A stretch of 64,000 nt of DNA from Burkholderiales bacterium (GTDB lineage: Bacteria; Pseudomonadota; Gammaproteobacteria; Burkholderiales; SG8-39), in the NCBI GenBank assembly GCA_035459025.1, contig DATHYT010000034.1, forward strand, positions 9,072 to 73,071, in the 5' to 3' direction. How positions within the stretch are numbered: position 1 is the stretch's first letter; every line of letters starts with the position of its first letter. Positions 1 to 64,000 of this stretch are shown here, one piece after another. Both the position numbers and the translations under genes were made by a program. Below the pieces are notes generated by a model. It was not told the origin of the DNA. It searched no databases and saw only the letters and a list, made by a program, of their open reading frames with translations.

Positions 1-843
1 TACTTCGTCACCACCGCGCAAGGCCGCTACGTGCTCACGCTGTTCGAGCGCCTGCCCGCGGCCGAGCTGCCGTTCTATCTCAATCTGATGGCGCATCTTG
101 CGCGCCACGGCATCCCCTGCCCGGCGCCGGTCGCCGGCCTGGACGACGCCTACCTCGGCGAGCTGAACGGCAAGCCCGCGGCGCTGGTGACGCGACTGCC
201 CGGGCGCTCGCTCGAGCGCCCGGGGCCGGACGAATGCGCCGCGCTCGGGGCGCTCGTCGCGCGCATGCACCTCGCCGCGCGCTCCTACGGCGCCTATCTC
301 GATAATCCGCGCGGGCCGCGCTGGTGGCGCTTGGCGGCGCGCGATCTCGAGCCGTTCGTCGACGCCGGCGAGCGCCGGCTGCTGGAGGCGGAGCTCGCGT
401 TCCAGGCGCGCCAGCGCTTTCCCGACCTGCCGCGCGGGCCGGTGCACGCGGACCTGTTTCGCGACAACGCGCTGTTCGAGGGACCGCGCCTTTCGGGGGT
501 GTTCGACTTCTACTTCGCCGGTGTCGACTGCCTGCTCTACGATGTGGCGGTGTGCGCGAATGACTGGTGCCTCGCCGATCCGGCGCGCGACCGGCGCCTG
601 GACCCGGCGCGCCTGCAGGCCTTTCTCGGCGCCTATGCGGCGCTGCGCCCGTTCAGCGCCGAGGAGCGCGATGCGTGGCCGGCGATGCTGCGCGCGGCGG
701 CGCTGCGCTTCTGGCTCTCGCGCCTGCACGACCTGCACCTGCCGCGCCCGGGCGAGCTGGTGCACGCGCACGACCCCGCGCACTTTCGCGACATTCTCGA
801 GCGCCGCGCGGCCGAGGCGCCGCCCTGGCTCGCCGCGCCATGA
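1..843 (+). CDS. thrB: homoserine kinase, ThrB (aminoglycoside-phosphotransferase-fold type); N-terminus cut by window edge
   Basis: Open in frame from base 1. Translation reads YFVTTAQGRYVLTLFERLP... and contains the HADLFRDN catalytic-loop motif typical of Pseudomonas/Burkholderia-type ThrB. GC3 is high. Stop is TGA 841-843. Confidence 0.85.
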   Translation, partial: YFVTTAQGRYVLTLFERLPAAELPFYLNLMAHLARHGIPCPAPVAGLDDAYLGELNGKPAALVTRLPGRSLERPGPDECAALGALVARMHLAARSYGAYLDNPRGPRWWRLAARDLEPFVDAGERRLLEAELAFQARQRFPDLPRGPVHADLFRDNALFEGPRLSGVFDFYFAGVDCLLYDVAVCANDWCLADPARDRRLDPARLQAFLGAYAALRPFSAEERDAWPAMLRAAALRFWLSRLHDLHLPRPGELVHAHDPAHFRDILERRAAEAPPWLAAP

Positions 844-1613
844 ACGCGCGCCTGGTCTCGCCCATGCAGGGCGCGCGCTGGCTGGCCGCGGGCTGGCGCA
901 TGTTCCGCGCCGCGCCCCTCGGCTGGCTGGTGCTCGTTTTCGCCTATCTGATGGCGACGATGCTGCTGAGCGCGTTTCCGCTCATCGGGCCGGCGGCGGT
1001 GTCGGTGCTGATGCCGGCCTTCTCGGTGGGATTCATGGCGGCGAGCCGCGCCGCGGCGCGGCGTCAGGCGGTGGAGCTGCCGATGCTGTTCGCCGGATTC
1101 CGCGAGCGCCTGCCGCAGCAGCTGGTGCTGGGGTGCGTCTATGCGGCGGGCTTCGCCGCGGCGCTTGCCGGCTCGGCGCTGCTTGACGACGGCGCGCTGC
1201 TCGGCGTGCTGTTCTCGCCGCAGCGGGTCCAGGCGGAGGGCGGGCCCGGCGATGCGCTGCTCCTCGGCGTGCTCGCGTCGGCCCTGATCTACCTGCCCAC
1301 CATGATGATGCTGTGGTTCGCGCCGGTGCTGGTGGCCTGGCATGCGGTGCACCCGGCCAAGGCGCTGTTCTACAGCCTGGTGGCGTTCTGGATGAACCGC
1401 ACGGCGTTCATCGCCTACGCGCTCGCGCTCGCTCTGGTGCTCTTTCTGTCGATGGGCTCGGTGGTCCTGCTCGCCGCGCTGATGCCCGGCGAGGCCCCGG
1501 CCTTCAATCCGCGCTCGCTCGTTTTCCCGATGGCGCTCGTCATCCTGCCGACGCTCTTCGCGAGCTACTACGCGAGCTACCAGGACGTGTTCGGCGCCGC
1601 CGGAGAACCCTGA
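840..1613 (+). CDS. polytopic inner-membrane protein of unknown function (BPSS1780/DUF2189-like)
   Basis: ATG 840 overlaps the thrB stop (ATGA). 257 aa with several long hydrophobic helices ([61 protein letters not shown]). The family name is recalled, not verified. Confidence 0.7.
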
Positions 1614-4600
1614 TGCAGCCCCGGCTGCGCGAGATCCCGTACAACTACACGTCGTTCTCGGACCGCGAAATCGTGCTGCGGCTGCTCGGCGCCGAGGGCT
1701 GGCGGCTGCTCGCCGAGCTGCGCGCCGAGCGGCGCACGGGACGCTCGGCGCGCATGCTGTACGAGGCGCTGGGCGAGATGTGGGTCATCCGGCGCAACCC
1801 CTACCTCGAGGACGGCCTGATCGCGGACCGGCGCGCGCGCCGCCAGCTGCTCGAGGGCATGCGCCGGCGCCTGGCGGAGATCGAGGCGCGGCGCGCCGGC
1901 AACGAGAAGGTGGGCGAGCTGCTGGCGCTGGCCGGCGCAGCGCTCGAGCGCTTCGCTGCATCGTTCGAGGAGACGCGCGCGCTGCGCGCCAGGGTGCTGA
2001 AGCGCCTGCGGCGCGTGACGCGGCGCGACAACATCGCCTTCGACCCTTACGCGCGGGTCGCGCACGTCACCGACGCGACCGACTGGCGCGTGGAATACCC
2101 GTTCGTCGTCGTCTCGCCCGACACCGAGGAAGAGGTGCTGATGCTGGTGCGCGCGCTCGGCGCGCTCGGCCTGACCATCATCCCGCGCGGCGGCGGCACC
2201 GGCTATACCGGCGGTGCGGTGCCGCTCACGCCGCGCGCCGCGGTCATCAACACCGAGAAGCTCGACACGCTGGGCGCGGTGGAGTGGCTGGAGCTGCCGG
2301 GCGCCGGACGCAAGACGCCCACGGTGCGCGCCGGCGCCGGCGTGGTGACGCGGCGCGTGATGGACGCGGCGGAGGAGGCGGGGCTCGTCTTCGCGGTCGA
2401 TCCGACGTCGGCCGACGCGTCCTGCGTCGGCGGCAACGTCGCCATGAATGCCGGCGGCAAGAAGGCGGTGCTCTGGGGCACCGCGGTCGACAACCTCGCC
2501 TGGTGGAAGATGGTGACGCCGCAGGGCGAGTGGCTCGAGATCGAGCGCTACCAGCACAACTTAGGAAGGCTGCAGGACACCGCCAGCGCCACGTTTCACC
2601 TGCGGCGCATCTCGCCCGACGGCAAGAAGCTGCTCGAAGAGCGCGCCATCGAGCTGCCGGGGAGCGCGTTCCGCAAGCAGCGGCTCGGCAAGGACGTCAC
2701 CGACAAGTTCCTCGGCGGGCTTCCCGGCGTGCAAAAGGAGGGCTGCGACGGCATCATCGTCGCCGCGCGCTTCATCCTGCACCGCATGCCTGCGCACACG
2801 CGCACGGTGTGCCTGGAATTCTTCGCACCGGCGGCCGAGGCCGTGCCGGCGATCGTAGAGATCCGCGACCACGTCGCGCGCCTCGCGGGCGTGCAGCTCG
2901 CCGGGCTCGAGCACCTCGACGAGCGCTACGTGAAGGCGGTGGGCTACGGCACCAAGTCGCGCCGCGGGCAGCGGCCGCGGATGGTCCTGATCGGCGACCT
3001 GGTGGGCGCGAACGTCGACGAGGTGGCGAGCGCCGCGTCCTCGGTGGTGCGCATCGCCAACGCGCGCGGCGGCGAGGGCTTTGTCGCCGTGTCGGCCGAG
3101 GCGCGCAAGCGCTTCTGGCTCGACCGCGCGCGCACCGCGGCCATCGCGCGCCACACCAACGCCTTCAAGATCAACGAGGACGTGGTGATCCCGCTGGAGC
3201 ATCTCGGCGCCTACAGCGACGGCGTCGAGCGCATCAACATCGAGTGCTCGATCGACAACAAGCTCGCGCTGCTCGATGCGCTCGAGGAATATTTCCAGGG
3301 CGCGCTGCCGCTGGTGCAGGGCGAGGAGGCGCTGCCGCGACCGGAGCTGCTCGGCGACCGCGCGCAGCAGGCGCTCGATCTCCTCGCCGCGGTGCGCACG
3401 CGCTGGCAGCGGCTGAGGAACGGCATCGATTTCGAGTTCGCCAAGCTGCAGGCGCGCACCGAGCGCCTGTCATGGAAGACCGAGGTGCGCGCGGAGCTCG
3501 CGCGCATCTTTGCCGGACCGCCCTACGCGAAGATCCTCGAGGAGGCCGACGCGCTGCACAAGCGCGTGCGGCGCGGCCGCGTGTTCGTCGCGCTTCACAT
3601 GCACGCCGGCGACGGCAACGTGCACAGCAACATTCCGGTGAACTCGGACGACTACGCCATGCTGCAGCGCGCGACGCAGGTGGTGGCGCGCCTGATGGCG
3701 CTCGCCAAGTCCCTCGGCGGCGTGGTCTCGGGCGAGCACGGCATCGGCATCACCAAGCTCGAATACCTCGAGCCCGCGGAGCTCGAAGCGTTCCGCGCCT
3801 ACAAGGAGGCCGTTGATCCCGAGGGGCGCTTCAACGCCGGCAAGCTGCTGGCCGGCGGGGGGCTGGAGAACGCCTACACGCCGAGCTTCTCGCTGATCGG
3901 CGCCGAGTCGCTGATCCTGGAGGAGACCGACCTCGGTGCCGTGACCCGCTCGGTCAAGGATTGCCTGCGTTGCGGCAAGTGCAAGCCGGCGTGCGCCACG
4001 CATGTGCCGCGCGCCAACCTGCTCTACTCGCCGCGCGACAAGATCCTCGCCGCCTCGCTCCTCATCGAAGCGATCCTCTATGAGGAGCAGACGCGCCGCG
4101 GCGTGGCGCGCGTGCACTACGACGCCTTCGCCGACGTCGCCGAGCACTGCACGGTGTGCCACAAGTGCGCCAGTCCCTGTCCGGTGGACATCGATTTCGG
4201 CGACGTGTCCATCGCCATGCGCAACCTCCTGCGCCGCGCCGGGAAAGCGCGCTTCAATCCGGGCACGCGCGCCTCGATGCTGCTTCTCACCGCCACCGAT
4301 CCGCGCGCCGTGCGCGCGGCGCGCCTCGCCCTGGTCGGCTGGGGCTTCCGGCTGCAGCGCGCAGCGCATCGCCTCCTCCGCCTTCTGTGGCGCGGGCAGA
4401 CCGCGCGCCCGCCTGCCACCACCGGGCAGCCGCCGCTGCGCGCCCAGGTGGTGCACTTCGTCAACAAGGCGCTGCCCGGCGCTCTGCCGAAGAAGACGGC
4501 GCGCGCGCTCCTTGACATCGAGGACGCGAAGATCGTGCCCATCGTGCGCGATCCGGCCAAGGTGGGAGAAGACTCGGACGCGGTGTTCTACTTCCCGGGC

Positions 4601-5353
4601 TGCGGCTCGGAGCGCCTGTTCAGCCAGGTAAGCCTCGCCGCGCAGGCCATGCTCTACGAGGTGGGCGCGCAGTGCGTGCTGCCGCCGGGATACCTGTGCT
4701 GCGGCTATCCGCAGAGCGCCGCCGGCGAGCAGGACAAGGGCGAGAGGATCATCACCGCCAACCGCGTGCTGTTCCACCGCCTGGCGACCACGCTCAACTA
4801 CCTCGACATCCGCACCGTGAACGTGTCGTGCGGCACCTGCCTCGACCAGTTGGAGAAGTACGAGTTCGAGCGCATCTTTCCCGGCTCGAGGCTGATCGAC
4901 ATCCACGAATACCTCCTGGAGAAGGGCGTCAAGCTCGAAGGCGTCGAGGGCCAGCGCTATCTGTACCACGACCCCTGCCATACGCCGATGAAGCTGCGCG
5001 CGCCGCTGGAGACGGTGCGCGCGCTGACCGGCGGCGCCGTGCAGCCCGCCGCGCGCTGCTGCGGCGAGTCTGGCACGCTCGCCACGACGCGCCCCGACAT
5101 CTCGACGCAGGTGCGCTATCGCAAGGAAGAGGAGCTCAAGCGCGACGTGGCGGCGCTCCCGGGCGACGGCCCGGTGAAGGTGCTCACGTCGTGCCCGTCG
5201 TGCCTGCAGGGCCTTGCACGCTTCGACGCGGACGCGGGCACGCAGGCCGATTACATCGTGGTCGAGATGGCGCGGCGCCTGCTGGGCGAGAACTGGCTGC
5301 CGGAATTCGTCGGCAAGGCGAACACCGGCGGCATCGAGCGCGTGCTGCTGTAG
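1613..5353 (+). CDS. 1246-aa multidomain FAD-linked oxidase / Fe-S oxidoreductase (DUF3683 N-domain + GlcD-like FAD domain + 2x[4Fe-4S] + two CCG domains; YdiJ-like)
   Basis: ATG 1613 overlaps the previous stop (TGATG). Motifs: [16 protein letters not shown] (DUF3683-like), [14 protein letters not shown] (FAD-binding PCMH type), [11 protein letters not shown] and [12 protein letters not shown] (ferredoxin-type clusters), FPGCGSE...CCGYP and YHDPCH...CCGESG (CCG repeats). Confidence 0.85.
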
Positions 5354-5364
5354 AGTTTGCCGCG

Positions 5365-6978
5365 ATGAGCCCGCCGAGCGCCTTGCCGCCGCCCGCGATC
5401 GATCCCGCGGCGCAGCCCGAGTTCAGCGACGCGGCGAGCGCCAAGGCCTGGCTCGAGCACGTGCCGCTCGCCAACGTGTCGGCGGCGCAGCACCAGCTGC
5501 TCGTGCAGATCGAGGAGTTCAACCGCTACGCGGCCGGGCCGGAGGCCCGCTTCGCCGTGATGGAGACGCTGCGCGAGGCGGTGAACTTCGTGCAGATCGA
5601 GCAGGCCAAGCGCTTCACCAACCGCGCGCTGCCGATGCAGGCGGCCGAGGCGACCCTGTTCGAAGAAACGATCGAGCTGTGGGAGCAGATGCGCCTGGGC
5701 TACCTGCGCTGCCTGGAGGCGGATGCCGCGGCGCTGCGCGGCAAGCGCGCGCTCCTCGCGCAGCGCGCGCTCGCCTACTCGGGGCTGCGCATGTTCCACC
5801 ACTACCGCGCTTACCGGCAGGTCCCGGCGCGCGACTGGCGCAACCTGCACCAGACCTACGCGCGCGCCGAGCATCTGGGCGTGACCGAGACGGCGGTGAA
5901 AGACTACCTCAACCGCGACGTGCACGACACCTCGCCGCGCATCGCCTACCTGCGCGCCACGCTGATGGGCATGTGCAACCCGCACGAGCTGACGCCGCGC
6001 CAGCTCACGTTCGTCGCCTACCTGCTCGAGCGCTGGGCCGACAAGGTGGAGATCTCGGGCGCGCCGGTCGACGAGGGCGATCTGCCGCCGCTCAGCGTCG
6101 ACCTCGCCGGCGAGCGCTGCGCCGAGCGCGGCACCGCGGCGGGCGCCGAGCCGCGCTACCTGGATGCGCGGCGATTGGCGAAGAGCATCCGCAACCGCGT
6201 CGCGCTGCTCAGAAAGGGCGAGTCGCCGGCGCGGCTCGCGCTCGGTGAGGACTGCGTGCAGCCCTCGTGCGAGCAGCTGCTCGTGTTCCTGTACCGGCAG
6301 TGGTGCCAGGCGCGCCCCGCGCGCGGCGTGGACCGCGACCGCGCGCAAGACAAGGTGCAGGCCTGCACCGGCCTTGCCGCCATCCACTATTACGTCTCGG
6401 GGCGGGTGTTCCGCGTCACGGCCACCTTCAAGGAGCTCACCGCGAGGCAGCGCGACGAGATCGCCACCTTTGGCCGCGTCAGCACGCGCGACGAGGACGA
6501 CTACAGCGTGGCGCAGGGATTTCTGCTCGAGCAGTGGCAGCTCGAGGACGAGAGCGCGCAGGGCCTGAAGATGCTGCGCCGCGCCGGCAGTCCCGGGCAG
6601 CGCATGGCGGCCGGCCAGCTCGTCGGTGTGCGGCATGCAGACGCAAAGAGCTTCCAGATCGGCCAGGTGCGCTGGCTGCTCGCCACCGAGGCCGGGGACC
6701 TGGTCTGCGGCGTGAAGCTGCTGCCCGGGCTGCCGCTCGCCGGCGCGGTGCGCGGCACCGGCGTCAACGCCGCCGACGAGAAGTACGTGCAGGCCGTGGC
6801 GCTCGCCGCGGTGCCGGCGCTCAAGGCGCCGCCGACTCTGGTCCTGGCGCCGGGCTGGTTCCGGCCCAAGCGCGTCATCGAGGCCGCGATCCCGAAGCCG
6901 ATGCGCGCGCGGCTGCTGGAAGTGCTCGAGCGCGGCAACGATTTCGAGCGCGTCGCCTACGAGGTGTTGCCGGACTAG
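5365..6978 (+). CDS. 537-aa protein with an uncharacterised N-terminal region and a C-terminal PilZ-like c-di-GMP binding domain
   Basis: ATG 5365 lies 12 nt after the previous stop. The C-terminal third carries RVSTR (RxxxR, 6475-6489) followed 19 residues later by DESAQG (DxSxxG, 6547-6564), which is the canonical PilZ motif pair and spacing. Confidence 0.7.
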   Translation: MSPPSALPPPAIDPAAQPEFSDAASAKAWLEHVPLANVSAAQHQLLVQIEEFNRYAAGPEARFAVMETLREAVNFVQIEQAKRFTNRALPMQAAEATLFEETIELWEQMRLGYLRCLEADAAALRGKRALLAQRALAYSGLRMFHHYRAYRQVPARDWRNLHQTYARAEHLGVTETAVKDYLNRDVHDTSPRIAYLRATLMGMCNPHELTPRQLTFVAYLLERWADKVEISGAPVDEGDLPPLSVDLAGERCAERGTAAGAEPRYLDARRLAKSIRNRVALLRKGESPARLALGEDCVQPSCEQLLVFLYRQWCQARPARGVDRDRAQDKVQACTGLAAIHYYVSGRVFRVTATFKELTARQRDEIATFGRVSTRDEDDYSVAQGFLLEQWQLEDESAQGLKMLRRAGSPGQRMAAGQLVGVRHADAKSFQIGQVRWLLATEAGDLVCGVKLLPGLPLAGAVRGTGVNAADEKYVQAVALAAVPALKAPPTLVLAPGWFRPKRVIEAAIPKPMRARLLEVLERGNDFERVAYEVLPD

Positions 6979-8270
6979 GCCACCGCCCGCGCCGGGCCCG
7001 CCGGCGCCAAGCGATCGGCGGGGAATTCGGCGCGAAACGTCGAGCCCTTCCCGAACGCGCTTTCCACCTCGAGGCTCGCCTGGTGCCGCGTCAGCACGTG
7101 CTTGACGATGGCGAGCCCCAAGCCGGTGCCGCCCGAGTCGCGTGAGCGCCCCTGGTCGACGCGGTAGAAGCGCTCGGTGAGCCGCGGGATGTGGCGCGTC
7201 TCGACGCCGATGCCCGTGTCCTGCACGGCGAAGATGCCGCGCTTGCCCTCGAGCCGCCAGGACAGCGTGATCGTGCCTCCCGGTGGGGTGTAGTTCACCG
7301 CGTTGGAAACGAGGTTGGCGAACGCGCTGTGCAGCTCGCGCGCGCTGCCGGTGAGCAGGGCGTCGTGCTCGATGCGGCTCACGACCTGGTGGCGCCCGGC
7401 CGACAGTGCGCGCGCCTCCTCCACGAGCCGCTCCACCAACGCGCGCATGTCGATGGCCTGCTCGTCGGCCGGCGCCGGGCTCGATTCCAGCGCCGAGAGC
7501 GTGAGCAGGTCCTCGATTAGCTGCTGCATGCGCCGCGCCTGCTCGGCCATCAGGCCGAGGTAGCGCCGGCGCTGCGCGGGGCTCATCTCGATTTCGGCCT
7601 CACCCAGCGTCTCGACGAAGCCCGCGAGCACGGTGATCGGCGTCTTCAGCTCGTGCGAGACGTTGGCGACGAAGTCGCGGCGCATGGTCTCGAGCTTTTC
7701 CTGCGCCGTGATGTCGCGCGAGATCAGCAGCTTTTGCTCGTCGCCGAACTCGATCAGGCGCACCAGGAGCACCGTTTCGCCGCGTACGCCGCGCAGCACG
7801 AGCGGCTCGTCGAACCTGCCCGCCTCGAGCCAGGCGATGAAGGCCGGGTGGCGCATGAAGTTCGCCACCGGGCGCCCCAGGTCGCGGCGCGCGTCGATGC
7901 TGAAGTGCCGCGCCGCCGTCGGATTGGCCCACTCGATGTGGTACTCGCGGTCGAGAATCACCACGCCGTCGGGCAGCGCGCGGCCGGCGTCGCGAAAGCG
8001 CGCCAGCGCCGCGCGCAGGCGCTCGCGCTCGTCGTCGCGGTCCTTGAGGTGCCGGTGCAGCGTGGCGAACGCGTCTTCCCACAGGCCGCGCCCCGGGGGC
8101 AGCGCGTCGCGCGAGGGCCGCGAGAGCCAGCGCAGGAACGCCGCGAGCTGCACCGTGTGGAACAGGAGCGCCAGCGCGAGCACCGCCGCTACGCCGCCCC
8201 AACCCCACAGCAGGCCCGCGGCCGCTGCCGCCACTGCCACCGCGAGCGCGCTGGCCCAGGCCGGATTCAA
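6975..8270 (-). CDS. phoR: phosphate regulon sensor histidine kinase PhoR
   Basis: H-box FVANVSHELKTPITVL, a PAS-like segment (VVILDREYHIEWANP), N/G boxes (LVSNAVNYTPPGG, DTGIGV, GGTGLGLAIVKH) and an N-terminal hydrophobic region. The only plausible start is TTG at 8270, overlapping the phoB stop (TTGA). The longer 763-aa track ORF runs out of frame through phoB. Confidence 0.85.
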   Translation of the reverse strand: MNPAWASALAVAVAAAAAGLLWGWGGVAAVLALALLFHTVQLAAFLRWLSRPSRDALPPGRGLWEDAFATLHRHLKDRDDERERLRAALARFRDAGRALPDGVVILDREYHIEWANPTAARHFSIDARRDLGRPVANFMRHPAFIAWLEAGRFDEPLVLRGVRGETVLLVRLIEFGDEQKLLISRDITAQEKLETMRRDFVANVSHELKTPITVLAGFVETLGEAEIEMSPAQRRRYLGLMAEQARRMQQLIEDLLTLSALESSPAPADEQAIDMRALVERLVEEARALSAGRHQVVSRIEHDALLTGSARELHSAFANLVSNAVNYTPPGGTITLSWRLEGKRGIFAVQDTGIGVETRHIPRLTERFYRVDQGRSRDSGGTGLGLAIVKHVLTRHQASLEVESAFGKGSTFRAEFPADRLAPAGPARAVA

Positions 8271-8959
8271 GCGGAAAGGGCGGTGAGCCGGTAGCCCGCG
8301 CCGCGCACGGTCTCGATCAGGCGGTCGTGGCCTGAAGGCTCGAGGGACTTGCGCAGGCGCCGGATATGCACGTCGACCGTGCGCTCCTCGAGGAACACGT
8401 GGTCGCCCCAGACCTGATCGAGCAGCTGCGCACGCGAGTGCACGCGCTCGGCGTGGGTCATGAGGAAATGGAGCAAGCGAAACTCGGTCGGACCGAGTTC
8501 GAGCGCGCGGCTTGCGCCGAACACGCGGTGCGTCTCGGGCTCCAGGCGCAGCCCCGCCAGCTCCACCGGGTCGTCGGTCATCTGCGGCGCGCGCCGGCGC
8601 AGCACCGCCTTGATGCGCGCCAGCAACTCGCGCGGCGAGAACGGCTTGGTGACGTAGTCGTCGGCGCCGGCTTCCAGGCCCGCGACCTTGTCGGCCTCGG
8701 CGCCGCGCGCGGTCAGCAAAATGATGGGGATCGCCCTGGTGCGGTCCTCCCGGCGCATCTGGCGCGCGAGCGCGACCCCCGACATTCCGGGCAGCATCCA
8801 GTCGATGAGCAGCAGGTCGGGCAGGGCGTGGCGCACGATCCCCAGCGCCCCTTCGGCATCCTTGGCGCGGATCACCTGGTGGCCGGCATGCTCGAGGTTC
8901 ACCGCGATCAGCTCCTGGATCGCCGGCTCGTCCTCGACGAGCAGGATGTTGGCGGGCAT
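8267..8959 (-). CDS. phoB: phosphate regulon response regulator PhoB (OmpR family)
   Basis: MPANILLVEDEPAIQELI..., receiver Asp in LLLIDWMLPGMSG, winged-helix C-terminus (VDVHIRRLRKSLEP...IETVRGAGYRL). Sits directly upstream of phoR. Confidence 0.92.
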   Translation of the reverse strand: MPANILLVEDEPAIQELIAVNLEHAGHQVIRAKDAEGALGIVRHALPDLLLIDWMLPGMSGVALARQMRREDRTRAIPIILLTARGAEADKVAGLEAGADDYVTKPFSPRELLARIKAVLRRRAPQMTDDPVELAGLRLEPETHRVFGASRALELGPTEFRLLHFLMTHAERVHSRAQLLDQVWGDHVFLEERTVDVHIRRLRKSLEPSGHDRLIETVRGAGYRLTALSA

Positions 8960-9026
8960 GGTGACGATAATTGGAACGTGTCGAGGCCGTATTGTTGCAG
9001 ACCGCCCGGGGTATCATCGGTCGGCC

Positions 9027-9374
9027 ATGCCCACGCCGACCGAGATCCGGCTGCACCAGAAGTCGCGGCTGCTGGAAGTCGTCTTCGACGACGGCCGCAG
9101 CTTCCGCCTGCCCTACGAGTACCTGCGCGTGTTCTCGCCATCGGCCGAGGTGCGCGGCCACGGTCCCGGCCAGGAAGTGCTGCAGGTCGGCAAGCGCGAG
9201 GTCGAGATTCGCCAAGTCGAGCCGGTCGGCTCGTACGCGATCCAGCCCACGTTTTCCGACGGGCACGCGACGGGCATCTATTCCTGGGACTACCTCTACC
9301 AGCTGGGCGTCGAGCAGGACGCGCGCTGGGCCGCCTACCTCAAGCAGATCGAAGAGGCCGGAGCCAGCAGATAA
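9027..9374 (+). CDS. DUF971 domain protein (gamma-butyrobetaine-hydroxylase-like N-terminal domain)
   Basis: 115 aa: [31 protein letters not shown]...[25 protein letters not shown]. As I recall, this is the usual partner upstream of ubiE in Betaproteobacteria. Confidence 0.8.
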
Positions 9375-9393
9375 CGTAAGCGGTTACTTACTC

Positions 9394-10128
9394 ATGTTCG
9401 ATACCGACTTCGGCTACGAGCAGGTGCACGAGAGCGAAAAGCGCGCGCGGGTCGGCGAGGTGTTCGACCAGGTCGCGCCGCGCTACGACCTGATGAACGA
9501 CCTGATGTCGCTCGGCGTGCATCGGCTGTGGAAGGCCTTCGCCGTGAACGTGGCGCGCGTGCGCGCGGGCGATCGCGTGCTCGATATCGCCTCGGGCAGC
9601 GGCGACCTGGCGCGGGTCTTCGCGCGCCGGGCCGGAACGACCGGGGAGGTCTGGGCCACCGATATCAACCGCCGCATGCTCGAGCGCGGCCGCGACCGGC
9701 TGCTCGACGCCGGCCTGCGGCTGCCCGCCGTGCAGTGCGATGCCGAGCGCCTGCCGTTTCCCGCGGGGTACTTCGATTGCGTCGCGGTGGCTTTCGGCCT
9801 ACGCAACATGACCCACAAGGACGCCGCGCTGGCCGAGATGGCGCGCGTATTGCGGCCCGGCGGCCGCCTGGTGGTGCTGGAATTCTCGCGGGTCTGGAAG
9901 CCGCTCGAGAAGCCCTACGCGCTCTATTCGTTCAGCGTGCTGCCGTGGCTCGGCAAGCAGGTGGCGGGCTCCGGCGACGCCTACCGCTATCTCGCCGAGT
10001 CGATCCGCAGGCATCCGGACCAGGACACGCTCGCCGCGATGATGGAACGCGCCGGTCTTGCGGCGGTCGAATACTTCAATCTCAGCGCAGGCGTCGCCGC
10101 AGTCCATCGCGGTGTCAAGCTGGGTTAG
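9394..10128 (+). CDS. ubiE: demethylmenaquinone/ubiquinone C-methyltransferase UbiE
   Basis: [45 protein letters not shown] motif [30 protein letters not shown]. Confidence 0.93.
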
Positions 10129-10174
10129 CATCGCAGCGCAGTTCGACAACTTTACGCAAAGGAGCGTGCGCTTC

Positions 10175-11005
10175 ATGAGCAAGGGGTGGTTCGGGATCAC
10201 GGCAGCCGTGCTGCTGGGACTGGTGATCGCAATGCCGGAAGCGGAGGCGCGCCGCCTGGGCGGCGCGCGCTCGCTCGGCGTGCAACGTAACGTCACGGCG
10301 CCGCCCGCGGCCGTGCCGGCCAAGCCGGCGCAGGCCGCGCCGGCGGCACCTGCAGCGGGCACGGGCAGCAAGCTCGCGCCGATGCTCGGCGGACTCGCCC
10401 TCGGCGGGCTGCTCGGCGCTTTCTTCGCCGGCAATCCGGTCCTCGGCACGCTGCTTACCGCGCTCCTCGTCGGCATGCTGGTGTTTGCAGGCATCGCCCT
10501 GGTGCGCGTGCTGCGCGCGCCGCGCACCGCACCACCAGCGTTCCAGTACGCGGGCCTGGGCAGCGAGACGGTGGCCGCGCCGCCGCCGTCGCAGGCCGCG
10601 GGGTTGGAGGCGCGCGAGCCGAGCAGCCCGGCGCGCGCGCACCTGCCCGCGGGCTTCGACGCCGCAGGGTTCCTGCGCGCCGCCAAGGAGAACTTCATCC
10701 GCCTGCAAATCGCGAACGACAGCGGCGAGCTCGAAGCGCTGCGCGACATGACCACCACCGGCATGTTCGAGGCGCTCCGCAACGACGCCGGCGCGGGGCA
10801 GCAAACCGACGTGGTGACGCTGAGCGCCGACCTGCTCGAGGTGACGACCGAGGGCGGCCGGCACTGGGCGAGCGTGCGCTTTTCGGGCCTGGTGCGGGAG
10901 GCACCCGGGGCGGAGCCCGTGAGCTTCGAGGAGGTGTGGAACCTGACGAAGCCCGCCGACGGCTCCAGCGGGTGGCTGCTGGCCGGCATCCAGCAGATGC
11001 ACTGA
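10175..11005 (+). CDS. Tim44-like domain membrane protein of the ubi cluster
   Basis: AAAGGAG Shine-Dalgarno 11 nt upstream of ATG 10175. Signal/anchor sequence, Ala/Pro-rich linker and a C-terminal Tim44-like domain (FDAAGFLRAAKENFIRLQIANDSG...WLLAGIQQ). Confidence 0.8.
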   Translation: MSKGWFGITAAVLLGLVIAMPEAEARRLGGARSLGVQRNVTAPPAAVPAKPAQAAPAAPAAGTGSKLAPMLGGLALGGLLGAFFAGNPVLGTLLTALLVGMLVFAGIALVRVLRAPRTAPPAFQYAGLGSETVAAPPPSQAAGLEAREPSSPARAHLPAGFDAAGFLRAAKENFIRLQIANDSGELEALRDMTTTGMFEALRNDAGAGQQTDVVTLSADLLEVTTEGGRHWASVRFSGLVREAPGAEPVSFEEVWNLTKPADGSSGWLLAGIQQMH

Positions 11006-11022
11006 TCGCTCTATACTCCGGA

Positions 11023-11053
11023 GGGGCCACCCTAGGGTGGCCCTTTTTGTTTT
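11023..11053 (+). terminator. rho-independent terminator-like hairpin between the Tim44-like gene and ubiJ
   Basis: Perfect palindrome GGGCCACCC-TA-GGGTGGCCC (11024-11043) followed by TTTTTGTTTT (11044-11053), 18 nt after the TGA at 11003-11005. Confidence 0.5.
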
Positions 11054-11054
11054 C

Positions 11055-11621
11055 ATGGCCACGCTCGAATCCCCGCTGGTACTGGCGCTGAACCGGCTGC
11101 TCGAGGCCGAGGGCTGGGCGCGCGAGCGCCTGGCGCCCTTTGCCGGAGAAACGGTGGAACTGCGCGCGCCGCCGCTGCCGGCGCTGCGCTTTTCCATCGT
11201 CGAGGGCGGCCGGCTCGCGCCCGGCACTGCCGCGAGCCTCACGCTGACGCTGCGGCCCGATTCGCTGCCGGCGCTGCTGCGGGGCGAGGAGCATTTCATG
11301 CGCACCGTCGGCATCGACGGCAACGCGCAACTGGCGCGCGAAGTCCTGCATCTCGCGCGCCACCTGCGCTGGGACGCCGAGGAGGATCTGTCGCGCCTGG
11401 TGGGCGACGCGGCCGCGCACCGCGCGGTGATGCTGGCGCGCGATTTCGCCGCCTGGCAGCTCGACGCCGGTCGCCGGCTCGCCGAGGCCTTCATGGAGTA
11501 CGCGCAGGAGGAAGGGCGCCTGCTCGCGCCGCGCGCCGGGTACGCGGCCTTCGCCGCCGAGGTGGCGCAGCTGCGCGACGCGCTGGAGCGCCTGGAAAAG
11601 CGCATCGGGCGCCTTGCATGA
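11055..11621 (+). CDS. ubiJ: SCP2-domain ubiquinone biosynthesis accessory factor UbiJ
   Basis: Positioned between ubiE/Tim44-like and ubi[26 protein letters not shown]... is SCP2-like, with a coiled C-terminus. ATG 11055 is preferred over GTG 11037, which lies inside the hairpin. Confidence 0.7.
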
Positions 11622-13090
11622 GGCGGCTTGCGCGCATCGTCTGGGTGGCGCTCCGGTTCCGGCTGTATCGCTTCTGGCCGCGTTTCGCGCGGGCCGCCGA
11701 CCCCGAGCGCGCAGTGCGGCTGCGCCGCGCGCTGGAGACGCTCGGGCCGATCTTCGTCAAGTTCGGGCAGGTGCTCTCCACGCGTCGCGACCTCCTGCCG
11801 CTCGACATCGCCGACGAGCTGGCAAAGCTCCAGGATCGGGTGCCGCCGTTCGACCCGGTACTGGCGCGCGCCGAGATCGAGCGCGGCATCGGCAAGCCGA
11901 TCGACGCGGTGTTCTCGAGCTTCGAGCGCGAGGCGGTGGCGAGCGCCTCCATTGCCCAGGTGCACCTCGCGCGGCTCCACGACGGCGCCGAGGTGGCGGT
12001 GAAGGTGCTGCGCCCGGGCGTCGAGCGCGCCATCGCGCGCGACGTGGCGCTGCTCGAAACCGCGGCACGGCTGGTGGAGCTGCTGTGGGCCGATGGCCGG
12101 CGCCTCAAGCCGCGCGAGGTGGTGGCGGAGTTCGCGCGCCACCTGGAGGAGGAGCTGGACCTATTGCGCGAGGCGGCGAGCGCGAGCCAGCTGCGGCGCA
12201 ACTTCGAGGCTTCGGTGCTGCTCGCCGTGCCGCGCGTGTACTGGGACTGGTGCAGCCAGCGCGTGATGGTGATGGAGCGCATGCACGGCACGCCGGTCTC
12301 CCAGGTCGAGCGCCTGCGCGAGAAGGGCGTCGACATCCCGCGCCTGGCGCGCGCCGGCGTCGAGATCTTCTTCACCCAGGTATTTCGCGACGGCTTCTTT
12401 CACGCCGACATGCACCCGGGGAACATCCTCGTCACCGACGAGGGCCAGTACGTCGCGCTCGACTTCGGCATCATGGGCACGCTGACCGAAACCGACAAGA
12501 ACTACCTGGCGCAGAACTTTCTCGCCTTCTTCAAACGCGACTACCGGCGCGTGGCGCAGGCGCACCTGGATGCGGGCTGGGTGCCCGAGGGCACGCGCAT
12601 CGACGATTTCGAGGGCGCGATCCGCGCCGTGTGCGAGCCGATCTTCGCGCGCCCGCTGAAGGAGATCTACTTCGGCAAGCTGCTGCTGCGCCTGTTCCAG
12701 ACCTCGCGCCGCTTCAACGTCGAGATCCAGCCGCAACTGGTGCTGCTGCAAAAGACGCTGCTCAACATCGAAGGCCTCGGGCGCACGCTCGATCCCGACC
12801 TCGACCTCTGGCAGACGGCGAAGCCCTACCTCGAGCGCTGGATGAGCGAGCAGATCGGCTGGCGCGGCTTGGCGCGCGCGCTCGCCCAGGAAGCGCCCAC
12901 CTGGGCGGCGACGCTGCCGCAGCTGCCGCGACTCGCGCACCGGCTGCTGGCCGAAGACCGGCTCGGCGCGCTGGAGCGCGCGCTGGCGCGGATCGGCGAG
13001 CAGAACGTGCGTCGCAATCGTCTGCTCGCGGCGATCGCGGCGCTGCTTGCCGCGGCGCTGATTCTCATTATGATGGCGGCGGCATGCTGA
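11618..13090 (+). CDS. ubiB: ubiquinone biosynthesis regulatory protein kinase UbiB (ABC1/ADCK family)
   Basis: ATG overlaps the ubiJ stop (ATGA). [48 protein letters not shown]. Hydrophobic C-terminal tail. Confidence 0.92.
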
Positions 13091-14514
13091 TCGCCTTCGT
13101 TGCGCTCTATCTCGTGGCCTCGATCGCCATCGGCTTGTGGGCGGCGCGGCGCGTGCACAACTCGCGCGACTACGTGGTCGCCGGCCGCAGCCTGCCGCTC
13201 TACATGAGCTTCGCGCTGGTGTTCGCGACCTGGTTCGGCGCCGAGACCGTGCTCGGCGTCTCGGCCACCTTCCTGAAGGACGGCATGGGTGGCATCGTCG
13301 CCGACCCGTTCGGCTTTTCCTTCTGCCTGGTGCTGATTGCGCTGTTTTTCGCGCGCGCGTTCTACCGCCTGAACCTGCTCACCATCGGCGACTTCTACCG
13401 CAAGCGCTACAACAAGCCCGTCGAGGTCGCCACCAGCGTGTGCATCACGCTGTCGTACCTCGGCTGGACCTCGGCGCAGTTCACCGCGCTTGGGTTCGTG
13501 TTCCACGCGCTCTCGGGCGGCGCGATTCCCCTGCACTGGGGCATCGCGCTGGGCGCCGGCTGCGTGCTTGTCTACACATTGTTCGGCGGCATGTTCTCCA
13601 TCGCCTACACGGACCTGTTCCAGACCACCATCATCATCGTCGGCCTGATCTACCTCGCGTTTCTGCTCGGCGGCATGGCGGGCGGGCCGGGCGCGGTGCT
13701 GGCGCACGCGGCGCAGGCCGACAAGTTCCAGTTTTGGCCCAAGCCCGAGCTGAAGGAGATCCTCGCCTTCGTCGCCGCCTTCCTCACGGCCGCGCTCGGC
13801 TCGATTCCGCAGCAGGACGTGTTCCAGCGCGTGACTTCGGCCAAAGACGCCGACACCGCGGTGCGCGGCACGATGCTCGGCGGCATCGTCTACTTCTTCA
13901 TGGCGTTCGTGCCGATCTACCTTGCCTACTCGGCGCTGCTCATCGACCCGCAGATGGTGGCGCCGCTCATCGAGGGCGATGCGAACGAGAACCAGCTCAT
14001 CCTGCCCAACCTGATCCTGGGGCACACGCCGGTCTTCGCGCAGGTGATGTTCTTTGGCGCGCTGCTCTCGGCGATCATGTCCTCGGCTTCGGGCGCGCTG
14101 CTCGCGCCGACGTCGCTCTTTACCGAGAACGTGCTGCGCCCGTTCCTGCCGAACATGAGCGACCGGCAGTTCCTGCTCACGCTGCGCCTCGTGCTGGTGA
14201 TCTTCGCCCTCGCGGTGCTGGTGTTCGCGCTGGAGAGCGACGCCAGCATCTACCAGATGGTGCAGAACGCCTACAAGGTGACGCTGGTCTCGGCGTTCGC
14301 GCCGCTGGTGCTCGGCCTGTTCTGGAACCGCGCCACCACCGCGGGCGCGCTGCTCTCGGTGGTGCTCGGCCTGGTGACGTGGCTGCTCATGGAGGCCGTC
14401 GCCCCGGAGGCGCTCGTGCCGCCGCAGCTCGTCGGTCTCGCGGCGTCGTTCCTCGGCATGGTGGTCGGCAGCCTCGCCTCGCGGCCGGCGCACGCGCGGG
14501 CGCACCCCGGATAG
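13084..14514 (+). CDS. sodium:solute symporter family (SSF) transporter
   Basis: ATG 13084 overlaps the ubiB end by 7 nt. 476 aa with about 12-13 TM helices. N-terminus [30 protein letters not shown] is typical of SSF. Confidence 0.85.
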
Positions 14515-14517
14515 CGC

Positions 14518-15576
14518 GTGCGCGGCTCGCCGCTCGCACGCCTGCTCCTTTTCGTCTACGCGCTGCTCGTCGTCTACGCGTCGCTGCACCCGCTCGCGGG
14601 GTGGCGCGACCACGGTCTCATGCCGTTCGAGTTCCTCGCCGCGCCGTGGCCGCGGCACGTGGTCCTGTTCGACGTCGCGGCCGACGTCGTCGGCTACGCC
14701 GCGCTCGGCGCGCTCGCCGTGCTCGCATGGCACCCGCGGCTGCGGCGCGGCCGCGCGGTGCTCGCGGCCACCGCGCTGGGCCTGGTGCTGTCGGTCGTCC
14801 TGGAGTCGGTGCAGACCTATCTGCCGACGCGCGTCGCGTCCAACGTGGACGTGCTGTGCAACACGGCCGGCGCGCTCGCCGGCGCGCTCGCGGGCCTCGC
14901 GTTCGCGCCGCTGTCGCCCGCGCTGCGCGGCTGGCGCGCGCGCCTCTTCCTGCCCGGCACGCTGTCGGACCTGGGCGTCGCGCTGCTCGGCCTGTGGCTG
15001 TTCATGCAGCTCAATCCGGCGATGCTGCTGTTCGGCGGCGGCGACCTGCGCAACCTGATCGCTGGCCCGGGCGGGGCGGCGCGCGCGCCGGAGTTCTTCG
15101 CCGCCATCGAGGCGATCACCGCCGCCGCCAACCTCGCTGCGCTGGCGCTGCTTGCCTCGGTGATCGTCGCGCCCGGCGCGCCGGTGCGGCGGCTCGTGCT
15201 GCTCCTGCTCACGGCCGCGCTCGCCGTGAAGACGCTTGCGTTCACGATCATCCTGCGCGCGCAGGACGTCTTCGCCTGGCTCACGCCGGGAGCGCAGCGC
15301 GGCCTCGCCGCGGGGCTCGTGCTTGCGATGCTCGCGGTGGCGCTGCCGCGCGTGGCGCGCATGGCGCTCGCCGCGGTCCTGCTCACGGCGGCCGCCGTGC
15401 TGGTCAATCACGCGCCACCCAACCCTTATCTGGCCGAGATTCTCAAGCTCTGGCAGCAGGGGCACTTCCTCAACTTCAACGGCCTCACGCGCCTGGTGGC
15501 CACGCTGTGGCCCTTCGCCGCCGTCGCCTACCTGATCGTGCTGGCGGCGCGGCGCCGCGACGAGGGGCTGCTGTAG
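14518..15576 (+). CDS. VanZ-like family membrane protein
   Basis: GTG start 3 nt after the previous stop. LLFVYALLVVYASLHPL...ESVQTYLPTRVASNVDVLCNTAGALAG is VanZ-like and is followed by further TM helices. Confidence 0.7.
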   Translation: MRGSPLARLLLFVYALLVVYASLHPLAGWRDHGLMPFEFLAAPWPRHVVLFDVAADVVGYAALGALAVLAWHPRLRRGRAVLAATALGLVLSVVLESVQTYLPTRVASNVDVLCNTAGALAGALAGLAFAPLSPALRGWRARLFLPGTLSDLGVALLGLWLFMQLNPAMLLFGGGDLRNLIAGPGGAARAPEFFAAIEAITAAANLAALALLASVIVAPGAPVRRLVLLLLTAALAVKTLAFTIILRAQDVFAWLTPGAQRGLAAGLVLAMLAVALPRVARMALAAVLLTAAAVLVNHAPPNPYLAEILKLWQQGHFLNFNGLTRLVATLWPFAAVAYLIVLAARRRDEGLL

Positions 15577-15588
15577 AATTCGCGCCCC

Positions 15589-15903
15589 ATGTCCTACTAC
15601 GAGCGCCACGTCTTCTTCTGCTGCAACCGGCGCGACGCCTCCGACCCGCGCGGCTGCTGCAGCGCCAAGGGCGCTTCGGACATGCGCGACTACGCGAAGC
15701 AGCGCGTCAAGGAGCTCAAGCTCGCGGGCGCGGGCAAGGTGCGCATCAACCAGGCCGGGTGCCTCGATCGCTGCGAACAGGGGCCCTGCGCCGTGGTGTA
15801 TCCGGATGCCGTCTGGTACACCTACGTGGACCGCGGCGACATCGACGAGATCATCGAGGAGCACCTGCGGCACGGCCGCATCGTCGAGCGCCTGAGGATC
15901 TGA
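15589..15903 (+). CDS. thioredoxin-like [2Fe-2S] ferredoxin
   Basis: 104 aa: HVFFCCNRR...RGCCSAKG...GCLDRCEQGPCAVVYPD. This is the Cys pattern of the (2Fe-2S) ferredoxin domain family. Confidence 0.8.
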   Translation: MSYYERHVFFCCNRRDASDPRGCCSAKGASDMRDYAKQRVKELKLAGAGKVRINQAGCLDRCEQGPCAVVYPDAVWYTYVDRGDIDEIIEEHLRHGRIVERLRI

Positions 15904-16496
15904 TGCGTCCGGTGACACGGCGCGAGACGGTCCACGGACCCGCCGGCGGCATCGAGTGCGCCGTGGACGAGCCGAAAGGCGCGGCGCGCGGCGTCGCGCT
16001 GATCGCGCATCCGCACCCGCTGTACGGCGGCACGCTTGACAACAAGGTGGTGCAGACTTTGTCGCGGGCCATGGTCGAGCTGGGCTACGCAGCCTGGCGG
16101 CCGAACTTCCGCGGCGTCGGCAGAAGCGAAGGCCGCTATGACGAGGGTCGCGGCGAGGTCGAGGACCTGGCGGCAGTGCTCGAGCATGTGCGGGCGGAGC
16201 GCCCGGTACTGGCCGGGTTTTCCTTTGGCGCGGCGATGCAGGCGAAGCTCGCGGGGCGCGTCGCGCCGGAGCGCATGGTGCTGGTCGGCATCGCGGTAAA
16301 CCATTTCGAGGCGCCCACCGTGCCCGCCAATACCCTGCTGATCCACGGCGAGAACGACGTCACGGTGCCGATCGCGGCGGTGCGCGACTGGGCCGAGCCG
16401 CAGGGCCTGGCGCTCGTCGTCGTGCCGGGGGCGGACCACTTCTTCCACCGCAAGCTGCCCGAGTTGAGAAGCGCGGTCACCGCGAACTGGACCTGA
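15903..16496 (+). CDS. alpha/beta hydrolase (small, about 197 aa)
   Basis: ATG overlaps the ferredoxin stop (TGATG). IAHPHPLYGGTLDNKVV, nucleophile elbow GFSFGA, C-terminal GADHFF. Confidence 0.75.
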   Translation: MRPVTRRETVHGPAGGIECAVDEPKGAARGVALIAHPHPLYGGTLDNKVVQTLSRAMVELGYAAWRPNFRGVGRSEGRYDEGRGEVEDLAAVLEHVRAERPVLAGFSFGAAMQAKLAGRVAPERMVLVGIAVNHFEAPTVPANTLLIHGENDVTVPIAAVRDWAEPQGLALVVVPGADHFFHRKLPELRSAVTANWT

Positions 16497-16497
16497 C

Positions 16498-16911
16498 ATG
16501 CTCTGGGTCAAGTCGCTGCACATCATCTTCATCGTCACGTGGTTCGCGGGCCTGTTCTACCTGCCGCGGCTCTTCGTCTATCACGCGCTGTCCCCCGACA
16601 CGCTGTCGCGCGAGCGCTTCAAGCTGATGGAGCGCAAGCTCTATTGGGGCATCATGACGCCGAGCGGCGTATTGGCGCTCTTTTTCGGCCTGTGGCTGTG
16701 GCTCGGCTGGGGCTTCGGCGGGACATGGCTCACCGCCAAGCTGGCGCTCGCCGCGCTGCTCGCCGCCTACCACCTGTGGTGCGGCAAGCTGATGCGCGAC
16801 TTCCGCGACGAGCGCAACCGCCGCTCGCACGTCTGGTTCCGCTGGTTCAACGAGTTTCCGGTGCTGGTGCTCTTCGCCGCGGTCTTCCTTGCCGTCTTCA
16901 AGCCCGCCTGA
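16498..16911 (+). CDS. hemJ: protoporphyrinogen IX oxidase HemJ
   Basis: MLWVKSLHIIFIVTWFAGLFYLPRLFVYH...LYWGIMTP. 137 aa with 4 TM helices, a classic HemJ/UPF0093 sequence. Confidence 0.85.
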   Translation: MLWVKSLHIIFIVTWFAGLFYLPRLFVYHALSPDTLSRERFKLMERKLYWGIMTPSGVLALFFGLWLWLGWGFGGTWLTAKLALAALLAAYHLWCGKLMRDFRDERNRRSHVWFRWFNEFPVLVLFAAVFLAVFKPA

Positions 16912-18046
16912 GGCGTTCTTCGCCTCCTGCCCCCGGGGGCTCGAGCCGGTGCTCGCCGCGGAGCTGAGCTCCTTCGGCGCTGCCTCGCCGGCGCCTGTCG
17001 CGGGCGGGGTCGCGTTCGGCGGCAGCTGGGAAACCTGCTACCGCGCGAACCTCTGGTCACGCATTGCCTCGCGCGTGCTATGGCGCGTGGCGAGGTTCGA
17101 CTACGCATCGGAGGACGAGGTCTACGACGCGGCGCGCGCGGTGAACTGGTTCGACCTGTTCGACGTGAACCGGACGCTGCGCGTCTCCGTCACGGCGCAG
17201 AAGAGCCCGCTGAAGAGCCTGGAGTTCGCGACGCTGCGCGTGAAGGACGCGGTGTGCGACCGCTTTCGCGACGATGTCGGGCGCCGGCCCGACGTCGATC
17301 GCGCCGCGCCCGAGGTGCGCGTGCACCTGTTCCTCGAGGAAAAGCGCGGCACGCTGTACCTGGACACCTCGGGCGAAGGCCTGTTCAAGCGCGGCTGGCG
17401 CATGCAGACGGTGGAAGCGCCGCTGCGCGAGAACCTGGCGGCAGGGATCGTGATGCTGACGGGCTGGAAGTTCGACCAGCCGCTGCTCGACCCCATGTGC
17501 GGGGGCGCGACGCTGCTGGTGGAGGCCGCGGCGATGGCGCGCGGGCGCGCGCCGGGGATGAAGCGCAGCTTCGGTTTCGAAAAGCTGGATTCGTTCAATG
17601 GCGCGCTCTGGAAGTCGCTGCGCGATGAGGCGGCACAGCCGGCGGCCAAGGCGCCGAAGCTCAGGCTCTTCGGCAGCGATTCCAACGCCGCGGCGCTGAC
17701 CGCGGCGCGGCGCAACCTCGGCGCCGCGGGCGTGGAGCGCTGGGTGACGCTGGAAGCGAGCGACGTGCTCTCGCGCAAGGCGCCGGCGGATTCTGGCGTG
17801 ATGATCGCCAACCCGCCGTATGGCGAGCGCATCGGCGAGTCCGAGGAGCTGGCGCGCTTCTACCCGAAGCTCGGCGATGCGCTGAAGAGGAACTTCGCCG
17901 GCTGGAACTGCTTCTTCTTCACCGCCGATCGGCGCATGGAGAAGCTCATTCGCCTGCAGACCTCACGGCGCACGCCGCTCTACAACGGCGCGCTGGAGTG
18001 CCGGCTGTTCGAGTTCAGGATCGTGGCGGGGAGCCACCGGGACTAG
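16889..18046 (+). CDS. THUMP-domain class I SAM-dependent RNA methyltransferase (RlmL-like N6/N2 type)
   Basis: FFASCPRGLEPVLAAEL..., THUMP region, catalytic IANPPYGERIG. The only in-frame start upstream of the conserved N-terminus is TTG 16889, which gives a 23-nt overlap with hemJ. Confidence 0.8.
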   Translation: MPSSSPPEAFFASCPRGLEPVLAAELSSFGAASPAPVAGGVAFGGSWETCYRANLWSRIASRVLWRVARFDYASEDEVYDAARAVNWFDLFDVNRTLRVSVTAQKSPLKSLEFATLRVKDAVCDRFRDDVGRRPDVDRAAPEVRVHLFLEEKRGTLYLDTSGEGLFKRGWRMQTVEAPLRENLAAGIVMLTGWKFDQPLLDPMCGGATLLVEAAAMARGRAPGMKRSFGFEKLDSFNGALWKSLRDEAAQPAAKAPKLRLFGSDSNAAALTAARRNLGAAGVERWVTLEASDVLSRKAPADSGVMIANPPYGERIGESEELARFYPKLGDALKRNFAGWNCFFFTADRRMEKLIRLQTSRRTPLYNGALECRLFEFRIVAGSHRD

Positions 18047-19002
18047 TACAGCAGCGTGAGCAACCGCTCCAGCGCCGCCCGGCGCGCGGGCGGCGTCGGG
18101 GCGAGCATCTTCTCTCGCTGCAGGATCTCGAGAAGCTTGCGCGGCGCGACGTCCTTGTAGCCGACGATCTCGACGTGCCCGGCACCGACCTCGACGTTGG
18201 TCACCTGCGGAAACCGGTCGACCACCGGGTGGTATTGCTCGGCGAGGCTGAAGATGTGGTCGCTTTCGACGCAGGCGCCGTAGGCGTTGCGCCGCCGGCA
18301 GGTGCCGCGCTCGTCGGTCACCACCTTGAGGTAGCGCTGCACGGAGGGCAGCAGCGCGCCCGGCTTGCGGATGAAATCCGAGTGCTTCGTGATTTCGTAC
18401 CAGTTGTCGCCGGTGATCATCCAGCACATGCCGGGCACCGCGCCTAGGCTCAGCCAGTGCAGCGCCGTGAGGCCGCAGTTGCTCGCCACCGCAATGCCGG
18501 AGAGCGGCGCCGAGACGGTGGCGAGCCGCAGGTTCGGATCGGGGTGTCGCCACAGGTGACTGCGCTCGGCCTCGAGCGCCTTGCGCGCCACCAGGCCGCC
18601 CATGCTGTGGCCGACGAGCGTGATGCCGCCGCCGCGCAGCTTGCCATTGAGCTCGTCCAGCGCCGCGATGAGCTGCGCCGAGCTCACCATCAGGCTGTCG
18701 CGGTCGTCGTAGCTGAAGCACACGGCCTGCTGGCCGTGGAACGCGTAGAGCTGCGCCAGCGAGCGGAAATGCCCGGCCGAGCCGTTGCAGCCGTGCACCA
18801 GCACGGTCACCGGGTGGTTCGAGTTGAGGCGGATCGTGCGATCGGGCGAACCCGTGCAGGGACCCAGGCGCGGAATGTTGAGCGCCGTGTCTGGCGCCGG
18901 GAGCCGCCCCGGCTCGAGCGGCTGCGGATTGGGCACGTGCGGCGGCGAGAGCGCGCAGCCGGCGGCGAAGGCCGCCGTGAGCAAGGCGAAGGCGAGCCGC
19001 AT
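18043..19002 (-). CDS. lipoprotein, lipase/esterase-like alpha/beta hydrolase
   Basis: Lipobox LTAAFAAGC, nucleophile elbow LVGHSMGGLV, 319 aa. Its stop shares CTAG with the convergent methyltransferase stop. Confidence 0.8.
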   Translation of the reverse strand: MRLAFALLTAAFAAGCALSPPHVPNPQPLEPGRLPAPDTALNIPRLGPCTGSPDRTIRLNSNHPVTVLVHGCNGSAGHFRSLAQLYAFHGQQAVCFSYDDRDSLMVSSAQLIAALDELNGKLRGGGITLVGHSMGGLVARKALEAERSHLWRHPDPNLRLATVSAPLSGIAVASNCGLTALHWLSLGAVPGMCWMITGDNWYEITKHSDFIRKPGALLPSVQRYLKVVTDERGTCRRRNAYGACVESDHIFSLAEQYHPVVDRFPQVTNVEVGAGHVEIVGYKDVAPRKLLEILQREKMLAPTPPARRAALERLLTLLY

Positions 19003-19008
19003 GAGTCG

Positions 19009-19155
19009 CTAGCGGTCCTTGGGTCTTTCAGCCTGCGGCGCAGGCTGGCTTTCCTCCGGCTTCTTGTAATCGCCGATCACGCCCTTCAGCGGGCAGGCGG
19101 AGTACGCCGGGCACTTCTTGCAGCCGACCGCGAGGGCGACGGGGCACAGGGTCAT
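19009..19155 (-). CDS. 48-aa Cys-rich small protein (below the length cut-off of the supplied ORF track)
   Basis: Strong SD AAGGAGG 6 nt upstream of ATG 19155. Translation MTLCPVALAVGCKKCPAYSACPLKGVIGDYKKPEESQPAPQAERPKDR, TAG at 19009-19011. High GC3. Ends 6 nt before the next gene's ATG. Confidence 0.65.
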   Translation of the reverse strand: MTLCPVALAVGCKKCPAYSACPLKGVIGDYKKPEESQPAPQAERPKDR

Positions 19156-19173
19156 GGCAGTCCTCCTTCGATG

Positions 19174-19452
19174 TCAGCGGCCGCGGGGACCCCGCACCGC
19201 CGGGTTGAGGCGCTCGATGTCGGCACGCACCTGCTGCTGGCTGCGCTCGTAGACGATCTCTCGGCCCATGGCGTTGCCGGCGTAAGCCAACCCGTTTCTC
19301 GTGGGGGTGAGCGCGCAGCGCACGTTGTGCACGCCCTCGCCCAGCACCACCGTGATCACCTCGGCGCGCTTGCTGAACACCACCACGTCCAGGGTCTGGC
19401 CGGTGGCGGTGACGCGGACCTTGATTCTCTCGTCGTGCATGCCGGTGGACAC
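19174..19452 (-). CDS. hypothetical protein (88-92 aa)
   Basis: GTG 19452 lies 1 nt after the upstream stop; an alternative ATG is at 19440. The translation is beta-rich (IKVRVTATGQTLDVVVFSKRAEVITVVLGEG). No family recognised. Coding-like GC3. Confidence 0.6.
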   Translation of the reverse strand: MSTGMHDERIKVRVTATGQTLDVVVFSKRAEVITVVLGEGVHNVRCALTPTRNGLAYAGNAMGREIVYERSQQQVRADIERLNPAVRGPRGR

Positions 19453-19453
19453 T

Positions 19454-20392
19454 CTACAGCTTTGCGCGGAACTGCAGGTAATCCAGGGCCGCTCTTTCCG
19501 GCGCCTCGATCATCGGCACGTGCCCCACGCCCTGCATCATGACCACGTCGGACTTGATCAGCAGCATCTGCAGGATGCCAGCGGTCCCGGGATGCAGCAC
19601 CCGGTCCTGCTGGCCCCAGACCACGAGCGACGGCACGGCGAGGCCGCGGATGCGCTCCTCCACCGAGTCGGCGGCGAGCTGCTTCAGGATGCGCGCCTCG
19701 AGCGCGTAGTTCCTGACGCGCTCCTGCGCCACCACGTCGAGAAACGGCCGCGGGATCATCAGCGGCTTCGCCGTGAGCAGCGAGACCAAATGCGCGAAGT
19801 CGTCCTCGTCCTGCACCAGCATCGGGTTTTCGCCCGTTTCCGACACCCTCCTGAGCACTTCGCTCGGCGGCGCGCTCCACACGCCTGCGGCGCTGAGCAG
19901 CCACAGGCTCTCGACTTCCCTGGGATGCAGCGCGGCGTAGGTGAGGGCGATGTGCCCGCCCATGGAGTTGCCGCCGAGGTGCAGCTTCGACACGCCGAGC
20001 GCGCGAGCGAAGGCGCGCAGGCGCTCGGCCTGCGCGGGCGGCGCGTAGTCGGCCTGCGGCGGTTTGGAGGATTCGCCGAAGCCGATGTGGTCGGGCACGA
20101 TGACGCGAAAGCGCGGCGTGAGGTACTTGGCGACGCGCGTGAAGTTGTCCTTGTTGCCGCCGAAGCCGTGCAGCAGGAGGAGCGGCGCGCCCCGGCCGCC
20201 TTCCAGGTAGACGTAGGTCAGGCCGTTGGCGAGCGTGAGCTCCCTGCGCTCGAGCCCGGCGAGGCGCCGCTCGTATTCGAGCGCGACACGCACCGCGCGC
20301 TCGGGAGCGGCGGTGTACAGGTACACGCCCGCGCCCAGCACGAGCGCGCCCAGCACGCCCAGGGCGGCCAGCACCCACTTCAGGACGCGCAT
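19454..20392 (-). CDS. membrane-anchored alpha/beta fold hydrolase
   Basis: ATG 20392 overlaps the upstream stop (TGATG). N-terminal TM (VLAALGVLGALVLGAGVYLY), oxyanion LLLLHGFGG, elbow LGGNSMGG, catalytic His in GVGHVPMIE. Confidence 0.85.
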   Translation of the reverse strand: MRVLKWVLAALGVLGALVLGAGVYLYTAAPERAVRVALEYERRLAGLERRELTLANGLTYVYLEGGRGAPLLLLHGFGGNKDNFTRVAKYLTPRFRVIVPDHIGFGESSKPPQADYAPPAQAERLRAFARALGVSKLHLGGNSMGGHIALTYAALHPREVESLWLLSAAGVWSAPPSEVLRRVSETGENPMLVQDEDDFAHLVSLLTAKPLMIPRPFLDVVAQERVRNYALEARILKQLAADSVEERIRGLAVPSLVVWGQQDRVLHPGTAGILQMLLIKSDVVMMQGVGHVPMIEAPERAALDYLQFRAKL

Positions 20393-20844
20393 CAGCCGAA
20401 AAAGCCGATGCCGCGCGCCGTCATGGCGGCGCAGGCGAGGATCAGCACGATGCCGACCAGCTCGAGGTGCATCAGGCGCAGCAACCGGCGGCGCCGCGCC
20501 TCGCTCAGCACCGGCGCGTGCCCCTGGCGCAGGGCGCCGCGCCACGACATGAACTCGAGCGTCGGCGGAATCGACGCGAGGCCCACGCCGAGGAACAGCA
20601 CCAGCTTGGCGAGGAACGGCCAGCTGTGGAAGTAGTAGCTCGCGCCCTTCTCGAGATAGAACACGCGCAGCAGCCCGACGAGCAGCACCACGCCCGAGGA
20701 CAGGCCGAAGAACATGTCGGTGAGCTGCAGGCGCCGCGCGGCGCGCACGCCGAGCTCGCCCCGGATAAGAACGAACTCGATCGCCAGCGTCGCCACCAGC
20801 GTGAACGCGGCGAGGTGGTGCAGGAATGCGAGCAGCGTGCCCAT
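20392..20844 (-). CDS. DUF2214-like 4-TM membrane protein
   Basis: 150 aa: MGTLLAFLHHLAAFTLVATLAIEFVL... with four hydrophobic helices. The family name is recalled. Confidence 0.7.
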   Translation of the reverse strand: MGTLLAFLHHLAAFTLVATLAIEFVLIRGELGVRAARRLQLTDMFFGLSSGVVLLVGLLRVFYLEKGASYYFHSWPFLAKLVLFLGVGLASIPPTLEFMSWRGALRQGHAPVLSEARRRRLLRLMHLELVGIVLILACAAMTARGIGFFG

Positions 20845-20847
20845 CGC

Positions 20848-21060
20848 CTACTTGCGGCCGCCGACCAGAATCAGGACCACGCCGAGGGCGATCGCGCCCA
20901 CGCCGGCCCACACCGGGACGTTGACGCGCTCTTTCGCCTTCACCGACAGCTGCACCGGCCCGAGCTTCACGTCGCGCCGCTCCTTGGTGTAGGTGAAGCC
21001 GCCGTACACGAGGCCCAGGGTGCCGGCGACGATCAGGGCGATGCCGAGGATCTTCTTCAT
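20848..21060 (-). CDS. 70-aa two-TM small membrane protein
   Basis: MKKILGIALIVAGTLGLVYGG...WAGVGAIALGVVLILVGGRK. ATG lies 7 nt after the upstream TAA. Confidence 0.65.
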   Translation of the reverse strand: MKKILGIALIVAGTLGLVYGGFTYTKERRDVKLGPVQLSVKAKERVNVPVWAGVGAIALGVVLILVGGRK

Positions 21061-21067
21061 GGCGCCA

Positions 21068-21397
21068 TTATTCCATTGCGGGAGGCGCCGCGCGCGGCCG
21101 GAAGCGCGGCCAGCGCCGCAGCCAGGTGCGCTCGACGGTGTAGATCGCGGCCGCGCCCGCCATGCCGAGCGCGAGCGCGGCGAGCAGCAGCCCCTGGCTC
21201 TGGCGCGCGTAGGCGAGGGCGGCGAGCGCCACGGCGCCGCCGACGCTCGCCAGCACGAGCGCGGTCTCCGCCGGGTGCACGTTCATCTCCAGTTGCCCGA
21301 GGCAATGCGAGCAGTCGAGGTTCATGCGTGCGATCAGGGAACGGGCGGGCTTCGTCTCGCCCAGGTCGGTGCCGCAGAGCGGGCAGCGGGTGTCCAT
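21068..21397 (-). CDS. zinc-ribbon (CPLC...CSHC) protein with two C-terminal TM helices
   Basis: 109 aa: MDTRCPLCGTDLG...LDCSHCLGQL, then ALVLASVGGAVALAALAY and LLLAALALGMAGAAAIY. High GC3. Confidence 0.6.
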   Translation of the reverse strand: MDTRCPLCGTDLGETKPARSLIARMNLDCSHCLGQLEMNVHPAETALVLASVGGAVALAALAYARQSQGLLLAALALGMAGAAAIYTVERTWLRRWPRFRPRAAPPAME

Positions 21398-21404
21398 CAG
21401 TGGC

Positions 21405-21728
21405 TCAGGCCCCGGGGAGGTTCAGGTCCTGAACCGAGAAGTCGCGCCGGCACTGCGCGCAACGGTAGCGCCGGCGCCCGAGCAGCGCGGCGGCCTGCGC
21501 GCGCTGGCGCGGACGCAGGTAGATCCAGGCGGCGAGGGCGATGACGGCGAGCACGGCGTACGGCTCGCCGGTGTCCGGCGTCGCCCACAGGAAGGCGAGC
21601 AAGCAGGCCAGGGCGACCCAGAGCAGCAGCTCGACCGCGACATAGCGCGCGGCGCTGAAGCTCGGGTCCGGCGGGTCCTCGTAGCGCAGCAGGAAGCCGC
21701 AGGCCGGGCAGGTCTTCGCCTCCTGCAC
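21405..21728 (-). CDS. split zinc-ribbon membrane protein (N-terminal CPAC and C-terminal CAQC flanking two TM helices)
   Basis: GTG start 15 nt after the pilU stop, with no clear SD. 107 aa: MQEAKTCPACGF...two TM...YRCAQCRRDF. High GC3. Confidence 0.55.
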   Translation of the reverse strand: MQEAKTCPACGFLLRYEDPPDPSFSAARYVAVELLLWVALACLLAFLWATPDTGEPYAVLAVIALAAWIYLRPRQRAQAAALLGRRRYRCAQCRRDFSVQDLNLPGA

Positions 21729-21743
21729 CGCCGGGCGCGCGCG

Positions 21744-22880
21744 CTACACGATGTCGAGATGCTCGATGCCCTTGGACAGGTCCTTGTCCTTGGCTTCCTT
21801 GCCGTGCAGCTTGATGGCGAGGCGCACCTCGTTGGTCGAATCGGCGAACCGCAGCGCGTCCTCGTAGCCGATGCGCCCCTGCTCGTAGAGGTCGAACAGC
21901 GCCTGGTCGAAGGTCTGCATGCCCAGCTCCCTCGACTTCTTCATGATCTCCTTGATGCCGTGCACCTCGCCCTTGAAGATCAGGTCGCCGATCAGGGGCG
22001 AATTGAGCAGCACCTCCACCGCGGCGGCGCGCCCGCGCCCCTCCTTCACCGGGATCAGGCGCTGCGAGATCACCGCCTTCAGGTTGAGCGACAGGTCCAT
22101 CAGCAGCTGCTGGCGGCGCTCCTCGGGGAAGAAGTTGATGATCCGGTCCATCGCCTGGTTGGAGTTGTTGGCGTGCAGCGTTCCCAGGCACAGGTGACCG
22201 GTCTCGGCGAAGGCGATGGCGTGCTCCATCACCTCGCGGTCGCGGATCTCGCCGATCAGGATCACATCGGGCGCCTGGCGCAGCGTGTTCTTCAGCGCCG
22301 CCTCCCAGGAGTCGGTGTCCACGCCCACCTCGCGCTGCGTGATGATGCAGTTCTTGTGCGGATGCACGTACTCCACCGGGTCCTCGATGGTGATGATGTG
22401 GCCATGCGAGTTCTCGTTGCGGTAGCCGATCATCGCTGCGAGCGAGGTCGACTTGCCCGAGCCCGTGCCGCCGACGAAGATCACGAGCCCGCGCTTGGTC
22501 ATCGCCACGTCCCTCAGCACCGGCGGCAGCTTCAAGTCCTCGAAGTTCGGAATCGTGGTGGTGATGACGCGCAGCACCATGCCGACATTGCCCTGCTGCA
22601 CGAACGTGTTGACGCGAAAGCGCCCGATGCCCGCCGGGTTGATGGCGAAGTTGCACTCCTTCTTCGATTCGAACTCGGCTGCCTGCTTGTCGTTCATGAT
22701 CGAGCGCGCGAGCATCGAGGTATGCTGCGGCGACAACCCCTGCTGCGACACCGGCGTCATCTTGCCGTCGATCTTCATCGCCGGCGGGTAGCCGGTGGTG
22801 ATGAACAGGTCCGAGCCCTTCTTCGCGACCAGGGCGCGCAGCAGGTCGTACATGAACTTGGTGGCTTGTTCGCGTTCCAT
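21744..22880 (-). CDS. pilU: type IV pilus retraction ATPase PilU
   Basis: KGSDLFITTGYPPAMKIDGK, Walker A GGTGSGKST, GEIRDREVMEHAIAFAETGHLCLGTLHANN. Confidence 0.92.
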   Translation of the reverse strand: MEREQATKFMYDLLRALVAKKGSDLFITTGYPPAMKIDGKMTPVSQQGLSPQHTSMLARSIMNDKQAAEFESKKECNFAINPAGIGRFRVNTFVQQGNVGMVLRVITTTIPNFEDLKLPPVLRDVAMTKRGLVIFVGGTGSGKSTSLAAMIGYRNENSHGHIITIEDPVEYVHPHKNCIITQREVGVDTDSWEAALKNTLRQAPDVILIGEIRDREVMEHAIAFAETGHLCLGTLHANNSNQAMDRIINFFPEERRQQLLMDLSLNLKAVISQRLIPVKEGRGRAAAVEVLLNSPLIGDLIFKGEVHGIKEIMKKSRELGMQTFDQALFDLYEQGRIGYEDALRFADSTNEVRLAIKLHGKEAKDKDLSKGIEHLDIV

Positions 22881-22908
22881 CGCGTTCTCCTACGCTGTGC
22901 TTGCCGTC

Positions 22909-23952
22909 TCAGCCGGCAAAGGCATCCTTGTTCATCGCCTTGCCGCGCGCCTCGCCCATCGACACCACGTTGCGCCGCACGAGGTCCTGCAGGTTCTGGT
23001 CGAGCGTCTGCATGCCGATCTGCGCGCCGGTCTGGATCGCCGAGTACATCTGCGCGATCTTGTTCTCGCGGATCAGGTTGCGGATCGCCGGCGTGCCGAT
23101 CATGATCTCGTGCGCCGCGACGCGTCCCGCGCCGTCCTTGGTCTTCAGCAGCGTCTGCGAAATCACCGCGCGCAAGCTTTCCGAGAGCATGGCGCGCACC
23201 ATTTCCTTCTCGGCCGCGGGAAACACGTCGACGATGCGGTCCACGGTCTTCGCCGCGCTGCTCGTGTGCAGCGTGCCGAACACCAAGTGTCCGGTTTCCG
23301 CGCCGGTGAGCGCCAGGCGGATGGTCTCCAGGTCGCGCATCTCGCCCACCAGGATCGAGTCCGGGTCCTCGCGCAGCGCGCTCCTCAGCGCGTTGGAGAA
23401 CGACAGCGTGTGCGGCCCGACCTCGCGCTGGTTGATCAGGCATTTCTTGGACTCGTGCACGAACTCGATCGGGTCCTCGATGGTGAGGATGTGGCCTTCC
23501 TCGTTCTCGTTGATGTGGTTGATCATCGCCGCGAGCGTCGTCGACTTGCCCGAGCCCGTCGGCCCGGTCACCAGCACGATGCCGCGCGGGTATTCCGAGA
23601 TCTCGGTGAAGATCTTCGGGCATTTCAGCTCCTCGAGCGACAGCACCTTGGTCGGGATGGTCCGCAGCACCGCGGCGGCGCCGCGCTGCTGCACGAAGGC
23701 ATTGACGCGAAAGCGCGCGAGGTTGGGCACGGCGAAGGAGAAGTCGCACTCCAGGTTCTCCTCGTAGAACTTGCGCTGCCCGTCGTTCATGATGTCGTAG
23801 ATCATGCTGTGCACGTCCTTGTGCTCCAGCGCGGGGACGTTGATGCGCTTGACGTCGCCGTGCACGCGCACCATCGGCGGCAGGCCCGAGGACAAGTGCA
23901 GGTCCGAGGCCTTGTTCTTGACGACAAACGCAAGCAATTCAGTGAGATCCAT
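22909..23952 (-). CDS. pilT: type IV pilus twitching-motility ATPase PilT
   Basis: Conserved N-terminus MDLTELLAFVVKNKASDLHLSSGLPPMVRVHGD starts at ATG 23952. The track ORF adds 24 unconserved codons. GPTGSGKST, VGEMRDLETI, GHLVFGTLHT. Confidence 0.93.
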   Translation of the reverse strand: MDLTELLAFVVKNKASDLHLSSGLPPMVRVHGDVKRINVPALEHKDVHSMIYDIMNDGQRKFYEENLECDFSFAVPNLARFRVNAFVQQRGAAAVLRTIPTKVLSLEELKCPKIFTEISEYPRGIVLVTGPTGSGKSTTLAAMINHINENEEGHILTIEDPIEFVHESKKCLINQREVGPHTLSFSNALRSALREDPDSILVGEMRDLETIRLALTGAETGHLVFGTLHTSSAAKTVDRIVDVFPAAEKEMVRAMLSESLRAVISQTLLKTKDGAGRVAAHEIMIGTPAIRNLIRENKIAQMYSAIQTGAQIGMQTLDQNLQDLVRRNVVSMGEARGKAMNKDAFAG

Positions 23953-23984
23953 TACAATCCCCCGCGAGACGGTCCGGGCAAAGT

Positions 23985-24671
23985 ATGGGGTCAATCGCGC
24001 AGAACTTGCAAGCCGTGAAGTCACGCATCGCCGAGGCCGAACGCGTCGCAGGACGCGCCCCGGGCGTGGTGGCGCTGCTCGCGGTGTCCAAGACCCATGC
24101 GCCGGAGCGGATCGGCGAGGCCTGCGCCGCCGGCCAGCGCGCGTTCGGCGAGAACTATGTCCAGGAGGCGCTCGACAAGATGGCGCACCTCGCCGCGCTG
24201 CCGCTCGAATGGCACCTCGTGGGGCCGCTCCAGAGCAACAAGACGCGCGCGGTGGCCGAGCGCTTCGACTGGGTGCACACCGTGGACCGCGAAAAGACCG
24301 CGCGGCGCCTTGCCGAGCAGCGCCCGGCGGGGCGGGCGCCGCTCAACGTGCTGATCCAGGTGAACGTCTCGGGCGAGGCGTCCAAGAGCGGCGTCGCGCC
24401 GGCGCAGGCGGCCGCGCTGGCCGCGGCGATCGCACCGCTCAAGAACCTGCGTCTGCGGGGGTTGATGGCGATTCCGGAGCCCGGCGCGCCACCGTCGCGC
24501 TTCACCGAGATCGGCGCCCTGTTCGAGGGGCTGCGGGGCGAGTTCGGGCTGGACACGCTGTCGCTGGGCATGAGCGAGGACTTGGAGGCGGCGATCGCCG
24601 CGGGCTCCACCATGGTCAGGATCGGCACCGCGATCTTCGGGGAGCGGCGCAAGGTGAGGCACGCGGCATGA
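23985..24671 (+). CDS. yggS: YggS-family pyridoxal-phosphate homeostasis protein
   Basis: LLAVSKTHAPERI (PLP Lys), FGENYVQE, WHLVGPLQSNK, SLGMSEDLEAAI. Divergent from pilT, as in many proteobacteria. Confidence 0.9.
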   Translation: MGSIAQNLQAVKSRIAEAERVAGRAPGVVALLAVSKTHAPERIGEACAAGQRAFGENYVQEALDKMAHLAALPLEWHLVGPLQSNKTRAVAERFDWVHTVDREKTARRLAEQRPAGRAPLNVLIQVNVSGEASKSGVAPAQAAALAAAIAPLKNLRLRGLMAIPEPGAPPSRFTEIGALFEGLRGEFGLDTLSLGMSEDLEAAIAAGSTMVRIGTAIFGERRKVRHAA

Positions 24672-25480
24672 GGATCGCCTTCGTCGGCGGCGGCAACATG
24701 GCGAGCGCCCTGATTGGCGGGCTGATTGCCAGGGGCACCCGCTCGGGCGAGCTCTCGGTGATCGAGCCGCTACCCGCGGCGCGCCGGCGCCTGGCGGCGA
24801 AATTCAAGGTTCGCGCGAGCGCGGCGCCCGATGCGCGCACGCGGGCCGCGGACACGCTGCTGCTGGCGGTGAAGCCGCAGGACATGCGCGCCGCACTGGC
24901 ACCACTCGCGGGCGCGCTCGCCGGCAAGCTGGTCATCAGCATTGCCGCAGGCATCCGCCTGCGCGAGCTTTCGCGCTGGCTCGGCGGGCACGCCAAGCTC
25001 GTGCGCTGCATGCCGAATACGCCGGCGCTGATTGGCGCCGGCATCACCGGGCTCTATGCGCCGCCGGGGGTGACGGCTGCCGAAAAGCGCCGCGCCGAGC
25101 GCATCCTCGGTGCGGTTGGCGCCACCGTCTGGGTCGGGAACGAGGCGCTGCTCGACCCGGTCACCGCGGTTTCCGGCAGCGGCCCGGCCTATGTGTTCTG
25201 GTTCATCGAGCAACTGGCGGCGGCGGGCGAAGCCCTCGGCCTAGCGCCGGGCGTGTCGAGGAAGCTGGCACTGCGCACCGTGCTCGGCGCGGCGCAGCTC
25301 GCGGCGGGGAGCCGCGAGCCGCCCGGCGTGCTGCGCGAGCGCGTCACCTCGAAAGGCGGTACGACCGCGGCGGCGCTCAAGGTGTTCGAGGACGAAGGGC
25401 TCGGCGAGCGCTTCCGGCGCGCGGTCGCGGCCGCCAGCCGGCGCGGCACCGAGATCGGCGACGAGCTGGGGCGCGACTGA
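24668..25480 (+). CDS. proC: pyrroline-5-carboxylate reductase
   Basis: ATG overlaps the yggS stop (ATGA). IAFVGGGNMASALIGGL, VRCMPNTPALIGAG, VSGSGPAYVF, VTSKGGTT. Confidence 0.92.
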   Translation: MRIAFVGGGNMASALIGGLIARGTRSGELSVIEPLPAARRRLAAKFKVRASAAPDARTRAADTLLLAVKPQDMRAALAPLAGALAGKLVISIAAGIRLRELSRWLGGHAKLVRCMPNTPALIGAGITGLYAPPGVTAAEKRRAERILGAVGATVWVGNEALLDPVTAVSGSGPAYVFWFIEQLAAAGEALGLAPGVSRKLALRTVLGAAQLAAGSREPPGVLRERVTSKGGTTAAALKVFEDEGLGERFRRAVAAASRRGTEIGDELGRD

Positions 25481-26031
25481 TGCTGGTGCAGATCGGCCAG
25501 TTCCTCGTCGACGTCGTGGGCAGCTTCTTCGTCTTCATCCTGCTCGCGCGTTTTCACTTCCAGTGGCTGCGCGTGCCGTTCCGCAATCCGATCGGCGAAT
25601 TCATGATCGCGGTGACCAACTGGATCGTGCTGCCGGCGCGGCGCGTGATACCGCCGCTCGCGGGGCTCGATCTCGCGACACTGATCGCCGCCTGGCTGCT
25701 GCAGGCGCTGGCGCTCACGCTGCTCGTGGCCATGGCGGGCGGCTCGGGCTCGACACTGGTGTTCGTCGCTTCGGCGTTCGACCTCGTGCGCTACAGCCTG
25801 TACATCCTGGTGTTTGCGGTGGTCGTGCAGGCGGTGCTGTCCTGGGTCAATCCGCACTCGCCGGTGATGTACCTGTTCGACGCCATGACACGGCTGTTCC
25901 TGCGGCCGATCCGGCGCGTGGTGCCGCTGCTCGGCAGCGTCGACCTGTCGCCGCTGGTGCTGCTGGTGCTGCTGCAGGTGGCGCTCATCGCGCTCGAGCA
26001 CCTGCGCACGGCGGCGTGGAGCGCGCTCTAG
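25480..26031 (+). CDS. yggT: YggT-family membrane protein
   Basis: ATG overlaps the proC stop (TGATG). 183 aa with duplicated YGGT-type TM repeats (ILLARFHFQWLRV...; VQAVLSWVNPHSP). Confidence 0.85.
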   Translation: MLVQIGQFLVDVVGSFFVFILLARFHFQWLRVPFRNPIGEFMIAVTNWIVLPARRVIPPLAGLDLATLIAAWLLQALALTLLVAMAGGSGSTLVFVASAFDLVRYSLYILVFAVVVQAVLSWVNPHSPVMYLFDAMTRLFLRPIRRVVPLLGSVDLSPLVLLVLLQVALIALEHLRTAAWSAL

Positions 26032-27017
26032 GCGAGATCCTTGGGATCGACCTCGTTCAGGAGCGCTTCGCCCCTGACGAACCGCGGCAGATTATCGAGA
26101 AACAACTGCTCCCAGCGCCGGCGCACGCCGTCGCCCGAAAACGATGTGTGCGAGGTCAGTCGGATCTTCGGGTGCGTCCAAAGCGGATCGTCGGCCGGCA
26201 GCGGCTCGGTCCGAAAGACATCGAGCACCGCGGCGGCCAGCCGGCCCTCGTCGAGCGCCTGGCGCAAGGCGGCATCCTCGATCAATCCGCCGCGGGCGAT
26301 GTTGACCAGCACGGCCCCCGGCTTGATCGCATCGAAAAAAGCTTTGTTCGCCAGGCCCCGGGTGGCATCGTTCAGCGGGCAGGCGAGGACGACAACGTCG
26401 GCGGCCGGCAGGAAAGTAGGAAGGTCGGCGATGGTGCCCGCGCGATCGACCGTCGCGCCGGTCTCCGGCGTACGCCGAACGACGTGGACGTGGGCGGCAA
26501 AGCCCTTGGCGCGTTGCGCGATCGCGCGGCCGATCGGGCCAAAGCCGAGGATCAGCCAGTTCGTGCCGGCGATCTCGCGGAACGGCGTGCGCTGCCAGGT
26601 CCTGCGCGCCTGCAGCTCGCGCTGCTCGGCCAGGGGCTGGAACAGCGCGAGCACCTGCGCCATCACATACTCGGCAATCCCGATCGCCTGGGCGGAGCTG
26701 TTGCAAATGCGCACGCCCTTGGCCGCGATCTGCTTGTACGCCGGAGCGTCCAGGCCGGCGTTGAAGGTCTGCAGCACCTTGATCGATCGGCACCGGAGCG
26801 CCACCTCGAATGCGGTCCGCAGGCCGCCCTCGAGGCTCAGCTCCGGACTGAGCCAGAGATAGTCGAGATCGACCTCCGCAGGATCCACCCGGGCGCCGTC
26901 GATCTCGAACTTGCCGTCGAGCCCGAACGTGACGATGTCGACGTCGAGCCGCAGCGCGTCAAGACGATCCTTGATGCGGCCGTAGGAATTGGCATACATC
27001 GCCACCGACACTGCCAT
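26028..27017 (-). CDS. D-isomer-specific 2-hydroxyacid dehydrogenase family protein
   Basis: Rossmann motif WLILGFGPIGRAIA, VLVNIARGGLIDE-like segment, catalytic His in LTSHTSF. Start ATG 27017 (alternative 26999). The stop shares CTAG with the yggT stop. Confidence 0.85.
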   Translation of the reverse strand: MAVSVAMYANSYGRIKDRLDALRLDVDIVTFGLDGKFEIDGARVDPAEVDLDYLWLSPELSLEGGLRTAFEVALRCRSIKVLQTFNAGLDAPAYKQIAAKGVRICNSSAQAIGIAEYVMAQVLALFQPLAEQRELQARRTWQRTPFREIAGTNWLILGFGPIGRAIAQRAKGFAAHVHVVRRTPETGATVDRAGTIADLPTFLPAADVVVLACPLNDATRGLANKAFFDAIKPGAVLVNIARGGLIEDAALRQALDEGRLAAAVLDVFRTEPLPADDPLWTHPKIRLTSHTSFSGDGVRRRWEQLFLDNLPRFVRGEALLNEVDPKDLA

Positions 27018-27052
27018 TGGGGCGACTACGCTAACACAGCCGGGCCTGCCGG

Positions 27053-28822
27053 CTAGCGCCGGAAGCGGATCTCCTGCGGGTAGGGAAAGACGTCCTCCTG
27101 CACCCCGGCGCGCAGGCGCGCCTGCTTGTCGGCCCAGAACTGCGGGTCCATCAGGTCGGCGTGGCGCTCGAGGAACAGCGCGCGCGAGGCCGCGCCGGTG
27201 ACGAGGAACTTCTCGAACTGCTCGGGAAACACGTCGTGCGGGCCGATCGAGTAGTACGGCTCCGCGGCCATCTCGTCGTCGAACGAGCGCGGCGCCGGGA
27301 TCCTCCGGAAGTTGCACTCGGTCATGTAGGCGATCTCGTCGTAGTCGTAGAACACGACGCGCTCGTGGCGCGTGACGCCGAAGTTCTTCAGCAGCATGTC
27401 GCCCGGAAAGATGCCGGCGCCGGCCAGCTCCTTGATGGCGTCGCCGTACTCGTGCAGCGCCTGGCGCACGCGCTCGATGGCGCCGTCGCCGATCGCCTCC
27501 TCGAGGTACAGGTTGAGCGGCTGCATGCGCCGCTCGATGTACATGTGCTTGATGACCACCTTGTCGTCCTCGAATTCGATGTTCGAGGCGGCTTCGGCCT
27601 TCAGCTCTTCGAGGAGCTCGGGCGCGAAGCGCTCGCGCGGCAGCGCCACCAGCGAGTACTCCAGCGTGTCGGCCATGCGCCCGACGCGGTCGTGCATCTT
27701 CACCAGCAGGTACTTGTCGAGCACCGTCTGCCGGTCCATCTCCTTGGGCGGGGCGAAGCGGTCGCGGATCACCTTGAAGACGTAGGGAAACGACGGCAGG
27801 GTGAACACGAGCATCACCATGCCCTTGATGCCGGGCGCGACCGTAAACAGGTCCGACGAATGCTTCAGGTGATAAAACAAGTCCCGGTAGAACATGGTCT
27901 TGCCCTGCTTGGCGAGGCCCACCGCCATGTACATCTCGGCGCGCGGCTTCCTCGGCATCAGATGGCGCAGGAACGACACGTAGGCCGCCGGCACTTCCAT
28001 ATCGACGAAGAAGTAGGCGCGCGCAAAGGAGAACAGGACGAGCAGCTGGTCGGCCTCCAGCAGCAGCGCATCGAGGTAGAGCTCGCCGCGCTCGTTCTGC
28101 AGGATCGGCACCGCGAACGGCACTTCCTCGCTGCCGTTCACGATCTTGCCGACCGCGTAGGCGGCCTTGTTGCGGATGAAGAGCGACCCCAGGACCTGGA
28201 TCTGCAGGTTGGGGCGCGCGCGCGCAGGGCGCGGAAAGCGCGCGCGCAACGCGCGCAGGACGCTGCGCAGGTCGCGGTGCAGGTCTTCCCAGGGGTTGGC
28301 GAGGTCGAAGCCGCGCACGATCGCCGCCAGGGTCCGCCGCAGGGTCTTCCTGCGCGGATAGTAGCTGCGATAGGCAAGCTCTTCGCCCTCGAGGTGCTCG
28401 GTGGCCACCGCCGGCCGCCAGAAGATGAACTCATTGCGGTAGTAGCGCCGGTGCAGCACCTGGCAGGCAACGGAGTTGTAGAAGGTCTCGGCGCATTCGG
28501 GCTGCCGGTGCTCGTGCAGGAGCGGAATGTAGGCGAGCTTGATCGCCGGCCACAGCGACTCGTCGGTCTCGGCTTCCGGAAAGTGCGACCGCACCTCCTC
28601 GACCGCCTCCTGCACGCGGCGGTCGTACATCAGGATGCGCGCGCGCGCGAGCTCGCCCATCGCCGCCCAGTCGGCGCGCTCGAACAGGTGCTTCGCGCGC
28701 GCCGAGGCCTCGCGGAACAGGCGGTAATGCTTGTCGAAGCCGGCGAGAATGGTGCGCGCCACCTCGCCGGCGCGCTCGCCGCGCGCCGCGTGGATGGGCA
28801 GGACCTTCGCCGGCGCCGTCAA
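27053..28822 (-). CDS. aceK: isocitrate dehydrogenase kinase/phosphatase AceK
   Basis: 589 aa: ILAGFDKHYRLFRE..., FIFWRPAV..., GIFPGDMLLKNFGVTRHERVVFYDYDE (AceK kinase core). Begins 1 nt after the aceA stop. Confidence 0.92.
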   Translation of the reverse strand: MTAPAKVLPIHAARGERAGEVARTILAGFDKHYRLFREASARAKHLFERADWAAMGELARARILMYDRRVQEAVEEVRSHFPEAETDESLWPAIKLAYIPLLHEHRQPECAETFYNSVACQVLHRRYYRNEFIFWRPAVATEHLEGEELAYRSYYPRRKTLRRTLAAIVRGFDLANPWEDLHRDLRSVLRALRARFPRPARARPNLQIQVLGSLFIRNKAAYAVGKIVNGSEEVPFAVPILQNERGELYLDALLLEADQLLVLFSFARAYFFVDMEVPAAYVSFLRHLMPRKPRAEMYMAVGLAKQGKTMFYRDLFYHLKHSSDLFTVAPGIKGMVMLVFTLPSFPYVFKVIRDRFAPPKEMDRQTVLDKYLLVKMHDRVGRMADTLEYSLVALPRERFAPELLEELKAEAASNIEFEDDKVVIKHMYIERRMQPLNLYLEEAIGDGAIERVRQALHEYGDAIKELAGAGIFPGDMLLKNFGVTRHERVVFYDYDEIAYMTECNFRRIPAPRSFDDEMAAEPYYSIGPHDVFPEQFEKFLVTGAASRALFLERHADLMDPQFWADKQARLRAGVQEDVFPYPQEIRFRR

Positions 28823-28823
28823 C

Positions 28824-30128
<1,305 letters not shown>

Positions 30129-30253
30129 GGGAATCCTCAGGTTAGGTTGGGAGAAAGCCTCCCTTCGACCATAGCCCAGAAAAATACCGCGCAGCAACAA
30201 TTCATCTGCCGCCGTCTTAGTATTCCCAAAACAAGGATTTACAGAGACTTAGG

Positions 30254-30282
30254 CCGGCATCGTTTCATGATGCGGATGCCGG
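30254..30282 (-). terminator. stem-loop downstream of rodA (weak terminator candidate)
   Basis: CCGGCATC (30254-30261) pairs with GATGCCGG (30275-30282) around a 13-nt loop, 28 nt past the rodA stop. There is no U-run on the minus strand, so function is uncertain. Confidence 0.3.
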
Positions 30283-30309
30283 TTTCAGAATGCTGCTGCT
30301 GCGCAAAAC

Positions 30310-31422
30310 TCAGGTTTGGACGAGCTTGCGGTGGCGCTGGATGCCCATCAGAAGGCCCACGCCGACGAACAGCGTCGCGAGCGACGTGCCGCCGTAGGAA
30401 ACGAAGGGCAGCGGCACGCCGACCACCGGCAGGATGCCGGCCACCATGCCCATGTTGACGAATGCGTAGGTGAAAAAGATGAGCGTCACCGCGCCCGCGA
30501 GCAGCCGCGCGAACAGCGTCGCGGCCTGCGCGGCGATGGCGAGCCCGCGCGCGACGAGCAGCGCGTACAGCGCGAGCAGCAGCACGTTGCCCACCAGCCC
30601 GAACTCCTCGGAGAACACGGCGAAGATGAAATCGGTGTGGCGCTCCGGAATGAACTCGAGGTGCGTCTGCGAGCCGTTCAGCCAGCCCTTGCCGGCAATG
30701 CCGCCCGAGCCCACCGCGATCGTCGATTGGATGGTGTGGTAGCCCGCGCCGAGCGGATCCTGCAACGGGTCGAGCAGCGTGAGGATCCGGCGGCGCTGGT
30801 AGTCGTGCAGCAGGCCCCAGAGCGGAAACAGGCTGGCGATCGACAGTACGGCGAGGCCGGCGAGCAGCCGCCAGCTCACGCCGGCGAGGAAGATGACGTA
30901 GAAACCCGCGGCGGTCACCAGCAGTGCCGTGCCGAGGTCGGGCTGGCGCGCGATCAGCGCCACCGGCAGCGCGAGCAGCACGCCGGCGACCGCAAAATCG
31001 CGCAGCCGGATCGCGCCCTCGTTGCGGTGGAAGTACCATGCCAGCATCATCGGCACCGCGATCTTCATCATCTCCGAGGGCTGGAAGCGCATCACGCCCA
31101 GGTTCAGCCAGCGGCGCGCGCCGTTCACCACCTCGCCGCCCAGCGCCACGGCGACGAGCAGGGCGACGCCGGCGCAGTAGGCCGGCAGCGCGAGCCGCGC
31201 CAGCGTCTGCGGCGCCACCTGCGCCACCGCCCACATCAGGGCCAGCGCCACCGCGAGATTCGCCAGCTGACTCGCCACGCGCGTGGCGTTCTCGTAGCTC
31301 GCCGAGTACAGCACGCCGAGCCCGACCAGACTGAGCGCCACCGCGATCGCGAGCAGCGGCGCGTCGATGCCCTCGACGACGCGCGCGCGCAGGCGCCGCA
31401 GCGGGTAGCCGGCGATCTCCAT
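30310..31422 (-). CDS. rodA: peptidoglycan glycosyltransferase / rod-shape protein RodA (SEDS family)
   Basis: ATG overlaps the mrdA stop (TGATG). RFQPSEMMKIAVP, HTDFIFAVFSEEFGLVG, LPFVSYGGTS. Confidence 0.93.
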   Translation of the reverse strand: MEIAGYPLRRLRARVVEGIDAPLLAIAVALSLVGLGVLYSASYENATRVASQLANLAVALALMWAVAQVAPQTLARLALPAYCAGVALLVAVALGGEVVNGARRWLNLGVMRFQPSEMMKIAVPMMLAWYFHRNEGAIRLRDFAVAGVLLALPVALIARQPDLGTALLVTAAGFYVIFLAGVSWRLLAGLAVLSIASLFPLWGLLHDYQRRRILTLLDPLQDPLGAGYHTIQSTIAVGSGGIAGKGWLNGSQTHLEFIPERHTDFIFAVFSEEFGLVGNVLLLALYALLVARGLAIAAQAATLFARLLAGAVTLIFFTYAFVNMGMVAGILPVVGVPLPFVSYGGTSLATLFVGVGLLMGIQRHRKLVQT

Positions 31423-33335
31423 CAGTCGCTCTCCGCGTCGCTCTTCACTTCGGCCTCGGGCACCGCGCGCCGCGGCTCTTTCGGCAGCTTGCCGAGCAGG
31501 TAGTAGTCGAGCACGGTGCGTGCGATCGGCGCCGCGGCGCGCGCGCCGAAGCCGCCGTTTTCCACCAGCACGGCGAGCGCGATCTTGGGGCCCTCGAGCG
31601 GCGCGAACGCGATGTAGAGCGAGTGGTCGCGCAGGCGCTCGGCGACCTTGTCCTCCTCGTACTTCTCCCCCGCCTTCATGCCCACCACCTGCGCGGTGCC
31701 GGTCTTGCCGCCGCTCGTGTACTGCGCGCCGGCGAACGCCCAGCGCCCGGTGCCCTCCAGGTTCACGCCGGCCATCGCCTCCTTGATGAACGCGATGTGC
31801 TCCGGCTGCAGCTGCACCTGGCGCACCAGCTGCGGCTCCAGGTACTGGCGCTCGCCGGTGCGCGGGTTGTCGATGTGCGACACGAGCCGCGGCCGGTACA
31901 TGGCGCCGTTGTTGGCGAGCGTCGCCAGCGCCTGCGCCAGCTGCACCGGCGTATAGGCGTTGTAGCCCTGGCCGATGCCGATGGAGATGGTCTCGCCCGC
32001 ATACCAGCGCTGCTGCTCGGGCCGCGAGAAGCGCGCGTGCTTCCACTCCGGCGAGGGCAGCACGCCCTCGGCCTCGCCCTCGAGGTCGATGCCGGTGCGC
32101 GCGCCGAAGCCAAAGCGCTTCATGAATCCGGCAATGGCGTCGATGCCCATGTCATTGGCGAGCATGTAGTAGTACACGTCGGAGGACACGACGATCGACT
32201 TGTACATGTCCACCGTGCCGTGACCACCGGGCTTGGAGTCGCGGAAGCGCCGGTCGCCGAACACGAAATAGCCCGGGTCGGAAATGGTGGTGCGCGGCGT
32301 GCGCTTGCCGAGCTCGAGCGCCGCAAGCGCCATGTACGGCTTGAAGGTCGAGCCGGGCGGGTACAGGCCGGCGATGGCGCGGTTGTTGAGCGGCCGGTCG
32401 GGCGAGCTCATCAGCGCCTCCCAGCTCTGCGGGTCGATGCCGTCGACAAAGAGATTCGGGTCGTAGCCCGGGCTGGAGACGAACGCGAGCACGCCGCCGG
32501 TGGCCGGCTCGATCGCGACCAGCGCACCGCGGCGCTCGCCGAAGGTGCGCTCAGCCACTTCCTGCAGGCGGATGTCGAGGGTCAGCGCGACATTGTTGCC
32601 GGGCTGCGCGGGCGTGCGCGAGAGCGCACGGATGCCGCGGCCGGCGGCGTCGATCTCCACGCGCTCGAAACCGGTGGTGCCATGCAGCTCCTGCTCGTAG
32701 CTTGCTTCGATGCCCGCCTTGCCGATGTAGTCCGTGCCCCGATAGTTGGCATCGACCTGCATGCCCTGCAGTTGCTCGAGGTCGCTCGTCGTGATGCGGC
32801 CGATGTAGCCCAGCACGTGCGAAGCGAGCTCGCCGTAGGGGTAGCGGCGAAACAGGCGCGCCCGGATGTCGACACCGGTAAAGCGCCAGCGATTGACGGC
32901 GATGCGCGCCACTTCTTCGTCGGAGAGCCGCGTGCGGATCGGCAGGCTTTCGGCGTTCTTGGTCTCCTGCAGGAGCTTGCGGAAGCGCGCACGGTCGCGC
33001 GGCTGGATGTCGACGAACTCGGCGAGCTGGGCGATGGTGGCCTCGAGGTCACGCACCTGCGCCGGGAAGATCTCCAGCGTGTACGCGAGGTAGTTGCGGG
33101 CGAGGATCTCGCCGTTGCGATCGAGGATCAGGCCGCGGTTTGGCGGCAGCGGCACGACGGCGATGCGGTTTTCCTCCGCCTTGGCGCTGTAGGCGTCGTG
33201 CTGCAGCACCTGCAGCCAGACGAAGCGCGCCAGCAGCAGCGCGAATGCGATCAGCACGGCCAGGCCCGCGACGCCCAGGCGCACCTGGAAGGCGCGCAGC
33301 TCGCTCTCGGTGTTCCTGAGCTCGGCGAACCTCAT
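31422..33335 (-). CDS. mrdA: penicillin-binding protein 2 (elongasome transpeptidase)
   Basis: ATG 33335 overlaps the mreD stop (ATGA). RGLILDRNGEILA, active-site PPGSTFKP, SSDVYY (SxD/N), GKTGTAQV (KTG). Confidence 0.93.
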   Translation of the reverse strand: MRFAELRNTESELRAFQVRLGVAGLAVLIAFALLLARFVWLQVLQHDAYSAKAEENRIAVVPLPPNRGLILDRNGEILARNYLAYTLEIFPAQVRDLEATIAQLAEFVDIQPRDRARFRKLLQETKNAESLPIRTRLSDEEVARIAVNRWRFTGVDIRARLFRRYPYGELASHVLGYIGRITTSDLEQLQGMQVDANYRGTDYIGKAGIEASYEQELHGTTGFERVEIDAAGRGIRALSRTPAQPGNNVALTLDIRLQEVAERTFGERRGALVAIEPATGGVLAFVSSPGYDPNLFVDGIDPQSWEALMSSPDRPLNNRAIAGLYPPGSTFKPYMALAALELGKRTPRTTISDPGYFVFGDRRFRDSKPGGHGTVDMYKSIVVSSDVYYYMLANDMGIDAIAGFMKRFGFGARTGIDLEGEAEGVLPSPEWKHARFSRPEQQRWYAGETISIGIGQGYNAYTPVQLAQALATLANNGAMYRPRLVSHIDNPRTGERQYLEPQLVRQVQLQPEHIAFIKEAMAGVNLEGTGRWAFAGAQYTSGGKTGTAQVVGMKAGEKYEEDKVAERLRDHSLYIAFAPLEGPKIALAVLVENGGFGARAAAPIARTVLDYYLLGKLPKEPRRAVPEAEVKSDAESD

Positions 33336-33847
33336 AGCGACCGGCGCTCGTCGAGCAGCGCCGACCGGCGCTGCGGCAGCAGCAGCAGCCAGCTCACCAC
33401 CGGCCATAACAGCGTGGCGGCCGCCGGCCCGATGAACAGCGTTGGGCCCGGGAACTCGGCGCCCGCGGCGAGGCGCACGCCGAGCGCTACGGCCTGGGCC
33501 CCTTCGAGCAGGAGCAGCACGTGAAGCATCTGCCCCGGCATGTCGAACCACAGGATGCGGCGCGACAAGCCAATGGCGGCAAAGGCGAGAGCCGAGTAGG
33601 CGAGCGCGTGCTGCCCGAGCAGCACGCCGTTGCCGGCGTCCACCAGCAGCCCGAGCGCGAAGCCGGTGGCAAGGCCCACGCGCCGCGGCTGGCGCACGCA
33701 CCAGAAGGCGAGGGTCAGGGCGACGAAGTCCGGCGTCAGCATGACATCGGGCCAGGGCAAGAAGTCCAGGATCAGCGCGCCGATGAACGACGCGACGATG
33801 ACGCCGGTGCGTACCGGCATCAGGATGTGCTGCGGACGCTCAGCCAT
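33332..33847 (-). CDS. mreD: rod shape-determining protein MreD
   Basis: 171 aa, hydrophobic, positioned between mreC and mrdA. ATG 33847 overlaps the mreC end by 8 nt. Confidence 0.85.
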   Translation of the reverse strand: MAERPQHILMPVRTGVIVASFIGALILDFLPWPDVMLTPDFVALTLAFWCVRQPRRVGLATGFALGLLVDAGNGVLLGQHALAYSALAFAAIGLSRRILWFDMPGQMLHVLLLLEGAQAVALGVRLAAGAEFPGPTLFIGPAAATLLWPVVSWLLLLPQRRSALLDERRSL

Positions 33848-34757
33848 TCCCGGCCCCCGGCTTGCGTGCACGCCGCGTCTTCAGCCCTTTCTTCTCGGCG
33901 GCGTCCTGGGGATAGGCGGGCGGGCGGGCGCCCGCCGAGAGCAGCAGCGCATAGCGGCCGCGCTCGATGCCCGCCACCGGCTGCGCCAGCACGCGCGCGA
34001 ACGTGTAGGAAGCATCGCGCTCGACGCGCACCACCTCGGCCACCGGCAAGCCCGGCGGATACGTGCCGTCGATGCCCGAGGTGACGAGCAGGTCGCCGCT
34101 CTCCACCTCCGCGTTGGCCGCCATGTAGCGCAGCTCGAGCAGACCCGAGGCGCCGCCGCCGAAGGCGATCGCGCGCAGCCCGTTTCTCAGCACCTGCACC
34201 GGGATCGCCTGGTTCTTGTCGGTGAGCAGGGTGACTTCGGAGACGAAAGCGTGCGCGCGCGTGAGCTGGCCGATGACGCCGATGTCATCGACCACCGGCG
34301 CGCCCGGACGCGCACCGTGTTGTGCGCCCCGGTCCACGATCACCTTGCGCGCGTACGGGTCACGCCCCGAGTACAGGATCTCTGCGGGCAGGGCCTTGCG
34401 GTCATGGCGCTCGGCCGCTCCGATCAGGCGGCGCAGATTGGCGGCCTCGGCGGCCGCCGACTCGAAGCGCTGCGCGTCGAGCGCCGCGGCGAGCAGCCGG
34501 GCGCGCAGCGCGGCGTTCTCCTCGCGCAGGTGCGCCTGGCTGGCGAAGTAGCCGCCGAGCCCCTCGACGGCGGCCACCGGCAGGCGTGCGAGTTGCTGGA
34601 TCGGATAGGCGGCGAGCGTCAGCACGCTGCGGATGGCCTCGGCGTAGCCGAAGCGCGCGTCGAGCACCAGAAGCGTCAGCGAAAGCGAGGCGAAGAACGC
34701 GAGCCGGACGAGGGGAGCGGGGCCACGTACGAAAAAGGGCGGGGGCGTGTGCTCCAT
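33840..34757 (-). CDS. mreC: rod shape-determining protein MreC
   Basis: N-terminal anchor, coiled coil (LREENAALRARLL), VVDDIGVIGQLTRAHAFVSEVTLLTD, LVTSGIDGTYPPGLPVAEV. Confidence 0.9.
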   Translation of the reverse strand: MEHTPPPFFVRGPAPLVRLAFFASLSLTLLVLDARFGYAEAIRSVLTLAAYPIQQLARLPVAAVEGLGGYFASQAHLREENAALRARLLAAALDAQRFESAAAEAANLRRLIGAAERHDRKALPAEILYSGRDPYARKVIVDRGAQHGARPGAPVVDDIGVIGQLTRAHAFVSEVTLLTDKNQAIPVQVLRNGLRAIAFGGGASGLLELRYMAANAEVESGDLLVTSGIDGTYPPGLPVAEVVRVERDASYTFARVLAQPVAGIERGRYALLLSAGARPPAYPQDAAEKKGLKTRRARKPGAGNG

Positions 34758-34801
34758 CGCGTAAGAAGAGGGCGGCCGCGGCGCGCGGGCGCCCTCTTCG
34801 C

Positions 34802-35878
<1,077 letters not shown>

Positions 35879-35915
35879 TTAACTTTGTACGCTAAGGCTG
35901 TGTCGCTAAAGGGCA

Positions 35916-35976
35916 TATAATACCCGCAACCAGGCCCCGGGCAAGCACGGGACCGGCCTTCGAACCCGTTTTTTTT
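35916..35976 (+). promoter_or_regulatory. gatC leader: perfect -10 hexamer followed by a hairpin and T8 tract
   Basis: TATAAT at 35916-35921. ACGGG (35947-51) pairs with CCCGT (35965-69) and runs straight into TTTTTTTT (35969-35976), 12 nt before the gatC ATG. CGGG can alternatively pair with CCCG at 35936-39. Confidence 0.35.
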
Positions 35977-35987
35977 GCGCCGCCGTA

Positions 35988-36275
35988 ATGTCGCTTTCCC
36001 CTGACCAGATCCGGCTGATCGCCCGGCTTGCGCGCATCGCCTTGCGCGAGGACGAATCGGCCGCGGTCGGCGAGCGCCTGAACCGGGTCCTCGCCATGCT
36101 CGACCAGCTGAAGGCAGTGGACACCGAGGGCATCGAGCCCATGTCGCACGCGCTGGACGTCACGCAACCGCTGCGGGCCGATACGGTGACCGAGAGCGAC
36201 CAGCGCGAGCGGTTCCAGGTCGCCGCCCCCGCGGTCGAGGACGGGCTGTACCTGGTACCGAAGGTGATCGAGTAA
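35988..36275 (+). CDS. gatC: Asp/Glu-tRNA amidotransferase subunit C
   Basis: 95 aa: IARLARIALREDE...LDQLKAVDTEGIEPMSH. Confidence 0.92.
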   Translation: MSLSPDQIRLIARLARIALREDESAAVGERLNRVLAMLDQLKAVDTEGIEPMSHALDVTQPLRADTVTESDQRERFQVAAPAVEDGLYLVPKVIE

Positions 36276-37736
36276 GTGCTCGACTCCGGCCTCGGCGAGC
36301 TGCAGGCGGCGCTGGCCGCGCGGCGCGTATCCAGCGTCGAGTTGACGCGCCTGTACCTCGAGCGCATCCGCGCCCAGAACGGGCCGCTGAACGCGTTCAT
36401 CACGGTGGACGAGGAGGTCAGCCTGGAGCAGGCGCGCGCCGCCGACGCGCGCCGCGCCCGCGGCGAGGCCGGGCCGCTCACCGGCATCCCGGTGGCACAC
36501 AAGGATATCTTCTGCACACGCGCCCTGCGCACCACCTGCGGCTCGAGGATGCTCGAGCACTACACCAGCCCGTACGACGCGCATGTCATCGAGCGCTTCG
36601 AGGCCGCCGGCGCGGTGCAGCTCGGCAAGACCAACATGGACGAGTTCGCCATGGGCTCGTCGAACGAGACTTCGTACTTCGGGCCGGTGCGCAATCCCTG
36701 GGACCGCACGCGCGTGCCCGGCGGTTCCTCGGGCGGCTCGACGGCGGCGGTGGCCGCGCGCATGGCACCGGTGGCCACCGGCACCGATACCGGCGGCTCG
36801 ATCCGCCAGCCGGCCGCGCTGTCCGGCGTGTGCGGCCTGAAGCCGACCTACGGCCTGGTGTCGCGCTACGGCATGGTGGCGTTCGCCTCGTCGCTCGACC
36901 AGGGCGGGCCGATCGCGAAGAGCGCCGCCGATCTTGCGCTGCTGCTCAACGTCATGGCGGGCCACGACGCGCGCGACTCGACGAGCCTCGCGCGCCCGAA
37001 GGAGGACTACGCGCGCAGCCTCGACCTGAGCCTGAAGGGCCTGCGCATCGGCCTGCCGCGCGAATACTTCGGCGAGGGCGTGGAGCCGGGTGTGCGCGCG
37101 TGCGTGCAGGCGGCTCTCGACTGGTTCACGCAGCAGGGCGCGCGCACCGTGCCGCTCGAGCTGCCCAACGCCGCGCTGGCGGTGCCCGTGTACTACGTGC
37201 TCGCGCCCGCCGAAGCGTCGTCGAACCTGTCGCGCTTCGACGGCGTGCGCTACGGCCACCGCGCTCGGGAGTTCGCCGACCTCGTCGACATGTACAGCCG
37301 CACGCGCGCCGAAGGCTTCGGCGCCGAAGTGCAGCGGCGCATTCTGGTGGGCACCTACGTGCTCTCGCACGGCTATTACGACGCGTACTACCTCAAGGCG
37401 CAGAAAGTCCGGCGCTTGATCGCGAGGGACTTCGCCGCCGCTTTCTCACAGTGCGACCTCGTCATGGGGCCGACGACGCCGACCACGGCGTTCGCCCTCG
37501 GCGCCAAGCTGGACGACCCCGTGCAGATGTACCTGAACGACATCTTCACCATTCCGGCGCCGCTCGCCGGCCTGCCGGCGCTGTCGGTGCCCTGCGGCTT
37601 CGATGGCCAGGGCCTGCCGGTCGGCCTGCAGCTGACGGGCAGCTACTTTGCCGAGGCGCTGCTGCTCGGCGCGGCGCACCAGTACCAGCGCGCCACCGAC
37701 TGGCACCTGCGCGTGCCGAAGGAGGCGCCGCTGTGA
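36276..37736 (+). CDS. gatA: Asp/Glu-tRNA amidotransferase subunit A (amidase signature)
   Basis: GTG immediately after the gat[38 protein letters not shown]. Confidence 0.93.
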
Positions 37737-38464
37737 GAACGCTGGGCGCGGTGCTGCTCATGCTCGCGCTGACCGCGGCGCGGGCCGACGACGCGGGCGA
37801 AACGCGCGAGCTCCTCGGCATGCTCGGCGGGCGCGCCGCGTTGATGACGCTGTACGACAATCCGCGCCCGGACGGCTCGGCGCGCCTGACCGGCCAGTAC
37901 CTGATCCTGCCCACGCTGCTGCAGCGCTTCCTCGAGGGCGAGCGCAGCAAGCAGCTCGGCGTCACGTTCCTCAAGGAGGGCAGTTCGCCCATCCTCTACG
38001 GCCGGCCGGCCACCGCCACGCTGCAGGGCACATGGACCGGGGGTGTCTTCAAGGGCACGCGCTATGGCCCCGGCGGCCAGGAGCGGGAGCGCTTCGAGTT
38101 CAGCGAGAAGTTTCCCGACATGAACCGGTACAGCGCCGAGGTGCGCTGCGAGCCGGGCGAGGGTCGCTACAGCTCGACGCTCGATCTTGCCGTGCACGAG
38201 GGCCGGCTGCAGCGCCTGGCGTGGAGCTCGCGCGTCGCGCCGGCGGGCCACATCTGCGCGCTGAAGACTGCCGAGCAGCAGCCGGTCGAGGGCGGGCTGC
38301 GCTTCGTCGCCGGGCGCTGCCGCGTCACGCTGCGCGACCTGGGCGAGCTCGTGCGCGTGAGCGCCGAAGACTGCGCCGAGCACTGCGGCTCGCTCGCGTA
38401 CCTGGAGCCGGTGCTGATCGATCGCCGTGGCGGCTGCCAGCTCCTGCGCCTGAATTCGAGGTAG
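37733..38464 (+). CDS. secreted Cys-rich hypothetical protein inserted between gatA and gatB
   Basis: GTG 37733 overlaps the gatA stop (GTGA), with AAGGAGG 7 nt upstream. Signal peptide [20 protein letters not shown]. Six Cys in the mature part. No family recognised. Confidence 0.65.
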
Positions 38465-38468
38465 GGCG

Positions 38469-39932
38469 ATGGCCTGGGAGATCGTCGTCGGCCTGGAGAC
38501 GCATGCGCAGCTCGCCACGCAGAGCAAGATGTTCTCCGGCGCGGCAACGGCGTTCGGCGCACCGCCCAACTCGCAGGCCTGCGCGGTGGATCTCGCGTTG
38601 CCGGGGGTGCTGCCGGTGGCCAACGCCGCCGCGGTGGCGCTGGCGGTGAAGTTCGGGCTCGCCGTCGGCGGCCGCATCAATGCGCGCTCGGTGTTCGCGC
38701 GCAAGAACTACTTCTACCCCGACCTGCCGAAGGGCTACCAGATCAGCCAGTACGAGATCCCGATCGTCGCCGGGGGCGCACTGACGTTCGCCGCGCCCGG
38801 CGGCGAGAAGACCGTGCGCCTGACGCGCGCGCATCTCGAGGAGGACGCGGGCAAGTCGCTGCACGAGTTGCCACACTCGCACAGGGCGCTCGGCCACGGC
38901 ATGAGCGGCATCGACCTGAACCGCGCCGGCACGCCGCTGCTCGAGATCGTGTCCGAGCCCGAGCTGCGCGGGGCGAAGGAGGCGGTGGCCTATGCGCGCG
39001 CGCTGCATGCGCTGGTGCGCTGGATCGGCGTGTGCGACGGCAACATGCAGGAGGGGTCGTTCCGCTGCGACGCCAACGTCTCGGTGCGGCGCGCCGGCGA
39101 CGCCAAGCTCGGCACGCGCTGCGAGATCAAGAACCTGAACTCGTTCCGCTTCATGGAGCAGGCGATCGAGTTCGAGGCGCGGCGGCAGATCGCGCTGCTC
39201 GAGGATGGCGGCGCGGTGGTGCAGGAGACGCGCCTGTACGACCCCGACAAGGGCGAGACGCGCTCCATGCGCACCAAGGAAGAGGCGCACGATTACCGCT
39301 ATTTCCCCGATCCGGACTTGTTGCCGCTGGCGGTGAGCACCGAGGACATCGAGCGGCTGGGCGGGCAACTGCCCGAGTTGCCGCAGGCGATGGCCAGGCG
39401 CCTGCAGTCGGCCCACGGCCTATCGGAGTACGACGCGCGCCTCATCACCGCGAGCCGCGAGACCGCGCGCTACTTCGAGCAGGTCGCGGCCGGTGCGGAC
39501 CCGAAGCTCGCGGCCAACTGGATCAACGGCGAGCTCGCAAGCCGACTTAATGAAGACGGCATAGACATCGGCGCCGCTTTCGTGTCTGCGGAAGTCCTGG
39601 CCTGGATGATCGGCCGCATCGCGGATGGCACCATTTCGAACAAGATCGCCAAAGACAAGATCTTCCCCGAGCTTTGGCGTCGCAAGAACGTCGCGGTAGG
39701 CAAGGCGGAATTTGAAAAGCTGATAGCCGACAACGCGCAGGTCTCCGATGCCGGCGCCATCGAGCGAATCGTCGACGAGGTGCTGGCGAAGAACGCGAGG
39801 CAGGTCGAGGATTACCGCGCCGGCAAGGACAAGGCCTTCAACTCCCTGATCGGCCAGGTGATGAAGGCGACGCAGGGCAAGGCCAACCCCGCGCAGGTGA
39901 ACGAACTGCTGAAGAAGAAGCTCGCGCGCTGA
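38469..39932 (+). CDS. gatB: Asp/Glu-tRNA amidotransferase subunit B
   Basis: [38 protein letters not shown]-terminal YqeY-like tail [17 protein letters not shown]. Confidence 0.94.
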
Positions 39933-39933
39933 G

Positions 39934-40629
39934 CTAGCGGCGCCCGGTCAGCTGGCGGTACTTGCGCTTTTCCTCGTCGTAGCGCGCGTTGATCTCGGCG
40001 GCCTCGCGCTTGCGCGATTCGAGCAGCTGCTCCTGCAGCGAAAGGTCGTAGGCCACCGCTTTGACGTCCTGTTTGTGCTTCTCGGGCATCTCGCGCTCAT
40101 CCTTGTACTTCTCGGACTGCTTGGCGAGCAGCGCCTGGCGCTGCCGGAGCTGTGCAATGCGGGCCTGGACCTGCGCCGCCGCCTCCTGGTTGCTGGCGAG
40201 GTCGCGCTCGCGCACGCGCTCGATGTCGCTCTCGTCGGAGTAGGTCTGCAGCAGGGCACGGTCGCGGCGCGCCTGCACCTCGGCCTGCTTCCGCGCCTCG
40301 GCGCGCGCGGCCTCGGCCTCGGCGGCCTTGCGCTCCTCGGCCTCCTTCGCCGCGCGCTGCTCGGGCGTGAGCGGGGGCTCGATGCGAAACAGCAGCGTCC
40401 CCTGCGCCGAGAGCGCCTCGACCAGCTCGCCCGTGCACTGCGGCGGGATCGTGGAGCCGTAGTACTTGCGTCCCGCCTTGGTCACACAGCGGTACGAGCG
40501 CACCTGCGCGCGCAGGGCGTTGATGCGCGCCTTTTCCGTGGCCTCGTCGGACTTCGCCTGCGCCAACGTCGCGTCGGGCCACGCAGCGATCAGCAACGCG
40601 CAGGCGGCGAGCAGGGGTATGCGGAACAT
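39934..40629 (-). CDS. secreted DUF4124-like coiled-coil protein
   Basis: GGAGGG SD upstream of ATG 40629. Signal peptide MFRIPLLAACALLIAAWPDATLA, YRCVTKAGRKYYGSTIPPQC (DUF4124-like), then a long Ala/Glu/Arg/Lys coiled coil. Confidence 0.7.
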   Translation of the reverse strand: MFRIPLLAACALLIAAWPDATLAQAKSDEATEKARINALRAQVRSYRCVTKAGRKYYGSTIPPQCTGELVEALSAQGTLLFRIEPPLTPEQRAAKEAEERKAAEAEAARAEARKQAEVQARRDRALLQTYSDESDIERVRERDLASNQEAAAQVQARIAQLRQRQALLAKQSEKYKDEREMPEKHKQDVKAVAYDLSLQEQLLESRKREAAEINARYDEEKRKYRQLTGRR

Positions 40630-40653
40630 CGCGACCCTCCATGGTGCGATCAT

Positions 40654-40686
40654 CGCGCGGATTCTAACCCTGCTAGAATCCGCGCG
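40654..40686. promoter_or_regulatory. 13-bp perfect inverted repeat carrying back-to-back TAGAAT -10-like hexamers in the divergent DUF4124/pyrE promoter region
   Basis: CGCGCGGATTCTA (40654-66), 7 nt, TAGAATCCGCGCG (40674-86). TGCTAGAAT (extended -10-like) faces pyrE, and the mirrored TAGAAT faces the minus-strand gene. Confidence 0.4.
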
Positions 40687-40694
40687 CTTCCACC

Positions 40695-41384
40695 ATGCAT
40701 TCCGCCGACCGCGCGTTCATCGCCGAAACCACCGCGAAGATGCTCCTCGAGGTGAAGGCGGTCCTGTTCTCCGAGGGCAAGCCCTTCATCTTCACTTCGG
40801 GCTGGGCCAGCCCGGTGTACATCGACTGCCGCAAGCTCATCTTCTATCCGCGCATCCGCGGCCAGCTGGTGGACTTCGCCGTCGCGACGCTGGCGCGCGA
40901 GGCGGGCTTCGAGCAGTTCGACGTGGTGGCGGGCGGCGAGACCGCCGGCATTCCGTATGCGGCATGGATCGCGGACCGGCTTGGCCTGCCGATGCAGTAC
41001 ATCCGCAAGAAGCCCAAGGGCTTCGGGCGCAACGCGCAGATCGAGGGCGACATCCGCGAGGGCGCGAGGACGCTGCTGGTGGAGGACCTGACCACCGACG
41101 GGCGCTCGAAGATCAATTTCTGCAAGGCGCTGCGCGAGGCGGGCGCGGTCGTCGAGCACGTGTTCGTGAACTTCTACTACGACATCTTCCCGGAATCCAA
41201 GCAGGTGATGCAGGAGCTCGGCGTGCGGCTGCACCACCTCGCGACCTGGTGGGATGTCCTGCAGGTGGTCAAGCAGGGCAACTACCTGACCGGCGCGCAG
41301 GTGGGCGAAGTCGAGAAATTCCTCAACGCGCCGGCCGAGTGGTCCGCCGCGCACGGCGGGGCCTCGAGCATCGCTGCGTCTTGA
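40695..41384 (+). CDS. pyrE: orotate phosphoribosyltransferase
   Basis: [20 protein letters not shown] motif [14 protein letters not shown]. 229 aa, the long Betaproteobacterial type. Confidence 0.9.
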
Positions 41385-42157
41385 GGGTCGTCACCCTCAA
41401 CGTCAACGGCATCCGCTCGGCGGCGAAAAAGGGCCTGTACCGTTGGCTCGCCGCGCAGAAGGCCGACGTCGCCTGCCTGCAGGAGATCAAGGCGCACGAC
41501 GGCGATCTGCTCGAGGCGATGCGCGCGCCGCGCGGACTGCGCGGTTTCTTCTCGCATGCCAGGAAGAAGGGCTACGCCGGTGTCGCGCTGTACAGCCGGG
41601 CGCAGCCCGACCGGATCGTCGAAGGCTTCGGCGTGAAGGAGTTTGATGAAGAGGGACGCTGCCTCGAGGCGCGCTTCGGCAAGCTGTCGGTGATCTCGGT
41701 CTACCTGCCCTCGGGTTCCGCGGGGCCGCACCGGCAGGCCTCCAAGTTCCGCTTCCTCGATGCGTTCCTGCCGCACCTGAAGCAACTGCGCAAGAGCGGG
41801 CGCGAGGTGGTGCTGTGCGGCGACTGGAACATCGCGCACAAGGAAATCGACCTGAAGAACTGGCGTTCCAACCGGAAGAACTCGGGCTTCCTGCCCGAAG
41901 AGCGCGCCTGGCTGACGAGAGTGTTCGACGGGCTCGGCTTCGTCGACGTGTTCCGGCGCCTCGATCCCCGGCCCGAGCAGTACACCTGGTGGTCGAACCG
42001 CGGTCAGGCCTGGGCGAAGAACGTCGGCTGGCGCATCGACTACCAGATCGCCACACCGGGCATCGCCGCCAAGGCGACGAAAGCTTCGATCTACAGGCGG
42101 CGCCGCTTCTCGGACCATGCGCCGCTGACGGTCGACTATGTCTGGCCGCTCGCCTAG
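41381..42157 (+). CDS. xthA: exodeoxyribonuclease III
   Basis: The only start preceding the conserved N-terminus is TTG 41381, overlapping the pyrE stop (TTGA). [33 protein letters not shown]. Confidence 0.88.
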
Positions 42158-43451
42158 CGCGCTGCGGCCCTACCTCGAGGCCGCACCGCTCGCGGCCCTC
42201 GCTCTCGGCATCTCTTCGGGCTTCGCGTTCGCGATGATCGGCGCGACCCTCGCCACGCGCCTTGCCCAGCACGGCGTCACCAAGAGCGCGGTCACCGCGT
42301 TCGCGCTCACGTTTCTCGCCTACAACCTGAAGTTCCTGTGGGCGCCCGTCGTCGACAATGTGCGCCTGCCGTTGATCGGCCGCTTCGGCCAGCGCCGCAG
42401 CTGGCTGTGGCTGGTCGGCGTGCTGGTGATGGCGGCGGTGGCCTTTCTCGGCGTCGCCGATCCGGAGGAGTCGCTGTTGCTCGTGGCGGTCGCCGCGATC
42501 ACTGTCGGCGTGGCCGGTGCGACTTTCGACATCATCATCGACGCCTATCGCATCGAGCTGCTCGAGCCGCGCCAGCTCGGCGTCGGCTCGGGCATGTCGC
42601 AGTACGGCTGGCGCATCGGCGCCGCCGCGGCGGGCGCGCTGGCGCTGGTCCTCGCCCAGCAGCTCGGTTGGGGCGTGGCGTACGCCGCTTGCGCCGCCTT
42701 CGCGCTCCCGGCGATGCTGGTCGGCGTGGTGATGGGCGAGCCGCGGCGGCACCGCACGCCCGCCGCACCGCGCGGTGCGCTCGAGGCGGTCCGCGCCTAC
42801 TTCAGCCCGCTGCTGGAGTTCCTGCAGCGCCAGGGCGCGCTCGTGGTGCTGCTGTTCGTCCTCATCCACAAGATCGGCGACACGCTTGCCAACCTGACGC
42901 TGCGGCTGCTGTTCGAGAGCCTCGGCTTCACCAACAACGAGATCGCCTTCTACGACGTCGGCATCGGCTTCGCAGCGCTGCTCGCCGGCATCTTCGTCGG
43001 CGGCATCCTGTACGTGCAGCTGGGGATGAAGCGCGCCGTGCTGGCGAGCCTGGTCCTGATGGCGGTGTCGAACTTCAGCTTCGCCGCGCTGGCGGCGGTC
43101 GGTCATACCAACCTCGGCATGGCGGCCGCGGTGGGCTTCGAGAACTTCGCCAGCGGCATCGGCGGCGTGACGGTGGTGGCGTACCTGTCGGCGCTGTGCA
43201 ACCTGCGCTTCACCGCGACCCAGTATGCGCTACTGTCTGCGCTGGCGAGCATCGCCGGGCGCTTCCTCACGGGGACCACGGCCGGCTCGATGATCGAGGC
43301 GATCGGCTACGTGAACTTCTATCTGCTCACCACCGTCGTCGCGTTCCCGGGCGTGATCCTGTTCTGGCTCATGATGCGCTCGGGACTCGCCGACCTGTCG
43401 GTCGGCACCGCCGGCACGGTGGGCGAAGGCGACGCGCGCGGAGGCTCCTGA
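42138..43451 (+). CDS. ampG: AmpG-family muropeptide MFS permease
   Basis: LGISSGFAF, YNLKFLWAPVVD, GQRRSWL. 437 aa with about 12-14 TM helices. Overlaps xthA by 20 nt. Confidence 0.88.
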   Translation: MSGRSPSALRPYLEAAPLAALALGISSGFAFAMIGATLATRLAQHGVTKSAVTAFALTFLAYNLKFLWAPVVDNVRLPLIGRFGQRRSWLWLVGVLVMAAVAFLGVADPEESLLLVAVAAITVGVAGATFDIIIDAYRIELLEPRQLGVGSGMSQYGWRIGAAAAGALALVLAQQLGWGVAYAACAAFALPAMLVGVVMGEPRRHRTPAAPRGALEAVRAYFSPLLEFLQRQGALVVLLFVLIHKIGDTLANLTLRLLFESLGFTNNEIAFYDVGIGFAALLAGIFVGGILYVQLGMKRAVLASLVLMAVSNFSFAALAAVGHTNLGMAAAVGFENFASGIGGVTVVAYLSALCNLRFTATQYALLSALASIAGRFLTGTTAGSMIEAIGYVNFYLLTTVVAFPGVILFWLMMRSGLADLSVGTAGTVGEGDARGGS

Positions 43452-43693
43452 TGCGAAAAGCGCAATGCGGGTTGGGCTGGTTCGGGTCGCTGATCGTGCT
43501 GGCGCTCGCGGTGGGCGCCGGATACTACGTGTACCAGCAGCTGGCCGTCCCCGACGCCTCGCCGAGCTGCGAGGCGGCGCTCAACGGCTGCATCCACAAG
43601 TGCCGACAGACGGCGACCGACGCCACCACGATCCAGGCCTGCCAGCAGGCGTGCCGGGAGGAAGAAACGGTCTGCAAGAGCCTCAGGCGGTGA
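43451..43693 (+). CDS. 80-aa membrane-anchored Cys-rich small protein
   Basis: ATG overlaps the ampG stop (TGATG). TM anchor WFGSLIVLALAVGAGYYVY, then six Cys (SCEAALNGCIHKCRQ...ACQQACREEETVC). Confidence 0.55.
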   Translation: MRKAQCGLGWFGSLIVLALAVGAGYYVYQQLAVPDASPSCEAALNGCIHKCRQTATDATTIQACQQACREEETVCKSLRR

Positions 43694-44261
43694 CGCGGTA
43701 GACGGCCAGGCTGCCGAGCAGGTTCGGCAGCACGCTCACCGGCCGCCCGCGGTGCAGCACCACGCGCTCGCGGATCTTCGCGCCGAGCTTCGCGCACAAG
43801 TCCTCGAAGTCGTGCAGCGTGCACAGGTGCACGTTCGGCGTGTTGTACCACTGGTGCGGCAGCTCGTCGGACACGGGCATCCTTCCCGCGAGCACCTGCA
43901 GCCGCGCCCGCCAGTGGCCGAAGTTAGGGAACGACACGATCGCCTCCTTGCCCACGCGCAGCATCTCGCGGGTGAGGAGCTCGATGCGGTGGATGGTCTG
44001 CAGCGTCTCGGACAGGATGACGTAGTCGAAGGAGCCGCCCTGAAAGAGCGCGAGGCCCGATTCCAGGTCGAGCTGCAGGACGTTGACGTCGTTCTTCAGG
44101 CAGGCGAGCACTTCGGCGTCGTCGATCTCCACGCCGTAGCCGTGCGCCTGGTGCTGCTCCCACAGGTGCCGCAGCAGCGAGCCGTCGCCGCAGCCTAGAT
44201 CGAGCACGCGCGAGCCCGGCGCCACCCACTGCGCGATCGCTTCGAGGTCGGGGCGCGTCAT
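43683..44261 (-). CDS. metW: methionine biosynthesis protein MetW
   Basis: ATG overlaps the metX stop (ATGA). [34 protein letters not shown]. Confidence 0.92.
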
Positions 44262-45379
44262 AGGTCGATGCTGTCGAAGTAGGCGGCGAGCGCGCCGTGA
44301 TAGCGCGGGTCCTCGAGCAGGAACGCGTCGTGCCCGCCGGGGGCGTCGAGCTCGAGGTAGGAGACGATGCGCCGGTTGTCGAGCAGCGCTTTCACCATGG
44401 CGCGCGAGCGCGCCGGCGCGAAGCGCCAGTCGGACTTGAACGAGACGACGAGAAACGCCGCCCGGGCACGCTCGAAGGACTTCGCCAGGTCGCCGCCGAA
44501 GTCGCCCGCCGGGTCGTAGTAGTCGAGCGCCTTGGTGATCCGCAGGTAGGTGTTGGCGTCGAAGTACGTCGAGAACTTGTCGCCCTGGTACCGCAGGTAG
44601 CTCTCGATCTCGAAGTCGATGTCGAAGTCGAAGCCGAGCGCGGCGCGGCGCAGCTGGCGCCCGAACTTCTCCATCATCGCGTCGTCCGAGAGGTAGGTGA
44701 TGTGGCCGATCATGCGCGCGATGCGCAGGCCCCGCGCCGGCACCACGCCGTGCTCGTAGTAGTGCCCGCCATGGAAATCGGGGTCGGTGACGATGGCCTG
44801 GCGCGCCACCTCGTTGAAGGCGATGTTCTGCGCCGAGAGCTTGGGCGTCGAGGCGATGACGAGCGAGTGGCCGATCCGCTCGGGGTACGCGAGCGCCCAC
44901 TGCAGCGCCTGCATGGCGCCGAGCGACCCGCCGATCACCGCCGCGAAGCGCTCGATGCCGAGGTGGTCGGCGAGCCGCGCCTGCGCCGCCACCCAGTCCT
45001 CCACCGTGACCACCGGGAAGTCGGCGCCGTAGGGCTTGGCGGTCGCCGGGTTGACCGAGGTCGGGCCGGTGGAGCCGAAGCAGCCGCCGATGTAGTTGTT
45101 GCCGATGACGAAGAAGCGCTCGGTGTCGAGGGGCTTGCCGGGGCCGACGAGGTTGTCCCACCAGCCGACGTTCCCGGGATCATCGGCATAGGTGCCGGCG
45201 ACGTGGTGCGAGGCGTTGAGCGCGTGGCACACGAGCACCGCGTTGGAGCGCGCGGCGTTCAGCGTGCCGTAGGTCTCGTACATGAGCTCGAAGCGCGGGA
45301 TCTGGGCGCCGCTCCTGAACCGGAACGGCTCCTCGAATACCGCGCGCCTCGCCTCTACGATGCCGACCGAGCCGGCCAT
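44258..45379 (-). CDS. metX: homoserine O-acyltransferase MetX (probably the O-succinyl type in this lineage)
   Basis: [24 protein letters not shown] (nucleophile elbow), [16 protein letters not shown] upstream of ATG 45379. Confidence 0.92.
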
Positions 45380-45395
45380 CCCGCCTCCCAAACGC

Positions 45396-45432
45396 AAAAA
45401 GCCCGTTCAGCTTTCGCGAGAACGGGCTTTTT
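45396..45432 (-). terminator. bidirectional rho-independent terminator hairpin in the CoA-transferase/metX spacer
   Basis: AAAAA-GCCCGTTC-(11 nt)-GAACGGGC-TTTTT. On the minus strand it lies 69 nt after the CoA-transferase stop and 17 nt before the metX ATG. Confidence 0.65.
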
Positions 45433-45500
45433 CGCCGGTCTCTTTAGCGGCATTTGTAGAGCGCCCGCAAGCTGAACATCAAATCGGCGCTGGGACGCGA

Positions 45501-46694
45501 TTATAGCCGTGCGGCCCCGCTTTTCACCATGGCGTCGATCTGCGCGTCGTCGTAGCCCGCCTCGCGCAGTACCTCGCGCGTGTGCTCGCCGAAGCGCGGT
45601 GCGTGGCGCCGGTAGGCGGGCGCCGTCTCCGACCACTCCGAGGGCACCTTCATCGACAGGAGCGAGCCCTCGCTCGGGTGCTCGACGGGCGTGAAGTAGC
45701 CGATCGCCTCGAGGTGCGGATCGCGCAGGATGTCCTCGAGGCTGTTCATGCGCTGCACCGGGATGTCGGCGGACCCAAGCGCGGCGAGCCACTCGTCGGT
45801 CGTGCGCCGGGCCATCTCGTCGGCGACGAAGCTGTAGACGGCGTCGAAGTTCTGGCTGCGCCCCTCCGCGGAGGCGAAGCGCGGGTCGGCCACCATGTCG
45901 GCGCGCCCGACCATCTCGAAGAACGCCTTCCAGTGCTTGTCGTTGTAGATCAGCGCGCAGACGTAGCCGTCCTTGGTCTCGTAGGGGCGGCGAAAGCGCG
46001 TGAGCATGCGCCGGTAGCCCCCCTCGCCCAGTTGCGGCACGAAGGTGTAGCCGCCCAGGTGCTCGCCGAGCACGGACTGCAGCAGGCTCTCGAACATCGG
46101 CACGTCGACGCGCTGGCCCTTGCCGGTCTTCTCGCGCGCGTAGAGCGCCGCGCTTACCGCGTTCGCCGTGTGCAGGCCCACCGAGCGGTCGGCGATGATC
46201 ACCGGCGTGTAGCGCGGCGACTCGCCGCTCGCCTCGCGCGACAGCCACGGCAGGCCCGCCGCGCCCTGGATCAGATCGTCGTAGGCGGCCTTGGCGGCGT
46301 ACGGGCCGCGCTGGCTGTAGCCGAAGCAGCCGACGTAGATGATGCGGGGGTTCACCGCGCGCACGTCCTCGTAGCCGAGCTTCAGGCGCGCCATCGCCTG
46401 CGGACGGATGTTGTACACGAGCACGTCGGCGGCCTTCGCCAGCGCGAGGCAGGCGTCGCGTCCCTCGGGCCTCTTCAGGTCGAGCACGATGCCGCGCTTG
46501 TTGCGGTTGGCGTTGAGGAAGATGTGCCCCATGCCCTTGGAGCGGAACGGCCAGGCCCAGCGCATGATGTCGCCCTCGGGCGGCTCGACCTTCACCACGT
46601 CGGCGCCGAAGTCGGCGAGGATCTGCGTGGCGTAGGGGCCCATCACCACGGTGGTGAGGTCCAGCACGCGCACGCCATCCAGCGGTCCGGGCAT
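45501..46694 (-). CDS. CaiB/BaiF-family (class III) CoA-transferase
   Basis: GVRVLDLTTVVMGPYATQILADFGADVVKVEPPEGD, catalytic Asp region AAYDDLIQGAAG, C-terminal PRFGEHTREVL. Confidence 0.88.
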   Translation of the reverse strand: MPGPLDGVRVLDLTTVVMGPYATQILADFGADVVKVEPPEGDIMRWAWPFRSKGMGHIFLNANRNKRGIVLDLKRPEGRDACLALAKAADVLVYNIRPQAMARLKLGYEDVRAVNPRIIYVGCFGYSQRGPYAAKAAYDDLIQGAAGLPWLSREASGESPRYTPVIIADRSVGLHTANAVSAALYAREKTGKGQRVDVPMFESLLQSVLGEHLGGYTFVPQLGEGGYRRMLTRFRRPYETKDGYVCALIYNDKHWKAFFEMVGRADMVADPRFASAEGRSQNFDAVYSFVADEMARRTTDEWLAALGSADIPVQRMNSLEDILRDPHLEAIGYFTPVEHPSEGSLLSMKVPSEWSETAPAYRRHAPRFGEHTREVLREAGYDDAQIDAMVKSGAARL

Positions 46695-46706
46695 CGGGGG
46701 CCTTTC

Positions 46707-48431
46707 TCAGGCGTTGAGCTGCGCCAGAAGCTCGCGCGTCTTCGCCGAGTCGGTGGAGCGCAGCACCTTCTGCGCCAGCGGCTCGGCCGCGGCGAGGTCG
46801 GTACGCAGCACGCGCTCCTTGATCGCGAGCAGCTGCGCCGGGTGCATGGAGAAGTTGCGCAACCCGAAGCCGAGCAGCAGGCGCGTGAGCGCAGCATCGC
46901 CCGCCATCTCGCCGCACACCGCCACCGGCGTGCGCGCGCGCGCCGCGGCGTGGATCACCTGCGCCACCAGCTGCAGCACCGCGGGGTGCAGCGGATCGTA
47001 CAGGTGCGCCACCGCGTCGTCGGTGCGGTCGATGGCGAGCGTGTACTGGATCAGGTCGTTGGTGCCGAGCGAGAGGAAATCCAGCCGCTTGATGAACATG
47101 GGCAGCGCGAGCGCCGCCGCCGGAATCTCGATCATGGCGCCCACCTCGACGCCCTTGTCGTAGGGCTGGCGCCGCTCGTCGAGCTGCTGGCGCGCCTGGC
47201 CAATGAGCACCAGGGCCTGGTCGACCTCGTGCGCGTGCGCCACCATCGGAAGCAGGATCCTGACCTTGCCGTGGTGCGAGGCGCGCAGGATGGCGCGCAG
47301 CTGCGCAAGGAAAATGTGCGGCTCGGCGAGGCAGTAGCGGATGGCGCGCAGCCCCAGCGCCGGGTTGGGCATCGCCTCGATGTGGCCCGAAAGCGCCTTG
47401 TCGGCGCCGATATCGAGCGTGCGGATCACCACGGGCTTGCCCGCCATCTTGCGCGCCACCTCGCGGTAGGCCTCGAACTGCTCGTCCTCGCCCGGCAGGT
47501 CCTTGCGGTTCATGAACAGGAACTCGGTACGGAACAGGCCGATGCCCTGCGCCCCCGACTCGTGCACCTTGTCCAGGTCCTGCGGCAGCTCGATGTTGGC
47601 GAAAAGCTCGATCGCCGTGCCGTCGAGCGTGGCCGCCGGCGTGCTCTTCAGGCGCCCGAGCTTCTTCCTCTCCAGCTCGTGCTGCGACTGGCGCAGGCGG
47701 TACTCGGCAAGCACCAGGGGATCGGGGTCCACCACCAGCACGCCCTGGATGCCGTCCACGATCAGGAGCTCGCCCTCGCGGATCATGTGGCGCGCATGGT
47801 GCAGGCCGACCAGCGCCGGGATGTTGAGGCTGCGCGCGAGGATCGCGGTGTGCGAGGTGACGCCGCCGACGTCGGTGACGAAGCCGCCGTACTCGTGGCG
47901 CTTGAACAGCAGCATGTCGGCGGGCGAGAGGTCGTGCGCCACCACGATGAGCTTGTGCTCGTCGCTGAGCTTGGGCGCGAGCGGCGCGCGCTGGCCGATC
48001 AGCGCCTTCAGCACGCGCTCGACCACCTGCTGCACGTCGGCGCCGCGCTCGCGCAGGTAGGCGTCTTCGACCTGCGCGAACTGCTCTTCGAGCGTCTCCA
48101 TCTGCTGCACCAGCGCCCACTCGGCGTTGCAGCGGCGCTCGCGGATGATCTCGCGTGGCGCGTGCGACAGCGAGGAGTCCTCCAGCATCATGCGGTGCAG
48201 GCTGAGGAAGGCGCCGAACTCGGCCGGCGCGTCTGCCGGGATCTGGCTTTCGAGCTGGGCCAGCTCCTGCTTGGCGCGCGCGATGCCGGCGTCGAAGCGG
48301 AAGATCTCGCCCGCCACCGCGTGCGCCGGGACCTGGTAGTGCGCCACTTCGAGGCGTGCCGTGGACACGAGGTGCGCCTGGCCGATGGTGATGCCCGAGG
48401 TGACGCTCGAGCCGTGCAGAACGAAGTTCAC
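46707..48431 (-). CDS. ptsI: phosphoenolpyruvate-protein phosphotransferase (PTS Enzyme I)
   Basis: GTG 48431 lies 4 nt after the HPr stop. GGFVTDVGGVTSHTAILARSL (active His), GLFRTEFLF, SLGTNDLIQYTLA, CGEMAG. Confidence 0.92.
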   Translation of the reverse strand: MNFVLHGSSVTSGITIGQAHLVSTARLEVAHYQVPAHAVAGEIFRFDAGIARAKQELAQLESQIPADAPAEFGAFLSLHRMMLEDSSLSHAPREIIRERRCNAEWALVQQMETLEEQFAQVEDAYLRERGADVQQVVERVLKALIGQRAPLAPKLSDEHKLIVVAHDLSPADMLLFKRHEYGGFVTDVGGVTSHTAILARSLNIPALVGLHHARHMIREGELLIVDGIQGVLVVDPDPLVLAEYRLRQSQHELERKKLGRLKSTPAATLDGTAIELFANIELPQDLDKVHESGAQGIGLFRTEFLFMNRKDLPGEDEQFEAYREVARKMAGKPVVIRTLDIGADKALSGHIEAMPNPALGLRAIRYCLAEPHIFLAQLRAILRASHHGKVRILLPMVAHAHEVDQALVLIGQARQQLDERRQPYDKGVEVGAMIEIPAAALALPMFIKRLDFLSLGTNDLIQYTLAIDRTDDAVAHLYDPLHPAVLQLVAQVIHAAARARTPVAVCGEMAGDAALTRLLLGFGLRNFSMHPAQLLAIKERVLRTDLAAAEPLAQKVLRSTDSAKTRELLAQLNA

Positions 48432-48435
48432 CGTC

Positions 48436-48705
48436 CTACTCCCCCTCGCCGAACTTGCCGGCCACCAGCTCACGGATCGCCGCCAGCGCGGCCTCGGCGT
48501 CCGCGCCTTCGGCTTCCACCGTGAGCGCGGCGCCGCGCCCGGCGGCGAGCATCATGACGCCCATGATGCTCTTCGCGTTGACGCGCCGGCCGTTGCGCGT
48601 CAGCCAGACCTCGGCGGCGAAGCGGCTCGCCACCTGGGTCAGCTTGGCCGACGCGCGCGCGTGCAGCCCGAGCTTGTTGGTGACGGTGAGCTCAGCGCTT
48701 GGCAC
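48436..48705 (-). CDS. ptsH: HPr-family phosphocarrier protein
   Basis: 89 aa with the His15 motif NKLGLHARAS and the Ser46 motif NAKSIMGVM. Confidence 0.92.
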   Translation of the reverse strand: MPSAELTVTNKLGLHARASAKLTQVASRFAAEVWLTRNGRRVNAKSIMGVMMLAAGRGAALTVEAEGADAEAALAAIRELVAGKFGEGE

Positions 48706-49096
48706 CGCAGGAATCCGAGTTCATGTGCACCACGCCTTCGGCGCCGCCCGAGAGGGCGCGCTGCACCAGCGCGGCGAGCGCGGCGCGGCGGCCCGAAAGC
48801 ACGCGCACCAGCATCGGCAGCGACACGCCGGATACGCCCTCCACGCGGCCGTCGGCCAGCAGCCGCGCGGCGACGTTGCAGGGCGTGGCGCCGAACATGT
48901 CGGTGAGCACCAGCAGCCCCTCGCCCGTGTCCAGGCGGGCGGCGAGCGTGCGCGCGCGCGCGAGCACCGCCTCCGGGGCGTCGCCGGGCGCCACGCCGAG
49001 CGCGGCGGCCTGTGCGGGGGCGCCGAGGATCTGCGCGGCGCTGGCGAGCAGCGCCTCGCCGATGGCGCCGTGCGAGATCACCAGGACGCCGATCAC
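48692..49096 (-). CDS. PTS EIIA component, mannose/fructose family (stand-alone, regulatory PTS)
   Basis: GTG 49096 overlaps the gshB stop (GTGA). IGVLVISHGAIGEAL contains the phospho-His. Overlaps the HPr start by 14 nt. Confidence 0.85.
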   Translation of the reverse strand: MIGVLVISHGAIGEALLASAAQILGAPAQAAALGVAPGDAPEAVLARARTLAARLDTGEGLLVLTDMFGATPCNVAARLLADGRVEGVSGVSLPMLVRVLSGRRAALAALVQRALSGGAEGVVHMNSDSCGAKR

Positions 49097-50037
49097 CGCT
49101 CGAGCCTCGCTTCCAGCGCCGCGATGAACACCTCTCCCGCGTCGTAGCCGGTCTGGTCCTGGATCTCGCGAAAGCACGTCGGGCTGGTGACGTTGACCTC
49201 GGTGAGCCAGTCGCCGATCACGTCCAGGCCCGCGAACAGTACGCCGCGCGCGGCGAGCGGCGGGCCCATGATCTCGGCGATCTCCCGGTCGCGCGCCGAC
49301 AGCGGCTGCGCCACCCCCTTGCCGCCCACGGCGAGGTTGCCGCGCGTCTCGCCCGCTTTCGGGATGCGCGCCAGCACGTACGGCGCGGGCTTGCCTTCGA
49401 TGACGATGACGCGCTTGTCGCCGGCGCGGATCTCGGGGATGAAGCGCTGCGCCATCACGCTCTCGGCGCCGTGACGCGCCAGGGTCTCCACGATCACGTT
49501 GCGGTTGGGGTCGTCGCGCCGGACGCGGAAGATGCCCGTGCCGCCCATGCCCGAGAGCGGCTTCAGGATCGTGTCGCGGTGCTCGTCGACGAAGGCGTGC
49601 AGCGCCGCCATGTCGCGCGTGACCAGCGAGGGCACCGTGAGCTGCGCGTACTCGGCGATGGCGAACTTCTCGTTCAGGTCCCTGAGCGCCTGCGGCGCGT
49701 TGTAGACGCGCGCACCCTGGCGCTCGGCCTCCGACAGCAGCCACGTGCTCGCCACGTACTCCATGTCGAACGGCGGGTCCTTGCGCATCAGCACCGCGGC
49801 GAAATCCTTGAGCGCGGCCTCGGCCGTGCCATCGCGGCGAAACCAGTCCTCGTCGTTGTCGGTGAGCGCGATGCGCAGGGCGCGCGCCGTGACCGGGCCG
49901 GCGCGCCAGGCGAGCGAGTCCTGCGTGCAGACGTGCACCTGGTGGCCGCGGCGCTGCGCGGCGCGCATCATGGCCACCGTGGTGTCCTTGTACGCCTTGA
50001 GCTCTTCCGGCGGATCGATGATGAAGAGCAGGTTCAC
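49093..50037 (-). CDS. gshB: glutathione synthetase (ATP-grasp)
   Basis: LLFIIDPPEELKAYKDTT, MRKDPPFD, ILKPLSGMGGTGIF, GDKRVIVIEG, TEVNVTSPT. Confidence 0.93.
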   Translation of the reverse strand: MNLLFIIDPPEELKAYKDTTVAMMRAAQRRGHQVHVCTQDSLAWRAGPVTARALRIALTDNDEDWFRRDGTAEAALKDFAAVLMRKDPPFDMEYVASTWLLSEAERQGARVYNAPQALRDLNEKFAIAEYAQLTVPSLVTRDMAALHAFVDEHRDTILKPLSGMGGTGIFRVRRDDPNRNVIVETLARHGAESVMAQRFIPEIRAGDKRVIVIEGKPAPYVLARIPKAGETRGNLAVGGKGVAQPLSARDREIAEIMGPPLAARGVLFAGLDVIGDWLTEVNVTSPTCFREIQDQTGYDAGEVFIAALEARLER

Positions 50038-50070
50038 GGGCGATGCGCGCCGCCGGCTGGCGCCGGCCGG

Positions 50071-50562
50071 CTACTTCTTGAGGGTCACGCCCGACTTGCT
50101 CGCCATGAACTCGATGGCGCGCGCCAGCTCCGCGTCGGAGGCGTCGGCGACGCCGCCGCGCGGCGGCATGGCGCCCTTGCCGCCGATTACGGTCTTCAAC
50201 ATCTCGGGCAGCCCCTTCTTCGCCAACGTGCCCCAGGCCGCCGCATCGCCGATCTTCGGCGCGTTGGCGACCCCCGGCACGTGGCACGCGCCACAGGCGG
50301 CGTTGACGATCTCCTCGCCGGTGCGGGCCGCGGACGCGGCGGCACCGGCGCCCGTGGCGCCAAGCTCGATCCGGCCGACGGGCTGCAGGCGCTGCGCCAC
50401 GGCCTGCGGCGCGAGCGCTGCGGGATCCACGCCCGATTTGTTCAGAACCAGATTGACCAGCAGCAGGATGCCGATGATCGGCACCAGAAACGCGAGCAGC
50501 ACCACCACGATCAGTTGCTGCGGTGTCTTGATGAAGGAGGAATGCTCTTCGGGCGTACTCAT
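50071..50562 (-). CDS. membrane-anchored c-type cytochrome (cytochrome c5-like)
   Basis: N-terminal TM anchor, haem motif CGACH, distal GAMPPRGG. Confidence 0.85.
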   Translation of the reverse strand: MSTPEEHSSFIKTPQQLIVVVLLAFLVPIIGILLLVNLVLNKSGVDPAALAPQAVAQRLQPVGRIELGATGAGAAASAARTGEEIVNAACGACHVPGVANAPKIGDAAAWGTLAKKGLPEMLKTVIGGKGAMPPRGGVADASDAELARAIEFMASKSGVTLKK

Positions 50563-50609
50563 GCGGCGTGGCCTGCGTGCGTTTATAAAGGTATGATTTT
50601 AGCTTGAAA

Positions 50610-50686
50610 GCGCCCGTAGCTCAGCGGATCAGAGTATTGGCCTCCGAAGCCAAGGGTCGTGGGTTCGAATCCCGCCGGGCGCGCCA
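50610..50686 (+). tRNA. tRNA-Arg (anticodon CCG)
   Basis: Hand-folded cloverleaf. Acceptor GCGCCCG/CGGGCGC, D-arm GCUC...GAGU, anticodon stem UUGGC/GCCAA with loop CU-CCG-AA, T-arm GUGGG-UUCGAAU-CCCGC, discriminator G, encoded CCA. 77 nt. Confidence 0.93.
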
Positions 50687-50697
50687 CACCCACGCCG

Positions 50698-51882
50698 ATG
50701 TTTGAGCTGAGCGACACCCAGAAGGCCCTGCAGCAAAGCGCGCGCGACCTGGCGAAAAGGAAGTTCGCGCCGCGCGCCGCCGAGATCGACCGCCGCGAAG
50801 AATACCCGTGGCACAACGTCGAGCTGCTGACGCAGGCCGGCTTCATGGGCATGACCATTCCCCAGGAGTACGGCGGCCAGGGGCTGGGCTACCTGGAGGC
50901 GGTGCTGGTGATCGAGGAAATGGCGCGGGTCTGCGGCGTCACGGGCCGCATCGTCGTCGAGGCCAACATGGGGGCCATCGGCGCCATCATGAAGTACGGC
51001 ACGCAGGCGCAAAAGACGCTGGCCGCGAAGCTGGTGCTGGCCGGGGACAAGCCGGCGATCTGCATCACCGAACCCGAGGCGGGCAGCGCGGCGACGCAGA
51101 TGAGCACACGGGCCGATCGCAAGGGCGGGCGCTACGTGCTGAACGGCCGCAAGCACTGGATCACCGGAGGCGGCGTCTCCAAGCTGCATCTGATCTTCGC
51201 GCGGGTGTTCGAGAACGGCGTGGAGCAGGGCATCGGCGGGTTCATTGCCGTGCGCGGCGAGGCCAGGGGCCTCGTCGTCGGCCGGCGCGAGCCGGCGATG
51301 GGCCTGCGCGGCATCCCGGAGTGCGAGATCCTGTTCGAGGACCTGGAGATACCGCTGGAGATGATGCTGGTGCCCCCCGAGGGAATCCGGCGTGGCTTCG
51401 CAGGACTGATGAACGCCTACAACGGCCAGCGCGTCGGCGCCGCCACGGTGGCGCTCGGCATCGCCGCCGGGGCCTACGAGCTGGCGCTCGAGTATGCGCA
51501 GACGCGCAAGCAGTTCGACCGACCGATCTGCGAGTTTCAGGGCCTGCAGTGGATTCTGGTCGACATGCACACGCAGCTGGCCGCCGCGCGTCTGCTGATC
51601 CACAAGGCCGCGGCGGGATCCGGCGACGGCTTTCCCGACATGACCGAGGCCGCCCAGGCCAAGGTGTTCGCCGCCGACATGGCGATCAAGGTCACCAACG
51701 ACGCCCTGCAGGTTTTCGGCGCGGCCGGCTATTCGCGCGAGCTGCCGCTCGAGCGCATGGTCCGGGATGCGCGCATGTTCACCATCGGCGGCGGCACGGC
51801 GCAGATCCTGCGCACCGTGATTGCCTCGCAGCTGCTCGGACGCAAGCTGCCGCAGACGCGCGACGGCTACAGGAATCTCTAG
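50698..51882 (+). CDS. acyl-CoA dehydrogenase-superfamily flavoprotein lacking both canonical catalytic Glu positions; probable 3-sulfinopropionyl-CoA desulfinase (Acd-like)
   Basis: ACAD fold (ITEPEAGSA, HWITGGG, ERMVRDARMF). The IYEGT position reads IGGGT (Gly365, 51790-92). The IVD/LCAD-type base position reads Gln244 (51427-29). Arg84 (50947-49) sits in VTGRIVVEAN. ATG 50698 lies 11 nt after the tRNA. Confidence 0.75.
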   Translation: MFELSDTQKALQQSARDLAKRKFAPRAAEIDRREEYPWHNVELLTQAGFMGMTIPQEYGGQGLGYLEAVLVIEEMARVCGVTGRIVVEANMGAIGAIMKYGTQAQKTLAAKLVLAGDKPAICITEPEAGSAATQMSTRADRKGGRYVLNGRKHWITGGGVSKLHLIFARVFENGVEQGIGGFIAVRGEARGLVVGRREPAMGLRGIPECEILFEDLEIPLEMMLVPPEGIRRGFAGLMNAYNGQRVGAATVALGIAAGAYELALEYAQTRKQFDRPICEFQGLQWILVDMHTQLAAARLLIHKAAAGSGDGFPDMTEAAQAKVFAADMAIKVTNDALQVFGAAGYSRELPLERMVRDARMFTIGGGTAQILRTVIASQLLGRKLPQTRDGYRNL

Positions 51883-53849
51883 CTTGAAGGCACGGTTGCC
51901 CGCGCGCCCAGCCACGTAATCGCGGCGCCGGCCGCGGCGAGCGCCAACCCGGCGAGCGAAAGCTGCAGGTGGCTCAGGCCCAGTTCGCCGCCGCCGGGCA
52001 TCGCCATGACCAGGCCGCCCGCGAGCATGAGCAGCCGCGCCGCCCAGCCGAGCGCGCTGCGCGCAACCGCGCCGATGCCCACCACGTAGCCTTCGAGCGC
52101 CGAGCCGATGAGCGCGATGCCGGCGATCGCCGTGCCGACCACGACGACGATCTCCCACGGCGTGCCGCGCAGGATGAGCGCCGGGTTGAGCACGAAGAAG
52201 AACGGCACGAAATACATCGCCGCGCCCAGGCGCACCGACTGCAGGCCGACCTGCATGGGCGGCGCCTTGGCGATGCCGGCGGCGACGAACGCGGCGAGCG
52301 CCACCGGCGGCGTGATGAACGACACCATGCCCCAGTACAGCATGAACAGGTGCACCGCCACCGGATCGAAGCCGGCGCCGACCAGCGGCGGCGCGAGCAC
52401 GATGGCGAGGAAGATGTAGCACGCGGTGATCGTCATGCCCATGCCGAAGATGAAGCTGGTGACTGCGCCCATCACCAGCAGCACGTAGATGTTGTTGCCG
52501 GCAAGGTAGACGAGGTCGTTGGCGAGCGTGCCGGCAAGGCCGGTGACCGAGAGCGCGCCGATGATGAGGCCCACGCCCGCGAGCAGCGCCGCGAGCTCGG
52601 AAAGCGCGCCGCCCACGCCTTCTAGCAGCGTGCGCAAACGCCTCCAGTCGAGCCGGTAGCGGCGCGAGAACTGGTTGATGACCAGGAGCAGCGCCGTGGC
52701 GTAGAACGGCGCGAGCGACTCTCGCTGCAGCACGAGCAACATGTAGACCAGCAGCGCGAACACGAACAGGTAGTGCCAGCCCTCGAGGAATGTCTGCCCG
52801 AGCGAGGGCAGCTCTGATCGCGGCAAGCCCTTCAAGCCGTTCTTCGCCGCGTAGCCGTCGATCTGCACGAACAGGGCGAAGTAGAAAAGCAGCGACGGCA
52901 CCAGCGCGGCGACGGCGATGGCGACGTAGGGCAGGCCGAGGAACGACGCCATGACGAAAGCGGTGGCGCCCATCACCGGCGGCATGAGCACGCCGCCCGT
53001 GGAGGCGCAGGCCTCGACCCCGCCCGCGTAGGCCGGCCGGAAGCCGATGCGCTTCATCGCCGGGATCGTGACCACGCCGGTGGTGAGCACGTTGGAAACC
53101 ACGCTCCCGGAGACCGAGCCCATCAGGCCGCTGGCGAAGATCGACACCTTGGCCGGGCCGCCGCGCACCGAGCCGAAGAGGGCGAATGCGAGGTTGTTGA
53201 AGAAATGCGCCGCGCCGGTGTATTGCAGCACCGCGCCGAACATGACGAAGCCGATGACGAGCTCGCCGAAGGCGCGCGTCGGGATGCCGAGCGCACTCTC
53301 GCTGGAGGCGAAGTGAAATGACGCGGTCGAGGCAAGATCGCGCGGCAGCCCGGCGATCGGCCCCGGCATGTGCCCGGCGAACACCGGATACAGAGAGATC
53401 AGCGCCACGACCACGAACACGGCGTTGCCGCCGGCGCGCCGCGTCGCCTCGAGCAGCATCACCCAGCCGACGTAGGCGATCCAAACCGCCTGCGCCGGCG
53501 CCTTGTACTCCCATCCTTCCTCGACGATGCGCTGCGCGTGCAGCGCGAAATACGCGAACACGGCGAACGAGGTCGCAAACAGCAGCACGTCGTACCAGGG
53601 CACGGCATTGCGCCGCGCGTGCTTGCCCGCCGGCACCAGCAGAAACACGCTGCCCACGAGCAGCGCGCATAGCCAGTACAGATACGCGGTGTCGAGAAGC
53701 GTTTTGCCGACGAAGAAGCCGAGGTTGAGCAGCTGGTTGAGCGCAAGGCCGATCGCGCCCGAGACGAGGACGATGAGGACGACGCGCCACAGCGGCGCGA
53801 GCGAACGATAGCGTGCCTCGATCGGCGCCGCCTCGGCGGCGTCGGCCAT
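51879..53849 (-). CDS. TRAP transporter fused (DctQ/DctM-type) permease, TAXI subfamily
   Basis: 656 aa with about 18 TM helices. ALISLYPVFAGHMPGP, SGSVVSNVLTTGVVTIPAMK. Sits directly downstream of the TAXI binding protein. Confidence 0.88.
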   Translation of the reverse strand: MADAAEAAPIEARYRSLAPLWRVVLIVLVSGAIGLALNQLLNLGFFVGKTLLDTAYLYWLCALLVGSVFLLVPAGKHARRNAVPWYDVLLFATSFAVFAYFALHAQRIVEEGWEYKAPAQAVWIAYVGWVMLLEATRRAGGNAVFVVVALISLYPVFAGHMPGPIAGLPRDLASTASFHFASSESALGIPTRAFGELVIGFVMFGAVLQYTGAAHFFNNLAFALFGSVRGGPAKVSIFASGLMGSVSGSVVSNVLTTGVVTIPAMKRIGFRPAYAGGVEACASTGGVLMPPVMGATAFVMASFLGLPYVAIAVAALVPSLLFYFALFVQIDGYAAKNGLKGLPRSELPSLGQTFLEGWHYLFVFALLVYMLLVLQRESLAPFYATALLLVINQFSRRYRLDWRRLRTLLEGVGGALSELAALLAGVGLIIGALSVTGLAGTLANDLVYLAGNNIYVLLVMGAVTSFIFGMGMTITACYIFLAIVLAPPLVGAGFDPVAVHLFMLYWGMVSFITPPVALAAFVAAGIAKAPPMQVGLQSVRLGAAMYFVPFFFVLNPALILRGTPWEIVVVVGTAIAGIALIGSALEGYVVGIGAVARSALGWAARLLMLAGGLVMAMPGGGELGLSHLQLSLAGLALAAAGAAITWLGARATVPSS

Positions 53850-53863
53850 GGCGCTTGCCTAAC

Positions 53864-55018
53864 TCACCAGCTCGTCTGCACCGGGTCGAAGCCGGCCTTG
53901 GTCAGCGCCGCGGCGCGCCGCTTCTGCCACGCTTCGACGAACGCCTTGTCGTCGGCGTACGAGCCCTTCTTCTGCTCGGCCCAGGCCGCCGTGAGCACCG
54001 TCTGGCGCTCGAGAAGCTTGTCGTTGTGCGCCTGCTCGGCGGCGCCCCACTTGCCCATTTCCTTCCAGAAGCGGATCGCGCCGTCGTGGAACGGGATCAC
54101 CCAGGCGAAGTTCTGCCGGTCGACCGCCCAGCCGGCGTTGCCCGGCGCGGCGCCCTTGTACATGTCGTAGGTCTCGACCATCGCCTTGGTCATGTTGTAG
54201 ACGAGATTCGCGTCCTGCGAGGCGTAGGTCATCAGGATCGGGTACGGATAGGTGGCCGATTCCGCGGGCTTGTCCTTCGACAGCTCCGCGCCCTCGGTGC
54301 CCATGAACGGGAAGAAGAACGGCGCCACCGCGTTCATGCGCGCCCAGCCTGCCTTGTCCTTGTGCGAAATGATCGGGTAGACGAGGCCGCGCGGCGACTT
54401 GGCGATCTGATAGGCCTTGCCCGAGATCGACGAGGTGAAGGCGGCGTCGACCTGGTTGTTGATGATGCCGTCCATCGCTGCACCGAAGCCGCCGAACTCG
54501 ACCTTGCGCACGTCGTCCCAGGTGAGGCCGGAGAAGGCGAGCATCGCGGTGATGTTCTGGTTGAGCGCCGGCGAGCCGATCACCCAGGCGACGCGCTTAC
54601 CCTTCAGGTCCGCGATGGTGCGCACGCCCGCATCGCCCGCAGCGACCACGGTCAGCACCTGGTCGGAGGTGTTCAGCATCAGTCCGCGCACCGGCTGCGG
54701 GCCCCAGCTCGGCGCGCCGAACTCGAACACGCCTTCCATGGCGAGGTAGGCTCCGCCCACTCCGTTGGCGGAGAATTGCACCTGACCCTCGCGAATCGGC
54801 AGGTTTCTCGACACGTCGTTCTTGCCCGGCAGCACCCTGAGGCTCACGTTGTACTTCTGCTTGAGCGCGTTGCCGATGGCGACGGCCTGGTTGTAGCCGC
54901 CCGAGCCGACGTCGTAGGCGCTCCAGGAAATCGTCGGCGGCAGCTTGACGTCGGCGTGCGCGGCGACGGAGAAAGCGAGCGTGGCGCCGAGCGCCGCGCG
55001 AAGCAAAGCGTGGGTCAT
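53864..55018 (-). CDS. TAXI-family TRAP transporter solute-binding protein
   Basis: GGAGGAGG SD upstream of ATG 55018. Signal peptide MTHALLRAALGATLAFSVAAHA. SGGYNQAVAIGNALKQ, LPGKNDVSRNLPIREGQVQFS. Confidence 0.85.
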   Translation of the reverse strand: MTHALLRAALGATLAFSVAAHADVKLPPTISWSAYDVGSGGYNQAVAIGNALKQKYNVSLRVLPGKNDVSRNLPIREGQVQFSANGVGGAYLAMEGVFEFGAPSWGPQPVRGLMLNTSDQVLTVVAAGDAGVRTIADLKGKRVAWVIGSPALNQNITAMLAFSGLTWDDVRKVEFGGFGAAMDGIINNQVDAAFTSSISGKAYQIAKSPRGLVYPIISHKDKAGWARMNAVAPFFFPFMGTEGAELSKDKPAESATYPYPILMTYASQDANLVYNMTKAMVETYDMYKGAAPGNAGWAVDRQNFAWVIPFHDGAIRFWKEMGKWGAAEQAHNDKLLERQTVLTAAWAEQKKGSYADDKAFVEAWQKRRAAALTKAGFDPVQTSW

Positions 55019-55077
55019 GATGCCGTCCTCCTCCAAGGTATGCCCACCGATGTTAACCGATTCCCCGGGGCGCTAGA

Positions 55078-55671
55078 ATGCTATCCCCGATGAGCCAGCC
55101 GATCAGCCGCTACCCCGTTCCCGAGCTCAAGAACCTGCCCGAAGACGTGCGCGCGCGCATCCTCGCGGTGCAGGAAAAATCAGGCTTCGTCCCCAATGTG
55201 TTCCTGGTGCTGGCGCACCGCCCCGAGGAGTTCCGGGCGTTCTTCGCCTATCACGACGCGCTGATGGAGAAGGAGGGTGGGCTCACCAAGGCGCAGCGCG
55301 AGATGATCGTGGTCGCGACTTCCGGGGCCAACCACTGCCAGTACTGCGTGGTGGCGCACGGCGCCATCCTGCGGATCCGGGCGAAGAATCCCCTGGTGGC
55401 CGACCAGGTGGCGATCAACTACCGCAAGGCCGATATCCCGCCGCGAGAAAAAGCGATGCTCGACTTCGCCATGAAGGTGGCGCTCGAGTCGCACGCGCTG
55501 GGCGACTCCGACCTCGAGGCGCTGCGCCGACACGGGTTCACCGACGAGGACGCTTGGGACATCGCCGCCATCGCCGCCTTCTTCGCGCTGTCCAACCGGA
55601 TGGCGGACTTCACCGCCATGCGGCCGAACGACGAGTTCTATCCGATGGGGCGGGTGCCGAAGGAGAAGTAG
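55078..55671 (+). CDS. AhpD-like / carboxymuconolactone-decarboxylase-family protein (peroxidase-related enzyme)
   Basis: CxxC motif SGANHCQYCVVAHG, with an FFALSNRMAD tail. Alternative start ATG 55090 if TAGAAT at 55074-79 is the -10. Confidence 0.8.
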   Translation: MLSPMSQPISRYPVPELKNLPEDVRARILAVQEKSGFVPNVFLVLAHRPEEFRAFFAYHDALMEKEGGLTKAQREMIVVATSGANHCQYCVVAHGAILRIRAKNPLVADQVAINYRKADIPPREKAMLDFAMKVALESHALGDSDLEALRRHGFTDEDAWDIAAIAAFFALSNRMADFTAMRPNDEFYPMGRVPKEK

Positions 55672-55675
55672 CCGC

Positions 55676-57541
55676 TCAGGCGGCCAGCACCGCGCCGCCG
55701 CGCGCTGCGGGCGCCTGCAGCCAGCGCGCCACGTCGGCGACACCCTGCCCGGTGGTGGCGGCGGTGCTGAACACGGGAACGGCCGGGCCTTTCTTCAGCG
55801 CGAGCATGCCGAGCAGATCGCGCGCCGTGCGCTCCGCGCCCGCGAGGTCGGCCTTGTTGACGACGAACGCGTCGGCGATCTCCAGGATGCCCGCTTTCAG
55901 CGCCTGCACGTCGTCGCCCAGGCCCGGCGGGCAGACCACCAGGCGGGTCGCCGCGATGCTCGCGATCTCGACCTCGGATTGCCCCGCGCCGACCGTTTCC
56001 ACCAGCACGTAATCGAAGCGCGCGGCGTCGAGCAGCGCGACCACGCTGCGCGTGGCGCCGCTCACGCCGCCAGCGTGCCCGCGCGAGGCGAGCGAGCGGA
56101 TGTAGACCTCCTCGTGTCCCTGCACGTCGCCCATGCGGATGCGATCGCCGAGCAGCGCGCCGCCCGACACCGGGCTCGAGGGGTCCACCGCCACCACCGC
56201 GACGCTCGCGCCGGCCGCGAGCAGTTCCTTTGTGAGCGCGGCGAGCAGCGTGGACTTGCCCGCGCCGGGCGGGCCGGTGATGCCGATCACCCGGGCGTGA
56301 CCGCGATGCGCGGCAAGCTGCCGGCCGAGCGCCGCGCCCTCGGCGCTGCCGTTCTCGATTTCGCTGATGGCGCGCGCGATTGCGCGGCGCTCGCGCGCCA
56401 GCACGCGGTCTGCGAGGCTCGAGCGCGCCTGCAGCAGCTCGGCGTTGTGCTCGCCGAGCTGCGGCGGGGGCGCATAGGCCTGCGCCATGCCGTCGACGCG
56501 GATCGGGTTGCCGACGGCGCGGATCGCTGCGCCCCCGGCGTCGATCGCGACCAGCATGTCGCGTTCCTTTGCGAGCTCGGAGCCGAGCGCCTGCTCCAAC
56601 GTCTGGACCGGGGCGGCCACGACGCCGAGCGGCGCCAGGCGCGCCATCCACGACGCGGTGCTGCCGCCCTTGAAAAGCGGCACCAGCGCGGCGAGCACGG
56701 CGTCGCGGTTCTCGCGCCGCGCCGCCATGGTGGCGAAGCGCGCGTCCTGCACCCAGTCGGCGCGGCCGACCTCGCCGCAGAAACGCCGCCAGAACTCGTC
56801 GTGCGAAATGAACACCACCAGCCAGCCGTCGCTCGTCTCGAACACCTGCGCCGGGACGATGTACGGGTGCGCCGAGCGCGCCATGCGCTGCGCGCGCTCG
56901 CCCGCGTTGAGCCACGCCCCTGCCAGGTAATTCAGCTGCGAGAGCATTACGTCGTGCATCGAGACGTCGATCTGGCCGCCGCGGCCTTCGACGATCTTCG
57001 ATAGCAGCCCGAGCGCGCCCATCATGCCGGCGGAGTTGTCGACCGCCGAGTAGCCGGTCTTCGCGGGCGCGCCGCCGGGCTCGCCGGTGATCGCCATGAC
57101 GCCCGTGAGCGCCTGGATGACGTAGTCGTAGGCCGGGCGGTCGGCGTGGCTGCCTTCCAGGCCGTAGCCGGTGAGCGCAACGCAAACCAGCTTCGGGTTC
57201 GCGTCTTTCAGCGCCTCGTAGGTCAGGCCGAGCTTCCTGATCGCCGCGGGCCGCAGGTTGGTGACCAGGGCGTGCGCGCGGGCGGCGAGGCCGCGCAGCG
57301 CGGCGCGGCCATCGTCGCGCGCCAGGTCGAGCGCGACGCTCTTCTTGCTGCGGTTGAGGCTCGCGAAATAGGCGTTATGCCCGCCCACCTGGTGCGGGCT
57401 GACGCGCCGGCCGATGTCGCCCTCGGGCGGCTCGATCTTGATCACTTCGGCGCCCAGGTCGGCGAGCAGCATGCCGCAGTAGGGACCGGCGAGCATGTGG
57501 CCGACCTCCAGTACGACGATCCCCGAGAGCGGGCCGCTCAT
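55676..57541 (-). CDS. fusion protein: class III (CaiB/Frc-type) CoA-transferase (about aa 1-372) + MeaB/ArgK-type mutase-associated GTPase (about aa 373-621)
   Basis: One uninterrupted 621-codon ORF. GIVVLEVGHMLAGPYCG, catalytic Asp in RPAYDYVIQALTG, PQLGEHNAELL, then RAIARAISEIENG, P-loop GITGPPGAGKST (56249-56275), DPSSPVSGGALLGDRIRM, VETVGAGQSE, NKADL. ATG overlaps the stop of the B12 subunit (ATGA). Confidence 0.85.
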   Translation of the reverse strand: MSGPLSGIVVLEVGHMLAGPYCGMLLADLGAEVIKIEPPEGDIGRRVSPHQVGGHNAYFASLNRSKKSVALDLARDDGRAALRGLAARAHALVTNLRPAAIRKLGLTYEALKDANPKLVCVALTGYGLEGSHADRPAYDYVIQALTGVMAITGEPGGAPAKTGYSAVDNSAGMMGALGLLSKIVEGRGGQIDVSMHDVMLSQLNYLAGAWLNAGERAQRMARSAHPYIVPAQVFETSDGWLVVFISHDEFWRRFCGEVGRADWVQDARFATMAARRENRDAVLAALVPLFKGGSTASWMARLAPLGVVAAPVQTLEQALGSELAKERDMLVAIDAGGAAIRAVGNPIRVDGMAQAYAPPPQLGEHNAELLQARSSLADRVLARERRAIARAISEIENGSAEGAALGRQLAAHRGHARVIGITGPPGAGKSTLLAALTKELLAAGASVAVVAVDPSSPVSGGALLGDRIRMGDVQGHEEVYIRSLASRGHAGGVSGATRSVVALLDAARFDYVLVETVGAGQSEVEIASIAATRLVVCPPGLGDDVQALKAGILEIADAFVVNKADLAGAERTARDLLGMLALKKGPAVPVFSTAATTGQGVADVARWLQAPAARGGAVLAA

Positions 57542-57951
57542 GCCAGCGCGCGCGCCAGCTCGTCGATCATCTGCGCGAGCGGCGCGTCGTTGGTGAACAC
57601 GCCCTTCACGCCTGCGGCGAGGAGCGCCTCGCGGTCCTGCGGCGGGATGGTGCCGCCGACGAATACCGGGATGTCGCCCGCGCCCGCGGCGCGCAGGCCC
57701 TCGAGCACCTCGCAGGACAGCGCCTGGTGGCTCCCCGAGAGGATGGAAAGGCCCACGGCGGCGACATCCTCGTCGAGCGCCACGCGCACGATGAAATCGG
57801 GCGACTTGCGCAGGCCCGTGTAGATCACCTCCGCCCCGGCGTCGCGCAGCGCGAGCGCGATCACCTTGGCGCCCGCGTCGTGCCCATCGAGGCCGGGCTT
57901 GGCGACGAGGATCCGCTTGCCCGCGAGGGGCCCTGCGGCGGGCGCGCTCAT
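57538..57951 (-). CDS. cobalamin-binding small subunit of a split acyl-CoA mutase
   Basis: 137 aa. DxHxxG motif in KPGLDGHDAGAKV, GLSILSGSH, VFVGGTIP. ATG 57951 overlaps the large-subunit stop (ATGA). The rest of the 764-aa track ORF is a shadow frame. Confidence 0.9.
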   Translation of the reverse strand: MSAPAAGPLAGKRILVAKPGLDGHDAGAKVIALALRDAGAEVIYTGLRKSPDFIVRVALDEDVAAVGLSILSGSHQALSCEVLEGLRAAGAGDIPVFVGGTIPPQDREALLAAGVKGVFTNDAPLAQMIDELARALA

Positions 57952-59528
57952 AGCCGCACCGGCTCCTGGAACTCGCCCCAGCAGCGCTTGAGGCGCGCGA
58001 CCATCTCGCCCACGGTGGCGTAGGCGTGGCAGCACTCGACGAGCAGCGGCATCAGGTTCTCCTTGTCGTCGGCGGCCGCGGCCTCGAGCGCATCGAGCGC
58101 CCGCCCCGCGCGCGCCGCGTCGCGCCGCTGCTTCACGGCGGCGTGCTTGTCCAGCACGCGCGCGGCCGTGCCCGGGTCGAGGCGGAACACCTCGCCGAAG
58201 CTCTGCGCCTGCCCTTCGCGCCGGTAGCGGTTCATGCCGACCACCACGCGCTCGCCGCGGTCGGTCGCGTCCTTCTTCTCGCGGGCGCGCAACGCGATGC
58301 GGCGCTGCAGCCAGCCGTCCTCGATCGCCTTCACCACGCCGCCGTAGGCGTCGATCTCGCCCATCGCCTGGCGCATGCCTTCCTCCATGCGGTCGGTGAG
58401 CCACTCGACGTAGTAGCTGCCGCCGAGCGGATCCACGGTCGCCGCGACGCCGCTTTCGTGCTGCACGATCTGCTGCGTGCGCAATGCGAGCTCGGCGGAG
58501 AACTCGGTCGGGATCTGGAAGGCCTCGTCGTAGGCGCAGGTGAAAATCGACTGCGCGCCGCCGAGCACCGCGGCGAGGTTCTCGATCGCCACGCGCACGA
58601 TGTTGTTGTAGGGCTGCGCGGCGACGAGCGAGGAGCCGCCGCACACCACGCCGAAGCGAAAGTGCAGCGCCTTCTCGTCGGTAACGCCGTAGCGGCTGCG
58701 CAGCAGCTGCGCCCACAGGCGGCGCCCGGCGCGGAACTTGCACGCCTCCTCGAACAGGTCCATGTGCACGTAGAAGAAGAACGACAGCCGCCGCGCGAAC
58801 TTCGCCACGTCGCCGCCCCGGCGGATGAGCTCGTCCACGTAGGCGAGGCCGTTGGCGAGCGTGTAGGCCATCTCCTCCACCGCCGTGCAGCCCGCGTCGC
58901 GCACGTGCGCCCCGGCGATCGAGATCGCGTTGAAGCGCGGCGTCACCTCGTTCGCGTAGAGCACCGAGTCGGCGATCAGGCGCATCGACGGCCGCACCGG
59001 GAAGATCCAGGTGCCGCGCGCGACGTACTCCTTCAGGATGTCGTTCTGGATGGTGCCGGTGAGCTTGGCGCGCGGCACGCCCTGCTTGTCGGCCGCGGCG
59101 AGGTACATCGCGTAGATGATCGCCGCCGTGCCGTTGATGGTGAACGAGGTGGAGATCGCGCCGAGGTCGATGCCGTCGAACAGGGTCTCCATCTCCGAGA
59201 GCGAGAACAGCGACACGCCCACCTTGCCGACCTCCGGCCGCGCCATGGGGTCGTCGGGGTCGTAGCCGCATTGCGTGGGCAGGTCGAGCGCGACCGAGAG
59301 CCCGGTCTGCCCCTGCTCGAGCAGGAACCGGTAGCGCTGGTTGGACGTCTCCGCGGAGCCGAAGCCCGAGTACTGGCGGATGGTCCAGGGCCGCCCGCGG
59401 TAGCCGTCGGCGAAGATGCCGCGCGTATACGGATAGACGCCCGGCGCGCTGGGCGCGGCGGCCATCTCCTCGCGCACCACCACGGGCACCTCGATTCCCG
59501 AGGGCGTCGTTACGCGCGCGTCGCTCAT
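57948..59528 (-). CDS. acyl-CoA mutase large (substrate-binding TIM-barrel) subunit, divergent methylmalonyl-CoA-mutase family member
   Basis: PYTRGI, RPWTIRQYSGFGS, GLSVALDLPTQCGYD, GTIQNDILKEYVARGTW, PYNNIVRVAIE, LRTQQIVQHESG. Several family-invariant motifs are replaced (see findings). Confidence 0.88.
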   Translation of the reverse strand: MSDARVTTPSGIEVPVVVREEMAAAPSAPGVYPYTRGIFADGYRGRPWTIRQYSGFGSAETSNQRYRFLLEQGQTGLSVALDLPTQCGYDPDDPMARPEVGKVGVSLFSLSEMETLFDGIDLGAISTSFTINGTAAIIYAMYLAAADKQGVPRAKLTGTIQNDILKEYVARGTWIFPVRPSMRLIADSVLYANEVTPRFNAISIAGAHVRDAGCTAVEEMAYTLANGLAYVDELIRRGGDVAKFARRLSFFFYVHMDLFEEACKFRAGRRLWAQLLRSRYGVTDEKALHFRFGVVCGGSSLVAAQPYNNIVRVAIENLAAVLGGAQSIFTCAYDEAFQIPTEFSAELALRTQQIVQHESGVAATVDPLGGSYYVEWLTDRMEEGMRQAMGEIDAYGGVVKAIEDGWLQRRIALRAREKKDATDRGERVVVGMNRYRREGQAQSFGEVFRLDPGTAARVLDKHAAVKQRRDAARAGRALDALEAAAADDKENLMPLLVECCHAYATVGEMVARLKRCWGEFQEPVRL

Positions 59529-60268
59529 CGGCGCGCCCCGATTGCCCTGGCGGTGCGCTGCAGCGCCTCGGCGAGGGGCTTGAGCGCGGCCTCGATGCGG
59601 TGCGCGGGTCCGGCGACCACCACGGCGTAGAGCTCGCCGTCGATGCGCACCGGGGCGCCGAGCGCGTGCACGTCGGCGACGTTCTCGCCGCGCGTCGCGT
59701 ACCAGCCGCGCTTCGCGCCCGCCGCGAGGTCCTTTTCCAGCAGCTCGCGCCGCACGAGCGTGTTGCGCGTGACGCGCGCGAGCTTGAGCGTGTCGAGGAG
59801 CGCGGCGCGCTCGGCCGGCGGCAGCGCGCCAAGCAGTGCCTTGCCCGCCGCGCTCGAGTGCAGCGGCTTGCGGTCGCCGGGCTGTGCGCTGTAGCGGATC
59901 GAGTGCGGGGACTCGACGACGTTGAGGTACACGACCTCGGTGCCGCTCCTCTTGCCGAAAACGATCGTCTCGCCGGTGGCCCTGCCGAGCGCCTCGAGAA
60001 GCGGTGTTACGCGCTCGAGCATCGGATCGTGCTCGGCCACCGCGCGCGCCTTCTGCAGCCAGCGCAGCGTGGGGTACCAGCCCTTGCGCAGGCCGAGCTC
60101 GTACAGGTACCCGCGAAGCTCCAGGGTGCGCAGCAGCGCGTAGCAGGCAGACACCGGGATCGCGAGCCGGCGCGCGAGCTCGGCGATGCCGAGCGGCTCG
60201 CCCGCGGTGGCGAAGGTCTCCAGGATCTGCAGCGTGCGGTCGGCGCTCTTGACGGTCGACATGTTCAC
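59525..60268 (-). CDS. IclR-family transcriptional regulator
   Basis: SADRTLQILETFA...LGIAELARRLAIPVSACYALLRTLE (wHTH) plus an IclR effector domain. Start GTG 60268 or ATG 60262. The stop overlaps the mutase ATG (ATGA). Confidence 0.88.
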   Translation of the reverse strand: MNMSTVKSADRTLQILETFATAGEPLGIAELARRLAIPVSACYALLRTLELRGYLYELGLRKGWYPTLRWLQKARAVAEHDPMLERVTPLLEALGRATGETIVFGKRSGTEVVYLNVVESPHSIRYSAQPGDRKPLHSSAAGKALLGALPPAERAALLDTLKLARVTRNTLVRRELLEKDLAAGAKRGWYATRGENVADVHALGAPVRIDGELYAVVVAGPAHRIEAALKPLAEALQRTARAIGARR

Positions 60269-60288
60269 ATATGTGAAATAGCTTTCAC
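60264..60288. promoter_or_regulatory. candidate IclR operator: three TTCAC/GTGAA half-sites forming two overlapping palindromes
   Basis: TTCACATATGTGAA (60264-60277, perfect palindrome) overlapping GTGAAA-TAGC-TTTCAC (60273-60288). The site covers the iclR start codons within the 62-bp amidase/iclR spacer. Confidence 0.45.
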
Positions 60289-60330
60289 GATTGTGGCAGT
60301 GTGCCAGCGCGGCAAGGCGCGGGCAAGGGG

Positions 60331-61731
60331 TCAGCCCGCCAGCGGCGGGCGGCGCTTCCAGGCCTGCGTTTCCTGCTCGAACGCGTGCGCGAGCTGCAGC
60401 ACCCCGAAGTCATCGCGATAGCGCCCGATGACCTGCAGGCCGACGGGCAGCCCCGCCGGGGTGAAGCCCGCGGGCACCGAGATCGCCGGGTGGCTGGCGA
60501 TGGTGATGTAGTAGCAGCTCTTCATCCAGTCGAGATAGTTCGTCAGCTTCACGCCGGCGATCTCGGTCGGGTACTCGGTCTCGACCGGGAAGGGCGGCAG
60601 CTGGCTCACCGGCGCGAGCAGGAACTCGTAGGTCTCCAGGAACGCGCGCAGGCGCTGGTAGAGCTCGGTGCGCAGCACTTCGGCGCGCGCGATCTTCGCG
60701 CCGTCGAGCGCAAGCCCCTGCTCGATGTTCCAGATCACCGTGGCCTTCAGCTCGGCGCGGTGCGTCTTCAAGTACCGCGCGTAGCGCAGGGCGAAGGACA
60801 CCGCGCGCAGCGTCTCGAAGGCTTCCGTGGCGCCGCTGAAATCGGGGCAGGCTTCTTCGACGATGCAGCCGAGGTCCTGGAACACCCTGCGCTGCGCTTC
60901 CAGCACTGCGCTCACCGCGGGCTCCACCGGCAAGCCGCCGAAGTCTTTCGTCCACGCCATGCGCACTTTCTTGAAAGAGCGCTTGAGCGGCTTGGCGAAG
61001 ATCGATCCCGGCTCGGCGATCGACACCGGCGCGCGCCGGTCGGGCCCCGCCATGGCGGAGAGCAGGAAGGCGGCGTCTTCCACCGTGCGCGCGACCGGTC
61101 CGAGCACCGACTGGGTGTCCCAGGCGTTCGCCGCGGGGTAGGAAGGCACGCGGCCCGGCGTCGGGCGGAAGCCGACGACGTTGCAGTAGTTGCCGGGGTT
61201 CCGCAGGCTCGCGGCGAGGTCCGAGCCGTCGGCGAACGGCAGCATGCCGCAAGCGACCGCGGCCGCGGCGCCGCCCGAGGAGCCGCCCGCGGTCTTGGAA
61301 GGGTCGTAGGGATTGCGCGTCGCGCCGAACACCTTGTTGAAGGTGTTGCTGCCGGCGCCGAATTCCGGCGTGTTGGTCTTGCCCAGCGTGATCGCGCCCG
61401 CAGCCTTCAGGCGCTCGACCAGCAGCGCGTCTGCAGCCGGGACGTTGTCCTTGAAGACGAGCGATCCCATGGTGGTGCGGACGCCCTTCGTCGGCAGCAG
61501 GTCCTTGTAGGCGATGGGCAGGCCGGCAAGCGGCGGCTTCTTGCCTTTCTGGCGGTCCAGGGCCTTCGCTTCCTTCAGCGCCTGCTCGGGCAGGAAGGTG
61601 ACGATCGCGTTCACCTTGGGGTTCACGCGCTCGATCCGGGCGATGAAAGCCTGCATCACTTCTGTGGCGGAGAGCTTGCGCGCGTGGAGAAGGCGGGCGA
61701 GCTGGCGCGCGGGCGTATAGGGGATGTCCAT
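60331..61731 (-). CDS. amidase-signature family amidase
   Basis: GLPIAYKDLL, GKTNTPEFGAGSNT, AGGSSGGAAAAVA (Ser-cisSer-Lys signature). 466 aa. Confidence 0.88.
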   Translation of the reverse strand: MDIPYTPARQLARLLHARKLSATEVMQAFIARIERVNPKVNAIVTFLPEQALKEAKALDRQKGKKPPLAGLPIAYKDLLPTKGVRTTMGSLVFKDNVPAADALLVERLKAAGAITLGKTNTPEFGAGSNTFNKVFGATRNPYDPSKTAGGSSGGAAAAVACGMLPFADGSDLAASLRNPGNYCNVVGFRPTPGRVPSYPAANAWDTQSVLGPVARTVEDAAFLLSAMAGPDRRAPVSIAEPGSIFAKPLKRSFKKVRMAWTKDFGGLPVEPAVSAVLEAQRRVFQDLGCIVEEACPDFSGATEAFETLRAVSFALRYARYLKTHRAELKATVIWNIEQGLALDGAKIARAEVLRTELYQRLRAFLETYEFLLAPVSQLPPFPVETEYPTEIAGVKLTNYLDWMKSCYYITIASHPAISVPAGFTPAGLPVGLQVIGRYRDDFGVLQLAHAFEQETQAWKRRPPLAG

Positions 61732-61764
61732 GGCTTCAGTCTATCGCGCTAGACTTCTCCGGCT

Positions 61765-62439
61765 ATGCTCGGCCGCGCCGCCATGCTGCTGTTCTTCGAC
61801 ATCGCCCCGGAGGCGATCGCCGAGCACGACGACTGGCATACGCACGAGCACCTGCCCGAGCGATTGTCGATCCCGGGATTCCTGCGCGGCACGCGCTGGG
61901 TGGGCTTGCGCGGCGGGCAGTCGCGGTATTTCGTGATCTATGAGGTGCGCGACACCGGCGTCCTGACCTCCGCGGCCTATCTCGAGCGGCTCAACAACCC
62001 CACGCCGTGGACCCAGAAGATGATGCCGAGCTATCGCGGGATGACGCGGGGTTTCTGCGCCGTGACCGGGAGCGCCGGGCTGGGGATGGGACACGCCGCG
62101 CTGGTGGTGCGGTTCAAGCCTGGCGATGCGGCGCCATTGCGCGATTGGCTCGTGAAAGAGGTCATACCCGGGCTTGCGACGCGGCCGGGGCTGGGTGGCT
62201 GCTTCCTGTTCGAGTCGGCCGTCGCGCCGCCGATGACGCGTGAGCAGCGCATTCGTGGAGCGGACGCGGGCGTGGATTGGGCGCTGGTGGTCACCGGGTA
62301 CGACGAGGAAACGGTTGCCGGTGTCGAGCGCGCTGATTTGGCGAAGACTCGACTGGAAGGTCGCGGGGCGGCGATAGCGGGTTTCGGCCTCTACCGCACG
62401 CACTACACGCTTTACGAGGCCGAGGCGAAGCGTTCTTGA
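61765..62439 (+). CDS. hypothetical protein, apparent tandem ferredoxin-like (EthD/Dabb-like) halves
   Basis: Divergent from the amidase gene. Likely start ATG 61783 (MLLFFDIAPEAIAEHDDWHTHEHLPERL). The second half repeats the pattern (ALVVRFKPGDAAPLRDWLVKEVIPGL). No family recognised with confidence. Confidence 0.6.
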   Translation: MLGRAAMLLFFDIAPEAIAEHDDWHTHEHLPERLSIPGFLRGTRWVGLRGGQSRYFVIYEVRDTGVLTSAAYLERLNNPTPWTQKMMPSYRGMTRGFCAVTGSAGLGMGHAALVVRFKPGDAAPLRDWLVKEVIPGLATRPGLGGCFLFESAVAPPMTREQRIRGADAGVDWALVVTGYDEETVAGVERADLAKTRLEGRGAAIAGFGLYRTHYTLYEAEAKRS

Positions 62440-62442
62440 GGA

Positions 62443-63900
62443 CTACATCAGCACGACGTCGTACTGCTCCGGCGTATACCCCGGCTCGACCTGCAGCGAG
62501 ATCGGCTTGCCGATGAAGTCCTGCAGCATCGCCACCGACCCCGACTCCTCCTCCTGCAGCAGGTCGATCACCGCCTGCGCGCCCAGCACGCGGAACTCGC
62601 GCGCGTTGAAGGCGCGCGCCTCGCGCAGGATCTCGCGCAGGATCTCGTAGCACACGGTGCGCGCGGTCTTCACCGCGCCGCGCCCGTCGCATACCGGGCA
62701 GGGCTCGCACAGCACGTGCGCGAGCGACTCGCGCGTCCGTTTGCGCGTCATCTCCACGAGGCCGAGCTGGGTGAAGCCGCTCACCGTCATCCTCGTGCGG
62801 TCGCGCGCCAGCGCCTTCTTCAGCTCCTCCAGCACCGCGGCGCGATGCTCGTCGGACTGCATGTCGATGAAGTCGACGATGATGATGCCGCCGAGGTTCC
62901 TGAGGCGCAGCTGCCGCGCGATCGCCTGCGCCGCCTCGAGGTTGGTCTTGAACACGGTGTCGTCGAAACTGCGGCTGCCGACGTAGCCGCCGGTGTTGAC
63001 GTCGATCGTGGTCATCGCCTCGGTCTGGTCGATGAACAGCGTCCCGCCCGATTTCAGGTCGACGCGGCGCGAGAGCGCCTTCTCGATCTCCGCCTCGACG
63101 TTGTACAGGTCGAACAGCGGCCGCTCGCCGGCGTAGTGCTCGAGCCGGCCGCGCAGCTGCGGCGTATAGGTCTCGGCGAACGCCGCGAGCTTCTGGAAGT
63201 TCTCGCGCGAGTCCACGCGCACCACGTCGGTGGCGTCGGTGACCATGTCGCGCAGCACGCGCTGCGCGAGCGACAGGTCCTGGTGCACGAGCAGCGGCGG
63301 CTGCGCACCGAGCGCGCGGTCGCGGATATCGGCCCACAGGTGGCGCAGGAACGCGATGTCGGCGGCGAGCTCGGCGTCGCTCGCGCCCTCGGCGAGCGTC
63401 CGGATGATGAAGCCGCCCTTTTCCTCGGGCGGCACCAGCGCGCGCACCTGGTCCCGCAGCGCCTGGCGGCCGCTCTCGTCTTCGATCCTTTGCGAGATGC
63501 CGATGTGCGGGTCCTGCGGCAGGTACACGAGCAGCCGCCCGGCGATCGACACCTGGGTGGAGAGCCGCGCGCCCTTGGTGCCGATCGGGTCCTTCACTAC
63601 CTGCACGAGCAGCGGCTGCCCCTCGGCCAGCACCTTCTCGATGGGCTTGGCCGCCTCGCCGTCAGCGCGGCGCTGCTCCCAGATGTCGGCGACGTGCAGG
63701 AACGCGGCGCGCTCCAGGCCCACCTCGACGAACGCCGACTGCATGCCGGGCAGCACGCGCGCCACGCGTCCCATGTAGATGTTGCCCACCAGCCCGCGGC
63801 TCGCCGCACGCTCGATCAGCAGCTCCTGCACCGCGCCGGAGTGCACCGCCGCGACGCGCGTTTCCTGCGGCGTGATGTTAACGAGGACTTCTTCGCTCAC
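62443..63900 (-). CDS. rng: ribonuclease G
   Basis: S1 domain GNIYMGRVARVLPGMQSAFVEVG, FIDQTEAMTTIDVNTG, IIIVDFIDM, C-terminal CPVCDGRG. GTG start at 63900. Confidence 0.92.
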   Translation of the reverse strand: MSEEVLVNITPQETRVAAVHSGAVQELLIERAASRGLVGNIYMGRVARVLPGMQSAFVEVGLERAAFLHVADIWEQRRADGEAAKPIEKVLAEGQPLLVQVVKDPIGTKGARLSTQVSIAGRLLVYLPQDPHIGISQRIEDESGRQALRDQVRALVPPEEKGGFIIRTLAEGASDAELAADIAFLRHLWADIRDRALGAQPPLLVHQDLSLAQRVLRDMVTDATDVVRVDSRENFQKLAAFAETYTPQLRGRLEHYAGERPLFDLYNVEAEIEKALSRRVDLKSGGTLFIDQTEAMTTIDVNTGGYVGSRSFDDTVFKTNLEAAQAIARQLRLRNLGGIIIVDFIDMQSDEHRAAVLEELKKALARDRTRMTVSGFTQLGLVEMTRKRTRESLAHVLCEPCPVCDGRGAVKTARTVCYEILREILREARAFNAREFRVLGAQAVIDLLQEEESGSVAMLQDFIGKPISLQVEPGYTPEQYDVVLM

Positions 63901-64000
63901 GCCGCCCTCCGATCTTCTGCAGCAGCTGCGCGGTTTCGTACAGCGGCAGTCCGATGATGCCCGACTGGCTGCCGCGGATCTCGGCGATGAACAGCGCCGC
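63878..64000 (-). CDS. maf: Maf-like nucleoside-triphosphate pyrophosphatase, C-terminal 40 codons only (continues beyond window)
   Basis: Translation AALFIAEIRGSQSGIIGLPLYETAQLLQKIGG... matches the Maf/YhdE C-terminus (GS..VVGLPL.ET..LL). TAA at 63878-80. Overlaps the rng start by 23 nt. Confidence 0.75.
   Translation of the reverse strand, partial: AALFIAEIRGSQSGIIGLPLYETAQLLQKIGGRRERRSPR

Follow-up and report, generated by a model that had tools for sequence, protein, structure and literature searches.

Described B12-dependent acyl-CoA mutases

Methylmalonyl-CoA mutase (MCM), with solved chains from P. shermanii (1REQ), human (MMUT, 2XIJ) and M. tuberculosis (6OXC), is a single fused polypeptide, and HcmAB (4R3U) and ICM/IcmF (4XC6) exemplify the split architecture, in which a large subunit (~530-560 aa) is paired with a small one (~135 aa). 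In IcmF, mutase and G-protein chaperone form one covalent fusion. The E. coli sbm-ygfD-ygfG-ygfH operon (scpA-argK-scpB-scpC), which serves succinate-to-propionate conversion, combines a mutase, a MeaB-like GTPase, a crotonase-fold enzyme and a CoA-transferase. Its mutase Sbm is a fused MCM of the canonical type, and its CoA-transferase YgfH comes from another family than the one described below. In the indoleacetate pathway of Aromatoleum aromaticum, the phenylsuccinyl-CoA transferase IaaL accompanies the benzylmalonyl-CoA mutase IaaGH, which acts on a succinyl/malonyl-CoA with a bulky hydrophobic substituent before a decarboxylating step (PMC8360864).

A split mutase in an IclR-led operon

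The window is the whole 64,000-nt stretch of DNA that was analysed, and all coordinates refer to it. The relevant genes, all on the minus strand, are:

60331..61731 (-), amidase, directly upstream of the IclR gene (NF005686, 517 bits, cut-off 465)
59525..60268 (-), IclR-family transcription regulator, operon gene 1; its stop overlaps the mutase start (ATGA)
57948..59528 (-), acyl-CoA mutase large subunit (substrate-binding, TIM-barrel), 526 aa (PF01642, 636 bits; TIGR00641, 637.5 bits)
57538..57951 (-), mutase small subunit, cobalamin-binding domain, 137 aa (PF02310; TIGR00640, 135.3 bits)
55676..57541 (-), CoA-transferase-MeaB fusion protein, 621 aa (PF02515, 372 bits; PF03308, 245.6 bits)
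53864..55036 (-), TAXI-family TRAP solute-binding protein (TIGR02122, 202 bits)
51879..53849 (-), fused TRAP permease (DctQM type), TAXI partner (PF06808, 332 bits)

ATGA overlaps link all four operon genes, from the IclR gene through the two mutase subunits to the fusion. The original prediction of a split B12 acyl-CoA mutase is borne out by matches of both subunits to Pfam and TIGRFAM models, and its coordinates and motifs were reproduced. The large subunit matches Pfam MM_CoA_mutase from end to end and lies well above the TIGR00641 cut-off of 303.8 bits, and the small subunit passes TIGR00640 (cut-off 57.45). The latter carries KPGLDGHDAGAKV and has the motifs DGHDAG (DxHxxG, His-on B12), SILSG and VGG. 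With MCM, the mutase shares its fold family, the DxHxxG B12 domain and a MeaB-type chaperone partner, but its subunits are split, as in HcmAB and ICM/IcmF, and its operon in the wider clade holds a family III CoA-transferase, a crotonase and an IclR regulator.

Residues 1-372 of the fusion are a family III (CaiB/BaiF) CoA-transferase, whose nearest matches are succinate-glutarate, succinyl-CoA:mesaconate and oxalate CoA-transferases and SUGCT. Residues ~373-621 are a MeaB-type G-protein chaperone with GPPGAGKST and NKAD motifs, which passes TIGR00750 (255.1 bits, cut-off 240.75) and matches IcmF residues 184-394. As in IcmF, the chaperone is covalently attached to a pathway component, but here it sits on the C-terminus of the CoA-transferase and lacks the ~60-aa C-terminal arm found in stand-alone MeaBs. 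The identical fusion occurs in five related loci (L002, L003, L006, L009 and L010).

The TAXI protein gene forms a transcription unit separate from the mutase operon, and no close characterised relative of this protein was found. It may act as the receptor for the substrate of the operon; in Sulfitobacter dubius, a TAXI-TRAP lies directly 3' of MeaB, although its TAXI protein is not orthologous to that of the window. The amidase is common to the closest relatives only (L001 and L006), so that it is uncertain whether it belongs to the system.

A retained carboxylate clamp in a rebuilt pocket

The large subunit was mapped by phmmer onto the PDB chains of HCM (4r3u_A), human MCM (2xij_A/8gju_J), M. 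tuberculosis MCM (6oxc_A) and P. shermanii MCM (1req_A), to which it is 47-49% identical. The alignments agree exactly with the original prediction that the changed motifs occupy active-site positions. TIRQYSGF (aa 49-56) contains Tyr53 (codon 59370-59372), equivalent to Tyr89 of P. shermanii MCM, and KEYVARGTW (aa 166-174) contains Arg171 (codon 59016-59018), equivalent to Arg207; the carboxylate-binding pair is thus retained, as predicted, while the rest of the pocket has been rebuilt. GAH (aa 206-208) places Ala207 (codon 58908-58910) at Tyr243 and His208 at His244. RFGVVCGG (aa 291-298, 58635-58658) places Gly293, Val295 and Cys296 at His328, Gln330 and Thr331, and SIFTC (aa 327-331, 58536-58550) places Phe329 at His364 and Cys331 at Asn366, with Glu335 corresponding to Glu370. 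The equivalents of Tyr89, Gln197, Arg207, His244, Asp369 and Glu370 are therefore common to MCM and the window protein, and those of Glu370, Asp369, Gln197, Asn198 and Gly91 are near-invariant over 150 family representatives. At the sites where the window protein has Tyr, Ala and Arg, HCM has Ile90, Asp117 and Gln208, and ICM-type enzymes have Phe and Gln at the Tyr and Arg sites; HCM and ICM, however, retain the canonical HxQT and HTN motifs, both of which are replaced here.

Compared with the canonical group, the clade of the window protein has 22 fixed differences: six are pocket residues (Y243A, H328G, Q330V, T331C, H364F and N366C), at positions identical among the bacterial MCMs, human MCM and HCM compared, and there are 16 others. 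Besides these six, the clade-specific changes include F117L, M165F, S241A, E247D and L374I. In MCM, His328, Gln330 and Asn366 lie close to the substrate and to the ribose of 5'-deoxyadenosine, and Tyr243 shields the radical and keeps out the 2S epimer. The proposal of an enlarged hydrophobic pocket is based on the chemistry of these residues rather than on a structural model.

The 120 best database homologues of the large subunit are 75-95% identical to it, and every one of them contains KE[YF]VARGTW, IS[IV]AGAH and Q-S-[IV]-F-T-[CA]. In the alignment of the window protein with these homologues, Gly293, Val295, Cys296 and Phe329 are 100% conserved and Cys331 is 93% conserved, being otherwise Ala. 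Because the substituted motifs are fixed across 120 homologues, the large subunit is not a product of drift or a pseudogene. A scan covering a single genome of each species confirmed 446 relatives.

Operon conservation among relatives

The conserved gene set comprises the IclR regulator, a non-hydratase crotonase, the large and small subunits, the family III CoA-transferase and MeaB, often with an added organic-acid transporter. In 61 well-flanked related loci, the large subunit is accompanied by the small subunit (59/61), the CoA-transferase (57/61), the crotonase (52/61), MeaB (51/61) and IclR (44/61), and no other conserved pathway enzymes were found in the neighbourhoods. The gene order is repeated in the annotated isolates Sulfitobacter dubius, Paraburkholderia largidicola, Marinobacter sp. 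M3C and Diaphorobacter sp. HDW4B; on a plasmid of Marinobacter sp. M3C, the last gene of the operon encodes a cob(I)yrinic acid a,c-diamide adenosyltransferase.

The relatives' crotonase has the first catalytic Glu (GGGAE), but the second is replaced by Gln clade-wide (GFVQG), and therefore it is not a canonical hydratase. Unlike most related operons and the E. coli sbm operon, the window contains no crotonase gene, so any step assigned to the crotonase must be dispensable or encoded elsewhere.

Transporters in the relatives' loci are of the DctPQM, TctC or MFS type. The best or sole strong match of the operon DctPs is PDB 4MCO (Rfer_1840). GntR-DctPQM-malonyl-CoA decarboxylase-AMP-ligase operons contain homologues of one operon-linked DctP at 63-66% identity, and those at 67-76% identity lie inside or beside the mutase operon. 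This malonate-type DctP is limited to ~10-12 loci; the others have unrelated transporters. Malonyl-CoA itself cannot be rearranged by a mutase, and a malonate-type ligand would therefore have to be a substituted malonate. The dicarboxylate-like CoA-transferase, the carboxylate transporters and the DctP subfamily shared with malonate operons together provide an independent argument for a dicarboxylate substrate.

Proposed function and alternatives

What substrate might require the carboxylate clamp of MCM in so different a pocket? Since the enzyme has Tyr89 and Arg207 at the sites occupied by Phe/Gln in ICM-type enzymes and by Ile/Gln in HCM, the substrate is probably a dicarboxylate, and the two mutase genes would encode a functional adenosylcobalamin-dependent enzyme. 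With moderate confidence, we propose from the sequence comparisons that it acts on the CoA ester of a small alkyl-substituted malonate or succinate. A short dicarboxylic acid would be imported, by TAXI-TRAP in the window and by DctPQM, TctC or MFS transporters in relatives, and converted to its mono-CoA thioester by the family III CoA-transferase, while MeaB, fused to the transferase in the window, would load and protect the B12 cofactor. The mutase would then catalyse a radical 1,2-shift of the CoA-thioester group between adjacent carbons, interconverting a substituted malonyl-CoA with its substituted succinyl-CoA counterpart. Tyr53 and Arg171 would grip the free carboxylate, and the wall altered by Y243A, H328G, Q330V, T331C, H364F, N366C and M165F, more hydrophobic and partly enlarged, may admit an additional substituent, alkyl or aryl, for which MCM has no room. 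In most relatives, the crotonase-fold protein could perform an accessory or next step, either decarboxylation, as in E. coli YgfG or ECHDC1, or epimerisation; its gene would have been lost from the operon in the window's lineage. IaaGH with IaaL, likewise a split B12 mutase with a family III CoA-transferase (PMC8360864), is, by function, the nearest analogue of the system proposed here; the other iaa genes (hydantoinase-like, IaaB ligase and IaaF dehydrogenase) are absent among the recurring neighbour clusters of 80 loci.

A directional sub-case of this proposal is a decarboxylation module like that of the E. coli sbm operon, in which an activated substituted succinate would become a substituted malonyl-CoA and, after decarboxylation by the crotonase, a (branched) acyl-CoA for beta-oxidation or the valine pathway, for example methylsuccinate giving butyryl-CoA or isobutyryl-CoA. 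Most relatives match the four functions of the E. coli operon, although with a family III transferase; the crotonase is no canonical hydratase, further pathway enzymes are not conserved, and ECHDC1 is a crotonase-fold ethyl/methylmalonyl-CoA decarboxylase (PMC8473548). We nevertheless regard this as a minority possibility, since the crotonase alone was lost in the window lineage, which is hard to square with an essential decarboxylation, the relatives' crotonase is distant from every curated decarboxylase model, and the DctP subfamily suggests that the imported acid is of the malonate and not the succinate type. That the enzyme is an ordinary (2R)-methylmalonyl-CoA mutase of propionate or methylmalonate metabolism is improbable. 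Databases label its homologues 'methylmalonyl-CoA mutase (family protein)', the equivalents of Tyr89, Arg207, His244 and Gln197 are all there, and methylmalonate is compatible with a malonate-type DctP and could be converted to succinate by CoA-transferase and mutase alone, possibly in a closed cycle. However, identity to the three MCMs is just 48-49%, the 22 fixed differences include six in the pocket, and the large subunit scores 563 bits (668 with the small subunit) against an NCBIfam MCM equivalog cut-off of 876; it groups with no solved or curated mutase. Paraburkholderia, Bradyrhizobium and Sulfitobacter are, moreover, expected to have a housekeeping MCM already.

A non-carboxylated substrate, as in ICM, HCM and PCM, or a non-catalytic role like that of the MCM beta chain, is a shade less probable still. 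HCM (HcmA, 4R3U) gives the highest PDB bit score (469 bits), and radical chemistry could suffer from replacement of Gln330 and Asn366. Against these readings stand the Tyr89/Arg207 pair, in place of the Phe/Gln of ICM-type enzymes and the Ile/Gln and Asp117 of HCM, the retained Glu370, Asp369, His244 and Gln197, the strict conservation of the pocket residues, the dedicated B12 domain, the maintained MeaB, the adenosyltransferase in one operon and the weak match to the MCM beta chain (92 bits). Least probable is that Tyr/Arg bind a sulfinate or sulfonate and that the substrate is an organosulfur analogue of succinyl-CoA, for example 3-sulfino- or 3-sulfopropionyl-CoA or one of their homologues. 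The window does contain, at a distance of 3.8 kb, a 3-sulfinopropanoyl-CoA desulfinase equivalog (669.7 bits, cut-off 600), marine alphaproteobacterial loci have ThDP subunits resembling sulfopyruvate decarboxylase and a gene like those for HIBADH/sulfolactaldehyde reductase, and in Variovorax the family III CoA-transferase Act adjoins the desulfinase (PMC6370202). Yet the desulfinase is common only to the closest relative, L006 (90% identical), outside which the best ACAD match is ~30% identical; the ThDP proteins fall below sulfopyruvate decarboxylase cut-offs and are confined to one related marine locus group, and desulfination of 3-sulfinopropionyl-CoA requires no prior rearrangement.

The description of the replaced motifs as family-invariant went too far: of the 124 nearest full-length representatives of 50%-identity clusters, only 36 are fully canonical, and 37 combine Tyr89 and Arg207 with different residues at 328/330/364/366. 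The predicted clade of unassigned specificity is indeed distinct, and no published description of it was found in the literature searched, but it is one among many unassigned clades. The operon most likely degrades a dicarboxylic acid with a short, branched chain, akin to malonate or succinate, and its mutase belongs to a real, widespread and hitherto uncharacterised branch of the B12 acyl-CoA mutases with a rebuilt substrate pocket.

Results

Mutase subunits and their operon

As originally predicted, the window encodes a split B12 acyl-CoA mutase, both subunits of which fall within the family above the curated cut-offs of Pfam and NCBIfam, and every motif and codon coordinate of that prediction was reproduced from the sequence. 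The four operon genes lie on the minus strand, and at every junction between them the stop and start codons overlap as ATGA:

59525-60268, minus strand: IclR regulator, first of the four operon genes
57948-59528, minus strand: mutase large subunit, 526 aa (PF01642, TIGR00641)
57538-57951, minus strand: mutase small subunit (B12 domain), 137 aa (PF02310, TIGR00640)
55676-57541, minus strand: family III CoA-transferase-MeaB G-protein fusion, 621 aa (PF02515, TIGR00750)

The large subunit matches PF01642 at 636.2 bits over profile positions 2-512 of 512 (Pfam) and TIGR00641 at 637.5 bits, above the curated threshold of 303.8 (NCBIfam). The small subunit, which had been read as a cobalamin domain, matches PF02310 (69 bits) and TIGR00640 (135.3 bits against a cut-off of 57.45) and contains the His-on DxHxxG motif as DGHDAG. 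No cobalamin riboswitch was detected within the 64-kb window at Rfam gathering thresholds.

Active-site residues

In phmmer alignments with the solved chains of HcmA (4r3u_A) and of MCM from human (2xij_A), M. tuberculosis (6oxc_A) and P. shermanii (1req_A), the barrel of the large subunit aligns nearly gap-free and is 47-49% identical to the solved enzymes. Whether the substituted motifs are those of the active site had been left to such an alignment, and the positions do correspond: RFGVVCGG stands in place of R-x-H-x-Q-T-S/A-G, SIFTC in place of SLHTN and GAH in place of GYH, and the carboxylate-binding Tyr and Arg are kept, as Tyr53 and Arg171.

Residues of the window large subunit and the aligned MCM residues (P. 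shermanii numbering)
Y53: Tyr89
R171: Arg207
A207: Tyr243
H208: His244
G293: His328
V295: Gln330
C296: Thr331
F329: His364
C331: Asn366
E335: Glu370

We take Tyr89, Arg207 and His244 to be substrate-binding residues of MCM, Tyr243 to be a radical shield that keeps out the 2S epimer, and Gln330, Asn366 and Glu370 to lie around the deoxyadenosine ribose. The near-invariant residues of the family, Gly91, Asp118, Gln197, Asn198, Asp369 and Glu370, are all kept in the window large subunit. Tyr243, His328, Gln330, Thr331, His364 and Asn366 are replaced by Ala, Gly, Val, Cys, Phe and Cys, respectively, and these replacements are fixed in the clade formed by the window mutase and its homologues of 75-95% identity. 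The changes run from polar to hydrophobic and two are from large to small (Tyr243 to Ala and His328 to Gly), so that, judged by residue chemistry alone, they suggest space for an additional alkyl or aryl group.

By profile scores and residue signatures, the window mutase was not assignable to MCM, ICM or HCM. Against the MCM equivalog NF006944, the large subunit scores 563.2 bits and the small subunit 105.2 bits, below the cut-off of 876, and the enzyme has Tyr89 and Arg207 of MCM but none of the six pocket residues at 243, 328, 330, 331, 364 and 366; every family representative with the YRYH/HQT/HN signature differs from it at these six positions. At the Tyr89 and Arg207 sites, ICM and IcmF have Phe and Gln where the window enzyme has Tyr and Arg, and its score against the IcmF equivalog is 261 bits with a cut-off of 1500; the FQ signature occurs in other family representatives. 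The HCM signature Ile90/Asp117/Gln208 (I/D/Q in 4r3u_A) reads Y/A/R in the window, and no ECM or PCM model matched in the NCBIfam search of the window proteins.

Extent of the clade and survey of the family

Among the matches listed from the protein database are at least 120 homologues at 75-95% identity, from Betaproteobacteria, Alphaproteobacteria and Gammaproteobacteria, every one with the substituted motifs. A scan of 185,579 genomes, one per species, confirmed 446 relatives, including Bradyrhizobium spp., Billgrantia endophytica and Pararhizobium haloflavum, and further carriers were found in plasmid or chromid records of Sulfitobacter dubius, Paraburkholderia largidicola and caribensis, Marinobacter sp. 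M3C and Diaphorobacter sp. HDW4B. We judged clade relations from identities and signature tables. Between the clade and 58 family members with the canonical HQT/HN signature, 22 positions are fixed within each group yet different, and these include the six of the original prediction together with F117L, M165F, S241A, E247D and L374I. The nearest other 50%-identity cluster in an exhaustive representative search is 56% identical and has the signature in common (RTGVVCGG, SMFTAA, AGAH); the clusters that follow are at most 51% identical to the window enzyme.

The motifs that are replaced here had been described as family-invariant. Invariance holds for the characterised enzymes compared (MCM of three species, HCM and ICM-type signatures) but not for the family as a whole. 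Among the 150 nearest 50%-identity cluster representatives (proteins P0121-P0270), Gly91, Asp118, Gln197, Asn198, Asp369 and Glu370 are conserved in 135-142, whereas canonical His328, Gln330 and His364 are each found in 82-85, Tyr243 in 103 and Asn366 in 61. The complete MCM-type signature is present in 36 of the 124 full-length representatives and ICM- or HCM-type signatures in a few, and a further 37 of the 124 keep Tyr89 and Arg207 with other residues at 328, 330, 364 and 366; the motifs are thus not invariant across the family. Most of the nearest clusters are non-canonical at 243, 328, 330, 364 and 366, many still with the Tyr89/Arg207 pair. By these signatures, the window clade is one among many non-canonical clades of mutase-like proteins outside the assigned specificities.

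Gene neighbourhood

We fetched 80 related loci, called and clustered their ORFs and re-checked them by tblastn; 61 had enough flank. This comparison, which the original prediction had proposed, brings out a conserved operon.

Operon genes across the 61 well-flanked loci
B12 subunit: 59 of 61
Family III CoA-transferase: 57 of 61
Crotonase-fold gene, its end about 90 bp or less from the mutase start: 52 of 61
MeaB: 51 of 61
IclR regulator: 44 of 61

No further enzymes are generally conserved across the loci. The same gene order is found in annotated isolates, followed by a transporter that is TAXI-TRAP in Sulfitobacter, DctPQM in Paraburkholderia and TctC in Diaphorobacter; no similarity was detectable between the Sulfitobacter and window TAXI proteins. 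On the Marinobacter sp. M3C plasmid (locus L083), where IS elements flank the operon, the operon continues immediately after MeaB with a gene (12227-12796) for a cob(I)yrinic acid a,c-diamide adenosyltransferase. The module looks self-contained, covering import, activation with CoA, the rearrangement and a single crotonase-fold step.

In a group of 13 loci from marine Alphaproteobacteria (L020, L021, L029, L033, L038, L040, L043, L049, L054, L055, L059, L065 and L074), an IPNS-family 2OG oxygenase lies just upstream of the operon. Downstream of it are a HIBADH-like dehydrogenase and the subunits of a split ThDP decarboxylase, which resemble sulfopyruvate decarboxylase but score below the cut-off. 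The oxygenase type recurs near the Diaphorobacter operon (L084).

The operon crotonase, directly upstream of the mutase in relatives (e.g. 9159-9941 of locus L070), keeps the first catalytic Glu (GGGAE) and has a conserved C-terminal W-V-H-D-D-H-W motif. Throughout the clade the second catalytic Glu is Gln (GFVQG), which makes a hydratase role unlikely. Neither the window nor the loci closest to it (L001, L002, L005 and L006) have this gene in the operon, and no crotonase gene was detectable anywhere in the 64-kb window.

CoA-transferase-MeaB fusion

The CoA-transferase part of the fusion covers all of PF02515 (372 bits, positions 1-366 of 366) and lies far below all NCBIfam equivalog cut-offs, e.g. 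250 against 750 bits for succinate-glutarate; its nearest matches are CoA-transferases that act on glutarate, mesaconate, oxalate and hydroxymethylglutarate. The MeaB part scores 255.1 bits against TIGR00750 (cut-off 240.75) and has the P-loop GPPGAGKST and NKAD (NKxD), but its Pfam match spans positions 2-229 of 273 and the last approximately 60 residues of stand-alone MeaBs are absent; this segment would be the arm by which MeaB dimerises. Family III CoA-transferases are obligate interlocked dimers, and we infer that the CoA-transferase part could provide the dimer interface of the fused MeaB, in which case the transferase would be kept at the mutase. Besides the window, five independent MAG loci (L002, L003, L006, L009 and L010) have the fusion, and elsewhere the two genes are separate. 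A literature search found no description of such a fusion.

DctP binding proteins

Against PDB 4MCO/4MEV (Rfer_1840), the Bradyrhizobium operon DctP reaches 418 bits, and P0273, a protein 95% identical to this DctP, is 58% identical to 4MCO in a Foldseek search with a predicted structure. The sole strong PDB match of the Paraburkholderia DctP is also 4MCO, a structure that probably contains malonate; two reviews make no mention of this ligand. DctP homologues at 63-66% identity to that of Bradyrhizobium are encoded in GntR-DctPQM-malonyl-CoA decarboxylase-AMP-ligase operons of three isolates, and those 67-76% identical within or next to a mutase operon; with the DctPs of malonate and mutase operons so interleaved in similarity, their ligands should be alike. 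Close Rfer_1840 homologues are the first genes in malonate operons of the TRAP type (DctPQM, malonyl-CoA decarboxylase and AMP-forming ligase, with a GntR regulator) in Azospirillum canadense (L088, 9001-14909), Azospirillum sp. sgz301742 (L090, 8001-13831) and Roseixanthobacter pseudopolyaromaticivorans (L091, 4941-10926).

Other genes in the window

50659-51882, plus strand: 3-sulfinopropanoyl-CoA desulfinase equivalog, acyl-CoA dehydrogenase fold (669.7 bits, cut-off 600, NCBIfam)
50610-50686, plus strand: tRNA-Arg, anticodon CCG (Rfam and ARAGORN)
46707-48473, minus strand: PEP-utilising enzyme, 588 aa, adjoining the second CoA-transferase
45501-46694, minus strand: second family III CoA-transferase, unfused, 397 aa, with about 32% identity to the operon enzyme
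45423-45500, minus strand: SAM-II (SAM_alpha) riboswitch match (44.3 bits, gathering score 36)
44258-45397, minus strand: alpha/beta-hydrolase gene directly downstream of the riboswitch

The alpha/beta-hydrolase could be a homoserine acyltransferase of methionine synthesis. The desulfinase ORF as listed overlaps the tRNA gene, and its true start is therefore probably about 25 codons later; the gene is divergent from the TAXI-TRAP genes. The desulfinase, an amidase, an AhpD-like gene and the TAXI-TRAP transporter were rejected as conserved partners of the mutase, being common only to its nearest relatives (L001, L002 and L006), the desulfinase only to L006 (90% identical).

Discussion

What acid might the window mutase rearrange? 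The Tyr89/Arg207 pair, which is replaced in non-carboxylate mutases and kept here, the nearest matches of the CoA-transferase, and DctP all point to a dicarboxylate-type substrate. Since malonyl-CoA itself is incapable of a 1,2-shift, the simplest reading is that the imported acid is a C2-substituted malonate. The rearrangement itself is probably an AdoCbl-dependent 1,2-rearrangement, as suggested by MeaB in the operon and the adenosyltransferase in that of Marinobacter. Past the identification of the genes, we infer every step: the acid would be imported and thioesterified by the CoA-transferase (steps 1-2), AdoCbl loading would be gated by MeaB (step 3), Co-C homolysis would give the 5'-deoxyadenosyl radical that takes H from the substrate (steps 4-5), and the COSCoA group would migrate and H be given back (steps 6-7). 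The crotonase could then either decarboxylate or epimerise the product, or the product could return its CoA to the next substrate molecule via the transferase, a route that would account for the crotonase being dispensable in the window lineage.

As an operon, E. coli sbm-ygfD-ygfG-ygfH comes closest, and the Sbm-type quartet of mutase, MeaB-like GTPase, crotonase-fold enzyme and CoA-transferase is found in most relatives but not in the window, which is without the crotonase. By description, the closest functional analogue is the pair of IaaL, a phenylsuccinyl-CoA transferase, and IaaGH, a benzylmalonyl-CoA mutase, of anaerobic indoleacetate degradation, which has the CoA-transferase and mutase logic in common and is followed by a decarboxylating dehydrogenase (PMC8360864). 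No hydantoinase-like gene is among the recurring neighbour clusters of the 80 loci; acyl-CoA dehydrogenases do occur there. A literature search found no publication on the window clade and no named dicarboxylyl-CoA mutase beyond IaaGH.

The original finding is real and its interpretation largely correct, and the window mutase is best filed as a putative specificity variant inside the known family, as judged against MCM, ICM and HCM. A bolder and rather improbable proposal is that the clade carries out a rearrangement new to the family. Its substrate would be a malonyl- or succinyl-CoA bearing one more alkyl group, and the mutase would isomerise acid to acid in a closed cycle that recycles CoA, physically coupled to the CoA-transferase, which in this lineage is fused to the chaperone and would take the place of its dimerisation arm. 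The extra alkyl would then be on the carbon that faces Tyr243 in MCM, and the substrate would be a quaternary 2,2-disubstituted malonyl-CoA, e.g. in the interconversion of dimethylmalonyl-CoA and methylsuccinyl-CoA, or a larger alkyl- or aryl-succinyl-CoA. The data give no sign of chemistry beyond the known 1,2-acyl shift.

To our knowledge, the specificities elucidated so far for acyl-CoA mutases number only about six. Each gave access to a pathway (propionate, valine/polyketide, ethylmalonyl-CoA, MTBE and pivalate). Non-canonical clades are numerous, which tempers the interest of this one; with most near relatives of known mutases having non-canonical pockets, the functional space of the family is largely unmapped. 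The window clade is a candidate for a new mutase specificity. Its carriers include culturable Paraburkholderia, Sulfitobacter, Marinobacter and Diaphorobacter, which have it on plasmids or chromids, and its compact, unusually clean operon of regulator, transporter, activating enzyme and chaperone makes the substrate directly testable. New carbon-skeleton mutases are sought for the production of branched acids, and the changed residues are ones that we take to lie around the 5'-deoxyadenosyl radical and to shield intermediates in MCM, so that a structure would show how much of these surroundings is needed.
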